From Sarea resinae (taxonomy: Eukaryota), in assembly GCA_026026165.1 (NCBI GenBank), contig JAPEUD010000026.1, positions 62,001-126,000 on the forward strand: 64,000 bases of DNA, written 5' to 3'. Shown here one piece after another: positions 1 through 64,000 of this stretch (position 1 is the first letter of the stretch; each line of letters opens with the position of its first letter). The notes beneath the pieces were generated by a model. The model did not search any database. It was given only the letters and a program-made list of their open reading frames with translations, and was not told the DNA's origin. Made by a program: the position numbers and the translations under genes.

Positions 1-2697
1 AACGACAAAGCTGCTGAACGTAAACGTGGCTTTGAGTGCAAATTCTGCTCTTCGCGCAAATCTCGCCAATGGCGACGCGCACCGGGTATTGCACCGGGCA
101 CGACTATTCCAGCTGATCCTAACGCAAAGGGGAGCAAGGACAAAAACAACCAACTTGTTGTTGCTTTATGTCATCGGTGCGCTGGTCTTTGGAGGAAATA
201 TGCCATACAGTGGGAGAATATCGATGAAGTGGCGAAGAAGGTTGCGCAAGGCGGTGGACGAGCTTGGAAGCGGCGGATTGATGAAGAACTATTAACAGAA
301 CTTGTCGCTGCGAACGAAGCAGCTTCTGCCGGGACTAATAGCATGACAAGTGGCGCGACTGCACCATCGTCTAATTCATCAGTCACCCAGACTGGGCAGG
401 AGCCCGCCAAAAAGAAGCTCAAGGCAGCCACAGAAAAAGAGTCACGTTCTACGCCTGCGAGCGATTCAGCACATGTCACAACCGCGAATGGCACGAAAAA
501 GAAAGCCACCGAGCAGCCTGCTGCTCCGCCTCCTAAGCCTGAAATTCCGAAGCCCAAAATTCTTCCTTGTGCTATCTGTGAACAGATGGAACCGATGGGC
601 GATCAACATTTAGCATGTAGAGAATGCAGGATGACAGTACATCGAAGCTGCTATGGCGTTGGAGAAGTGCGAAATCCAAACAAATGGGTTTGCGATATGT
701 GCTCCAATGACAAAAATCCACAGGTCTCAACTGTAAGTGTACTCGAATCATATGGCAAGCTCGTACTAATTACGCAAAAGCTATACGAATGTGTACTCTG
801 TCCTGTACGTTTCACCGAACATGACTTCGTGGAGCCACCAAAAGTCTCCCACAAGAAGAAGACCGACAAAGACCGCGAGAAAGAGCGACTTGAAAGGGAG
901 CTTGCCGTCGAGGCTGCGCAATTTTATCGCCGAAAACAGGAGGAGCTCAATCGACCTCTAGACCCGCGAGAACCTCTCAAACGGACCGTCGGAAACAATT
1001 GGGTTCATGTATCCTGTGCTATTTGGACTCAAGAAACCAAATTCGGGAATGCTAAAGCACTTGAGCCTTGCGAAGGCATTGGCACTATTCCTTCGGCGCG
1101 ATATGAGCAGATTTGCAAGATCTGTAAGACGAACGATGGCGCTTGTGTTTCTTGCCATCAGTGTCACGCTCCTTTCCATGTTGGATGCGCCCAGCAGGCA
1201 GGCTATACGATGGGATTTGACGTTACCCCTGTGAAAGGTTCCCGGAGAGATTTGGTCAATACAGTCACCCTGGGAAAGGAGTCTGGCTCAATGACTGCGT
1301 TGATATGGTGCAAAGACCATGCGATCAAGTCTATTGTGCACCCAATGAGCGAAGTGGTCGACGACTCGGGAATTAACGCTCTTCAACTTTTCGTTCAGCT
1401 TTACAAGCAAGCGGACCTTGGTCTGACCGGCACCTCCCGCAAGGCCAATCTTTTGAATCAGTCAACAAAGCTCCCCACTACCACTTCAGCTGCCTCTGCC
1501 GGCAATCGTCGAGCATCAACAACTAATGGGACGCTACCCGTCGGTAGGAAGGGTTCGAGGTCCTCTCCAGCGGGTTCCTCCCCGAGAACAGAGTTGTCAA
1601 GTGTCCCACGCGAGGCCGAAGATAGCAGCGAGAGTGGAACAAGCAAAAAGAAATGCATCACCTGCGGCATCGACGTTAGTCCAAAATGGTGGAGACTAGA
1701 AGTCAAACTACCCAAATCTTCTACTCTGGTCCAGACGTCTCGTCCCTCCCTCCAACCATCGCCGACGCTTGAGGAGCCTCCGCAGGATGGTGTTCTGAAT
1801 GAAACATGCACTACGAAGGACATGTCTCCTAAGATGTCGGACGGCCAATCGAGTCAGATACCAGTCACCAACGGTCGCCGAGAGGAACTCTTCAATGATG
1901 GAATTGAGGACGTGTCTGCCGCTACTGCCGCGGCTCCCTCGACTAATACTCCAATTCAGAGCAAGCCTTCTTCGGCAGGTCCGGTGGCGGTCCAGTGTCA
2001 CAAGTGCCATTGGAACAAACTCCGTGAGCCTCCACCGCCCAAGGCGGCCCCTCCAGTACCGCCGAGCACCCAACAGGTTCCGCCGCAACCCATAAATCTT
2101 TCACATCCGCCTCCACCCGCCCAGCTTCCTTGGCCTCCAGCCCCCCCAGGCCCTTCTCAACCACCCTATCATGGCTGGGGGACTGCGCCAATAGCTAACT
2201 CAAACTGCGTACCTCCGACTCATCACATTCATGGAATATCGCCACCCCCATCAGCTAGTGTGATGGCCGGGCACTCTCCTCATTATACGGCATCCGTTCC
2301 ACTGCCTCACATTAATGGGTACGCCCCAATTCCCCAATCTCATGGCCTTCCAGCGCATTACAACCCCCACCCGTCTCCGTCTCGTCAGTACAGCAACGTG
2401 TCTCCGCCTGCACATATGCATGGTGTGACCCATTCACCTCACATGGCACATAGCGCTCGCTCAGCAACTGGTCCTCCTCCCTCTGGTCGGCCAAATGAGA
2501 GTGTATATTCCCTGCCCGGTCAGCCACGACCTCCTTTTGGAATTCATCAAGGCAGTCCACCTCTACTGAATCGGCCTTCTACACCGCGTGATTCCATGCC
2601 TGATCAATCCAACACTAGACCTTCCTCTTCTGGTACCAACCCGCGATTTTCAGGAGGAGCCAGTGCGAGCCCCTCTCTTCGCAACCTCCTCTCCTAA
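1..2697 (+). CDS. SNT2: SNT2-like PHD-finger chromatin protein / E3 ligase, 3' part (5' end outside window)
   Basis: Frame open from base 1 (FECKFCSSRKSRQWRRAPG). PHD finger (CAICEQMEP...CRECRMTVHRSCYG...WVCDMC), extended PHD (WVHVSCAIW...CKICK...CHAPFHVGCA), GATA-like CITC..PKWW, C-terminal ASASPSLRNLLS. In-frame 48-nt intron 733-780 (GTAAGT...TACTAAT...AAG). Confidence 0.85.
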   Translation, partial: NDKAAERKRGFECKFCSSRKSRQWRRAPGIAPGTTIPADPNAKGSKDKNNQLVVALCHRCAGLWRKYAIQWENIDEVAKKVAQGGGRAWKRRIDEELLTELVAANEAASAGTNSMTSGATAPSSNSSVTQTGQEPAKKKLKAATEKESRSTPASDSAHVTTANGTKKKATEQPAAPPPKPEIPKPKILPCAICEQMEPMGDQHLACRECRMTVHRSCYGVGEVRNPNKWVCDMCSNDKNPQVSTVSVLESYGKLVLITQKLYECVLCPVRFTEHDFVEPPKVSHKKKTDKDREKERLERELAVEAAQFYRRKQEELNRPLDPREPLKRTVGNNWVHVSCAIWTQETKFGNAKALEPCEGIGTIPSARYEQICKICKTNDGACVSCHQCHAPFHVGCAQQAGYTMGFDVTPVKGSRRDLVNTVTLGKESGSMTALIWCKDHAIKSIVHPMSEVVDDSGINALQLFVQLYKQADLGLTGTSRKANLLNQSTKLPTTTSAASAGNRRASTTNGTLPVGRKGSRSSPAGSSPRTELSSVPREAEDSSESGTSKKKCITCGIDVSPKWWRLEVKLPKSSTLVQTSRPSLQPSPTLEEPPQDGVLNETCTTKDMSPKMSDGQSSQIPVTNGRREELFNDGIEDVSAATAAAPSTNTPIQSKPSSAGPVAVQCHKCHWNKLREPPPPKAAPPVPPSTQQVPPQPINLSHPPPPAQLPWPPAPPGPSQPPYHGWGTAPIANSNCVPPTHHIHGISPPPSASVMAGHSPHYTASVPLPHINGYAPIPQSHGLPAHYNPHPSPSRQYSNVSPPAHMHGVTHSPHMAHSARSATGPPPSGRPNESVYSLPGQPRPPFGIHQGSPPLLNRPSTPRDSMPDQSNTRPSSSGTNPRFSGGASASPSLRNLLS

Positions 2698-3252
2698 ACT
2701 CATCAATCTAATTGGAGTATTATTGGGCGTTTCACAGCACGTTTTTCATGATCAAAAGGGATTTACGATTTGGACTAGGTATGATAGGAGGAGTCCTTGT
2801 ACAGTACAGTGCCAGTACTGTTTGTTCGTCTTGGCAGATGGATGCGTGCGTTAGACCCAGAGCCATCTTTTCCGTCACTGCGATAGAAGATCATTGCGAG
2901 AATAATGAAAATGTAAAACAAATCGTAGCTTCCTACTAAGAAGACGTTTACATGAAATGATATCAATGCCCTGACTTTCGATCTTACTTTGTAGGCGCTA
3001 GGTACCAAGTACTTCGTACCTTCAAGAAAGCATGAGGCCCAGGGCAGTCGAAAGATGGTCATCGTCATACGCTCTGGATAGAGTACCTTGAGGTACCGTA
3101 CCGATGTATCTCTACCCGCACCTCGTCGCGTCAACCACAAACGCGTGAACTCTGTCTGGCCTGTCCCAATCGCCCAAATGATCGTACGCAGTCAGAGATC
3201 GGTATGGCCACCTAATATTTGGATGGGTCCATAGAGTTCATTCAACACTCGG

Positions 3253-6200
3253 ATGGCAGACGAAGTGGAGGACGACTTCGACGATTTTGGGGAGGTTGAT
3301 GACGATGATCTTATTTTGGCTGTTCATCAGGCTGAGCAGAGACCGGCGGCGTCTCCCCTGTCAGCTAATTCCACAGGCCGGGCCACCAAACGGAGACGAC
3401 TGAATGGCGCCAAAGACAGCAAAGTTTCGTTTCCAAGCAGGAACTATCAGTCTACTTCCAGGCCATCATCTATTTTGAATGGGAAGTCAAGATCACCAAA
3501 CGGACTAGATACTCCGGTGGATGAAGATGACGCTTTTGATCCAGCTCCCCACCGAGTCCGGGAACAGTTCGCGTCTGTACGGGCTCAAAAGCCATATTCG
3601 AAGGGCGCACAGTCGGGTCTTCGTCAAATGACACTCTTTGGAGGAACGGCGAGCGGGCCTCGTGAAACTTTACAGACGGACAAGAGACACAAGTCTCCGG
3701 TTGCCACTCAGGATGAGCCTCCGACCCACCATATGCTCCACCGCGAGGCATTGAAAACCTGGGTCTATCCAACGAATCTGGGAACGATTCGGGATTATCA
3801 GTTCAACATCGTCCAGAAGGCCTTATACAACAATTTGCTCGTAGCGCTGCCAACGGGTTTAGGAAAAACTTTTATTGCTGCTACTGTTATGTTGAACTGG
3901 TTTCGCTGGACTGCTGACGCTAAGATTGTGTTTGTCGCACCAACGAAGCCTCTGGTATCTCAACAAGTCGAGGCTTGTTTCAAAATTGCTGGAATTCCTC
4001 GTTCACAGACGACAATGCTGACTGGTGGAACGGCCCCAGGGATCAGAGCTGAAGAGTGGCTGAGCAAACGAGTTTTCTTCATGACGCCCCAGACCATCCT
4101 CAATGACTTAAAAACTGGCATCTGCGACCCAAAGAAGATCGTCCTTTTGGTTGTTGACGAAGCGCATCGGGCAACCGGGGCTTATGCTTATGTCGAGGTC
4201 GTAAAATTCCTCCGAAGATTTAACCCCTGTTTTCGTGTCTTAGCTCTGACTGCGACTCCTGGCTCTTCGGTAGAAGATGTACAAGAGGTTGTTGATGGTC
4301 TTGGGATTGCTCGGACCGAGATTCGCACGGAAGAGTCGATCGATATTCGACAATACGTCCATAGCCGGAAAACAGAAACGATACTCTTCGACCCCTCAGA
4401 CGAGATTGTGATGCTGATGGAGCTGTTCTCTAAAGCTTTGCAGCCTCTCGTGGACAAGTTGTGCCAGCAGAATGCGTATTGGTCCAAAGATCCCATGGCC
4501 CTGACCCCTTACGGCATGACTCAGGCGAGGCATAAGTGGACGAATTCTGAGGCCGGCCGAAGAGCGAGTATGCCCCTCAAGGGATTGATCAATACGATAT
4601 TTACTCTCCTGAGCAGTATCGCCCACTCTATCGTCCTTCTACGAAATCATGGCATTGGCCCTTTCTACCATAATATGGTCCGTTTTCGGGATGAGGGCTC
4701 GAGTGGGGGGAAAAAGAGTAAATGGCACACTCAAATAGTCGACAGCGAACACTTCAGGACTTTAATGACTAGAGTGCGATCGTGGATCAGCGATCCTGAT
4801 TTCGTTGGCCATCCAAAACTTGATTATCTTCGAAGCGTTGTCATGAATCATTTTTTGGACGCTGGTGAAGGGGGAGAAACTTCGCACGGTGTCCCGCCTG
4901 CCGCTACTCGTATCATGGTATTCGTTCAGTGGCGAGATAGTGCCGAGGAAGTAGTGCGCATTCTGAAAAGGAGCGAGCCAATGATCAGACCTCATGTCTT
5001 CGTGGGTCAAGCAAACGCCAAAGGCTCCGATGGCATGGATCAGAAAAAACAGCTCGAGATCATACACGATTTCAAAAAGGGGAAATACAACACGCTTGTT
5101 GCAACGTCCATTGGTGAAGAAGGCCTCGACATTGGAGAGGTTGATCTTATAGTCTGCTTCGATTCCTCTGCTTCGCCGATAAGGATGCTACAGCGGATGG
5201 GTCGGACTGGACGTAAACGGGCGGGTAATATTGTCCTGTTACTCATGCGAGGAAAAGAGGAGAATTCGTTCGTCCAGGCGAAAGACAATTACGAAAAGAT
5301 GCAGCAGATGATCTCCTCGAGTGGCCGCTTCAATTATCACCTCGATCTATCACCTCGGATCATTCCTAGGGAGATCCAGCCGGTGGTGGACAAACAGTTC
5401 ATTGAGATACCTCCAGAGAATTCACAAAGTGAGCTGCCAGAGCCTAAAAGAAGAGCCAAACCTCCGAAGCGACCGCCAAAAAAGTTTCACATGCCTGATG
5501 GAGCGCGGACTGGGTTTACGAAAGCTTCTCGTCTGAGAGACGAAGCAGCTACCGACAATGATGAAGAGATTGATATGAGCCAGGGCCGCTCGCCTACGCC
5601 TGAGCCAGATCTTCCTCCATCATTAGATGAAGTCTTCCTCAGCGCTGTAGAGGAAGATGAGTTGAAGACAAAGTATCAGAACGTCTCTGGAATCAAAGGT
5701 CAAACAGTGCGTTACCCTAGGACAGATGCATTTCCCCGGCACCAGCGGACTATGCGTCGGACCATGCATGTAGGACATTCGGAGAAGACCAAGCGGGCAG
5801 TAAGTGCGCTCGAACTGATGCATAACACGACCGATGACAGTGTTCGCCGTTCCCACAATTATTCACAGGCGGGCGAGCACGATACTTGGGGCGGTCAACC
5901 AACAGATGACGAAGACGCCTCAGATGACCTCCAAGGTCTAGACTCGAACCGGACCAGAAGGCTCGCTGGCTCTCTGACAAAGTCAACTGTGGTCCGATCT
6001 CGCAAGAGATCAATGCTCGAAGGAACGAGTAACATTAGTTCTAGCTTTTGCGGGCATAGACAGATTTCCGTATCAGCAGACGAAGAATCCGGGTCAGAAG
6101 ATGTAGATTCTGACCTGGATGGATTTGTTGTTCATGACGAAACAAATTTCACCGATCACGGCTCTACAAGCTCACCTGTCTCATCGCCACCTTCGCCGGA

Positions 6201-6420
6201 TCCAAATCAGAAGCCTTTCTACGCTACACCGAATGAAATTGAGGATCGTATTACCGATTCCGAGGAAGATCTTCCGGAAGTCGGCAGTCTTGTCCACAAG
6301 CCATCGGCGGCTGAAAGGGCACCTGGAAAGGAACGAGGGGGATTCGCCTCTCCCTTAGTTCACAATAAGCGGGCAGAAAGGCGGAACATAATCCTTGATA
6401 GCAGCGATAGTGAGTATTGA
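3253..6420 (+). CDS. MPH1: FANCM/Mph1-family DEAH-box DNA helicase
   Basis: 1055-aa [62 protein letters not shown]. Confidence 0.95.
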
Positions 6421-6882
6421 GAAATCTGCGATTTGGTTAATCGCGCGTGTGAAATTATGCGGCCACAATCAGGGGGTAGCTCAAAGCTTGTTGCTCTCGC
6501 TAAAGGGGGGATGTTGCGAATACCGGTACAAATTTCATTTTCGGCGTTTCCATCTCTGGTGAATATCGGTAGGATGTCAGGTAGCAGAATCTTGATACCC
6601 AATTGTTCAGCTACCTCTTCACAGAGACAGCCTAGAAGGCGGCACTGCTGCCTGATGATTGATACATGAGAGAGTATGGTATATCTCCCTCGTAGGTAGC
6701 CCAGGAGGGTAGGTAAGGTGCCTTATCTGGTATCGCAGGTACAGCATCGAGTACTAGTAGTGTACTGCAGTACTTCGTATTTCGTACGTAGTAGCCGTAG
6801 GTCCAAGGTCCTCGTACGCACATCTCAAGCTCCCCCGCGTCACCCCAGGACAGCTTGTCATTGACACACAAGGAAGTCCAAC

Positions 6883-8088
6883 ATGTCCGCTGCCGACCAA
6901 TTCGATAGTGCGCTGTAAGTTGACCGTGTGGGAAATGGATGCTCCTGTTGCTTACGTTGTACAGGGATCTTCTCCGTCGGTTGAATCCTAAGCACACCGC
7001 CCGCAACCTTTCAGCTATCTGCAGTCTTGTGCCTGACCTGACCGAAGACCTTCTCTCATCCGTTGATCAGCCTCTAGAAGTTCGACGATGCAAGAAGACG
7101 GGTCGTGACTATTTACTTTGTGACTATAATCGGGATGGCGACAGCTACAGAAGCCCATGGAGCAACGAATTCGATCCGCCCCTCAGCGACGGTACGGTGC
7201 CGAGTGAGAAAGTGAGGAAGATGGAGATAGGAGCAAACGAGGCATTCGATGTATACCGCGAACTGTCGGTCTACCATTCTTGGACCAAGCAGTGAACTTT
7301 GCTAAGATGTAATTTGAATTCCCACAGGTATTACGAGGGAGGCGTTTCCAGCGTGTATTTCTGGAACTTGGACGACGGATTTGCAGGAGTCATTCTTCTT
7401 AAAAAGAGTGAGACCCCAATGGAAATTTCTGCAAGCGGCTACCGCGTTGCTGACTGCTTTTTGCAGCGGCGGCACCGACGGGTAAAAGTGAAGGAGCATG
7501 GGATTCTATCCACGTCTTTGAAGCAGTTGATCGTGCCCGAACAGCCCATTATAAGCTGACGAGCACGGTGATTCTGCACCTTGGCATGGGTGAAGAGGAC
7601 CTTGGAGATATGGACCTGAGTGGCAACATGACAAGGCAGATTGAGCAGGATCTGCCAGTCGAGGACGACTCGTCGCACATTGCTAACATTGGCAAGGTAA
7701 GCAACATATTGGGAAGCATATTACAACAAGCGCACGTGATTGACCTTAGGATGGACATAGTTGGTCGAAGATATGGAACTGAAAATGAGAAACTTGTTGC
7801 GTAAGTCGCCCCAAGTCAGCGATAAGAGCAAGAGCTGACACAAAGTAGAGGAGGTATATTTTGGCAAAGGTAAGTTACGAAACGCGGCAAAGCTTGAATG
7901 TTCACCGTCTAAGAGTAATCCAGCCAAGGATGTTGTTGGGGACCTCCGCAGTAAGTCAATCAAGATATCAAGACTCTCCTGGTTCGTGAAATTAGGCTGA
8001 TGTCGATCTCACAGGCATTCCACCTTTGACCGAGGCAAATAGAGACAAAGCAGCGCAACAGGAGATGATCAATTCAATGAGACGGTAG
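6883..8088 (+). CDS. CAP2: F-actin capping protein beta subunit (multi-exon)
   Basis: [11 protein letters not shown] / DLLRRLNPK...LLSSVDQPL...[20 protein letters not shown] / [12 protein letters not shown] / WDSIHVFE...[10 protein letters not shown] / [13 protein letters not shown]. About 9 exons with GT-AG introns; stop TAG at 8086-8088. Confidence 0.93.
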
Positions 8089-8648
8089 GTGGCGATTTGC
8101 TTTGCGGCACATGGAGTCCAGGGGCTCCGAGATCACATCATGGGCGTGAACTTCTTCTTCGCAATGTTGCCTCCCTCGGCCCACCCCCTACGCATGCCGA
8201 GGCTACAGTAGCGCTCAAACTTTGCCGTATGCTGAGCTTGCTACATGCATGTCTACGGAGCTCTCTTTTTTTTATCTTAAATTGTCTCTACTCTCCGGCT
8301 GTTTCCTCGGTCAGCAACGTAGAGCCATATATCAGTTCAGTACCATACCTCGTGGGGCCTTTCACTTGATATTTTACTCCTGGACTGAGGGTAGCTTCTA
8401 GCTTCGTCCGCGAATCACACAGTACGAAGTACCTAGATACCTTTAGTCAGTACGCCGAGTATGTACTCCGGAGTAGGTAGAATTTTGTAGGTCCAATACA
8501 TCAAGCTCATCCAGGTACGAAGATACCTCGAGTCACCCAAGGGCCAGCTTATCGATAAGGTGCCCTCCCCACTTTAGACGCGTGTTATCGCACCACCTGT
8601 AACTTCGCAAAGCTGATATCCAGATCTTCCGCAATTCAACACGACAAA

Positions 8649-9397
8649 ATGGCGGCGCCCGAGTCGAAAACATTGGCAGACCTCTCTGGAGACTGGGTTA
8701 TGGTGAGATAGATAGGAAATGATCCATGATTGGGAGGATGCTGACAGCAGGGTAGGACAAGACGCTGTCCGACGATCCAGACCCAATTCTGGCGTTGGTG
8801 AGCTTGCGAACAACTGGGGCAGGGAAATGAAATGGTTATTAAACAAAGTTCGCTAATCCGGATGCTGATGCCGTCTAGCAAGGTGTCGGCTGGTTTCTTC
8901 GCACAGCCATCTCATTGGCGACGATAACTCTGCACATCAAGCAATATACAGATGATGAGAATACCACGCACATCGATATCGAGCAAACTGCGACGGGAGG
9001 TATATCGGGCACAACAGAGAACAGAAAGCTCGATTGGCAATTTCGAGAGCATACGGACGGTATCTTTGGGCACGTCCAGGGGAAGAGTCGATGGATCACA
9101 TTAGAGGAGGTGGACGACGAATTCTTGAAAAAGGGTTGGCTAGCAGAAATACAAGAGAACGGAGCAATTGAGAGTTTCGTTGAAAGCTTGGACAGTGGAT
9201 GGACGGCTGACCAGGTGAGCCCGTCTCTACATGATCTGGACTCATGGCTATAAGGTTGGTCGTTGACATCTTGGTGGGGGAACCAGATTTGGGGCTTTGA
9301 GGAAGTAGAAGGGAAGAGGTATTACGTGCGCCATGTTGTTGTCACGAAGGGAGACAAACGGCTGCAGGCACGGTTGGTATACGATTATCTCTCGTGA
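8649..9397 (+). CDS. Conserved fungal protein (often annotated LCCL-domain/lipocalin-like), 4 exons
   Basis: MAAPESKTLADLSGDWVM / DKTLSDDPDPILAL / QGVGWFLRTAISLATITLHIKQY...GWTADQ / IWGFEEVEGKRYYVRHVVV...RLVYDY, joined across canonical introns. Confidence 0.75.
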
Positions 9398-10000
9398 CTT
9401 CACGCTCTGAGCTAGGTAACTATATGATGGCTTAATGGTGAAGAGCCAAATTCAACTCCTCTCTGTCGCTCTACTTATCCTTTTACTGTCTTTTAAGAGC
9501 GAGACCCTTCCCTTCTCTGCCAAGTAGAAAGTCGCTAGCACTGCCTCGAGGATCTATTGCAATGTCTGAAGTGGATTTCATCGAAATTCTAGCCTGTGGG
9601 TGTCGCTGGATTTCCATGGCAAGAATGATATTTTGCAGAGCCACAGAAACCTGAAGGTGCAGTGATATGAATATCGGGGCAAACTTGCAACGAGAGATAG
9701 ACTAAGTCGAGGACTTGAAATGAGAGCTTCCACTACCGAAACATATCATAAACGAGAAGAGGATGTTGTATATCCTTGAATTTGATCAAGCATGTAGCGC
9801 ATTGAGAGTTTAGGGAGTGGTGATCCGAGTGAAGCGCGGATCAGCACTTGGTGGTTGATATCGCTTCGAGCAATTTGACGAGCAGCCCGTCGGACGTCAG
9901 GAGTCAAAACAAATGCGTTTCAGGTACCACCAGACCACCAGTTTACGACAACATACGGGCAAACAGCCAACACAGCCCACCTTGGCGCTCAATCTTAGTA

Positions 10001-11579
10001 ATGGCGCTCAATAGGAAATATGCTGCATTGCCCGATCTTGTTCGTACCACCTTGGCCATTTCTGGCCATACTTGGCCTGAGAACTGTATACTGAATCTCA
10101 TCTGGACCCCTGCTAATTTGCTTGAATACTACAGGACTTAGCGCCAGATATCTATGAAACTCCTGCGCTGACCGATGATGCTTCAACTCTTCCGGTAACA
10201 GTCCTGCTCTTCTCAATACATCCTGGACATCAGCGCTCATCCCACCAAATAGACTTCTGCCACCGCCCGATCCAATTCCCCGGCATCATCGCGTTTCGAT
10301 TCCGATGATGAGAGCAATCCAGAGATCAGTCGTCAGCGGCTGTCTCCTGACCAGGCGCGAACCCAATTTTCCTCAGCCCGTGTAGGCGCAAAGGATGTCG
10401 ACTTCTCTGATAGGATCAGCGGGAAACGAAAATCATACAAGGTGTCCAGCCGGCGCCGACGAAAGGGGGAAGATGGAGTGGAGGAGCTGGGTGATCTTAG
10501 TGACGAAGAGGACGAAAGCTTGGAGAGGAAATTCGCAAGGCTTCGCAGAGAGGTGGAGGAAATAAAGGCCGAGTTCCAAGGGAGAGCCGAATCGAAAACT
10601 GGGGAAGGTGCCGGAGACGAGCTAGACAAGGAGTTGATCGTGACCGATGGCATCAATGATTTGAGCAAGATCCTAAATGATTTATCGACCTCTCACGAGT
10701 ACTCTTCAGCTGGAGCGGGGAGTAAGCTTCTCAAAGATTTGGGCACCAGTCTGAAGATCAACAATGTGTCCCAGGTAGAAGAGGGGGTCCCGGAAGAACA
10801 AGGAGTAAGCTCCATTCGCTCATGTCAATGCATGCAAGTACTGATCGTTTACACAGAACGCTCGTATGGCATCTTATACGGTTACATATGCCCCGTCATA
10901 CGAACAAACTCATGCGCTTGCAAAAGCTGCTGACTTCGACACACGGTTGAGCCTACTCGAGAGAGCCCTTGGAATCAATTCGTACCCTTACCTGGATCTC
11001 GAGGACCAGCTTGGTTCGAAGACTATCCTTCCAACGTTGAACAAATTAGATCAGCAGATATCAACGCTGACCAGATCATCGGCATCATCGTTCGACACTA
11101 TCGGCCGTAGAGTTCGTCTGCTCACTCAAGAAGCTGAGAAATTAAGTGAAGCACGACAATCATCTAAATCTGCTCAAGATGCTCTAGCTGCTCAACGGGC
11201 TGGCACTACAAATCAAACTTCGGGCAGCGGCGAACCGCAACAAGGCTCGCCCGTGGAAGATCCGGAGCAGGTCTCAAAGATCAACGCACTCTACGGAACA
11301 CTAGCTACCATTGAGTCTCTGACGCCACTCCTACCACCCGTACTTGATCGACTTCGGTCATTACGAGCGATTCATGCCGATGCAGCAACCGCAAGTGAGA
11401 GCCTAGAGAGGATAGAGAGTAGACAGCAAGAGATGGAGACGGAGATAAAGCGATGGACGGAAGGACTTGAAAAGGTCGAGGAAGCCATGAAGTCGGGCGA
11501 AGCTGTTTCGGGGAACAACGTCAAGGTGGTAGAAAGCTGGGTCAAGGATTTGGAAGCGCGTTTGGCACGGCTGAGCTGA
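10001..11579 (+). CDS. Dynactin p50 subunit (dynamitin), multi-exon
   Basis: MALNRKYAALPDL / DLAPDIYETP, ESLERKFARLRREVEE, AADFDTRLSLLERALG, LPPVLDRLRSLRAIHADAA; coiled-coil C-terminus. Confidence 0.85.
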
Positions 11580-12469
11580 TTGTTCATCTTGATCACCGGG
11601 GGGGAATTAACAGCATGGTGTTGCTTGCAATGATATGTTTGCCCGCGACTGCTCAGATCTGTGGGTGTCTTGTCTCACTACGGGTTCAATGCGAACATAT
11701 ACCCCATGTACAAAGCAGTCATGTAGAATACTCTACTTCGTACCTCTGGAAGGGCAAGCTTCGGTTCCAGAGGTCTAGACTCTGCCGACCCGCAGGCGAC
11801 CTCGCCGATCCACCACAATTACCATCATTTCATCGCCGCGCCTTGAAATCTCCAAGATACTTCATTCTGTTCTCTTCAAGCCTTATCTATTACTGTTGAC
11901 TCCTGAGGATAGGATATGAACTGACACACCGTCGGATCTAGAGCTTTTTCAAGGTCAGGTAATGAATCTTCGGATCAGGTGTCGGATCGTCCATGCTCAA
12001 CCTTGATGTGTTCATTGTGACACCATCTGCACACGCTACATTGTGCACATTATGCACATTCCTTGAGTCAATCATGTAACGTCATCTGGAGCGCGGAGCT
12101 TTGCTTCCGACGAGATCATCATCCAACGTGGGGCCGGTAGCTACATCTTGCTAGAGTACATGTTCGATTATCAATCACCGTCGCCATTTCCACTCATATC
12201 TCCACCTGTCTAGGTTCTCCTCTTCCGGCTATCCTCCAGCATCCTGATCGCGTACTAGTCCGGAGTATACTGTCCTATCATGTGCTGACCTTTGGCCATC
12301 GAGACGATGCTTTTCAGCCGGAGCTTCATCTGAACCCCTCGCACAGTCCTTCAATAACATACTTGGAGTAGAAGATACTTCCAGAGTGTTCTTCTCGAGG
12401 ATCAGTCAATTGCTGAGTGTCTCTACTGTATTTCCAGCGCGTTAAAACAGCTCAGCAAACAACTTCGAG

Positions 12470-13522
12470 ATGTCATCACCCTCTTCAACCCGTCAATGGA
12501 TCCTCCAAAACCAGGCCGTGGATCTGCCCATCCTCGAAGGCCCGGACGCCACGTTCAAGCTCATCCATAAGAATCTTCCCGCGCTCCAAGACGGCCAAGT
12601 CAAACTGAAATCTCTCTACCTCTCGAATGATCCAGCACAACGGGGGTGGATCCAAAAGGGTGTTCTCGCAGACCGCCTCTACGTTCCTCCTGTGGAAGAA
12701 GGCGCGCCAATGCGCGCGGGGGGCATTGGGGAGGTAATCGAGACGAGAGCTTCTTCGCTCCCCAAAGGCACACTGGTATTTGCATCTGTTTCCTGGAGCG
12801 AGTACGCCGTTCTGAACGCGGCGGACTGCAGTGCGCTCCAAAATGTTCCGGGCGTACCTGTTACGGCCTTCCTAGGCTCTCTTGGGTCATCAGGCCTGAC
12901 GGCATACTATGGGTTGATAGATATTGCCAAGACGAGCAAGACGGACGTCGTCGTCGTCTCGGGCGCCGCCGGTGCCGTGGGTTCCATGGTAGTACAAATT
13001 GCCAAGCACATGGTTGGGTGCAAACGCGTGATAGGCATTGCGGGCTCCGACGACAAGTGCCGCTGGGCGAAGTCGCTAGGCGCCGACGAGTGTCTAAATT
13101 ATAAGTCGAACTCGTTCACGCAGGACTTGATCAAGGCAACCCACGGTTACGCTGACGTGTACTTCGACAATGTTGGGGGAGACATCTTAGACCTCGTGCT
13201 CACCCGTATGAAGAGGTTCGGTCGTATCGCAGCTTGTGGGGCCATCGCAAGCTATAATGATTCTCAGCCGCGGGGGTTAAGGAACTGGTTCGAGGTGGTC
13301 TCAAACAGGCTCGAGATCAAGGGATTTATCGTTCTTGACGTCATGTCCAAATTCCCCGAAATGAGGGGAAAGCTTGTCGAGGCGCTCGCACAGGGTAAGA
13401 TCAAGGTGGCAGAGGAGCATGAGACGCTGGTCAAGACACCCTTCGAGGCGATCCCTAAGACATGGATGATGCTCTTCGAGGGAGCAAACACAGGAAAACT
13501 TGTCACAAAGATAGAAGCATAA
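12470..13522 (+). CDS. NADP-dependent oxidoreductase, MDR superfamily (prostaglandin/alkenal reductase-like)
   Basis: 350-aa intronless ORF: YLSNDPAQRGW, GLTAYYGL, VVSGAAGAVGS, YFDNVGG, ACGAIASY, GANTGKLV. Confidence 0.92.
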   Translation: MSSPSSTRQWILQNQAVDLPILEGPDATFKLIHKNLPALQDGQVKLKSLYLSNDPAQRGWIQKGVLADRLYVPPVEEGAPMRAGGIGEVIETRASSLPKGTLVFASVSWSEYAVLNAADCSALQNVPGVPVTAFLGSLGSSGLTAYYGLIDIAKTSKTDVVVVSGAAGAVGSMVVQIAKHMVGCKRVIGIAGSDDKCRWAKSLGADECLNYKSNSFTQDLIKATHGYADVYFDNVGGDILDLVLTRMKRFGRIAACGAIASYNDSQPRGLRNWFEVVSNRLEIKGFIVLDVMSKFPEMRGKLVEALAQGKIKVAEEHETLVKTPFEAIPKTWMMLFEGANTGKLVTKIEA

Positions 13523-13529
13523 TTACTTC

Positions 13530-14140
13530 GTTGTATCGATGCGACTTTAAGGTAGATTCTAATGTGTCTAGTCTTATAAAGATAGACATCATTGAGTCAG
13601 TATTGACTTATTCCTAGATAGCTTATATCTTATATCACGATAGGGTAGATTACTATACTCTTGCTTTCTTATATAGCTAGAACATCTAGAATGAAAACTT
13701 TTCTTAGAGGGTTTAATATCTTTAGTGGATATATTAGGATAGATATGTAAACTCTAAGGTAGTAAATAGGCAAATTTGTTCCTATAGGCGCTGAAAAGAC
13801 AACTACCTAAGGTATGATCTGGCTTGTCTAGGTCATACCTATTTGCCTACTAGGTATAAAGCGCAGCGCTCTTTACAGCTTCTTAAATCCATATTATTAC
13901 TAACATACCTATATCAATATACTTACTACGCATTAGGTGATTTACTACTAGATAGTCTATTATTTCTGGTAGAAGCCTTTTTGGAAAACAAGAGTAAAGT
14001 ATGATGATAATATTCTTGAGGAAATTAATATACAGTACTATAGTGAATAACGTAAATAGAGGTAGAGTAGTTCCGAGGTACCTAGTACTTTGTAGCCACT
14101 CGACTAAGAGAAGATGGTGGCTACTCCTGCCGCTGTACAC
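13530..14140. repeat. Small RIP-mutated relic of unknown origin
   Basis: Local switch to AT-rich, TpA-rich sequence (e.g. CCTAGATAGCTTATATCTTATATC) between two normal-composition genes. Confidence 0.5.
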
Positions 14141-15207
14141 CCGGTGTATCTAAGAGTCACGTACGTCGCGCTACTGTGCACAATAATCTACCTAAGAGTA
14201 CCGTACCGGAGACACACCAGACACCGCTAAAGTCTCTATAAGGGATAGAAGGTAGGTACCTACCTATCTATCGATCTTTGAGTAGGCTCTTCTCCGGAGT
14301 ACCCAGCTTGCAACCGTTCTAACTGCTAGAGGAATGATCGTGGGTACCCTGCATTAGGTCCCAGGGGTCTTCCCACGAGAGTCTCTGGCGGGGAGACAGA
14401 GTGACAGGACAAGCTCTATTGCTAACGAGGTCTCCTAATGGACAACGGTGGTGCCCGGTCTACGGAGTACGGTACCTTGTATGATATTCATGTACGGAGT
14501 AAGGCGCCGAGTACCAATACTTCTTCGTACGTGTCGGGTACCTTTAGTACCTATGATTCAAGGCTTGGTGCCTCTTAGGCTCCATTCCAGAAGCAAAGGA
14601 AGGAAACTACGATTGCTTGCACCTGCATCTAGAAGCAGTCCCTTGTCGTCCGTTTACTTACGAGTACGTTCCCTGCCATGGTACTTCTACCGCGACAGGA
14701 TCTACTCTACTCGTCGAGTGCCTTATGGACTGGAGGTGAGCTGGTACGATTAAACACAGAGCTGCGGGCAAGATCTCCAGCGATTCTTTCGATTCTTTAG
14801 AGCATCTCGTGAAATGCTCGGATACCGTAATCTTTCTGCTCGAGGTGGTGCCGTCAGGTAAGGTGGGTAGGTATGTAGAAGACGTTGCTACTTCTGCCTT
14901 CGGAGACGGGAACTTCAAGAGCTGTTCCGCTTCGCGGCACCCCACTACCTACCTACCTACTACTTACTCACCTACCACCTACCTACTTCATACGGCGCCA
15001 CTTTCCTACGCCTCTTTACCTGCGAAGTCGCGCTATCTCTCATCTGCTTCAATCCTTTCACGACACCTTTACTCCTTTCTTGCTTCTTGCTACTATGTTC
15101 AAGATATCAATAGAGGTATAACGTTGGCACTGCGGTCTTGGAGTTTCCTTCTCGTTCACTCTTGAACTTCTCCGGAAGTGGACGTCGCTTCCTCCGCGGC
15201 CACCACG

Positions 15208-17736
15208 ATGTCCTCCTTCTTCGGCAGATTCAAGCCCAACACGGTCAGTTACTCCGCATGTATTTAACGCCTGGAAATTCTGTGCGGTTCGGACGATGGA
15301 GGATAGCAGCCTTATTCACGGGGGCCCGGGAGTTCCGACGTCTTTTTATGGCGCCTATCTAGTGGCTGACCTCTGATGGCAATGTAGAACCATACAAATG
15401 CGACCGTTGGATCATCTACCGTGAGGAAGGACGGACCACAGCCAACTCCTTTGGAGAGGCTTCTTGTGGACGCAGGGCCTCTACGCAACGATGGCAGTGA
15501 CAAATTTTGGGGCCTGGAAAATGTAAGCCGTGCAATCCGAGAGCACAACGAACTTCGATGCTGACTTTACTTCTATACAGTTTGGTAATACTTGGTATGT
15601 CATCTACGCCTCGAAAGAATACACTGCCGAGGCTGATCGCTTTGCTATAGTTACTGCAACTCCATTCTCCAATGCCTCTACTACTCGGTACCTTTCCGAG
15701 AACAAGTCATAAACTATCCTATGCGATCTCCGGCCGAAATCCTCGAACAATCTCGTAGCGGAGCACCAAGTGTCAGCAATGAGACGTCAAGTTCTGCCGA
15801 AGGCACCGCCGTTGGCGCATCACAAGCAAAAAGAGGGACTGGATCTGCTGGCGTCCCTGCTCGGAAATCTGTTCAGAATCCTGGGACGACAGGGACGGCT
15901 GGCAATAGACCCGACGATAATAAAGAATATGCCAGAGAGTCTCCCGAATGGAAGAAAAAGCAAGCTCTGGCGACAGGCCCTGTTCTGTCGATGGATTATG
16001 AAAACGCTTGGAGGTACGGCATGTCAGAGTCATTATTTACATGCTTGAAGGACATATTTGAGGCGATCATTGCGCACGAGTCGAGGATAGGAGTGGTCAG
16101 CCCTCATAAATTCTTGGAAATATTGCGGAACCAGAACGACATGTTTCGGACGGCAATGCATCAAGATGCACATGAATTCCTCAACATAGTCTTGAATGAG
16201 GTCGTGGCGAACGTCGAAGCTAAGTCTAAAGATTCTGAAGCAGAGAAACAAAGGAAGCTTATGGAGCAAGACGATTTGTCGACCGAGCAGCCCCCATCGG
16301 CGTCGGCAGACTCCGTCGCAAATGAACCACGGACACCCTTGAGCAACCCTGGCTGGGTGCATGAGCTCTTCGAAGGGACCCTTACATCGGAAACGAAGTG
16401 TCTGACTTGCGAAAATGTTTCGCAAAGAGACGAAGCGTTTCTTGATTTGTCAGTCGACCTGGAGCAGCATTCGTCGGTGACGTCATGCCTCCGCAAGTTC
16501 TCTCAGGAAGAAATGCTCTGTGAGCGAAATAAGTTCCATTGCGATAAGTGTGGAGGCCTTCAAGAAGCTGAGAAAAGGATGAAAATAAAACGCCTACCGC
16601 GAATATTAGCTCTGCATCTAAAGAGATTCAAGTATACCGAGGACTTCGGTCGCCTGCAGAAGCTCTTTCATCGAGTTGTGTATCCATACCATTTGCGCTT
16701 GTTCAACACTACAGATGATGCCGAGGATCCGGATCGTCTCTATGAGTTATATGCTGTGGTCGTGCACATTGGAGGTGGTCCCTACCATGGTCACTACATT
16801 TCGATCATCAAGACTCAAGACCGGGGATGGCTACTATTTGATGATGAAATGGTCGAGCCAGTCGATAAAAGTTACGTGCGTAATTTTTTCGGGGATAAAC
16901 CTGGACTGGCCTGCGCCTACGTCCTTTTCTACCGAGAGACTACACTGGAAGATGTACTGAGAGAGCAAGAGGCTGAAGGGCTTGCTGCTGCTCATGCAGC
17001 ACAAATGGCGAAGGAGGGGGTCTTTACCGAAACGAAATCGAATGGCGTCTCTGTCAACGGCAGCCTTCATCACGTTCACACCGTCAGTGGCCCACTGCCA
17101 GAAGAGAAAGATAAATTTATCAGTCTAGACCATGCAGCCACAGCTCCCACGCAAACAGACTCAGGCGCACCGTCTCGACCTACTAAACCAGCGGGGCCAA
17201 TTCCATCTGCGTCCCTGCCTGGTCATTACCCCAAGACGAGCAAAATTCCTTCTCGCAAAGAACGTGCGAGGGAGGAGAAGGACAGAAAGGCAGCCGAGAA
17301 GGAAAGAGACAGGCAAGAGAAGCAGAAAGTCAAGGATCACGCTATGAAACGCAAGTTGGACGATAAAAAGCACCAAGAAGACTTCAGAGCCGCCATATCC
17401 GCTAGTAAGCAGACGAAGGTGGAAGAGGACTCGAAGACGGCGAAAGAAAATGGAAGCCAGGATAAGGAATTGGGTAGCGCTAGCGGCACGGCGAGCGGAG
17501 GTAAGAACCGGTTGAGACAGAGCAGCAAAAGCATCAGCAGGAAGTCACAGCTCTGGAATATAAAAGACAGAGATGATTCAGTAGATTTGAAGGACGTCGG
17601 CGTCCATGCGGATCTGTCCGCTGGAGCAGACGAGACAGATCAGCCGAGAGCACTTCCGGAGGCGACAGAAAGACATGATCGCCCGAAAACACACCGCTTC
17701 AGTCTGAGGAAAAAGCCTTCAAGCATGTTTTTCTGA
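15208..17736 (+). CDS. creB: Ubiquitin C-terminal hydrolase, CreB/Ubp9/Ubp13 (USP12/46) family
   Basis: [12 protein letters not shown] / ...[11 protein letters not shown] / FGNTC / [53 protein letters not shown]. Confidence 0.92.
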
Positions 17737-19269
17737 TGACAATAGCATGCGATGTGTTGGGCATAACGGCACATTGGTGGGGCACAGACGTGCGCCTTCT
17801 CATTTTTTCGGAAATTGGCGATCGATTGGATTTCTCTTCCACACAATCATTTTTCGTATATGGGCATATTGTGTGTATACCACCTAGCGGGAATCATGGC
17901 AGGCGTTCTACATGGCATTCTCCGATAGTTACTTAAATCACTAGGTAGGTCAGCCTGGAGCAGGAAAAGGTTTCATTCAGAGTTACTCGGACTAGGTATA
18001 TACACATTGCAGGCGTTGATTTCCTGCTCTTTTGGTGACAGCTGCGGAGTAGACAGAAGTTTCGAATCAGTTGCTTGCTGAGGTTATACCAACAAAGCAT
18101 GTGGCGATCATTCCACTTCGTGGATCGTCTCAAATTCAGATGAGGCGCGATATCCTATTTGACATAGCAGCTACTTTGTAAACTTCAGCAGCCTTCAGGT
18201 CCTATCAGTAGCCTTATGTTCAGGGCTAAGGCTCCCAGAAGCATGCCATTTACACAGATCATGACCCTTTTATGGACCCCGGAGTCTTTCGATATTTGAC
18301 GCCTATGTCGCCGTCTAATAATACCCGCCGCGAATGAAGACTCATTGAGGTATCATGTTCGGACATCCTCCAAGCGCAATATTCCAAAGCAGTTCCGTGG
18401 GCTGTCAATCCGCAGCCGTAGTGTTTTACTCTTGTAATGAGACCTTTCCGAAAACCCTCATCCTAAAACAAGTTCATATACTATCACGAGCGTATTTATT
18501 GCGATTAACGGTACTATAGTGGAAGCGTGTGAGCTTAACAAGCATCTTCGATGGAAAGTGGGCCACGTACTTCGCATCAGCGTTCGCACAGAAGCAATCA
18601 AATTCACAATCTTGGCCTTCACGCTCGTTGAGTCTGAGCTGGAACCAAATCCAGGTTCAGGGATGTTGTTGCCCCATCCAACTACAGCAGAGATTAGTGA
18701 CTGGTATCAATAGAGAACTGACATCGGGATCAGTAGCATACTCCTTGCCAGGAAACGGTCCTCGGATAGTATGGCTACTGCGTTGACGAGTAGTATGAGC
18801 ACTGTGCAGACTTAGCAGTTTGTTCATGTGAAATGTGGATGTTGAACTTACCGTAGAAGAGATTTCCAAGTCCAAAGAGCATCATTCTGTCGTCTTGGAC
18901 AACGCAATCAGGGCAGAGGCAGAAGAGGGCGACTTGACGGGAGCTGGACAAATGCGCCTGTGGTCCACGAGTTTGGTGTTGAGCTTCGACTCGGCTTACT
19001 TTCCCCTTACGGATGGAAGTACACATATCCATGCCAGACAAACCATGATAATCTCGTACCTACCTCACTTTAATAAGGGACAATACCAACCTTGAGCATC
19101 AGTCCATCATCAATTCACCTCAGTCTCTCGATCGAACATTAGAATTACTAGTACTGGTTTCAGAAAGATGTCGCTTTAGAATACGCCTTCCAATGCATCG
19201 CGAAACGTCCATGTTGATTATAGTCAAGTAGTTTGGAGCTATCGTAGCTTCTTCACAGCTTCTCAAGCT

Positions 19270-21152
19270 ATGGCTGCGGATTCACTGTTAGGTACCGCAT
19301 AGGGATGACCACCTACTAAGCAGATTGTCCTGACTTATTTACAGATAGCTTATGTGTGTTACTTATTCCTCTCTTCATACTGCTGCATCTCTACTACTCT
19401 CCTTTTACGAAAGTCGAAGAGTCATTCAATATTCAGGCAGCACATGACATTTTGACCTATGGCATTCCTACGGAACAGATCTCGGCCAATCTGCAGGCTG
19501 AATATGATCATGCCTCTTTCCCCGGGCAGGTGCCGCGGACCTTTGTTGGAGCTCTCGTGCTTGCTGGGCTATCGCGTCCTTGGATCAGTATCTTCAATGT
19601 TGATCGTCAATTTCTCGGTACGTAGTGTCCTGGGCGTGATATGCTCTTTGGCTGTCCGATTTCCTCGCTCCTGTATAGCAGTGTGGAAGCTAATAGAAGT
19701 GCAATAATCTAGTCAGGGCTGTCTTAGCCTCTTTGAACGCAATTGCCTTGGTATATTTCTGGCATAGAGTTCGCAAAGCATTTGGGAGAGGCGCCGGACG
19801 CTGGTATCTCCTATTCCAAGCAAGCCAATTCCACATCATGTACTACGCATCTCGAACATTACCAAACATGTTTGCTTTCGGGCTCAGTACGTCAAATTTT
19901 CCAATATTCTAGAGCCCCTCATTCATTGGCTCTAGGTACTCTGGCGCTGGGAAATCTTTTACCTCCCACTCTTCCTACCAGTCCGAAAGACGCCTCCGCG
20001 CGGCATCGACTGTCCATTTATCTTCTAACGATTGCTGGGGTAATTTTCCGTGGCGAGATAGCTATACTCTTAGCTACGGAAACAGCCTATCTTCTGTTAC
20101 AAAGAAAGGCTTCCTTAAGGAAGGAGATCATTCCTGCCGGCCTCTGTGGTTTCCTGATTGGCCTTCTAATGACCGTATCGATTGACTCCTTTTTCTGGAC
20201 GAATTTCCCCCTTTGGCCGGAGCTGGCGGGATTCTATTACAATGCAATTGAAGGGAAATCCTCCAATTGGGGGACCAGCCCTTGGAATTATTACATCGTC
20301 AATTCGCTTCCACGCCTGTTAATGAACCCTATTTCGTGGCAAGTGTGCATACCGTTGGCTGCAGGAATCCAAGCTACGAGGAAAAGGTGTCTCGATATCT
20401 TAATACCGTTGGGTTTCTTCGTGCTTATCTACAGTTTTCAGCCGCACAAGGAGTGGAGGTTTATAGTTTATGCGATCCCAGGCTTCACGGCGGTGGCAGC
20501 TACAGGCGCGTCTTGGATCTGGACGAGGAGAGCGAAATCATGGACATATCGGTTCTTGTCCCTCGCTCTAATAGCATCGACTATTGCATGCTTTCTGGCA
20601 AGTGCCGGCATGCTCGCCATCTCTCGCCTTAATTATCCCGGTGCTGAAGCCCTTATCCGCTTGCATGATCTCGCGCATGGCTCAAAAGGCATCATCGCCG
20701 TCCATCTTGACGACCTGAGTTGTACAACTGGGATTACACGGTTCTTGGAGATGCCTGCTCCCACTTCGTTCATGGCTGAAGGGCAGACTTCGTGGATCTA
20801 CGACAAGACCGAAGAGCCGCAAAAGTTACTTAGTCCGGAATTCTGGGCGCATTTTGACTTTGCTCTGATGGAAAGACCAGAGAAGGCGATTGGCGCATGG
20901 GAGATCGTCGAGGTCATCGATGGCTTCGCTGGCATCGGCCTGACAAAGCTTGGCGACAGAGATTTAGGGGATGTCGAAAATGCCAGGTCGCGGCCGTCAT
21001 CGGCAGAGACAGAAAGTAGCGAAGACATTGTTATGAGCCGGGGCTCATGGTTGAAAGAGGTCGAGAAGATTATTCGCGATAAGATTACGTCTGGCTGGTG
21101 GATTGAAGTGAAGATGAAGCCAATGATTAATATCATGAAAAGGCTGAGATAG
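19270..21152 (+). CDS. ALG12: Dol-P-Man alpha-1,6-mannosyltransferase (GT22), multi-exon
   Basis: [79 protein letters not shown]. Confidence 0.92.
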
Positions 21153-21360
21153 ATAGCAATATAATACAAAAGCTATTTCTAACATTCTCAGATCCTAATT
21201 TTATTAGCAAGGATAGAATCTGCCCTAACAGCTTCTAGAGGCCCTAGGAGGCTATAATAGCCTGTAAAGCCTATATTTCTTGCCTCATATAGGATCGTTT
21301 ATTCTATAGAGCTAATAAGCTTATAATAGCTATAGCAGACTCTATATTAGCAAAAAAGTG

Positions 21361-21761
21361 TGTTAAGAATTATAACCTTGATTCTAGTCAATCTTAAGTA
21401 TCTAGACTGTTACAGACTGTTATAGGACAGGATAGATACATCTAGAAGCTTCTACACACCTATAGAAGCTAATAGAATGTACTTGTAGACCCCTATAGAA
21501 TCTTATAGAACTTATATAACATAAGAGTTATATAACTATCCTCTGACTTTCTTACAAAGCATATGTTATTATTAGTTTATTGCTTACAAATCACTTATGT
21601 AATTAGTTATCACTAGAAGTTTCTAGTAGGTTAGTTAAGCCTATATATTGACTGCCTCACACCTTTATAGCTAAAACCTCTAAGTTAATAATATACAATT
21701 ATTCTATCCTATACTTCTTTAGCACCTTCCTCTACCTATATCTATGTGCTACCTTCTAACA
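21361..21761 (+). repeat. 5' LTR of Ty1/Copia element
   Basis: Starts TGTTAAGAA and ends TTCTAACA (short inverted termini). Immediately followed by GGTTATAAGCC, the RIP form of the fungal Copia primer-binding site GGTTATGAGCC. Its last ~70 bp recur at 41289-41360. Confidence 0.75.
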
Positions 21762-22469
21762 GGTTATAAGCCTTGTTAGCCTGCTAAAGAAGCCTCTCCT
21801 CCTATAATTTCGTGATTTTTTCACCTATAGCCACTAAAATTCCTTTGAAAAAGAGTTAACTTCCTCTCTTTCACCTAAAAAGACTAGGTCCTATACCTAG
21901 TAGTCTTTATAGTCCCTAGCTAGTTAATTATATAGCTTCTTAGAGACTATATAACTTAACTTACAGATAAGAACTACTTAGAGTAGACTGCTTAAACTAA
22001 GCCTATACTAATAGACATTGTATATACACACACTTAATAAGGATTTTCCTAATCCTTTCTGCTACCTTATAGGTATAATCCTCTTTAAAGAGAAACACCT
22101 ATAGGAGAGCAAGTTACATGCTTAATGTATGCTGCCTTTACCTAGATCCTATAGTACCTATAGCTTGTGTCTATAGAACTATAGCATAGCAGCTTGTGTT
22201 CTGCAAAGCAGCCTTTGTGCCGCAATTTTACGCACCTATAGAACTGTAACAGTTTAAAAGTCACAAAACAGCCTTTGTGTTTACCTTTTATACATCTATA
22301 AAACTTATAACAATAGTGCAAAAGCATAAGACACTCTTTATACAGCTGTTTCACACATCTATAGAAACTTCTATAGGTGTATAAAAGTTATACTAGTGTG
22401 ATTCTACTACTTGCAGTAGAATAAACTTAATAGCTAGTAGTCTATTTCTTTGAAATCAAGTAAGAGACT

Positions 22470-22847
22470 AGTAATTATAGCTATATCTAATCCTATATAT
22501 AAGACTAAGCTATAAGGCAGCTCTAACTAGGATTTATAGTCTATAAGGATAGAATCCCTGCTTATAGAGAAGGGCTATTTTAAAGTTATGTCTAAAGACT
22601 CTAATAATAGTATAGATTTAGATTCAGACTATTTTAGGGCAAAATCTGCAAAAGCTCTAGCCTATATTAGGCTTGCCCTAGCAGATAGCCTACTATTACA
22701 GACTAGATATTATATTAGTAGATCTATAAAAATTGTAGGCTAGTCTGTAATATCTCTATGAATCTAAGGGATTTAATTCTAAATTCCTAATTTAGAGAGA
22801 GTTGTTTAGTACAACACTTAAAAAATATAAGGATCTAAGAGACTATT
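22470..22847 (+). pseudogene. Copia gag N-terminal part (RIP-inactivated)
   Basis: Reads KL*GSSN*DL*SIRIESLLIEKGY...AKALAYIRLALADSLLLQTR...LYESKGFNSKFLI*RELFSTTL; de-RIP approximates KLQGSSNWDLWSIRMES...GPLLQ...GFSSEFL, typical of fungal Copia gag. Confidence 0.75.
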
Positions 22848-23399
22848 TAAGTGCCTCTAGGACTATTTCTAACACAGTTATAAGACAGTCTTAACATTGT
22901 AACAGTGTGTTTAAAACCTTTTATAAGTGTTTGTAGAGTAGCTGCTCTAACTAGATTTATTAATCTAATAGTTTTGCAGATAAGGCTTATAGACTAGATA
23001 AGGCTAGTCTAGTAACCTATTAACTAATAGTGTGTTAGTAGAATAATAACTAACCTAACTTAAGTAATCTATTATAATCTAATATATGACTAGAGGTCTA
23101 TAGATACTAATTAAATAATATATAGCTATAGCACTTTAGGTAATAATAAAAGGTAATAATAAAAGTAAGAGAAATATAAGATAATAGAAGTAATAGTAAT
23201 AAGGTTACTTTTCTACTATATAGTAGATAGTGTATTCTAATAGAAATATAGATACAATCTTAATAGTAGCTAGATCTAAATTATATAAGAGGCCTACTTA
23301 ACTAGAATTAGTATCTTATCTATTTATATCTAGTGTAGTCTTCTAACTACTTAAGAACCTAATTTATCCTTTAATAAGCTTAGGTTATATAAAGAGTTA

Positions 23400-24580
23400 T
23401 AATTTTTAGAGATAGTAGCACTATATTAGCGTTCCTTACCTTAATGTTTTTTAAGTAGGCTTAGGCTGCCTTTACTTACTACTATCTTCTCTCTTACTAA
23501 TATAGCAATTCTTAGTAACCTTACTATTATAATTTTTACTATTAAAGGTATTCCTTATCTTATTAGCACTTATATCTTTTATTAGACTTTGTTATAAGAG
23601 GATATAGCGTTTATAGTAGCAAATTATTATTAGGCTCTAAATTGTATTAGAGTTTAAGTTGCTTTAGTAATAGTAAATAATATTGCATGTAATATTAAAG
23701 CATTACTTAACTCTAACTGCTAAGACTAGAGCTACTAGAATATCTCTTACTACTTACTTAATAGTTAGGAGTTTAACTATAAAGTGTTACTAGAACTAAT
23801 TCTAAGTTAGTAAGTTTAAAGCGTTATAATATTTTATTACTTACTTTAAGTAGTGTTTAATAAGTAGTAGAGAAGATAGGTATAGAAAGGTATCTTATAG
23901 CCTTAGTAAGTTTTCTATTCTATACTATAGACTTCTACTAATCTATAAAAGCAAGTGAATTAAAGGTTAGATAAAGAGGTATTAGTATTAGAGTAATATA
24001 TAGAGTGCTACTCTTAAATTTCTAGTAGTTAGCTCTATAATACTATAGAAACTATTACTAATACTTCTTTATATAAGTTGCGCTCTAGTCTAGACTTTAG
24101 AAGAGTAGAAGAGAGAAGTTAGTAATATTACTATAAGTGTTATAAGATAGTATTACTTTATATATATTAAGTTTTTACTTTAGGTCTAGAATATAGGTAA
24201 GACTATATAGCTCTTTACTACTATCTGTTGTTATACTATAGTATTTGCTTAGGTAAGATAGTAAAGCCTTAATTACTTTACTAAGGCTTTATTTCTATAG
24301 AATATCTTTCTTTAAAAGCTAAGCCTTTTAAGACTTAAAGTAATTAAAGAGTTTTCTATATATAAACTAAGTAAGATAAATTATAACTCTACTAGTTATA
24401 GAAAAGGCTTTAGTCTACACTTTAAATAATTGTAGAATAGTAATTAGATATTCTACTTACTTCTACTTAGTATTATTTAATTAAAGTTTTTTAGTGATCT
24501 AAGATAATTCTTTGCTTTAAACTAGCTTATTAATTGCATATTATAGTACTAAAGCATAGGTAAGCATATTAAATGTTAAG
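23400..24580 (-). pseudogene. hAT transposase C-terminal fragment with dimerization domain (RIP-inactivated)
   Basis: Minus strand ~23630-23810 reads F**HF...VVRDILVALVLAVRVK*CFNITCNIIYYY*SNLNSNTI*SLII, approximately ARDILAVPVSAVGVERCFNIARDIIHYRRSNLNPDTIRSLM (hAT C-terminal dimerization motif). Confidence 0.8.
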
Positions 24581-24949
24581 TTCTATTAGTAAAAAAAGAA
24601 GAGGTCTATATAGATATAGTGTAGATATATAGTATATAGTACTAGTTCTATATAGATAGTAGTGCTACAGTATATCTACAGCGTTATATAGCGATATTAT
24701 AGTATATATACTTGTCTACTAGTAGATATAAAGGTAAATACATCTCTATATAGATATATATTGTCTTCTATATACTTATTATTAGGTTATATATAGTAGA
24801 TACTTATTATAATATCTCTATAGAACTTATATATACTATCTGTACTATATAGTGTCTACTAACAGCTATATAATATTAGGCAGTTGATTTTGTACTACAT
24901 AAGCTACATAAGCTATATAAGCTACACTAGAACTTCTATTAACTTCTGA

Positions 24950-27900
24950 AATCTATTTAGTAAAGTATGTTTTCTAGTTAATATATTTGTTTACTAAGAA
25001 ACGTTCTTTATAATCTAAGCTGTTAGAAGGTATCTTAATTATATAACTTAGCCCTATTATATCTTTAACGTGTATAATACACTCCTTATTAGTTATTAGA
25101 TAGCCTTTACTATAAGTAGCTATGTTATCTAACCTTTTAACAATAGATAGACAATATATTATATTCTAACTCTCTAGTTATTTAGCTTATACCTAAGTGA
25201 TTAAAGCTAGTAATATTAGAGCAAACTCTAGCATAGTAAGACTAAATAGAAATTAATATTAAGCTAATAGATAGGTGCTAACTAGCGCCTATCTATTAGC
25301 TATACTATGTCTCTCTAGATAGTATATATTGTCTTTTACCTAAACCTAATTGTTTCTCCTACTTACACTCTGCTATAATGTTGTATATTAGATAGTCAAC
25401 TCTAATATATCCTTATAGTTGTTATTTGCCTCTTAGAAACACATTGTAGAAGATGCTCTATCTATAAGCTAGCTACTTATATATAAGTTTAATGTCTGCT
25501 AGTTAATATTTAGCTAACTGTATTTGCTAAACAACGTTTTAACAAACATTAGCAAGGCGATTGTAAAGTCTAGTAGACCTAGTTTCATAATTTGTTCTAA
25601 TAATTGCAATAGATATCTATTAAAACCTTTAAAGATAGGCAATCTAGTATTTAATGTCTGTACTATATTAGGAGATAACAGCCTCTCTATAGCTATCTTA
25701 CACGCCTTAAAATAGAAACGTTAGTTATAGTATTTTAATATCTATAGAGTAGTATGTTAATAATTTAATACTTGCTAGCCTAACTTTATTGTTGTTTAGT
25801 AGAGAGCCTCTAAACAGTTAGTAGAGAAGCTATAAAGAGACCTAAATTATCTGATTATAGATATATAGTGACTAATAATATGTATCTTAGAGAAGTTAAA
25901 ATATGCATCTGCTTTTAGAGCCTCTTCTCTTATACAATCTCTTAGCTACTATATACTGTCTTCTCTTCTCTAACCCTTATTAGAATATGCACTATGTTTT
26001 TGCTTTTGCTTTCTATTAGCTGTTAGCTAAGAAGCTCTTTGTAAAGCTCTTTATAACGCTGCAGTATGTGCTGTTTAGGATGCTAAGCGCGCTATAGCTA
26101 CTGTTCCTTTATTAGTATAAAATCTCTAGAAAATAGCTTTGTGTTTATAGAAGACACCTAGTAGAAAGTCTATACACTTAAGGGTTTTATTGTTATAAGT
26201 ATACAGTTATATAAAGAAGATAAAGTTAATAAAGGACTGTATATATGTTATTGCTTGCTTAAAATCCTAGTGCTGTTATACAGATAGATTCGCTAATAAT
26301 ATAGCTGTAATAAGGACTAGGAATTTCACTACATTCTGCATTTCTTTCTTTTACTACTATAATATCTAGAGATAGGTCTTAGTTAGCAGACTAAAAATTA
26401 GATACACTAGTATTACAGTCTATAGAGAGTTAAAGGTATCTAATTATTTATATAGAAGTAGGAATGCTGCTAGCTAGTTTAGAAGGTGCTATAGCATACC
26501 TATATAAACTTAATACAGTAGATCTAGTTTTAGCAGATTGTAGACGTTAACACCTAGTAGAAACTAGAGGCTATTAAGTGTCTTTTTAACACCTTTCTAC
26601 TCTAGCATTTATATGTTACTCTCTTTTAGAAGTTGCTAGTAGTTTGCTAAGTCTCTTACTATCTAGTTATTATCTTCTAGACAACAACTAAAGTCAGCCT
26701 ATAGATATTTATATACTAGATAGTGGCCTTATATAATACTATATATTATAACAATCTCTTTATAGTTAGCTACCTACCTAGCAAGCTGTAGAAAACAATT
26801 CTAGGTATAACTATCTGTGTATAGTATCTGTATACTATCCTCTCCTAGCTTTTTAAGTGTCTAAAGAGCCTAATCTAGTCTATTATAGTATAGTTAATAA
26901 TAATAATTCTGCTCTTAAACGTTATTTGCTTTAATTCGCTTTAGATAAACTAGTAAGAGACCTAAGAGAATAGTCGCTTATAATAAAGGTTTAGCTTAAA
27001 GCGTGCTTAGTAAGTTACTAATTATAAGATATATTAGCTATATATGCTTGTCGCCTAAGAAATTAGTCAGATAAGTTTTATTAGATGCATAAATTACTAG
27101 GACTAGTGTTGAGTTTTTAGGCAGTGTATTCTAGTAGATAGTTAGCACTATATCTAATACTAGATAAGTGTAATTTGTATACCTAAGTCTGCTACTACTA
27201 ATTCCTAGTATATATATCTAAGTATAGTTAAGTATTCTATTCTCTATACAATTTTACAGGCAAATATACAAGCGCCTCTTTAAACTGTAGGTGTCTAAGT
27301 AGAAACAAAATACATCTTAAGAGATCTTTAAGATACATCTGTATCTTCTTATTATAATACTCTAAGAAAGATATTTCTTCCTATTCTCTACCTAGTGTTC
27401 TAAGTATAGTTAATATCCTATCTAATTTTTAACGCAGAGTATATACAGATTAGAAACTAGAGTAGTCTTATCCTATAATGTTGTTATTAAAGAACTTATT
27501 AATTGTAGTTAAAGTGATATTGTTCTATAGAAACTACTACACTAGTCTATAGTCTTTAGCAGTATTAAACAGCGCTTAAGATTAACTAAAGTATATGTTA
27601 TGTCTTTTATTTAATTGATTAGGCAATTTATATAGTTTGCCTGCTAATAGATAAGCTATTAACTAGATAGCTATAAGCTTTGCTAGCAATTGTATATATA
27701 GTGTAGTCTTATAAGCTACTCTATCTAATAACTAACTACTATTATAATCTAGTTAATCTTTAGCGTAGTTAATATTTGTCCTGCTATAGATATCTGCTAG
27801 AATGTCGCAGTTAGTGTAGCTATTAGTGTTGTTATTAATTGTAGAGCTAATATCTGCTGTTTTACCTTAGTGTCTGTTGCGTTTCTTAAACAACAGTAGA

Positions 27901-27974
27901 TTATAGCGTCTTATATATAAAGTCAACTGTAGAGAGTGCGTTGTATTATAACTACATATATAGCATTTTAACAT
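24950..27974 (-). pseudogene. Plavaka-family transposase (RIP-inactivated)
   Basis: N-terminal C2H2-like MLKCYIC...LTLYIRRY; FNTAKDYRLV**F; TLVLVIYASNKTYLTNFLGDKHI*LIYLIISNL at ~27020-27110 (de-RIP ASDKTHLTNFSGDKxAWPIYLTIGNL); YTDSYT*NCFLQLAR*VANYKE at ~26760-26830 (CxDGxxRxCFPxLAxWxADYxE); LKLDLLY*VYIGML*H at ~26490-26540 (KPDLLHQxYIGM). Confidence 0.88.
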
Positions 27975-28238
27975 TGTAATATCCTCTAGTAGTTGTTGCT
28001 ATACATGTAATAGTGTAGGTAATTGCTTTACACGTTATATTTATAGAGGTAAGTTTAAAAGTCTAAAGAGTGACTAAGTTATTAGTTAGGTGATATTAGT
28101 GTTAGTATATAAGCAACCTATACGTTTATACTAATGTAGGTAGATAAGGCAGTGATTTCTGTTTCTACATATATATTAATTAACACACACCTTTATATTA
28201 AGCTTATATTAGGATAGGACTTCCTAAGCACAATTATT

Positions 28239-30060
28239 ATGTCGCTCTTACCTAGAAAAAGCATAAACTCTAGCAGACCTATATAGTACTACTAATTCTA
28301 TAAGATTAGCACCTTACTAACTAGAGAGACTTAGTAGAGAAAAGCACCTTGTTAGCTAACTACTAGTAGCCTTTATTATCTACTCTCTAGTCCTTTAAAC
28401 TAACTGTCTAGGCAATCTAAACAATTGTCTTATTGTTAGTTGTTAGATGTATATTATACTCTTAATCTAATAAATAAAAGCAAGGTAGTATTACAACGTT
28501 ATATAAAACGCATTACAAGTTAGCATAAGATATATAACACTGTCTAAGTAAGAGCTAAACAAGTTAATAATTTAATTAGAGATATAATCTAGTAGGTAGA
28601 CTTCTCTTTAGCCCTAGCAGATTACTTTAGACAATAACTTTAAGAATAGGCAGATTGTTAGGAATACTTATACGTTGTTATCTAAGATTATTGTAAAAAG
28701 AAGCGAGATTAAGAGAAGAGAGAACGTAGTCCTCTTATAGCAGACAGTGATACAACTAATAATAATAATAGAGAAGGTAAAGATAATAGTAGTACACTAC
28801 TATCTACTAGCGCAGTAGAAATATTAACTTCTAGTATAAAGACTCTAACTAGTAAGTAATATCTAATACCTATTTAATATCTATATCCTTATATACTAGA
28901 TAGTTAAACGTTATATTATCTAGGATATATACTATAGAGAGAACGCCTTTAAATCCTAGATACATTCTCTTCTATCCTTTTTAATAGAATCTGTCTAATA
29001 AGTCGTTAGACGCTATATACCTAGCTATAAGATAGTTTAGATAGACTTAGACATTAACTACTAGACGTTTTAGATTAAATACAATAGTGAGCTAGAGTCT
29101 GCCTTTAAACTTTTTCTAGAAGAAACTATACGTTTAAAAATTATAAGTATAGCCTGTAACATAACACTATAACTATTTAATAACATATGTCTAGATAACT
29201 AGACTATCTTTACTTAAGAGATAATTGTCTACTAATTGTTATTATCTAGCATCTCTAAAGAGATATATGTCTGTATAAAACCTAATAAACAAACAGATTG
29301 CAGAAATTTACGATTTAGAAGAAGAGCAAGCAGATAGTATATCACTTAATTGTAGGATTAGACCTAAACTAATAACGTAGGACTCCTATCCTACTAAGTA
29401 CCTCTTATTACTAGCCCTAAATATGCAAGCAAAAGTAGTCTGCCTTAGAAGAGGCTATTATCTTGCTACCTAAGTAGTAGTAAGTAGATATACTATATAT
29501 GTCTATTAGATATTACTAAGAGATAACTGTTGTTATATATCAGACAAAATTCCTATCTGCTCTGCTAATAAGATTATATACACAGACAAATACAGTATAC
29601 TAGAAAGACTAAAGAGGTGCTCTTATTATTGTGTATTAGATAGTTTGATTAATTACAACAAGTATATCTAGCGTGATAATAAAAGCATCTCTATAACATG
29701 TAACTATAGTAAGACAGTAGGCGTTTAGCAGAAGCTTTCTCTAGTCCTTAGTAAAGAAACCTAATTGTCTACTGCACCTTCTTTAGAGGCAGTTATATAA
29801 CGTTCTATTATGTAAACTATATATTAGTGTCTGTTTTAGGTCTATTATATTATCTATATAACAAAAGTCGACTAATAGATAACACTATACACTAGTCTAA
29901 ATATCTAATTAGCTTTGCATAGTAGGTTAGCTACTCTAATTAGTGTTTAAGTGATTTAAAGACCTGCTTTAGCTAAAGATACAGATAAATTTACTAATAA
30001 ACTAGACTTAATTTGTATACAAATAAGATAATCTACTAATTGTATTAGTTATTAATCTGC
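28239..30060 (+). pseudogene. Plavaka cargo/accessory gene 2, unknown product, divergent from the transposase
   Basis: ATG at ~28239; long codon-like stretches whose stops are TAA/TAG; GT...AG intron-like segments (~28596-28649, ~28852-28900); no family recognised. Confidence 0.4.
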
Positions 30061-30649
30061 TCCTATATAGTACTATATACTCTAGTCTATTATTAAGGAC
30101 TACTATAGCACAATATTATAGTAAGGTACTCTTAAGTATATTTGTATATCTCTTAGTATGCTATTATACAGTAGCTATATAAATCTAAGTAGACTGTAAC
30201 TACCTACTACGTTATAGTCTAAGATATACCTAGGTAGGTACTATATCTACTACAGTACCTTACCTACTTAACTACCTACTATATAGTAGTACACTACTTA
30301 TCTATTGCATAATATAAGGTAGTGCCTCTAATGTGTGTTATATGTATATAGCAGCTATTAGCTAAAATACAGATTTTATATGTAGTGTTACTCTACTATT
30401 CTTACTCTACCTCTTTATTTAATATTAAAATGCTAGATATACTACAGTTAATACTCTATTATAAGACTCTATCTTAACATTATATTAGCAGACAGTTCAC
30501 TTAAGTAGTAGACTAACTATTAGACTTTTATCACTAAGTAGACACTATACAAGTAGTGCTGCTATTTATATTGCTTTAACCTTACTCCTACACTAATAGC
30601 TGTCTAAAACACAAGCAAACTATTATCTATATAATATATTGTATATTAG

Positions 30650-31195
30650 ATATAATATTAGTTAGAGGTGCAATGTTACGCACTAGATATACTAATAGTA
30701 TTAAGTGCTAATAGCTAGAAATAGTTGATAATAGCAACGTTTCTTTGTCTTCTTTCTTACACGTTATAATGTTATTATTCTTTGTTCTATTTAGTTAGAT
30801 CTCTATTCACTTTATATCTCTATTTACCTCTACTACTTTTATTCGCTGCTGCTACTCTTATTCACCTTGCACTGTGCTAACGTGTTATTTATCTAATATT
30901 AAAGCTATAAAACCCCTACTACCTAGTCTAGCCTGATTAAGAATTCCTACTAGATACAACCTTACTTTATTACTAATTTAGATAATTGTTCTATTAAGAT
31001 ATTAACTTTATCTCTAGCCTTATTAGCTCTCTACTTATATTCTCTTATGTTTTTATCTTTTAGCTTATTATATCTCTCTTAGTCTAGCAGCCTAATTATT
31101 CTTATTATACTAAACTTAAGTTTAGTGCTATACTTTTAGCCTTAATCACTTTCTACTTATTCTCTCTACTAGTTATCTCTCTACCTCTTAACATG
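30650..31195 (-). pseudogene. Plavaka cargo gene 3, coiled-coil-like small protein
   Basis: Minus strand is purine-rich and reads e.g. ERYNKLKDKNIREYK*RANKARDKVNILIEQLSKL, with an intron-like GTAAGG...TAG segment. Confidence 0.3.
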
Positions 31196-32464
31196 TTATA
31201 ACAATCTAGCTAAGTAAGCTACTCTCTTATTATACAACAGATATAACTAATAAGAGATATAATAGGATATAGTTTGTCGACTAGAATAAGAGATAGTTGT
31301 AAGACCTAATCCTTAAGTATAAGAACTTATAAAAGAGAAGCTATTAGAAGCGTACCTAAATCTAGGTGTTATATTAAACAAAGCTAAGACTAGATTATAA
31401 GAGGCTATCTAGTAAGTATTATCTAACTATAGCTGCACTAACCTTTAAGCAGCAGAAAATCATGCAGTTAACACTATAATAGAGGATGTAATACAGTCTA
31501 CTAACTTTCTAATGCTATCTGCAGACTAAATTAGAAGATAAGCTGCTAGATAGAGCTACAATTAAGAACACCTATTTATTATTGTGCAAGATATCTGTAA
31601 GAAGCTATAAGACAATATAAAGAAAGAACTGCAATCTAAAAGTAGAACCTTACTATTGCTCTTATCTAACACCTCTAGTACTTTAGCTACCCCTTGCTAG
31701 CTAGCTCTCTCTTAGTAGAAAGCTACTAAACAGACATTATAGCAGCTTATAGAGATATCTATAAGTAAGAGACATATAATTATATTAATTAAATAGCACT
31801 TACTAATAGCTAACAGACATTTAATATAACTCTAATACCCTTCTACCTAGTAGCCTTACTACTCTCTATACACTAATACCTTCTTATCTACTAACTATCT
31901 ATATAGCACCTCCTTCTATAAGACTACTAATAGGTAAGAGGTATATATGTTTATCTATTAACTAACATTTGCTAACAGTTAATAGACAACTAACTAGCTA
32001 AATAGTATATAACAATAGATAATAAGATAAGCACCTAACTTTTCCTACTGTTATCTCTAACTATAGATAGTATCTGTAATATTATTGCTAGGTTTATCCT
32101 ATAAGCAGCGATTATTAACAAGATTAAAACAAATATAGAGAGAGAGAAAATTAGATTAGAATACAATAAAGAGGTTGTACTAGTACTTAAGTTAGGCCTA
32201 TAACTAATTGTATTCTATATTGTAAGTGTCTCCTTATAAGAGTACATTGATTTCTAGTTGTTAACCTTATATAGGATGTAAAACGTAGAAACCTTAAGCA
32301 GGCTAGTAACAACTTAGTTTCTATACAGATAAGACCTAGACTAGGTATATACACTGTCTGCTATAAGGTATTATATCTAGTCCTAATATAGTTATTAACT
32401 GTCTAGTGCAACAGACTGTTTAATTATCTAACTAGAGACATATTATACAAACCTAAATGCAATA

Positions 32465-32895
32465 AAACTAAATACTACTTTACTCTCTACTACTAAGACT
32501 AGCTAACACCTACTAAAAGGTTAGTTGTTAGGCCTTGCAGCGAGTGTTAGCTAGTCTAGTAGCACACCTAAGTTGTTGTTACCTCTGCTATAGAAAACTT
32601 AATAACTGTCTAAGAGTTAGTTGCTAGGCTTATCTAAGAGTTAGTTACTAGACTTATCTAATAGTTAGTTACTAAGCTTATCTAATAGTTAGTTGCTAGG
32701 CTTATCTAAGAGTTAGTTGCTAGGCTTATCTACAAATAAATTGCTAGTTATAGATCTAAGACAGAGCTGTTTACTAATAACACTAAATACAACCTTACTC
32801 TCTACTACTAAGACTAGCTAACACCTACTAAAGAGTTAGTTGCTAGGCCTTATAGCAAGCGTTAGTTAGTCTAGTAGCACACCTAAGTTATTACT
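32465..32895 (+). repeat. Internal ~110-bp direct duplication enclosing about five 24-bp tandem units
   Basis: ACTAAATAC..TTACTCTCTACTACTAAGACTAGCTAACACCTACTAAA...AGCACACCTAAGTT at ~32468 and ~32782; GAGTTAGTTGCTAGGCTTATCTAA-type units at ~32614-32735. Confidence 0.85.
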
Positions 32896-33220
32896 ATATT
32901 AGCTAAAGGAAACACAACGTCTGTCACTAGTTCCTAAGCTAGGTCGCTATAACGTTAAGTGTAAGCTACTAGACTTAAACGCAGTACTATTTCTTATTAC
33001 TATAGAGCTAACTCTTTATAGACCTATCACTGCAAATTAAAGATAACATTTCTAATAAGCTTATATATAACCTAATAAGAGATAAGGCTAATAAAGAAGA
33101 CATTAATAGTAAGGATACTAATAAAGAGGACGTTAAGGATAAAGATAACAACAAAGATAACATTAATAACAATAATAGCAACAAAGATAACGTTAATAAC
33201 AAGGATTATCTACCTGTTAA

Positions 33221-33375
33221 AAACAATAATCTGCTGCCTAATAATCCTCTAAATAACAATCTGCTACCTAATAATCCTCTAAATAACAATCTGCTACCTA
33301 ATAATACTCTATATAATAATCTACTACCTAATAATACTCTATATAATAATCTGCTACCTAACAATTATCTATATA
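33221..33375 (+). repeat. 30-bp tandem repeat, about 5 units (acidic/proline-rich coding repeat before RIP)
   Basis: AATAACAATCTGCTACCTAATAATCCTCTA-type units; unit length is a multiple of 3, and de-RIP reading approximates DDDLPPDDPL. Confidence 0.85.
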
Positions 33376-33479
33376 GCACAGAACATTATCTGCCTAGTAA
33401 GTACTAGGATAATAAGTAACAACCTCTACTAACTTTTATCCTTACTTTATAGGCCTCTAAGACTTTAGTGCTTTTGCTA

Positions 33480-35760
33480 GCAGATAGTATAACGAATTAG
33501 AGAGAGTAGATAACCTAATTAAGAGAATAAACCTAGTGATAGCGAAACGCTAAACAGTTATTTAAAATAGTCTAGCAATTTAACATAACACACTCTAAAT
33601 ATAGAAGGATATAACAGCTATATTCTTTATTCCTAAACACACTGTATTAACAACCTAAATACCTATAAAGCTACTGTTTCTTTAAGCACCTATTTAACTA
33701 CTACTATATTAAGCTACAGCTATTATGTTTATATTACGCAATAAAAGCAACAGAATTAGAGAGGGGTTTTTAGCAGATAGGATAGGGTTTAGAAAGGTGC
33801 GTGTCTATTATAGTGTCTCTTTAATATGTACTTAAATTAATAGCTAACGCTTAATCTACTAGCAGACACTAATAACGTTAGCTTTTATTACTACTTTATA
33901 GACCTTATACTATAATCACTTAGATATAATAAAGAGTTAGCAAATCTATAACAAAAGATATCTAAGGGCTAGTAGTAGGTATTATCTGCATAAGACTTTA
34001 AATATTATATGATATTTTACTTACACTTGTGTTTATTAGACAATATAGATAACAATACTAAATGCAGCGTTAAGTGTCCTAGTAACAACCCTTATAAGAT
34101 ATAATGCCTGTGTTAACTAGGATCTATAACCTCTTAAATCACTATAGATAAGAGAGCAAATATAGTTATATGCCTAGCATATCTTACCTGTATATAGGTG
34201 ATAGAATACTAAAAGTTGTTCACTATATAATAGATTGCTAAGAACCTAATAGTTCTTAAGCACAGCTAATAGAAACATAAGTTTACAGACTTAATAGAAA
34301 CAGACTCTAGTAGCAAACATATAAGATTAAATGTTATCCTAGTGACATTGTTTAAGTGTTTGCAACTTTGCTGCAATTTATAGGCAGAAACTTAATTTTA
34401 GCAGATAGTAGTAGACAAGGCGCATATTATTAAATTAAAGAACACTAACCTAATCTAAGACCTAACTACCTTAAGACAAAGCTATAAGGAACACTAGCCT
34501 ATAATGTAGTTCCTCTCTAGCACTCTATTTGTTATGCCTAGAGACTTAAGAGAGAAGGTAAACATTCTTATATATACCTAATAGATAACTAATCTCTCTT
34601 GCGTTAGATAAAAATGCTTGCCTAAAAAGTTAGACTTTATTAAAAGTTAGTACAAAAATCTATTTAATTGTATAGCAAAACCTAACAGACTATGACTGCC
34701 TTCTACTAATAAAGACTTTAATTAATATGCCTAGAATTTTGTTAGCTTCCTTAGTGTGCTAATAATCTAATAGGATAAAAATGTAGTTAACCTAGATAGC
34801 TACCTGCTAATTAACCTCCTGCTATTCTACAGATATAAATTGTTAGTCTAGTTTAGTAATAACTGCTAGAAGACAGTATATAAACAACAGCAAGCTATTA
34901 TAGTAGTAAGAACAAACTAAATTCTAGAGTTAAATAAAGGATAATGTATTACTTTAATAATATATTTCTAATACGTATAGCGACTACAAATTATCTTTTT
35001 ATTCCTAGGCCTTGCCTACTCTAATCTAGCTAGGTTAGACTAGAGCTTATTAAGCGTTAGGTCTATAGCTACTAAGGATTAGGAATTATATCTGTTATAT
35101 AACAATCTAAAAATACTTAGCTAGTTATCCTCTAAATTAAAAGTACTAGATAATCTTATTAATAATATAGGAGTGAATTTAAGGATAGAGAGTGAAAAGA
35201 TAGTTATCTTTATTGTATTCCTAATTACAGCCTTTATTATTGCAATAGTAAGTAGCATTTGTCTACTAGATAACACACTTAAGCTAATAGTAGATATATA
35301 GTAGATAAAATATGTTAGATACAAGCTAGTTACTCTATTCTATAGCGGAATCTCTATAGCAAAGCGCTTAAGGTTAGTAGAACAATTCTAAGGCACTATA
35401 GATATATTCTCTAGCTTAGAACCTTTTTACTTAGTTAGGACAATAGGTATAATATCACTAGGCTTAACCTTAATTCGCGCAAATCTAGTAGTTGTCTTTA
35501 AATCTAATTATATAGACACTCTTAAGTAATAAGCACTTAATAGTGTTCACTATATTAGCTAGTGTAGCAAGGTAAGTTTATATTGATTTATTAACACTAA
35601 GTCTGCAATTAAGAATACACTTATAGCTACTTAGAGGTTAAGAGGTATCCTAAATAACATAGCCTTAAAGAAGAATAATCTGCTAGTTCTGCTACAAGTT
35701 AAAGTTAAGATTAGCAGTAAAGATAATATAGATACTAAAGATAACAACCTCTACTATTAA
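33480..35760 (+). pseudogene. SNF2/SWI2-family ATPase carried inside the Plavaka element (RIP-inactivated); N-terminus may extend to ~31460
   Basis: Motif I RGFLADRIGFRK (~33760-33800, GGFLADGMGFGK, then a GTGCGT intron); Ia ICLAYLTCI*VIE (~34170, ICPAHL..W..E); II *QIVVDKAHIIK (~34400-34435, WxIVVDEAH); III M*FLSSTLF (~34503, WFLSGTPF); IV KIVIFIVF (~35197); V ISLGLTLIRANLVVVFK (~35455); VI **ALNSVHYIS* (~35527, QAxxRVHRIGQ). Confidence 0.85.
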
Positions 35761-35899
35761 CTCTACAATATATAAAGGAGATAAAGACAAATAGGACATG
35801 TAATAAACACAGCTAATATAAGTTTTTATTTGATTATAGGCGACTTTATAATACTAAGAGCAGCAGATATATATATCTGCTACTCTTAAGACTATTATC

Positions 35900-38575
35900 G
35901 CCTACTCTTCTACTATACTCTGTTCTAGCAGCCTAGTAAAGATTGCAGCAATAGTTAGTTCTAAACTATAAGTGTCTTCTAGATAACTTTAACAAGGTAT
36001 AGAAGCTAACATCTGCTAATCTACTTTAAGTTAGTCTCTTTTATTCTGTTTAGTGTTGTTTTAATTAGTCTAAGCATGCACAAATCTAAATTAATTATAT
36101 AAGTTGTCTTAATAGCAATATAATTGTCTGTTAATTTGCAAAGATATAATTTAAGTGATAATACTTATCTCTACTTAGACTAACAATTCTCTCTCTCTTT
36201 AAATTCCTATTTAACGCTAATATCTCCTACGCACTAAACTCTTAGCTATCTAAATCTGCTCTATATAGAGAAGCTAGTAACTTTTACAATGCCTTCTAAA
36301 TAACTCTAGACTTATTCCTAGCAAGATATTTAGTCTGCTAAGGAATAAAAACTCAACTACTTTACTAATAGTAACGCTTGTTTCTGTCTCTACTTATCTA
36401 ATCTATGCTAAACAAAGCAGTTGCCTTCTGTAATACTTGCACTTAATAAAAGACTACTACTAAAGGACTAAACATAGTTTAGATCTAGTAATTGCTACTA
36501 CTACTCCTTTAGTCTAAGAGCAACTATAGCTAATGTTATTAGATAGCAATAAAGAGAATTATAAGCAAGCTACAATGTCTCTAATATAAAGCCTACCTAG
36601 TTAGTTATCTAATGTTAGCGCTATATCTGCTGCTAAAAACACAGAAGATAGTAATAATTTACTTAATCTAATAACACAAAATACACCTACTTAGAGAAGA
36701 GGATATTAGTTAGACAGCACTAAGGGTCTAGAAAGTCAACTTATACTAGCAACTCTTAATAGCTAGATAAGTATACTAATAGATAAAGAAGTATCTAGAC
36801 GCAATTGTCTGCCTAGAAAGAATCTAAATAAATAAGAGTGTCTTTATATAATAAGAAGATAAATAACAAGCCTTAAGCTAAATTATATTAAAGTGAACTT
36901 AGTTAATTATAGAGAGAGTACACTAATAGGCAGACAATATATATCTAATAACACCTAGGCTACCTTATACTTAGTAGAATAGCAACAAATAAGTAGTAAA
37001 GTAAATTAAACTATAAGAGAATCACCTATAAGATTCTAAGATCTTCTAATAGATAGACGTCCTATATATAGGTCTACTACTAGTTAGAAGGCAGCAAAAC
37101 AAACTAACTAAAGAGATATCCTTTAGAAGCCTAACCTTTTTAACAGACAACTACTAGAAGAGCTTTATATATAGGATCTATTAATAAACACTTTCTAGAA
37201 CAAATTGTTAATACTACCTCTACTATTATTAGCAAGTCTTACTCTTAGAGTACTTGTTTTTAATTTTACTTATAGATAATAGGTTCTAAGTAATAACAAA
37301 GGACTCTTATTCTCTAGTCTCTATTCTAAAGCAGTTAGTATTAACTTAGACTCTACCTCTACACATGTTTTTAATAAGATAGATACACTAAGAACACTAC
37401 ACTAATTGTCTAGCACTCTATAGATGTTTATAAATAATTAGAGTGTAGGTTTAAGTCAGCTTTCTACACTAGATATAAGAGCATATATAAAGGTTTAAGC
37501 GTATTTAAAAGAGTGCTATCTGCGTTATAGGTATTAGGATATTTATCTAATAGCTAAGGCAATAATAAAAATATATGTTATTACTTAAGACTCTTTCCTA
37601 AAAAGCAATAATATAGCTACTATCTATACTAACACATAGGACTAGGCTTATACAAAGGCAAAGGCAATTAAGATAGAGCATTAATTTCCTTATCCTATTA
37701 AGGACTCTAGATAATACAAAATAGAGCTGCCTATATATATTAAACCTATAGTAAGTAAGACTATTAAGTGATATTTCTACTATCTACCTACTAACTCTAA
37801 ATAATTAAATCTTATTAGCTATTAATTAGAATAAGCTAGTAATAAAGATATATTATATTATAGTGTTATTAACTAGTAGTAGACCTATATAATCTGCCTC
37901 TTACTAAACTAGAACAACTTAAGAGGAAAGTAAGTTAACTATTAGATTAAGATAGTTTTAACTATTAAGATATATCTATCTATATATAAATCTCTTTACT
38001 TGTTTTAGTTATCTAATAGTTTTTAGAGAAGGAAAGAGAGATTATTCTACCTAGTAATTACATGTGTTATACTTAAAGAGTTCTTTAATAAAGTCTAGAA
38101 ACTAGCAAATATTAGTTATATATTAGATGCTTTTAAATAGATCACCTATTAGCTAATATATATTGTATCTACTACACTTTATTACACTCTCTCTAAATAG
38201 AAAGAAAGAAGCTTTACTTCTTAAGATTTTACTAAGGATAGTGTAAGTAGTAAGTAACTAGCTAGATATAATAGCTAATAGATAATATAACAGCTAACAA
38301 ACACCTAGAGGTCTACTAGCACTAGGTAGCTACTTAGAATTTTCTAAGCAGTTAGCAGCAAGAGGCTATCCTTCTACTAATAAAGAAAGCTATTAATAAT
38401 AGCAATACTTTAAATCTTAGAAAAGTCTACATTCTAATAGAAGGGTTCTGTAATAATAGAGGAGAGAATCTAGAGGATCTAGGCCTATTACTTAAAGAAC
38501 AAGTTAAATTACAAACCTAATTAGCTAGAGCAGATACTAAGTAGTATATTAATAGTTTACATTATTATTAACTAA
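35900..38575 (+). pseudogene. Plavaka cargo gene 5 (one or more genes), unknown product
   Basis: About 2.7 kb of codon-like, RIP-riddled sequence (e.g. LLALGSYLEFSKQLAARGYP at ~38315-38372) with intron-like segments; family not recognised by eye. Confidence 0.35.
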
Positions 38576-39136
38576 CTAACCTATTCTCCTAGTTAGTAGA
38601 TTCGCTGTATAATTAACACTATTTTTCGCACTATATAGACTCTATATAATAAGTTATCTATGCTATATAGTAGCTACTAAAATACATGTGTATTCTGTAT
38701 TTATTAGTAATACAGTAGGTGTCTACATGTATTTTATCTAATCTCTAGAGATTAGTAAGTATAACTACTAGAATCTACTATAGTCTACTAGTAGGTAAAA
38801 GAATAGTTATGTAGTTAACACTAATATATTGTGTAGAAGATATACAAAGTCAGTGTATTCTATATAGTACTACAGTAGCTGCTACCTAAACTACTATACA
38901 TGTAGCGCTATAGCGTTAACTGTTTGTAACATAGGTAACATAGGTTACACAGCGCACCTGTAGTCACTTGTAGCACACCTCTCTTTTTACTAATATATAT
39001 AAAATTCAAGCAGTCTTAAACCTAGAGTAATTATAGTAGGTTTAAGACTATTGTTACACTATCACCTAATCCTAACACAGTATCAAGGGTTTGTAACAGT
39101 CTTAAACTAGGTACAGAATTACCTAACCTAGCACTA

Positions 39137-40056
39137 AGGTTATTAGTATAGGTCTCTTTAGCAGTGATACTACCTCTATTATCTAGGATAAGGACATTTT
39201 TAGGGCTAAAGTTAGTAACTTTATAGCACTTGTTTATAATTGCCTCTAGAGATAGTAGGTAAACACTAAAGTTAAGGATGTATAGGACATCTCTAATATT
39301 AACTACCTAATTTGTTAGGGTAAATATTAGCTTAAAATCCTCTATACCTACTGCTATAGTAGAACTAGTAGTGTTACCCTACTTTATAGTAGTACTATAG
39401 GGTCTAAGATTGTTGAAAAGTTCTCCTCTATAGCAGATATATGTTGTTGCACCTAAGTTAAGAATCCACTCTATAACAGTGCATTTTAGCTTGAGTTTTA
39501 TACAGCTATAGAAAGCTTTAGGTGTAACAGTGCCTTTTTATAGCTTTATAACAGTACCTCGTAGGACTATACTTGTAACAGTGCATTCTAACACTAATTT
39601 AGGGCAGCTATAGGAATCTAAGCTTGTAACAGTGCATTTTAACACTGATTTAGGATATCTATAGAAATTAGAGCTTGTAGCTATAAAGCTCTTTTCCTCT
39701 TATAGTTCCTATGCTGTAGAAGAGTTAGTACTATGCTTTTTAGCATTAGGCTTATTACTCTTAGAGGTAAGAGCTACCTCTGTATCCTTGCTAGTGCTAT
39801 AACTATTAGCACTAGTGCTAGTGCTCTTAGAGACCTTAAACCTCTTAGAGTTATCTATTAGCTATGCAAAGACTTTCTCTAGGTTAATATCTTTGTCTTT
39901 ACTTTTATTAATTGTTTATATAATAATAGTAACTATATTACCTTTATAGTTACTAGTAAAGTTTTTTAGGTTCTATAGAGCTATAAATTTGTCAGGCAGA
40001 ATTAGTTCTCTAGCCCTTAGCTTATTATTTAGCTGCTTGATTTTCATAATATACCT
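39137..40056 (-). pseudogene. Copia gag C-terminal part and protease, inverted relative to the 5' LTR
   Basis: Minus strand YIMKIKQLNNKLRARELILPDKFIAL*NLKNL...VTIII*TI...DINLEKVFA*LID; EWILNLGATTYIC at ~39435-39474 (WILDSGATTHIC, Copia protease); RDVLYILNFSVYLLSL (DVLHIPDFGVNLLS). Confidence 0.85.
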
Positions 40057-41288
40057 TATAGCTAACTCTAGGATTTCTAACACAGTCTTACAACTGTTGT
40101 GACACCTAGTAGAACCCCCTATAGTGCGAAATTCCTAAACAGTGTTAAAACTATGTTGAGACTGTTACAATACCTACTATAGGTTGCAGGATTACTATTA
40201 GTCGCAGAATTACTATTAGTTGCAGAGGTTCAGAACTACCCTTAGTTGCGACTGACTTTTGCACACCTATAAAAGTTGCAGAAAAAAAAGTGGGAAAATT
40301 CAGAAAATTTAGCGAAAAAGTAAATTGACTACAGTGGGAATCGATCCTAGAAGCATTATGTAATCAATGATTGACATTACACTAACTAAGTTATATGACT
40401 TGTTAGAAAATCTAGCCCTAGAGTGCTATATAGCCTATAGAACCCATAATATTATTTTGATATAGAGATTTTCAAAATTTTAACCACCTATTGTAAGTGA
40501 GACGTTCGACTATTTTTGCGTATATTATGTAATTGCTTACATAATATTTGCAAAAATCGTTGAACGTCTCAAATATTTTTCAACTTTTACCTACTAGCAA
40601 GAAAATTATATTTATTTTTACTAAGTCAAAATTGTGTAGCAGAACTTCTAACCTATACACTGTTACAGACCTATAGGTGCACCTAATTAGGTTGCAACAT
40701 CTTATATAGGTTACAATGCCTTATATAGGTTCAAATCACTAGTAGGTTACAAGAATTTTAAACCCTTAGGCAGTATATATTCCTTGCCTAGTTGCAGAAC
40801 TTCTGAACCACGTACTGTTACAAACCTATAGGTGTACTAAAGCTGGTTGCAACACCCTATATTGGTTCTAATTAGTAGTAGGTTGCAAAAAATCAACAGG
40901 TTTCAAAAATTAGAAAAGTTTAGCACTATTCTAAAACCTATAGGATGTTTTACACACCTAGGCTAGCATATAGGTTAGATTGAACAGATTAGAGGCTGTA
41001 TTCACTAACCCTATGTGGGTTTCTAGAGTGAACAGATTATAGATATAAAATCTAATCTAGTAGTAAATTAGATTAAGTTTTCCTTAGCACTACTATATAT
41101 AATCTCACAGTTAATAGAAATATATATAAGTTAGTGTTATAGAATTTACACCTAGAAAAGGTTTAACACTGTTACAAGACCTAAAAAAAGTTTAACACTG
41201 TTACAACACCTATAGAAGGTTTTAGAACTATTAATACTGTTATACAACAGTCTTAAACTAGTCACAGGATATACTCTCTAGGCACCTA
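40057..41288. mobile_element. Non-autonomous ~1.2 kb element with hAT-like ends related to those at 22848/39136
   Basis: Left end CTCTAGGATTTCTAACACAGT resembles 22855-22878. Right end AACAGTCTTAAACTAGTCACAGG...CTAGGCACCTA resembles 39096-39136 and is an imperfect ~85-bp inverted copy of 22847-22932. Many ACACTGTTACA and GGTTGCA subterminal repeats; no ORF. Confidence 0.55.
40498..40571. repeat. Long hairpin: 35-bp arms, 4-nt loop
   Basis: TGAGACGTTCGACTATTTTTGCGTATATTATGTAA-TTGC-TTACATAATATTTGCAAAAATCGTTGAACGTCTCA; 4 mismatches between the arms. Confidence 0.9.
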
Positions 41289-41360
41289 AGTATATAATTA
41301 TTCTATACTATACTTCTTTAGCACCTTTCTCTACCTATATCTTTGTACTACCTTCTAATA
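41289..41360 (+). repeat. 3'-terminal fragment of the Copia LTR
   Basis: TATAATTATTCTATACTATACTTCTTTAGCACCTTTCTCTACCTATATCTTTGTACTACCTTCTAATA matches 21694-21761. Confidence 0.85.
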
Positions 41361-43066
41361 AGTATTAAGGCTGTTAGGTCTTAAAATTTAAAGGTTAATT
41401 ACTACTATATATAGAGTGCTAATAAGAGAGTAGTAGAAGCCTCTAATAGTGTAAGTATATAGAGCACCTATAGTTACTTGTTAGAACTTAGTAGTGTATT
41501 AATCTTTTGTTAATATAGCTAGACTTATAGCTGTATATAATATATTATTTATTTTATTAGCAGGATACTTATTAAATTAAGTGGAATATATTATAGAGCA
41601 TACTTATAGACCTAAATAACCTTTAGTATTTCTAAAGTTCTAGCTTTGATAGTCTATGCTATTATAGTATTAGATTACATTAAATCTTACTTTAGCACTA
41701 CTACTATATATATCTATTACTTCTAGTCCTAAGGCCTTTCTTTTCTTTCTATTATAGACAATTAAATTATTAAGTTTCACATACTAAAAAGCATTTAGTT
41801 AGAACCAGCAATTAACCTAGCTCTATGTTAAAGACTTCGATGCAGTGCGGAGTTCCTAAATGTCCTAAAGGAGGGCTGTTTACTAAGGTCTCGGGTTCGC
41901 ACCCGACTACAGGCCTGATGAGGTATGCATCTATCCGCAGTTGAGGGGTAGTTCTGAATCCACTGTATCAGATGTGTGCCTATAAAGTGACTGTGCGGTG
42001 CTGGAACGGTTTGCATGGTATCGATGCCGCCGGTCTCATCGACTCGGTCGGTGAGCCAATCAAGGACTCGAACCCGGAGAGGAGGTCTCCAGCCTTTGCG
42101 GCATTGGGAACCGAGCAGGGAGCTCCGGTGTCGACGCCATCCTGGAGGCTGTCACGAGCGCCGCAAGCCAGCCAGCCGTTTTTACTTCGGTCAATCCCAC
42201 TGGGCCGAAGACGTATTCGCAGGTCCTCACTGGAGAGAACGTTGAGGAACCTGGGGGATTTCAACTCGACTGCCGTCATTAGTCGACAGGTTTTTGGTTC
42301 GAAGAGCGCAACGACTGCGATAACAGGTCTGGCATATTTTGTGCAGAGTGGGAAGTATAAGCTGCCTGCCGAGCTCGAGTTCTGATCTTTGAAAGGGTTT
42401 CGACACCATTGAGCAGAGCTTTAATAAGCTTATGAAAGGTGTCAGTGACACAGTATAGAGTAAGGTTGTAGTCATGGAGCATGCAGTCTGGCCTTGGATT
42501 GTTGGACTTGGCAGGACGTGCAGCTTGCGTAGAGACTGAAGCCGAACCAACGTTTCTTGATGCATGGTCTGTTCCCACGTTTGTGTGAGTGACCGCTGCC
42601 CCAACGTTTTGTTGCCTGATGGACGCGAGTTTGAGCATCGACTCTGTGTACGCAGAGTCACGGATTCCCTATCTAAGTCAATTATCGCCTTGGAAATGAG
42701 GCTCAAGCAAATCTTCCGCTTGTGGCCTCGGAATCCCCAAAGCTTGGTTGTGCAGCTTTCGGTGATTATGGAACCACTCCCGCATTACTGAAGAATCGAA
42801 CTTCATCAGCTGCTTGCACTGGCTGAAAGAGCGGACACAGTAGCCGGTGCTGATTTCATGGTGGACCCCGGAATCCGAATGCCGTAGAAATAAGCGCCGG
42901 GCTGGCGTTGGAGCCGAGAACTTAGCAGGTCAGCGGGACGACATGCCTGCACGCTCTCGCAGCCCATTTCTGGAGCATATGCAACCCGACCATGATTTAG
43001 AAGCCCAATAACCGGTAAAGAAGAGATGATCTTGTTGTAGCATCTGTCTTATAGGAGCATAAGATG

Positions 43067-46000
43067 CTAACCTTGAAGAGAATCTTGTTCCTCACTAGAC
43101 GTACTTGGATTTTGCTCTAGATAGTGCCTTCTGATTCTTTCCGCCTCTCTGTCCCACTTCGCAATCGTGTTCCTATAGTCAGCCGCATAGGCATTATTGA
43201 GCGCTCTATTCCTCGCTGTCTGTTCCAGGTATGGCCTCTTCTCTTCAGCACTGGCGTCCTTCCACATTCGGCCTAAGGCTGAGCGAACATCATTCCTCGA
43301 AGCTTTGGCATCAGGGTCCCCCGTAGCTACTTTCCGCGACTCGTCGCATATAGTCTTGCAGATAATCCAATGGTCTTTTTGATACAGTAGAAAAGGATTG
43401 CCGCCTGGTTTACCAGGTTTTGAAGGTCGCTCGCCGATTTCTGATTGTATGGTTGCGAGCACCGAATCTTTGTAGCCTTGGGATCGGGCTTGCTTTAAGG
43501 TGTGTGCTCGTTTTGATGTAGAGAAGCCCCTCCGACGCTTCTGACCTGCAACAATGGGTGTACTTTCAGATTCGTTGATGGGAGGTAATAGAGGAAAAGG
43601 GACCTTGATCGGGCCGACCAGCGACTCTAGAACCTCAGAAGCTGCCCTAAGACCAGAAAGATATGCCCCATGAACTGTAGCAGGGTGCGTTCCACAAGTT
43701 GCCTCCCCGGCAAAATGTAGATTTCCAATGGGGCGAGCCATTTGATCATAGTCATCTGGCCGAGCTTCTGATCCAACGTAAGAGTAACTTCCGCATGCGA
43801 AGGGATCATTTCCCCATCTCGTTACGATGACCTCGGAGGGTTCAGGGATCAAAACCGAAACAAAGACCTTCCTTAGCTCGTCGCTCACCTCCTTAACCAG
43901 GGATTCATCATCGCTGGTTTCAGTTTGAAGCGCCGCGTCGCCAGCCATGAGCGCAACTAACATGGGAACACCGCTGGTCTTGAGACAATTCCAGAATAGG
44001 TAGAAGCGGCCCCGTTGGCGCACATAGTCTTCTTGATTGAGACTATCTGGATCTTCTGGTTCCCTTAAGAGCCCAAACATGTCACGATCCTTATCCCAGA
44101 ATGGTTCCTCATACACGAGCACGACCTACGCAAGCTTAAGTTTAAAGGGAATGCTAGTCCGATAACAAACAGCTCATACCTTGTTCAGGGTTCCATATCC
44201 TAATCGCTGGGTAGCGCCCAGTTTCCAGTCAGGTAGCTGGGGCTCGAATTTTATCGAACCCTTTTTGAGGACACCCAATGGTGCTGTAAGAACAATCCTA
44301 TCAGCTTCGATGATTTCGCCGTTATCACATATGACAGATGAAGATTCGCCAGGATTAGATCTATCGTGCGGATTGTATTTGATCCCTTGCACGGTTTGAG
44401 AAAACCAGACATCTAGCTTATTGGGAGACTGCCAAATGCCTCGCGGGACCTGCATATAACCCCCAATAACTTCTGCGTGCTCTCCTTCAAATTCGTTGCC
44501 AGTATCCTGATCCCAGCTTCCTAGACTGAGCTGACTGACATTGATGGCATTAGCATACTCAAGATTTGCGTAATGCCAATTAAGAAGACGCATATCTAGG
44601 GGTTTTAGTTCTATTAGTTTCTGGTACTGGCAGATTGTGTAGTCCATCGTTGCTCCTAGTGTAGGATGAACGCGGGACTGGACCGAATCGTCAAGGTCGA
44701 AAGATTGAGTAGGGAGCACCCCAGACTTGAGTTGCCAGCCCATTAGAAGAGCCGCGGTTGCTGCTGGATACTCCGACGCAGAGCCAACATTGAGATGAAT
44801 ATTTCCAGCAGACTTATTCATAGCGCCGTCCTGTATGGTAGGCGTCTTCGATGCTAAAGCTTGCAGCGTGTTGCGTGAGACATAGTCTTGCTCTCCTGGT
44901 GGATCACGAACTGACATCATCAAAGACTTATTTCCTCCAGCTGTTGTGGATGCAGTTTCGTTATAGCGATACATGCTCACACGTTCAAGTATGTCGTTGT
45001 AAAGTCTCTCGGCTAGAATGTCCCGGTCCTTATCAACAGGAGATCCATCTGTATCATACAGAATAGCATTATCTCTCAAAGGATGATAACGCAAGGCAAG
45101 CTGCCCACGGATAATCGAGTTCAAGGGATTTCCACGCTCGAAGCCCGTTATAATCTGGGCGCCCATCTCGGCAGTACATTGAAGCCCATCGAGGGTGCTG
45201 GCGTTCTTCTTCTTCGCACGTAATGGATGAGAATAAACGCGCCCCCCGATGCGACCCCTTCCTTCCAAGACTACGACCCTAGGAACCTCTTCACCGGAAC
45301 CTTTCCAGATCGCACTGTATTGCCTAAATAGGCCGTCAAGCTGCCTGGCACAACCCAAACCAGCCACTCCAGCCCCTATCACAACGATAGTCTTTCTTGG
45401 AGCTGCGGAAACTCTGGAATTGTTTTCGCGAGACGGAACCTCTACTCTCGGAGCTTCAACGCAACCAAAGTTGATGTAGCCTCTTCGTACAAGCCATACA
45501 TATGCCAATTTTGCCACACCAGACCATCGAAGGTCCTTGGCACAGCCAATTGCCTCCTCTTCTGTGACGCTGACTAACGGATTCCTGGTCCAAAGTCGTA
45601 AAACCCCATTACGAATGTTAAGATAGTTGGCTGTTTGGAATTGATCAAGGTGATTCTGAGTCAAAGAGAGTTCCTCTGGGTGCAGTGCAAACGGGTTGAG
45701 TCTTGAAGAGTATGCTGCATGAATACATTGCCGAGCGTACTCTTCCGGGAGCAGTGAGTGCGGTATCGAAGCTTTCGGACCTAGCCGTGTAGTTGAGACA
45801 TCCTGTGAAGTTTTACGTGTCGACGGATGTATGCCTACATCGATTGGAGCATCAGAACGGATTGAAGATGACTTGGATTTCCTAAGCGAGGAAAGCGCTT
45901 GAGGCTCCGATTCATCTAGATGAGTGATCTCCGTAGTCAACTCAGATTCAGATCCATCCTCTGCGACTGTTGGAGACCACTTTTTAGGCAAATCATCAGG

Positions 46001-46435
46001 GCAGGTCGTTACTGATTGCGAAGTTCCGGAGATATCAACATCGGAAATTGTGCTGACTTGTAGAATTGGCTCTTCGGGCAGGCCTTGAGCAACAGCTAAA
46101 TTGGAGAGATCGCATTGTAAACCTTGATGATCTGACCGCCTCCCAACGCCGCTGGCACTTTCATGCTCAGCTTCTGAGTTCGCTCCGTCAAGACTGTTAT
46201 TGGGCTGGCTGATCTGGTAATCGATATAATCGAAGGTCTTGTAGGTCTGACCCTGACTATTTCCAGCAACATATGCAGGTGGCCTAGCTTTCTGTTGCTC
46301 AACGTGGTGGCCCATGGATAAATTTGAAGATGGACTTGAGTGGCTAGGACACCGCGCCGAAGCAAGCTGAATCCCACTTGTTTCATAAGTGCTTTTGGCA
46401 TCACCCTGATTGCTGAGCTTTTCTTGATTTGTCAT
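43067..46435 (-). CDS. lsd1: Lysine-specific histone demethylase LSD1/Aof2-like (SWIRM, FAD amine oxidase, HMG box)
   Basis: YLNIRNGVLRLW...LVRRGYINFG (SWIRM), VIGAGVAGL, RIGGRVYS, AEMGAQII, GYGTLNK/V, FAGEATCGTHPATVHGAYLSG, NPFLLYQKD...LGRMWK (HMG). One intron at ~44126-44179. Confidence 0.92.
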
Positions 46436-47254
46436 CGTCCATGAGCGTTTTGGAAAGTGAGCTCATCAGCTAGCCGCCGGGGTCCTAGGAATATGTCACC
46501 AATGCATTTCCCCTAATTAGGATAATCTCATTCTCTGAATTGTGATGATTCCTCTGTACTGATAATGCTAATTAGCCTCCCATAAAACATTATATTGAAT
46601 TGGCTTCGTAATTCGGAAAGCAAAAAGATGTTTAACGTTGTTCGCAGATCCCGCGCTGCTTACCTCTTGCTCTATCTAAAGCGTGCATAGACCCCGGTGA
46701 TTCGATTCAGGCTGAAGAGCAATTCGTGTTGATTACGACGATTGGAAGGAAATTTCATTTGACGACTCGATAAATTCCTAATATATCGAAAAACAATAAT
46801 TCTCTGACCATTAGGACCGAGGCGGGCATCCATGTCCGTTGAAGGTACAGAGTATCATGTCGAGGAAGCGCACGTGACTCCAGGAATCGAGATCTACGGA
46901 GTAGGCTGACTTTGGATTAGTACAAGAGACACTACGGAGACCGGGCAATGTACTGTACCGGGCTGCCTCCTACGGTAGGTACCTACCTACCTTACATGGA
47001 TTGCCGGTATGGATGGATGGCGATAGAGCTGGAAAGTATGGTAAAATAGCTTACCTCCAGAGACATCGTCCATCCAATGGATTCATTACTCGGAGTACTT
47101 CCTTCGGCGCTAGATACGGCAACCCGGATTCTCCTACGCGTTTATCCGTCAACCCAGACAATCCTTGTACCCGTCTCGCATCATGATCATCCTCACAACT
47201 TGAAGCTGATGTGATTGAAATAAGTCTTGGAGGGATTCGTTCCTTTCTTTAATT

Positions 47255-48898
47255 ATGGCCTCCGCTTCAACCATTCTAATTCGACCCTCCATCTGCCGTA
47301 ATTGCTGCCGGACCAGGATCCGGAACAGAAGAGGGTATGCCACAGCTGCAACAAAGACGCCAGAGATCTTCGACGTGGTCTGTGTAGGTGGTGGCCCTGC
47401 TGGGCTAAGTTTATTGACTGCGCTTCGTATGGACCCTGCAATGGCCCTTCGTGTTTACAGCTGGGATAAAACTAAGTGATCGAAAGGTTCCTCGAAGTCA
47501 CTCTCAAATCTGAAAATCGCTTTGGTCGAAGGTCAGGATTTGAACCGCATAAAGCAGTGGAATCTTCCCCTCGATCAGTATTCCAATCGTGTCAGCTCAC
47601 TGACACCAAGCTCTGCGGCCTTTCTGAAAGGTTTCAAATTACTTTTCTGAAGACCACTGGCCCGTGCTGACCCCCAGATTAGAAATTGGAGCATGGCAGC
47701 ATCTCAAACAGCCTCGAATCCAGCCGTATAATGGCATGCAAGTCTGGGACGGCGTTACCGACGCGCGCATATCTTTCGACTGGCCCTCGGCAGGTGGGAT
47801 CTCTCGACGAACGTCTAGCGGAGGAATTGTGGCGTACATGGTTGAGAACCTCAACATCACCTCTGCAATTCTGAGCCGGCTCGAAGAATTAGGTGGGCTT
47901 ACAATCTTCGACAATTCCCGGGTTCAGAATATTCAATTAGGAGGAGAGGACGAAAGTGGGGACTTAAGTTCTTGGCCAGTAATCGAACTATCGACCGGGA
48001 AACGATTGGCGGCACGTCTGCTGGTCGGGGCCGATGGGGCCAACAGCCCTGTACGATCATTTGCCAATATCGAAAGTCGTGGTTGGTCTTACGATAGACA
48101 CGGAGTAGTCGCTACTTTGCGCTTGGAAGGGGAGGGATGGGGCGGTGCCTCACAGAAGATCGCATATCAGAGGTTCCTACCGACAGGTCCTGTGGCGATG
48201 TTGCCGCTGCCTGGCAATCGTTGCACCTTGGTTTGGTCAACGCTCCCCTCTCATGCCGCTCACCTCAAGTCTTTGTCGCCATCCGATTTCTGTGCTATGG
48301 TGAACGCTGCTTTTCGCTTGGACCCTGTCGACTTGGCCTATATGCACACACAACCGCAAGGACAGGTTGACGAATTGGAATGGAGAGAGCAAAATACGAA
48401 ATTCGAAGCTGAGCTCATCCCACAGAGAGTTGTCGACGTCCAGGAAGGGACGGTCGCAAGTTTCCCGTTGCGATTGACTCATGCAGACACGTATACTGGT
48501 GAGAGGGTCGCATTGGTTGGGTGAGAGCTATTCAACCCATACACCACGATGAGATGCTTACTGTAAATAGGGACGCCGCTCACACAACCCATCCGTTGGC
48601 AGGTCAGGGCCTGAACCAAGGCCAAGAGGACGTTAAAAGTCTAGTGAGAACTATTTGTGCCGCTGCCGAGCATGGACAAGACATTGGCACGCAACTCGCC
48701 CTAGAGAATTACAACGCCGAACGCTATGCTGCAAATCATGTCATGCTTGGTGTATGCGATAAGATACACAAGCTCTATAGCGTATCATCCGGTCCGCTTG
48801 TACCACTCAGGTCTTTTGGGTTGAACGCGATCGATTTTATGAGCCCTTTGAAGTCATTCTTCATGAACCAAGCTGCTGGTATAAATCGCATCTTGTAG
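47255..48898 (+). CDS. COQ6: Ubiquinone biosynthesis FAD monooxygenase
   Basis: Arg-rich presequence; FDVVCVGGGPAGLSL, SNRVSSLTP, MQVWDG, LVGADGANSPVR, AYQRFLPTGPVAMLP, RVALVG/DAAHTTHPLAGQGLNQG; 3 introns. Confidence 0.93.
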
Positions 48899-49080
48899 GG
48901 CATCATCATCATCAAATCATCTATCAACATGTATTCTCCCCTGGCGCCATGTACGGGATCTCAAAACCCTAGAGAAATAGCTCGATCCTTGCCCTTGCCG
49001 ACAATCCATGGCTAAGTAGAATTTGTGTCGTACATAAGTTAGAAGATTGTTGCGATATTCAAATATGCTCGGTTCTCCTA

Positions 49081-51024
49081 TTATAAGCTCGTTGTCAAAC
49101 TAGCCGACGACAATCCTCCTGTTATCTGCGCAACTCTGTTTATGTCATCGACTTCCGCAATCCGTAATAGCCTCTCCCCAACTTGCTTGACCAAGTCTTT
49201 GACATCAATAAGAATTCCATCTTTTTCGGGGTGTCCTTCTGGGAGACCCATTTCTTTGATCTTGACCTTGCCTTGCGCTTGCTCGTCTTCGCCCAAAATC
49301 ACGGCAAATGGCACCCCGCCCGCTTCTGCAGCTTTGAATTGTGCCGGCAACTTTGGTTTCACCTTATAAGAGAATTCCGCCTGATCTCCATCAGTATCTA
49401 TCCATAATTAGATACGTGGGCAGACATACCTTGATACCAGCATCCCATAGCATGCGGCTGATATCCATGCGCTCCTTCAAAAGTCCCGTAAAGCCTTTCC
49501 CGCCGAATGCCATAACGTAAACGTCAACCTCGTTACTTCGTACCGCTGCAGCGCCTTTGTCTGCCTCCATCCTAGCCTTCGTGATCGAGAATATCCGGTC
49601 AACACCAAACGAGATGCCAACGCACGGTATCTGCGCCTTGCCTGAGAACATCCCCACGAGTCCGTCGTACCGTCCGCCCGCTGCTACACTACCAACACCT
49701 ACAGATGGATCTGAGGATCGATCCTCGTCGGCATCTTTGGACTTATCTTTCTTAGCCGCTCTCTGTACCTTCTGTCCTTCGCTTGAGCTAGGTGCGGAGC
49801 CTTCTGTGACAACTTCATAGATTACACCAGTGTAGTAGTCAAGGCCACGGGCTAGGCTGAGATCGAAAGAGATTTTGTCAAGAACGCCGAATGCTTCGAG
49901 ATATGTGAAGAGAAGATCTATGTCCTCAAGCCCTTTTTGGGCGGAAGGGTTGGCCATAAGTTCCTGATTAGATTGTAGTGATTTTAACAGATCGCGTGAG
50001 CCCTTTTGTACGACGTATTCGCCAATTTTGTCGGCAATGGTAGCATCTAGATTCTTCTCTTCTGTCATCTCCCGCCGGACTTCCGACCATGGAGACTTTT
50101 GGGTGTAAGTTGACTAGGCCACATATACATAGACAAGTATTGAATTTTGAGGCAAGCTGGTGACATACCTTGTCCAATTTGTCGACAGCACTGCTGATAG
50201 TCCTGATCTTGTCCTGTGGTACGCCGCATACCTCAAATATGCCGTCCAGGATCTTCCGATGATTTATCTTGATTGTGTATTTTCCTTTCCATCCCAAGCC
50301 TTCAAACACCTCGCTGGTGATCCTCAAGATCTCTGCATCTGGAAGCATCGGATCGTAGTTTCCTGCAATGTCAAAGTCGCACTGGTAGAATTCGCGCATG
50401 CGCCCCTTCGTCATGGCAGGTTGGTCGCGACGGTAGACTTTTGCGATGTGATAGCGTTTGATATTCTGAATCGAGGGGTTCATGGCAAGCCACCGGGCAA
50501 AGGGGACAGTCAAGTCATAGCGCAAAGAGCAGATTTCGCCTCCTTGGTCCGCTAAATCGTAAATAAGCTTGCTGTCCTCCCCGTATTTCCCGGATAGAAT
50601 CTCTTTCAGCTCAAAGACTGGCCTGTGAATCAAAGGACCATTAGAAAATGCAAACACAAGTCAATTAGACAGACGTACGTGTCTATCGTCACTGCACCAT
50701 GGCGCTTGAATACTTGGGAGATAGTGGTGAAGATCTTGTCACGGATCACCATATCCTTACCCTCCCCTGACAGGAGACTGGTCAGCTATTTTTGTATACG
50801 ACGTTGACAGTGCATAACGTACAGTCTTTGGTGCCCTTTGGGGTCTTTAATTGGAATTGCACTTTCTCTTTAACCATGTCGGCGTCGTCACAGAGATCCG
50901 AGACTGACGCTGTATAGAGCCGGCGGGGTACAGCAATTCGACAGAGAGCTGTAGTGGGGTTTTGTCGAGCGATGCGGGCTGATGATCGTATAGATCCAAG
51001 ACAGAATTTTACGGCAATCCGCAT
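49081..51024 (-). CDS. HTS1: Histidyl-tRNA synthetase (upstream ATG 51024 mitochondrial form; ATG 50877 cytosolic form)
   Basis: [73 protein letters not shown]; anticodon-binding C-terminus; multi-exon. Confidence 0.95.
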
Positions 51025-51531
51025 ACACACGAGCTGGACGCGTTCTGATGAACGAAGACACAAGATTGGGTAAGGTAGTCGTAGTATCGTGAGTCACCAG
51101 CTGCCAGCCAATTCATGCAGCAAATGGAGATCTTTCTTTTAGGGTCGGGAGTTCCACAACAATTTTCCGTCATTCATTCCGTGAAATATATTTTGATGGT
51201 TGTGGTCTTTAACGTAACCTGTACTTTGTACGGCACGCGGACCAACTCTGTCCCTGAACATTCGAATGTCGGACCCTCGAGACTTACTTTCTTCAACTGA
51301 TCCTCTACTCCCTCCTCGAGTCCCGCATTCAATCGACCGGAGAAGCACGTTGACTGATAGTATAGCTGGGCTTCAGGAAATCTTATACTATGTTTAAACA
51401 TAGCTGAAGAGGGAACTTTTGGCCAGGTGCTGCAACACCACCTATTCGGATTCTCTAGCTTCTGCGTGGACCGAGCGTCCTGTTCCACCGGCCGGCTCCC
51501 TGTATGCACTTCTTGTTCTTACGCATACCTG

Positions 51532-54033
51532 ATGATGATGGCCTCTCAAAAGGGACTTAATTCAGGCGAGATTCAAGAAAAAGCTCGTAGAGAACTACTC
51601 AATCTTCTTGAAGGCGTAAGCTAAGATCTATCGTTTCCAACATCGTGCTTCGAGGCCGCCGTCCTGACGGAATCAAATTCAGGTGCGAGGGAAGAAGAAC
51701 CTTGTCTTGGAGAAAGCTCTAGCTGGCCCTTTGAACATTCTGGCGAAGTTCTCGACCTTACAGAACTATGGTGTCGATCGTGTCTTCTATCTCGAGAATG
51801 GAAACGTCGATTCGTCTCAAAAAAACGTCGTATTCCTAGCTCGAGGGGAAAAGGCGACGCATGCCCAAGCAATCGCCGGTACGTATGGATGTCCGAGACG
51901 CACCCTATGAGGATATCTGCCACTATCAGCATTCTGTTTGCATGCTATGCTATCATTTAATTGACAGATGTACTGCTCTTCTGTTTTCTTCCTATCCATC
52001 ATGCCTATCAGGTTCTGCTTCACTAGTATGAGGAATAAAAAGTAAAATAATGTGGACTTCTACTACTCCACCTAGTCAGTCTTGCTCCGCAGAGATAGAT
52101 TTTGGCGGCATCGTTCATTAGCGTCCCCATATTTCTACCGTGAGGTGGATGCTATCATTGCATGCTGACATCTCATTCTTCTTCACACAAGAGCAGATCA
52201 AACGGCTGCAACGAAACGGCTCAATCGATCACTCCTTCTCCGTCTTCTGGGTTCCAAGGAGAACTCTTGTGTGCGACAAGATCCTCGAAGATGAAGGCGT
52301 TCTAGGAGATGTCAATTTTGGAGAGTTCCCTCTTTATTTTGTCCCATTAGAGCGGGATCTTCTCTCCCTGGAAATGGAAGACTCGTTTCGCGATCTCTAT
52401 CTGGTAGGCACATCGAAAACAAACCTCATTATGAGTTGATAGCTGAATTTTTCTTTGAAAATGCTCCAGCGCAGGGATCCCACAGCTATCTACCTTTCTG
52501 CTCGAGCTCTCATGCTGCTACAACAACGCCATGGCCTTTTCCCCAGAATTATTGGCAAAGGTGACAATGCATACCGCTTGGCAGAATTGCTGATAAGAAT
52601 GCGGTCCGAAGTCGTTGCGGGCGAAGACACAGCAAAGAATAACGCCTCTATGCTTGGAATGACACCTAGCTCCACGATCGAGAGCCTTATCATCATCGAC
52701 AGGGAGGTCGATTTCGCCAGTGTACTGCTTACACAGCTTACATACGAAGGACTTGTGGATGAGATGGTAGGCATCCATAACAATCAGGCCGAGGTTGACT
52801 CATCAGTCATTGGTGCAGCTCCAACGATTCAACCATCGCAAGGCTCCTCCTCGAGAAGTACAGCAGCACAACAGTCATCACAGGGATTGAAGCGCAAGAT
52901 CCAGCTTGATTCTTCGGACAAGCTGTTTGAGCAATTAAGGGACACCAATTTTGCCATAGTGGGAAGCCTACTCAACAAAGTTGCTCGTCGATTAGAAAGT
53001 GACTACGAAAGTCGTCATGGTGCTAAAAGCACTTCTGAGTTGAGAGAATTTGTCAACAAGCTTCCTGGGTATCAGGCCGAACAACAAAGTTTGAAGGTTC
53101 ACATTGCGCTTGCCGAAGACATCATGAAGCATACTCGTTCGGATCTCTTCAGCCGTAGCTTGGAAGTTCAACAGAATCTAGCAGCTGGGGCAGACCCCAC
53201 CACGCAGCACGAGACAATCGAAGAGCTCATTGCCCGCGATGCGCCGCTGACAGCGGTCCTTCGCCTTCTCTGTCTTGAGTCATGCATGTTTGGTGGATTG
53301 AGGCCTAAGGACTTGGAGAATTTCAAACGACAGATTCTACACGCGTACGGCTTTCAACACCTCCTGACTCTCGACTCGCTAGAAAAACTCCAGCTTTTAC
53401 AGTCTCGCACATCTGCTAATGCATTGCTGCTCCCAACTTCGGCTAGTGGCACAGCCGGTGGACCGAAGACAAATTACTCTCATCTCCGGAAACTCTTACA
53501 TCTCATCGTCGACGAAGTCAATGAGCAAGATCCAACAGATATTGCTTATGTCTATAGCGGCTATGCTCCACTCAGTGTTCGCCTTGTACAATGCATCCTT
53601 CAGAAGCAGTACCTGCTTTCAATCACAAAGGGGGGTACCAACGTTGCTGGAACAGCAATCAATGGACCTTCGCAGGGTTGGCGAGGATTTGACGATGTCG
53701 TGAAGAGTGTAAGAGGAAAGACTTTCGATGAAGTACAGAGGGGCGAAGATAAAGCCGTTAGGGCGAGGCAGATATTGAACGGACAGGGCGAGAGGAAGAC
53801 CGTCATTGTCTTCTTCTTAGGGGGCATCAGCTTTGCTGAGATCGCTGCAATAAGGTTCATGGCTAAGCAGGAAAATGGTGAGTACATAGCTACTCTACTC
53901 GGCATTGACAGAACAGGACTAATGAAGTAATGGCTTAGCACGAAGAGATATCATAATCTGCACCACTTCAGTCATCAGTGGCAATAGAATGATGGATGCA
54001 GCGATAGAAAAGGCAAGTTTCGGGCAAGCCTAA
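51532..54033 (+). CDS. VPS33: Sec1/Munc18-family vacuolar sorting protein Vps33
   Basis: RELLNLLEG/VRGKKNLV, FWVPRRTLVC, PLERDLLSLE, IIDREVDF...LTQLTYEGLVDE, LRDTNF, YVYSGYAPLSVRL, FFLGGISFAEIAA; stop TAA at 54031-54033. Confidence 0.93.
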
Positions 54034-54506
54034 GAGGATTTTGCTTCTACGCCTGGCTGTCACCAGGTTCCAGCAGATACTCCATGGAGAGGGAGCTCCA
54101 GTTTGGGTCGTAAGCATATCGCATGCCGGAGCGTACAGGCTGCACGGGGCGTTCGAGATAGAGAAAGGCTGCTTGACGTAAGTGCCGAGAGAATGCATTA
54201 TTGGCGCAGACGGAGTATTACGATACCCAAATCTCAATAGCTGTCCTATACTTCTGTTGCATCCATCAAGTGTACGGTCTAGAAAGTTTATCACTCCCCG
54301 CTTCAAGCCAAGAGCTGCATGGACATTCACTGGAGAACCATAGGGATGTATTCAGTAGATACGAAGCATATCACTTCGGCGACCTCCATCATCTATCATG
54401 TCACTCATTTATTCCTAAGAACAAAAACCTCGAGACAGCTCTCTCCTAAAGATAGATCGTTCTGACAGTGGTTCCTTCTTGGTAACCCAATTTCGACTGT
54501 CTCAAC

Positions 54507-55501
54507 ATGATTACTCCATCGAAAGCCAAAACGCCCTTTCCATTCCTTTCCACTCTGTCAACAGGCGTTTCTCAGCAGCCCAAAACCTACCCCACATGGC
54601 GAAGTGCTCTGCAAGGAGTCAAATTGCTGTACCTATCGCGCCAGTACAAACAATGCACAGTGCGTTGCGTCAAACTTCTGGAAGAAACCGAGGTTCGTTC
54701 CCCAAAGGCCTGTTTTCTCTTGTCCATCGATATCTGTGACATGCTGATCGCTTTGCCCGCCCATCCCATTAGATCCACGCCGTGTATCGGGCCTTCCTGC
54801 ACATGTATGCTGCTGTCTGTAATGAGCTGATCGCCCGCTCCAATCACTATCTATCAGCTCAGAAGCTGCCGCTCATGATATTGGCCAAAGAACATTATCA
54901 AAAGGCCGCTTCGGCTTTGCCTGCCCCTCGCCCAGAAGAGCCCGAAAGCTCTTCTACGATGAATGACATCACCCTCGGTCTTAGTCGCTTGAACAGCGAC
55001 GCCTCCTTTGCTTCTACTATCACCTCCGGAAAGCGCCCCAGACCTTTCTCGTACGGTTCAGAAATCGACAGCGAAGTTACCAGGCCGTCTCCTCTTCGTA
55101 TCCGCAAAGCTGTCCGTTTTAGTGGCCCACCGCCATCCTTCATCCTGCCTCGGTCGGCGCCTACTTCGCGCAGAAATTCTCTGCAGCTTGACGACAACAC
55201 CGACGTCTGGCTCCGCCTCCGAGCACTAGAGCGTTTCAACAACCACCTTGTCTCGCTCTCGGAGTCGATCCAGGACCACTTGAAGGCCGTCGACTCACAG
55301 ATCATCTCCATCTCTGAAGCTCAAGCAAATTGGAAGCTTCCGATACCCTTCAAACTTCATGCCGGAGCTCCGCAAGAGGATATCAACCTCGTGGAAAAGC
55401 GCGCCAGGATTGAGAGGCTCCGAGCTAATGGCTGGAAGCGGGAACGATATTGTGGTGCTAGATATGAGGACCTTTGTCAGCGCGCATTGGCGGAATTGTG
55501 A
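54507..55501 (+). CDS. Hypothetical conserved fungal protein (2 exons)
   Basis: Exon 1 (...LLYLSRQYKQCTVRC...) spliced at ~54693-54771 to a 239-aa frame ending RARIERLRANGWKRERY...YEDLCQRALAEL. Confidence 0.65.
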
Positions 55502-55987
55502 TCACAGCCTTCGATGGGCTACTGTAGGACGAAGACGTGAGATCATGCACAGAGGAAGCACTGCTATACTGCTTTGCCAATTCGTCGTATTCTTTAGTGA
55601 AGATGCTCCTTCTGTGGCGAATTTCGGCTCTTCTATGTTCACAAGGCATATGAGGAGACCTCGAATATCAAAGTCTTTACCGAACCAGCGCTTAGATCAT
55701 TGAATTAGTAAATTATGATCGAGACAACCTTTCGCAAAGCTGATGATATTGAATGATAGCTGAGACACCTCTTTTGACAAATTTAATCAGCTCAGCAGTT
55801 ACTCTGCATTTCAAATTCGAAAGAGCAAACGCAAGCAAATCAAATGTGACCCTGAGTGGATATCATAGGAAAAAGTAAAAAACCTGCAGAAGCCAACATT
55901 TGGGCACACCACCCGCTGTCTTGATGGGTACGGATCAAGCAAAGACAAGAAGAACTGCCGAAAGTAATGGCGAGACTGGCATGGGTC

Positions 55988-57717
<1,730 letters not shown>

Positions 57718-59100
57718 GGTGGCGGTTCCTCGATGGTGATACGGCTGAGCGTACCTTCTCAGGCAAGTGGGCGAACACGGGAAAGCTCCTCCCAGTGTCC
57801 AACTAGGCTTAAAATATGGTACGCTAGGACTGAAGTGAGGACGGGTTTGAAATCAACAAATATGATTTGCCAGATTGGTAGTCACAGTGCTGAAGGCCGA
57901 CGCGGAAAGGACGAAGAAATGCTCGGGCAATTAAGCTGAAGAAGAGGTCTGTCGATTAGAACGAGAATATTGCAGTCGCAACAAATCTTTAGTGTTCCCT
58001 AGGAGCAGAGAGAAGTGCGGTAGGATTGTGAGAGATATAGGTGGGGATGAAGAGCAGCAGCATTGATTGCACGGTGACATGGAAGGGAAGTCGAGAGTTT
58101 CAAAGGAAGGTCCAGGAGCTGTTGTGTAGGTAAGATTCAGGTCGTAAGGGAAGTTTGGGTCGAGTGTTGTTGGCGGGGCTATGCCGCGTCTACCAAACGA
58201 TACGAAGTACCGGAACTGGTAAAATGGGCGGTGGTGATACCTCCGCGAGTCTTCCTATCGTGGGGCAGATTTGCTACATACCTTAGTAGGGGGGCTGAAA
58301 GCCTCAGACATGAGACATGTGGTGGAGACGAGGGGGGAAGTACGCAAATTGTACCTTCGTACTCCAGCACAGTACGCAGTACGCGAATACACAGCCACTG
58401 AGCATCTTAAGGGTCCAGCGGCCTCTGAACGTCTTGGAGCTGCCATTGTATTCGTACCGTCCAGTATTCGTCCATCCATGTGGGGTACATGTCGCACGTC
58501 ACCTAGGAGTACTTCGTACAGTAGGGACAGACGGAAAGCTTTTGATCTAGGGCTACTAGGTAGGTAAGGTAAGGTAGGTACGCTTGGAGACTCCTCTAGT
58601 ACGAAGTAGTCACCTTGGGAGGTGGGATCCAATGGACGATGAATAGAAGGAAGTGTCCCGTGCTTCCCACAGTAAGAGGCCCGATTACGAGCATTGCTCG
58701 AACGCCCACGATGCCAAGATCAGTTGAAATCAAACTTGGATTTTCTTTCAAGATGGCAGCTCGTATACGCGAATATGGGCTAATATATGACAGATATGTG
58801 ATATAGGCGTGAATGCAACGATGCTGTTAGTATGACTAAATGACAGCCAGCTTGGAAATGTTAGTACCCGTAAACCGGTTATGTTGTGGCACCGACATGG
58901 ACGTCATTCCTCCTGGACGAGTCCTGGAGGTTTATATCTTGGCCATGAGACAACTATTCTATGCTCTCTCAAACTTGGATTATCCGACTCTTTGCACAGC
59001 GTTTATTACCCTTTATTGAGATTTGAGAAATCACCTTCATAATAAGTTGTTCATTATTTCGAGAACCTACCTCGATAATAAACCACCTCCTTTGCCCATT

Positions 59101-59503
59101 ATGGTCACCAATACAACTATCGCCTCCGTCGTCGCTGCCATCATCGCCGTGGCAATAGCTGCGGCTTACATCAGCGGAGCGGCCGACCCGATCATCGACC
59201 GCATTGCCAAACTCTACTTCAAGGGAAAGGCCAAGGCCGAAGAGAAGGCCCTCGAGACCATGGGAGAGAACAAAGCATCGTATTATTTCAAAGGTAAATT
59301 CTAGCCGTCCTTATCGAAGTCACACCCAGCCTAGAGCTGCATTTAGCTGACTTGACCTAGGTCAATTGCAAGAGAACAAAATCTCGGATGACAAGAAAGT
59401 GAACGAAATCCAGAGTGGTCTGGCTGAGGGTGTCGGAGGTGGTCTTAACAACCCCTTGGGGAAAGAGGCTGGAAATGTTGGGGATCAATTGTTTCGTGGC
59501 TAG
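59101..59503 (+). CDS. Small protein with N-terminal transmembrane segment (2 exons)
   Basis: MVTNTTIASVVAAIIAVAIAAAYISG...KAKAEEKALETMGENKASYYFK; intron ~59294-59360 (GTAAAT...GCTGAC...TAG); GQLQENK...QLFRG*. Confidence 0.7.
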
Positions 59504-60636
59504 GGCAAGAGCAGCGAAGAAGAGACTGGGCACAGAACCAACGATAAAAGACGTCTGTGGTTTTGGCTCCATTTGAGGACGGCGACTGTCAGAGCTGGGA
59601 CTAGTCTTGGTCCGGCCTGAGATGACAATAACGAACTGTATATCATTGGCGTACCAATGTTTGACCGAGCAATGATGGATTATAACAGTCACTTATAGCC
59701 TTTACCCAGGAGGATTAAGAAACAATGCTCTGATTAAGTCTCTCAGGGTCATCACGCTAGATGAATCATAAGCTTTCGAATAATCTTTTTGCTGCTGTGT
59801 TTGAGACTGAATTAGCATTATCTATTGAAGATATAAAGGTCACTAGGTGAATTAGATTAAGTTAGGTAGGACAGGTGGATAAGGTAAGGTAAAGATGATT
59901 TAATAATAGGGACACTGATTTTGTCACTAAGAAGAATATGCCAGGCTGCCTTAGGAGATGTAGCTATATACCAGCCTCTACCTTAGGTGGGACAATGATG
60001 CTGTTGTTATTGTCTCGGTTGCCGTTATTCCCAGTGTACTTCGTATTCAATATTGACTGCTTTGTGAACCTTTCAGCCTAGCGATAGCCATAAAGGTAGC
60101 ATAAGGACTGATATACCTACTGCTATAGAGTCTCGGACGATCAAATCGACTTGCTCCGCGAGGTGAGGAGTACGAAGTACATAGAGTATTGGTCGGGTAT
60201 GTCACTGCCAGGTTCAGGCGCGTAGATGAAGCGCTAGGCTTGCTGTGCGCTAGAAGCTGGGGCGCATCTCAGACTCTGACTCGTCCAGATGCCGCCGCCG
60301 AAAACAATCCTAGTTGCTACGTGATTTTGGCGGGGTAGGAGACGCGAAGGTCGCTGAAATGCGGACCGAGGGACTCTTTTGGACCAGTGACCCTGGTACC
60401 ATCTACATGGATGTAAGTCGGCTCGGAAAACAAAACTTAGCTTACATCTCGTTATCGATAGGACATCCAAAGTATGGACTGTGGAGTATATCCAAATGAG
60501 CCGGATCCTATTTAAAATTATCAAACACAAAGGCTTAGTGACAGAGCTAAGTTTGATGATCCTGTAGCGTGATGCAACCCCCTTGGACTTCAAGTCCCCA
60601 TGACTTGCCATCCAGAAATGCCTTTTTCATAATCCG

Positions 60637-62381
60637 ATGCCCCTTTCAACTTCTCTGGAGATGGCTCTGACAACTCTTTTCCACACAGCATTATATCGTA
60701 TTGGAGTCGCTTTCGGCCGTTCTCCAATCAAGGCGCGTCGGCAGCATGACATTCTACAAGAAGACATCAAGCGATATTGTCCAGGCGGATATCACCCTGT
60801 CCGTATTGGCGATAAGTTCGACCAAGGCAGATATAAGGTGATTAGCAAGTTGGGTTATGGTGTTTGTTCTACAGTTTGGCTTGCACGGGATCAAAGGTAA
60901 ATATGAAAGATTAGGGAGGCCATCTCTAACTTTGCCTTCTCTCTATGTCAGGACATGTCTTCTGCTGCTTTTCTCCCTGGACACATTGGCTCAACATGCT
61001 TACGAATGTCTGCAGAAATAATGGCCATGTCGCACTGAAGATTCTAACAGCCGACTCTTACGGTGGACCAAAGGAAACCTTTGAGTTAGATATCTTGTAT
61101 CATCTCAAGACCACAGATCCTTCCAATCCTGGAGCTCAGCATATCCTTGGACTTCTCGACACTTTCCACCATTCGGGCCCCTATGGCGATCACGTCTGCT
61201 TAGTCTTCAAGGCTATGGGACCAGATCTGGTCAAGTACAGACAGTTGTTCCCTCGATCAAGAATACCGGTCCACTTGATAAAACAGATCACCAGGCAACT
61301 GTTGCTTGCACTAGCCTACTTGCACGAATCGTGTGGAATAACACATACAGGTGAGTGACTATTGCACTATGGTCTGTGAATCGCCAGTCAGAACTTTGTC
61401 CGCTGATCGAATTGGGATTTTGTGTAGACATCAAACCCCAGAATATACTCGTTGAGACCCCTGCAATCGACGATATGTTGGCACACGCGCCTTCGGGAGT
61501 CTTCCGGCAGCGTTCTCCGCCGTCGGAACCTCCTAATGACTTTTACATGAAGTCAGAGCAAGTGTCATCTGTACATGAAGACCTAGCCACTCTCGACAGA
61601 ATTTCGGTGAGGCTCGGTGACTTCGGCAGTGGTAAGCTACTGCCTCTCCAAAATCAAAACGGCTAGACCTCAGGGGACAACTGGCTCCCATAATTGCTTG
61701 TTGACCTAATGACCTTCCAGCAAATTGGTTTGATCGACATTTGACTGAGTGGATCCAGCCTCAGATGTTGCGAGCGCCTGAACTTATCCTTGGCTGCCAA
61801 TGGGATAGCAGCGTTGATATTTGGAATCTCGGCGTAGTGGTTAGTCCTGGAGTATTTCTTGAGAGATTGGGGATCGAAATTCCTCCGATTTTCATGCTTT
61901 TCCTAACTTCATGGCGTCCCTATCTAGATCTGGGAGCTCACCGAAGGGAAGTTGTTGTTCGATGGCTGCGCGACACCAACAGCATCGTACTCACCGGAAA
62001 CCCATCTAGCGCAGCTGGTAGCGTTGTTGGGCCCCCTGCCGAAGGCATTGTTGAACAGGACTGAGAGACCGAATTATATTGCGTCCGATGGTAAGTATAA
62101 CAATGCAATGTTCCTCTACAATTGACTTCCCTGTGTATTTTGACTCCTTCGCTGGAGCCTTGACTGCTGCTAAATAAGCAGTAGGGACATTGGCGAAATC
62201 CCCGTTCAGAAGAGTCTCGTTCGATGAGTTCTGCACAAACCCCAATCTAGCTAGTGAGGAGAAGCAGGATTTCATAGACTTCATCTCATCGATGCTAAAG
62301 CTAGACCCACGGGAGAGACCAAGTGCTCGCAACTTACTCAAGGCGAGGTGGCTACTTCTAAAGCCGGAAGCTAGAAGATGA
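60637..62381 (+). CDS. SRPK-like (Sky1/Dsk1-related) serine/threonine kinase, multi-exon
   Basis: YCPGGYHPVRIGD, KLGYGVCSTVWLARD, VALKIL, HVCLVF, HT/DIKPQNIL, LGDFGS, IQPQMLRAPE, DIWNLG, MLKLDPRERPSA. Confidence 0.88.
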
Positions 62382-63113
62382 GCAGAGTAACAAAAAGTTG
62401 TCCTCATAAAGGAGCCACTGCTCATGTACTGAGCCATTGACCGAAAGTGTCAACTGAACATAGTCGAGTCAAATTTGAGTCAACGATGCGAGCAGGCGCA
62501 GGAGGCATGCGGTGCGTGCTGTGGGTAGGGAGAAGCGGGGGCAACGGGATGCCCGATGTGGTGGTAATACAGCGAATGTGGAGTTGATATCTTGCGATAT
62601 GCTGAGGATAATTCAATTCTAATGGGAGAGGCCCAACCGGCGGTAGAGACCATATAAACCTAAGTAGCTACAGATGATTGTAATATTGCCTGAGATAACT
62701 CCATACCTACTACCTATTGTACTGCGCTCCAGCATCCAGCTGTGTGAGGAACTTTCGTACGTATTCGTACAGCCATGAGCGAAGCCCGAGTACTGCTGTA
62801 GTACTTCAGGAGGGGCGGCTATTGCCGCGCGATGCAGTTGGTCGGGTAGTCTTCCCAGATTTCCGTCGTGTCTTTGCCGACCTCATGCGATGTGCTTATA
62901 AGAACATATCTCGCAGTCGTACTCTCATTGTCTCTGTTCATGAGCCAGTTGAATAGATGCGTCTCGAAGCTATATTTGAATCGCGAATTTAGTACCTAGG
63001 AGTGCAACATACATTACTTTCCGCTGTTCGTTTGCTGCCTTAGACTGCTGGTAAGACTGAAATCTGCCAAAGCGTTACTTGGGGAAGCAGCCTTTGACAC
63101 TCCAAAGTGCGTC

Positions 63114-63800
63114 ATGTTCGCGGCAAAACGGCTGGGAAAGGTAAGCCATTCAACATCACCAACCATGAATATAATAGATGGCGTAGCTACAGCCTTGCTA
63201 ACGGTAATCGTATCCACTGCCTAGGAGCTTTCTAAGGTAAACAGTCCCGCTGGCTATGTCTTCTTCATCTCTCTACTACGATGACTTCATTTGCCTATCA
63301 AATTCGGCTGATGCCGAGTTCAGATCCACGACCATCTTCCGCCAGGTATCACCCTCGTCTCGGCAGAGAACCTGGAAGAATGGCAAATGGACATCAAGAT
63401 CCTGGACGATAATCCGTTATATCGAAATGAGATCTATCGCCTCAAATTCCGGTTCAGCCAAAAGTACCCGATTGGTATGCCTGCTATGCATACTAGAAGG
63501 CCTCGCTGACAGTCTGGCCCCGTCATATTAGAAGCCCCGGAGGTCACCTTCGTGAAGACGAAAGACCACCCCATACCAATGCATCCCCATATTTATTCCA
63601 ACGGCATCATCTGCCTCGACCTCCTCGACACACAAGGCTGGAGCCCCGTGCAGAATGTAGAGAGTATCTGCATGAGCATACAGAGTATGCTGACGGGCAA
63701 CACAAAGAACGAGCGGCCGCCAGGCGATGAGGACTTTGTTCGCGGAAACACCCAACGGCCCAGAGATATCAATTTCTATTATCACGATAACACTGTTTGA
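63114..63800 (+). CDS. Ubiquitin-conjugating enzyme E2, UBE2W-like (4 exons)
   Basis: MFAAKRLGK / ELSK / IHDHLPPGI...YRLKFRFSQKYPI / EAPEV...HPHIYSNGIICLDLL...WSP...FYYHD. Confidence 0.88.
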
Positions 63801-64000
63801 GAGATGACTTCAGTGTCTCATGACCCTGTTTTGTGGCCCCATGGTCGATGAAGGACAATCAAACATAACGGCGGCGCACGGGCGAAACGAACGAAGTGAA
63901 GAGGGAAGGAAACGATTTCAAATACCAAAGGAGCATGGCGCATTCCCTATAAACGGAACGGAGTTCTGAGACTTGGCGACGTCTAACTGAAATGACGGGG

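Follow-up and report, generated by a model that had tools for sequence, protein, structure and literature searches.

Among transposons of the Plavaka group, the closest match to the element described here is found in the PlavakaB families of Agaricomycotina, a lineage that is placed in the CACTA/EnSpm-Mirage-Chapaev-Transib (CMCT) clade. According to the available parts of the paper that describes them (Kojima 2025, PMC12730594), PlavakaB elements have termini of the form 5'-CATCA..TGATG-3' and 2-3-bp target-site duplications (TSDs), and two families in its supplement, Plavaka-11_AB and PlavakaB-1_GaAu, both open with CATCAGCAAAA. In the same source, Plavaka transposases are recognizably similar to EnSpm transposases, and all Plavaka elements carrying a TET gene are PlavakaB, i.e., their passengers are aimed at chromatin or DNA marks. 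The link between fungal Plavaka elements and TET/JBP, cited in an initial annotation of our locus, is in print. Giant Plavaka-lineage elements (17.4-19.1 kb) have also been reported from the red alga Bostrychia (bioRxiv 10.1101/2025.02.11.637652). These have a cassette of DNA- or chromatin-directed accessory genes (an N6-adenine methylase with SET, a ParB with 2OG-oxygenase, and one unknown); in the available text, SNF2 is named for host gene families only. Plavaka-group elements of the ascomycete Tuber (Pezizomycotina) have short terminal inverted repeats (TIRs) with the motif 5'-CATAC-3', whereas the corresponding motif in our element is CATCA, and 2-bp TSDs; an SNF2 passenger is not mentioned in the available sections of that paper (PMC12581995).

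We analyzed a 64,000-nucleotide stretch of a Sarea resinae contig, referred to below as the window. The 14,412-bp span at 24584-38995 is, we think fairly probably, one dead 14.4-kb copy of a PlavakaB-lineage cut-and-paste transposon, with an SNF2-family ATPase among its cargo. In size it is comparable with large PlavakaB elements, one family in the PMC12730594 supplement running to at least 12,836 characters. The span has a GC content of 0.29, is heavily mutated by RIP, and lies within an AT-rich block of the same GC content (about 21000-42000), i.e., a fungal repeat island. TpA/ApT was 1.73 in this block versus 0.73 in the left flank, and (CpA+TpG)/(ApC+GpT) was 0.54 versus 1.21. In 1-kb windows the RIP indices were even over 24584-38995, as the initial annotation had claimed, and stops now fill every reading frame of the element. 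Whereas the PlavakaB families in the available parts of PMC12730594 are from mushrooms, the host here has classical CpA-targeted RIP.

The left TIR (24584-24605, plus strand) reads TATTAGTAAAAAAAGAAGAGGT, and the right TIR (38977-38995, minus strand) reads TATTAGTAAAAAGAGAGGT in reverse complement. The repeat is imperfect, with indels, and comprises GAGGT in addition to 12 exact letters. Taken alone, it is within chance expectation. In the AT-rich block, 277 pairs of exact inverted 12-mers are separated by more than 1 kb, and the terminal pair is absent from the 25 longest among 365 inverted pairs. Scanning with the terminal pattern gave 12 matches in total, not far from the 6.8 expected by chance; a third exact match lay at 21345, and matches with one mismatch lay at 30356 (+) and 32768 (-). 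Two observations nevertheless make the repeat convincing: with RIP undone it is the same as the published PlavakaB terminus, and run X1 contigs representing other copies break at 24591, 38997, and 39001. Thus, TATTAGTAAAA(A) is present in inverted orientation at both ends of the element, and TATTAGTAAAA is the C-to-T (RIP) form of CATCAGCAAAA with no other difference, making the terminus identical to that in the PlavakaB supplement over 11 nt once the C-to-T changes are undone. Similarly, the termini TATTA..TAATA differ from CATCA..TGATG by RIP-type C>T and G>A changes only. One run X1 contig, with another flank, has kept CATCAGC directly before 24591. The boundaries that the initial annotation had drawn from matching TIRs therefore hold, by virtue of the PlavakaB terminus and the contig breaks, although the repeat that suggested them is no better than chance; the un-RIPed form is CATCAGC, of PlavakaB type, rather than the CA(C/T)TAG type that had been proposed. 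Subterminal repeat arrays had also been noted, and short tandem arrays were found near both ends: at 24604-24663 (period 23, 2.8 copies) and 24895-24926 (period 9, 3.6 copies) on the left, and at 38765-38791 (period 10) and 38926-38949 (period 9) on the right.

On the minus strand, the Pfam Plavaka profile (PF18759) matched 26480-27124 with an E-value of 3.4e-17 (63.1 bits; cut-off 26.3), and a second frame in the adjoining exon matched with an E-value of 0.017. The resulting domain relic (26480-27356) has two exons, covering profile positions 40-98 (27356-27186) and 105-322 (27124-26480) of 325. Their frames are joined in phase 0 by a 52-nt spliceosomal intron (27131-27182; GT..gCTAAC..TAG), called by inspection of the sequence and frame arithmetic from the PF18759 matches. 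The relic of the full transposase gene probably covers 25000-28400, where the minus frames have the fewest stops, the family match being restricted to 26480-27356. Together with the family-specific termini, the 63-bit match identifies a Plavaka-clade DNA transposon that shares its transposase family with PlavakaB, in agreement with the minus-strand Plavaka transposase relic of the initial annotation.

No 2- or 3-bp TSD, as described for PlavakaB, was found for the copy in the window, which is flanked by GTTC on the left and TATA on the right; in this one copy, TTC and TAT are irreconcilable with such a duplication even when RIP transitions are allowed. The sequence to the right of the element belongs to another transposon, with a copia-type Pol_BBD match (E = 5e-9) at 39226-39468, and self-comparison revealed no similarity between flanks and interior.

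Two other assignments were considered and rejected. Classical CACTA/EnSpm elements are likewise DDE cut-and-paste transposons with subterminal arrays and multiple genes. However, they have CACTA (CAC..GTG) termini, a 3-bp TSD, and Transposase_21/23/24, whereas our element has CATCA-type termini, no TSD, and no Pfam match to Transposase_21/23/24 in six frames. Starships and large KDZ elements (e.g., KDZ1-3 of Cryptococcus) are also large fungal mobile elements with extra reading frames but, in the descriptions available, have other transposase families and other termini. We found no tyrosine-recombinase captain (DUF3435) in six frames of 20900-42100, a DDE transposase with TIRs being present instead, and no KDZ domain in the element; the distinction from Starships drawn by the initial annotation was therefore upheld.

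To assess copies elsewhere in the genome, 5834 contig pieces of run X1 were placed on 22300-42200. Summed contig depth was 6270-10051 (mean about 7700) in all 22 bins inside or straddling the element, i.e., about 20 times the 351 of a single-copy flank bin, summed word depth not being equivalent to copy number. Very roughly, the family amounts to 15-25 copy equivalents. Differences between the window and other copies were nearly all transitions (A>G 214, T>C 217, C>T 224, G>A 237, with 5-22 transversions of each kind). The direction of the transitions was symmetric (431 versus 461), and all copies appear similarly mutated. Among the joints listed (15 of 24), none had both sides within the element, although one exits from inside it (38406 to 40959). 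The even summed depth and the lack of any listed joint wholly inside the element indicate that the cargo multiplied with it, bearing out the view that the whole unit was multicopy.

These data also bear on whether there is a discrete element at all, or only a segmentally duplicated mosaic of repeat fragments in which the TIR is a chance match. Summed depth of about 8000 continues across 22964-24583; with no drop over these 1.6 kb, it does not mark the left end at 24584. This would fit a mosaic, as would the many inverted 12-mer pairs in the block, the additional exact copy of the terminal pattern at 21345, and the absent TSD. However, depth rises to 14600-25328 directly right of the element, other copies switch flanks at the three contig breaks, and the flanks do not resemble the interior. 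Above that, an 11-nt, published, family-specific terminus occurs at both ends, allowing for RIP, with a Plavaka transposase between them, and we give the mosaic very little credence.

SNF2 ATPases have in their N-lobe a motif I of the form LADxMGLGKT and a motif II of the form DExH. Evidence from a motif scan and from matches to solved structures suggests that a plus-strand relic at 33770-35652 is probably an SNF2-family ATPase. The scan, whose RIP-tolerant patterns were composed after inspection of the sequence, yielded a motif I-like string, LADRIGFRKV (33770-33799), which ends in K-V instead of K-T/S and was found once in the six-frame translation of all 64 kb. A motif II-like string, IVVDKAH (34405-34425), followed 600 nt downstream, likewise on the plus strand. 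For the putative helicase C-lobe (35287-35652), the part of SNF2 proteins that bears motifs IV-VI, all nine matches to solved structures were to SNF2 remodelers (INO80, ISWI, or CHD1 C-lobes) at homologous positions, with weak E-values (0.25-1.3). In the C-lobe alignment, five of seven in-frame stops were opposite Q, Q, Q, Q, and R, and their codons (TAA, TAA, TAA, TAG, and TGA) are each a single C-to-T step from CAA, CAG, or CGA.

If this likeness were spurious, 33.7-35.7 kb would represent another gene or none, and the element would be a transposase plus unknown sequence. Consistent with that, not one E-value was strong, Pfam SNF2_N and Helicase_C (the HMMER check suggested in the initial annotation) were undetected in the region even at E-values up to 10, phmmer against 1.84 billion representative proteins and a word-based sequence search returned no match for the relic, and the N-lobe frames gave no SNF2 match among solved structures. 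Yet eight control queries in the solved-structure search produced five matches, none of them to SNF2, whereas the relic matched one family nine times out of nine. The stops opposite Q or R, and the collinearity, on one strand, of the C-lobe stretch with the two motif-like strings, also argue against a spurious likeness, which we regard as very unlikely. The SNF2 ATPase relic of the initial annotation is thus backed by weak but coherent structural matches and motifs, and not by Pfam.

It is also conceivable that a Plavaka element gained the SNF2 region before amplification, by capture of a host gene or through a nested mobile element, the ATPase being a passive passenger or a pseudogene of no use to the transposon. 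Most of the interior is without an assignable family or function, and the SNF2 relic is too decayed to tell whether it was intact at amplification. A nested helicase element can be envisaged because AcademH, KolobokH, and Helitron, according to the descriptions available, are helicase-bearing DNA transposons of other superfamilies. However, depth in the SNF2 bins (6270-7132) equaled that in the transposase bins (6480-7676), so that summed depth gave no sign of copies lacking the SNF2 segment, which the initial annotation had named as evidence against its proposal. None of the listed joints (15 of 24) and none of the listed loose ends (18 of 187) fell at about 32-36 kb. Around the SNF2 segment, no second pair of PlavakaB-type termini was found, the candidates at 30356 and 32768 each having a mismatch, and no long inverted or direct repeats bracket it in self-comparison. 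We therefore consider a composite origin unlikely.

With the SNF2 segment taken as original cargo, a mechanism can be proposed by analogy with the transposase family. The minus-strand gene, with one intron or more, would have encoded a DDE transposase that bound the short subterminal repeats together with the CATCAGCAAAA termini, cut out the whole unit, and reinserted it elsewhere. The cargo would have comprised several plus-strand genes, one of them for the SNF2-family ATPase, and the family would have amplified before RIP hit all copies. Judging from the accessory genes of other Plavaka elements, the SNF2 protein would most likely be an element-encoded chromatin module, which may open or de-repress chromatin at copies of the element or at its target sites. 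More tentatively, and we would not put this above a possibility, a PlavakaB element of a RIP-active ascomycete carried an SNF2 remodeler that, together with a DUF6532-like protein, and with the internal tandem arrays perhaps serving for recruitment, formed a self-encoded module for chromatin access or anti-silencing. If true, chromatin-directed accessory cassettes of Plavaka elements would comprise three independent kinds, the other two being the TET/JBP of mushrooms and the methylase-SET/ParB-oxygenase of red algae. An SNF2-type ATPase passenger seems to be undescribed so far in the Plavaka group, and we found no report of one in the literature searched.

The passenger here would also differ from that of TET-bearing PlavakaB elements (PMC12730594), which carry TET/JBP. 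No Tet_JBP match was obtained in six frames at E-values up to 1 (up to 0.1 for the plus frames of 33600-36901), a weak negative because Pfam likewise missed the SNF2 relic. None of the Bostrychia accessory genes given in the available text was detected. The initial annotation had envisaged about three further intron-containing gene relics, but the interior yielded only a weak DUF6532-like match, and the sole verified intron lies in the transposase. This match (38054-38251, plus strand; E = 0.039-0.069, 13.5-14.3 bits against a cut-off of 24) may belong to the relic of a plus-strand gene, lying in a stop-poor frame at about 36250-38300. One or more plus-strand gene relics may also occupy 28400-32460, where successive plus frames have fewer stops (29050-31300); there was no Pfam match on either strand of this region and no match of its three plus frames to solved structures. 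Finally, self-comparison and a repeat scan revealed internal tandem arrays at 32461-33375. A 24-nt unit is repeated 5.2 times at 32609-32732, within a duplicated block of about 200 nt (32461-32656 and 32776-32977, 79%), and a 15/30-nt unit is repeated at 33088-33375. As in the Bostrychia elements (10.1101/2025.02.11.637652, in the text available), these arrays adjoin a putative accessory gene.

The element at window positions 24584-38995 lies within an AT-rich block that is bordered on both sides by ordinary fungal genes. At window positions 1-21000 and 42001-64000, GC content was about 0.49 and dinucleotide ratios were normal; in the block at 21000-42000, GC was 0.29-0.32, TpA/ApT 1.72-1.74 and (CpA+TpG)/(ApC+GpT) 0.54-0.67, values that classically mark repeat-induced point mutation (RIP, C-to-T) at CpA. 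RIP has inactivated the element, and its indices were uniform in 1-kb steps from 24584 to 38995, as the initial annotation had claimed for the cargo. The left border of the block is an Alg9-like glycosyltransferase gene ending at ~21150, and the right border is an intact-looking gene for an LSD1-type histone demethylase (SWIRM, amine oxidase and HMG box; 43067-46462, minus strand, in two open stretches). Other flanking genes encode Sec1, a ubiquitin hydrolase, dynamitin, an alcohol dehydrogenase and a DEAD-box helicase. The repeat island looks like an insertion hotspot, since it sits between two housekeeping genes, i.e., the Alg9-like and LSD1-type genes.

When all six frames of 20900-42100 were scanned with Pfam, reading stops as X, the sole strong match inside the element was to Plavaka (PF18759; E = 3.4e-17, 63.1 bits, cut-off 26.3), bearing out the proposal of a Plavaka transposase relic on the minus strand. 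The main part of this DDE transposase match, at 27124-26480 (minus strand), covers profile positions 105-322 of 325, and a second frame at 27356-27186 (minus strand) covers positions 40-98. Between them lies a 52-nt intron (27182-27131, minus strand) that starts with GT, holds gCTAAC and ends with TAG. Because this intron joins the two frames exactly in phase, the relic represents a spliced fungal gene; the suggestion that the element held intron-containing gene relics therefore stands for the transposase gene.

The sequence is TATTAGTAAAAAAAGAAGAGGT at the left end of the element (24584) and, in reverse complement, TATTAGTAAAAAGAGAGGT at the right end (38995). As had been proposed, these inverted termini bound 14,412 bp; they have 12 exact letters and GAGGT in common, with small indels, and there are short tandem arrays near both ends, in agreement with the subterminal repeat arrays noted before. 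Taken alone, the terminal inverted repeat is no evidence, because exact inverted 12-mer pairs separated by >1 kb number 277 in the AT-rich block and the terminal pair is absent from the 25 longest among 365 inverted pairs. What makes it convincing is its agreement with published termini, together with the ends of other copies. PlavakaB families end 5'-CATCA..TGATG-3' and have 2- or 3-bp duplications (Kojima 2025, PMC12730594), and in the supplement to that paper Plavaka-11_AB and PlavakaB-1_GaAu both start with CATCAGCAAAA. The window terminus, TATTAGTAAAA, differs from CATCAGCAAAA at three C positions only, each of which is T, as expected from RIP. In X1, a public sequencing run whose contigs represent further copies, one contig has CATCAGC immediately before 24591 and a different sequence on the other side, and two more contigs, among the joints listed, depart from the element at 38997 and 39001. 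The termini are thus those of the family and, as judged by sequence comparison, the ancestral terminus is CATCAGC, rather than the CA(C/T)TAG of the initial annotation, which was wrong in this detail. A CACTA terminus was also considered, as "CACTA" precedes CATCAGC in the other X1 copy, and was rejected for want of a match at either end in the window. No target-site duplication was found in this single copy, the flanks (TTC / TAT) being irreconcilable even when transitions are allowed, and we class the element with PlavakaB, this defining feature being absent from the one copy.

A third exact match to a RIP-tolerant PlavakaB terminal pattern, TATTAGCAAAAA, occurs at 21345-21356 (plus strand). 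It is followed by GTGTGTTA, resembling the GTGTGCTA that lies behind the right terminus, and has a one-mismatch partner on the opposite strand at 23533-23544. We rejected 21345 as the true left end of the element, because 21000-24583 is unlike the interior and the flank changes at 24591 in the X1 contig. The site at 21345-21356 may be the end of another Plavaka-type element, unrelated or non-autonomous.

The whole unit was amplified. X1 contains 62% of the words sampled from 24000-33999, and alignment of its contigs to 22300-42200 at 80% likeness yielded 5834 pieces, with 2286 at ≥99% likeness, 1991 at 95-99%, 1297 at 90-95% and 260 at <90%. Summed word depth was 6270-10051 (mean ~7700) across all 22 bins covering the element, and the SNF2 bins (6270-7132) equalled the transposase bins (6480-7676), as expected if, as had been claimed, the entire unit was multicopy. 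A bin from a single-copy flank contig had a depth of 351, and individual X1 pieces among those listed had depths of ~350-465. Although summed word depth is not copy number, these values correspond, very roughly, to a family of 15-25 copy equivalents, spread evenly over the unit. None of the 15 joints listed (of 24 in total) had both sides inside the element; among those listed, one departed from 38406 and three were ≤7 nt from its two ends. Similarly, none of the six X1 rows listed had a loose end inside the element (18 of 187 rows for X1-X3 are listed). On the right flank, depth rose sharply to 14600-25328. The left end is unmarked by depth, since a value of ~8000 persists for 1.6 kb beyond 24584; self-comparison revealed no similarity between this 1.6-kb stretch and the element interior, and it probably belongs to another, similarly abundant repeat.

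Where the X1 pieces differed from the window, transitions dominated (A>G 214, T>C 217, C>T 224, G>A 237; 5-22 for each kind of transversion), so that the copies differ from one another by RIP-type changes. The symmetry of these changes (431 vs 461) suggests that the remaining copies are as mutated as the window copy. Runs X2 and X3, from other organisms in the same study, yielded just 5-6 short pieces, mostly with <90% likeness, and gave no sign of the element.

The proposed SNF2 ATPase on the plus strand, at ~33.7-35.7 kb, was harder to recover. Pfam did not find SNF2_N or Helicase_C, even at E values up to 10, and with the relic as query there was no match in a word-based search of longer proteins, nor with phmmer against 1.84 billion representative proteins. 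The Plavaka relic likewise had no match when longer proteins were searched by words. RIP has probably destroyed words and scores, so that empty searches of this size, with either the SNF2 or the Plavaka relic, tell little. We also used the read-through frame 34300-35700 as a phmmer query against solved structures, a much smaller set. All nine matches were to SNF2 remodelers (INO80, ISWI, CHD1), with E values of 0.25-1.3, and query residues 330-451 aligned with the homologous C-lobe of these proteins. Of the seven in-frame stops in the best alignment (INO80), four face Q, one faces R, and the other two face L and E. The five that face Q or R (TAA, TAA, TAA, TAG and TGA) could each arise by a single C-to-T change from CAA, CAG or CGA. 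Eight control read-through queries from the element gave five matches altogether, none of them to SNF2. In the same kind of search, frames for the N-lobe found no SNF2, and frames at 28.5-31.8, 33.3-34.5 and 35.6-38.9 kb gave nothing useful.

When the 64 kb were scanned in six frames with RIP-tolerant patterns, which were composed after viewing the translation, a single motif I-like string was found, LADRIGFRKV (33770-33799, plus strand). For motif II the scan gave a similar string, IVVDKAH (34405-34425, plus strand), the only other match being in the intact DEAD-box gene at 4147. The motif I-like and motif II-like strings are collinear with the C-lobe stretch on the plus strand. Thus, although Pfam recognized neither domain, the nine structural matches and the collinear motif-like strings uphold the claim in part, and the relic is a probable SNF2 ATPase.

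Elsewhere in the interior, 28.4-32.4 kb had no family match, either by Pfam on both strands or in the solved-structure searches. Apart from Plavaka, the six-frame Pfam scan of 20900-42100 matched only a Pol_BBD in the flank and, weakly, DUF6532 (38054-38251, plus strand; E = 0.039-0.069, under the cut-off). One paper groups DUF6532 with KDZ, Plavaka and CxC2 as domains that co-vary across fungal genomes, which might serve as a lead. In the six frames, Pfam gave no match to Tet_JBP, SET, methylase, ParB or tyrosine-recombinase domains; these are weak blanks because the same method missed the SNF2 relic. Tandem arrays at 32461-32977 and 33088-33375 (5.2 copies of a 24-nt unit, a duplicated 200-nt block and units of 15/30 nt) lie immediately upstream of the SNF2 relic. 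In red-algal Plavaka elements of 17-19 kb, tandem arrays likewise adjoin accessory genes, there encoding methylase-SET and ParB-oxygenase proteins.

Taking the element as a single PlavakaB unit that includes SNF2 is the reading we favor, with moderate confidence. Its movement would, as in the family, be cut-and-paste with 2-3 bp duplications. By analogy with TET/JBP, present in fungal PlavakaB elements (Kojima 2025, PMC12730594), and with the red-algal accessory genes and their adjacent arrays, the SNF2 ATPase may have helped the element by opening chromatin or lifting its repression, and was perhaps brought to the internal arrays. Accessory genes are already known from giant Plavaka elements, and Plavaka elements have been reported from the ascomycete Tuber; what distinguishes this element is its putative SNF2 passenger. 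Full-text literature searches yielded no account of a Plavaka or CACTA-type element with an SNF2 gene, though an earlier mention may exist, and the words "snf2" and "helicase" were absent from the portion of the Kojima 2025 supplementary file (PMC12730594) covered. Plavaka and related giant DNA transposons recurrently acquire DNA-mark or chromatin genes, among which an ATP-dependent remodeler would, if real, be a mechanistically different tool, and would suggest that reaching, or escaping from, silent chromatin is a general selective pressure on the clade. The element was found in a genome strongly affected by RIP, in which it is invisible to gene callers; since the copy is dead its value is as a pointer, and the idea would become testable with intact relatives from fungi whose RIP is weak.

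Directly to the right of the element is a copia-type Pol_BBD relic (PF22936; 39226-39468, minus strand; E = 5e-9). Its summed contig depth was 2-3 times that of the element, which identifies it as a separate, more abundant retrotransposon family. Close to both outer margins of the AT-rich block, 21692-21779 and 41291-41377 form a direct repeat of 88 nt (87.5% identity), and 41291 is the site of a loose end in five X1 contigs. The two repeat copies may be what is left of the LTRs of a retrotransposon split by the Plavaka element; the block minus the element, ~6.6 kb, is the reason for thinking that the element may have landed in one. That it split a copia retrotransposon was left unconfirmed, as Pfam found no pol domains in the left flank. 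Both flanks are also strewn with short motifs of the TGTTACAG / CACCTATAG type, direct and inverted (21380-21500, 22232-22400, 39000-39110 and 40600-41230), examples being the inverted pair 22232-22266 / 40646-40680 (80%) and a 29-nt tandem unit at 41148-41222. Many X1 joints run between opposite strands, from 22.8-22.9 kb to 39.5-41.0 kb. These motifs constitute a repeat family.

Follow-up and report, generated by a model that had tools for sequence, protein, structure and literature searches.

The helicase class of the AcademH and KolobokH transposons is RecQ-like, and the original Plavaka paper is reportedly that of Iyer et al. from 2014. PlavakaB transposons are defined by CATCA..TGATG ends and target duplications of 2-3 bp (Kojima, 2025, PMC12730594). 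Accessory genes described in other Plavakas include TET/JBP (PMC12730594) and, in red algae, methylase-SET and ParB-2OG oxygenase genes (bioRxiv 2025.02.11.637652). In the accessible portions of the PlavakaB paper, the main text holds no mention of SWI or ATPase and the supplement text none of SNF2, the supplement sequences being unannotated. Fusions between SNF2_N and transposon genes have been counted in general (bioRxiv 2021.11.30.470311). Here, a 64,000-nucleotide stretch of the Sarea resinae genome (the window) was analysed, in which positions 33485-35760 of the plus strand are recognised by their motifs as an SNF2 ATPase gene destroyed by repeat-induced point mutation (RIP). The gene is carried by a PlavakaB transposon, referred to as unit A.

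The fungal window has ~50% GC and contains an AT-rich block at ~21.2-41.9 kb (24-34% GC), with an Alg9-like mannosyltransferase gene on one side and a SWIRM/amine-oxidase gene on the other. The TpA excess and the loss of CpA and CpG in this block are the signature of RIP. The Sarea resinae genome (25.5 Mb, 143 contigs, given below as C-numbers) was searched for further copies, and the window copy of unit A differs from seven others by 5026 transitions and 159 transversions, mainly at CpA and CpG sites. Among sequencing runs, one DNA run and no RNA run were listed as carrying matching sequence; in the contigs of the DNA run, transitions occupied 109 of 111 variant places, 40 of which were listed. 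A second, milder RIP-like patch lies at 13000-15000 of the window (TpA/ApT 1.15-1.9 at 43-49% GC). An ISWI gene occurs twice in the genome with identical scores (C11:16035-16709 and C118:16029-16703), and is probably an assembly duplicate.

Unit A was defined by mapping 40 genome stretches onto the window, and its features outside the ATPase gene are the following.

24584-38995, no strand assigned: unit A, a RIP-dead copy of a 14.4-kb PlavakaB-type DNA transposon with sharp boundaries shared among copies
24584-24599, plus strand: left terminal inverted repeat of 16 bp, CATCAGCAAAAAGGGA in the least-mutated left end (C71)
24960-27570, minus strand: Plavaka DDE transposase pseudogene, with PF18759 at 26480-27124 (E 2.2e-17, above cut-off) and a 5' end that may lie near 27900
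27900-32400, no strand assigned: internal stretch of ~4.5 kb without assigned gene, between transposase and ATPase
36500-38400 (limits approximate), plus strand: probable DUF6532-family gene, with a domain match at 38054-38251 and a frame signal
38980-38995, minus strand: right terminal inverted repeat, with the identical 16 bp where this end is least mutated (C108)

The assembled genome contains six full-length copies of unit A, all of them dead. Boundaries are identical and flanks different in C71, C64, C101, C2 and C57, with later insertions interrupting three copies, and partial copies occur in C108, C13 and C62. The inverted repeats begin CATCAGC, and the first 11 nt are identical to Plavaka-11_AB. 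CATCA..TGATG termini can be read directly at the left ends in C71 and C101 and the right ends in C64, C108 and C62, and are RIP-altered in the window copy. Furthermore, a 2-bp TA target duplication is present in all three copies with a comparable empty site (C71, C101 and C57), the empty sites being other repeats whose uninterrupted form occurs in the window. Unit A is thus a PlavakaB DNA transposon by its PF18759 transposase, termini and target duplication. The ATPase gene lies within these ends in all full-length copies, as the preliminary description anticipated in calling it transposon-borne. A canonical CACTA/EnSpm element, with CAC..GTG ends and a 3-bp duplication, was rejected because the ends are CATCA and the duplication is 2 bp. 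An 82-nt direct repeat at 21692/41291, considered as a possible LTR, belongs to the flanking nested repeats outside unit A. No clear array of subterminal repeats was found in unit A, where RIP weakens detection.

The copies in C64, C2 and the window have non-matching flanks, and since the two flanks of the window copy come from different repeats, the locus was rearranged after insertion. At the left junction (24578-24589), six bases are common to unit A and the continuing sequence of a second element, which suggests a microhomology deletion rather than a clean insertion. This second, roughly 7-kb element is represented in the window by pieces in opposite orientations (22934-24583 and 40959-41150); its copies in C108 and C115 are bordered by target duplications of ~9 bp, and it is Mutator-like by that sign. 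The bases 3' of the right end in nine unit A copies are TA in seven, CA in one and TG in one; as RIP turns CA and TG into TA, the target may originally have been a pyrimidine-purine step. Short repeated modules in many orientations, found on at least 20 contigs, occupy 21350-22850 and 40050-40960 of the window, and the unit A copies in C71, C101 and probably C64 are inserted into such modules, which hints at a nesting preference or a survival bias. Inserts interrupting unit A copies at C108:124068-132586 (8.5 kb, ~50% GC) and C57:340703-348078 (7.4 kb, ~40% GC) are, from their higher GC, younger and less mutated insertions. A strong coding-frame signal (up to 8.8 against a null 99% value of 4.5) on the minus strand at 39000-40050 falls in a multi-copy repeat outside unit A, and a near-perfect hairpin with 35-nt arms and a 4-nt loop lies at 40498-40571.

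Intact Plavakas cover 27569-24959 of the window by tblastn, and the H(3-4)H and the following E of the transposase align with them; of the C(2)C motif, the aligned stretch takes in just the first C. PF18759 has seven matches genome-wide, all inside the seven long copies of unit A. The DUF6532 domain (PF20149) was detected in the C64 copy at E 3.8e-4 and 20.8 bits, under the 24-bit cut-off, and a RIP-aware scan of the site (13.6 against a null maximum of 11.9, tied with two other places) adds little. Genome-wide searches for MULE families, for the DUF6532 family and with the C-terminal half of the transposase of L097, a metagenome locus described below, gave no match, and the loose first pass of these searches was defeated by RIP. 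A six-frame Pfam scan of the C64 stretch matching ~27650-31900 returned only TPR_8 (E 0.034). This weak match (28430-28510, plus strand) and a stop-poor frame at 29270-29700 (plus strand) suggest one more gene inside unit A.

The ATPase gene itself can be divided as follows; numbers with L denote metagenome loci and those with P proteins.

32461-32925, plus strand: a 24-nt repeat in tandem and a duplicated 150-nt repeat, which probably encode a low-complexity linker of the SNF2 protein
33012-33415, plus strand: acidic/proline low-complexity tract, a probable upstream part of the SNF2 gene, with an open frame and a weak splice donor
33485-33796, plus strand: SNF2 exon with the Q motif and motif I up to GK
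33797-33865, plus strand: intron within motif I, between GK and T, at a position common to L097, L091 and P0009
33866-33974, plus strand: SNF2 exon with the T of motif I and the start of a clade-specific insert
33975-34039, plus strand: predicted intron (GTAGG..TTAG), its splice ends kept in six of six copies, with no counterpart seen in relatives
34040-35247, plus strand: SNF2 main exon with the cysteine insert, motifs Ia, II and III, a RING-less helical linker and motif IV
35248-35301, plus strand: in-frame intron after motif IV (GTAAGT..CAG), at the position seen in L097, read through in P0006, P0008, P0009 and P0013
35302-35760, plus strand: SNF2 last exon with motifs V and VI; tblastn matches of intact last exons start at 35302

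The gene probably starts upstream of 33480, and its true stop is uncertain because RIP creates stops. Repeat-rich N-terminal linkers are present in the intact relatives P0002 and P0004, and the acidic tract has a purine/pyrimidine frame score of 7.8 (null 99% value 4.5), its junction to the next exon being uncertain. The predicted intron at 33975-34039 accounts for a change of frame. Positions 34027-35760 remain in one frame in six of six copies, each with 32-45 stops, 30 of them common to all six, and the stretch 33400-35800 has six full-coverage genome matches at 94-100% plus one interrupted copy. On the plus strand, motif I lies at 33764-33796 plus the T at 33866, Ia at 34156-34221, II at 34414-34425 and III at 34516-34527, followed by IV at ~35194-35225, V at ~35440-35480 and VI at 35530-35562; the cysteines of the insert are at 34075, 34105 and 34111. 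The motif-II glutamate codon is AAG (K) in all six copies and the motif-III glycine codon AGC (S), so that DEAH and SGTP in unit A are best taken as reconstructions, with E and G kept in no copy. The first arginine of motif VI has a transversion in the window copy only and not in the other five.

The SNF2 identity of this sequence was assessed with intact SNF2 proteins as reference. Across 47 columns conserved in at least 75% of 46 intact SNF2s, the window copy is identical at 22, a number that rises to 42 when columns explicable by C>T/G>A alone are added, in an alignment that included the window copy and so favoured matches; 5000 shuffles gave a mean of 9.2 and a maximum of 19. A RIP-aware profile of intact relatives scored 28.3 nats for the motif-I exon and 30.1 for the insert and Ia stretch (null maximum 15.0). 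The least-mutated copy (C64, with X at stops) gave 34 matches in the PDB, 33 of them SNF2-family (best E 0.0012), and six matches among 1.84 billion representative proteins, five with the Pfam SNF2-rel_dom and one a Helicase_C fragment. The preliminary description, which had read motifs I-VI in order, is therefore borne out, although the failure of HMM searches, which it had named as refuting, does occur on the dead copies: Pfam gave no match on the raw window copy with X at stops and only E 0.12 on C64, and SNF2-rel_dom scored above cut-off in five of the six nearest intact relatives. None of the 35 genome-wide PF00176 matches is a copy of unit A, and the N-terminal domains of intact relatives, sought in unit A by HMM and RIP-aware scans, stayed within the null. 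That description lacked the three introns, the cysteine insert and the element's identity.

The closest intact relatives form a clade with members in Chaenotheca gracillima, Sclerophora amabilis, Oculimacula yallundae, Aspergillus thermomutatus and metagenomes. A search for relatives returned eight proteins at 261 bits or more, followed by RING-type proteins at 124 or less. Trees were built from the ATPase core (469 columns), the 45-row tree leaving aside five of 50 rows as partial, redundant or poorly assembled. In this tree the dead copy falls in a clade of 17 rows (SH-aLRT 100), and in a 24-row tree in a 10-row clade (100/100) on a stem of 1.64. The Rad5/16-like group holding the clade is supported at 100/99, the 19 host SNF2 rows fall apart from the clade, and in these trees the ATPase does not group with the host Snf2, ISWI, Chd, Lsh, Ino80, Mot1 or Rad54 subfamilies. 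Three host PF00176 loci (C62, C126 and C24) and two poorly assembled rows stand outside the trees. The tree program warned about the dead copy, whose branch is long and of unusual composition, and the shared insert and introns provide support for the placement that is independent of this long-branch tree: a pattern search found the C-x(5-16)-C-x-C insert, which lies between I and Ia, in 15 of 18 clade sequences, and two intron positions are common to unit A and the clade.

A profile of the clade matched Rad5 best in the PDB (E 2.5e-23). Walker A and B and the motif VI arginines are kept in intact members, and the RING pattern matched none of 18 intact clade sequences (some partial) and seven of seven RING-labelled controls. 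When the intact P0003 was searched against the genome, the highest-ranking of 13 matches, at E 9e-8, was the RIP'd C64 copy, and the C62, C126 and C24 loci were absent; with a dead copy as best match, no intact host member was found. P0003 fell in generic SNF2 clusters of the ESM Atlas. Its AlphaFold model (6 sequences) was poor, with a mean pLDDT of 54 and lobe 1 not modelled reliably, and Foldseek with this model gave SNF2 lobe-2 matches that do not rank subfamilies. On sequence, the ATPase belongs to the Rad5/16-like group, as a distinct clade that lacks a RING.

A metagenome scan yielded 17 loci, 13 of them clade members and four weak partial matches; four loci were at least 8 kb, and the ORF scan of the long loci covered 59 of 113 long ORFs. 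L097 encodes Plavaka on the minus strand and SNF2 and DUF6532 (E 4.4e-10) on the plus strand, the order and orientation of unit A, and unlike unit A has a UPF1-like SF1 helicase gene adjoining the transposase. In L100/L101, which are one element, Plavaka lies 0.9 kb downstream of SNF2, and L100 reaches DUF6532 (E 0.0013). L091 (8.4 kb) lacks Plavaka and has a weak reverse-transcriptase match at its end. Plavaka therefore adjoins SNF2 in two of three independent long metagenome lineages. In addition, SNF2 M4579_006527 and Plavaka M4579_006529 of Chaenotheca gracillima have near-adjacent tags and a contig of 20,244 bp for both. Plavaka P0049 (ranked 75th of 90 in likeness to unit A) and SNF2 P0004 are both listed on 12,410-bp contigs, which is suggestive only. 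In a word-limited search, none of 89 Plavaka matches bore a locus tag neighbouring the Sclerophora, Aspergillus thermomutatus or Oculimacula members, and 57 pattern matches in viral contigs included none that was confirmed. Element ends were not found in the metagenome contigs of relatives, so co-mobility is seen only in unit A.

Clade members are ~24-41% identical to each other, and dN/dS among L093, L095 and L097 is 0.13-0.19 over ~458 codons, L097 alone being long enough to show linkage. The values of 0.28-0.46 among the dead copies were rejected as a sign of selection, being an artefact of transition-only change; decay is even across codon positions 1, 2 and 3 (0.155, 0.187 and 0.182). With Plavaka neighbours in three independent lineages, DUF6532 in two and this low dN/dS, the available sequences identify the ATPase as a long-kept accessory gene and not a recent capture, and intact fungal relatives with the same pairing indicate that this ascomycete Plavaka lineage appears to own a dedicated motor protein. 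The preliminary description had proposed a RING-less, divergent, element-specific clade and asked about transposon linkage, selection and descent from a single-copy host gene; the RING pattern counts, the separate branch, the Plavaka neighbours in L097, L100/L101 and Chaenotheca, the purifying selection in intact relatives and the distance from the host rows all agree with it. Two stand-alone genes resemble the N-terminal domains of clade SNF2s, namely L097:13131-14357 (E 1e-17 against L091, 5e-8 against P0002) and L101:661-1770 (by alignment only). They received no Pfam or Atlas name, the stand-alone N-terminal protein matching nothing in the ESM Atlas at 0.9 or above, and could possibly be DNA-targeting modules.

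We lean, with some reserve, towards a protein that clears other proteins from element or target DNA, and give equal weight to an anti-silencing role and to a role in the steps of transposition. The ATPase would serve the element as an ATP-driven translocase on double-stranded DNA, and as it has neither a RING nor a histone-mark reader, its action is most likely mechanical, pushing bound proteins off DNA. Under the first option, nucleosomes or silencing factors would be removed over the element, so that its genes are expressed and its ends become reachable. Under the second, proteins would be removed at the target site, as would the spent transposase complex after strand transfer. The N-terminal domains of the ATPase, its cysteine insert or a DUF6532 partner might provide the targeting, which is speculative. 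Rad5/16-like ancestry points to protein displacement, and the Rad5/16-like Rrp1 strips Rad51 from dsDNA and also alters nucleosome dynamics (PMC8266636, accessible text). Displacement of proteins would accordingly fit the ancestry better than the opening of heterochromatin put forward previously, the ATPase coming from the Rad5/16-like group and not from the Snf2/ISWI/Chd sliders or Lsh/DDM1. A chromatin role is plausible by analogy with the other Plavaka accessory genes. Many Plavakas are reported to have other accessory genes or none, and the ATPase is thus dispensable for Plavaka transposition generally. The copies of unit A were RIP'd despite carrying the gene, which gave these copies no protection. 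A stronger version, which we regard as possible but doubtful, is that transposase, transposon-specific SNF2 and DUF6532 form a core module of an ascomycete Plavaka lineage, in which the ATPase would be a self-targeted chromatin motor holding the element open and delaying silencing or homology-based defence.

The Rad5/16-like ancestry could also be read in terms of repair. In this alternative, Rad5-like activity at DNA junctions (fork reversal, branch migration and Rad51 control) favours sister-chromatid copying when the 14-20 kb gap left by excision is repaired, so that copy number rises and silencing is untouched. The SF1 helicase gene next to the L097 transposase agrees with it, as would the large gaps that large elements should leave. 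However, no RING is present, six clade members scanned gave no HIRAN match, unit A yielded no SF1 helicase and there is no direct tie to repair, and we consider this fairly unlikely. Quite improbable is a host-useful or hitch-hiking cargo, in which a patchily distributed fungal SNF2 family, under selection for what it does for the host rather than for the element, is picked up and spread by large Plavakas. The absence of a nearby Plavaka in L091, the unlike gene order of L097 and L100 and the reading of a RIP'd Stagonospora repeat with Rad5/SNF2-like helicases as an endogenous gene cluster (PMC3017866, accessible text) would suit such cargo, but three independent linked lineages besides unit A with members so divergent, a DUF6532 common to two lineages and the lack of a stand-alone host member in the Sarea resinae genome argue against it. 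A recent one-off capture of a housekeeping SNF2 from this fungus is very improbable, since the host-like introns, a possibly incomplete assembly and the C62, C126 and C24 loci and two poor rows outside the tree are outweighed by the grouping of the ATPase with its clade and with no host row, by the cysteine insert and two intron positions common to the clade, and by the best genome match of P0003, which is the RIP'd C64 copy and none of those three loci.

The clearing of proteins by a dedicated motor would differ from what known Plavaka accessory genes do, which is to modify DNA or histones, by adding mechanical protein displacement. If true, the self-targeted motor would mean that a eukaryotic DNA transposon brings its own remodeller. 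The question is directly testable in intact natural copies (Chaenotheca, L097 and L100). Furthermore, DUF6532, for which only a domain list was found in the literature, gains a context, and RIP'd 'helicase repeats' of fungi that were interpreted as duplicates of host genes may, these findings suggest, be Plavaka elements. The literature searched yielded no account of a Plavaka with an SNF2 gene, and an earlier mention is possible, for example of SWI2/SNF2 in the original Plavaka paper.

PlavakaB (Kojima, 2025, PMC12730594, accessible text) shares with unit A its CATCA..TGATG termini, 2-bp duplication and PF18759 transposase, but was described from Agaricomycotina with or without TET/JBP, whereas unit A has SNF2 and DUF6532 genes and resides in a fungus with active RIP. 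The giant Plavaka of red algae is likewise large and multi-gene (17-19 kb) with a conserved chromatin-type cassette, which consists of PAG1, methylase plus SET and ParB plus 2OG oxygenase; SNF2 is not named in the accessible text (bioRxiv 10.1101/2025.02.11.637652). The preliminary description compared the ATPase with VANDAL and Academ factors, a parallel that does not carry over to the element, which is CMCT/Plavaka and neither a Mutator-like VANDAL nor an Academ. VANDAL elements likewise encode an accessory protein that may counter silencing, but VANC binds tandem repeats in a sequence-specific manner and brings about hypomethylation (PMC5735166, accessible text), whereas unit A has a putative ATPase and its internal repeats are more likely coding. 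AcademH and KolobokH are likewise fungal DNA transposons with a superfamily-2 helicase-fold accessory gene (PMC10799480, accessible text); their transposase superfamily is another one, while unit A is a Plavaka with an SNF2-family SF2 protein. The Rad5/16-like translocases (Rad5, Rad16, Uls1/Rrp1, HLTF, SHPRH and TTF2) resemble the ATPase in tree placement, best PDB match and motif I-VI layout, and the unit A clade differs from them in its long separate stem, the lack of a RING, the cysteine insert between I and Ia, DEFH in most members and its multi-copy, transposon-borne state. The nearest printed case is X3X3R8 of Stagonospora nodorum, likewise a RIP-degraded multi-copy repeat with Rad5/SNF2-like helicase genes, which was read as an endogenous cluster of host genes with a ubiquitin-conjugating enzyme; its accessible account describes neither transposase nor ends, and the likeness drawn here is by description only (PMC3017866). 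The contribution of unit A lies in an ATPase gene enclosed by both element ends and by target duplications, and in the undescribed branch of SNF2 that this ATPase represents.
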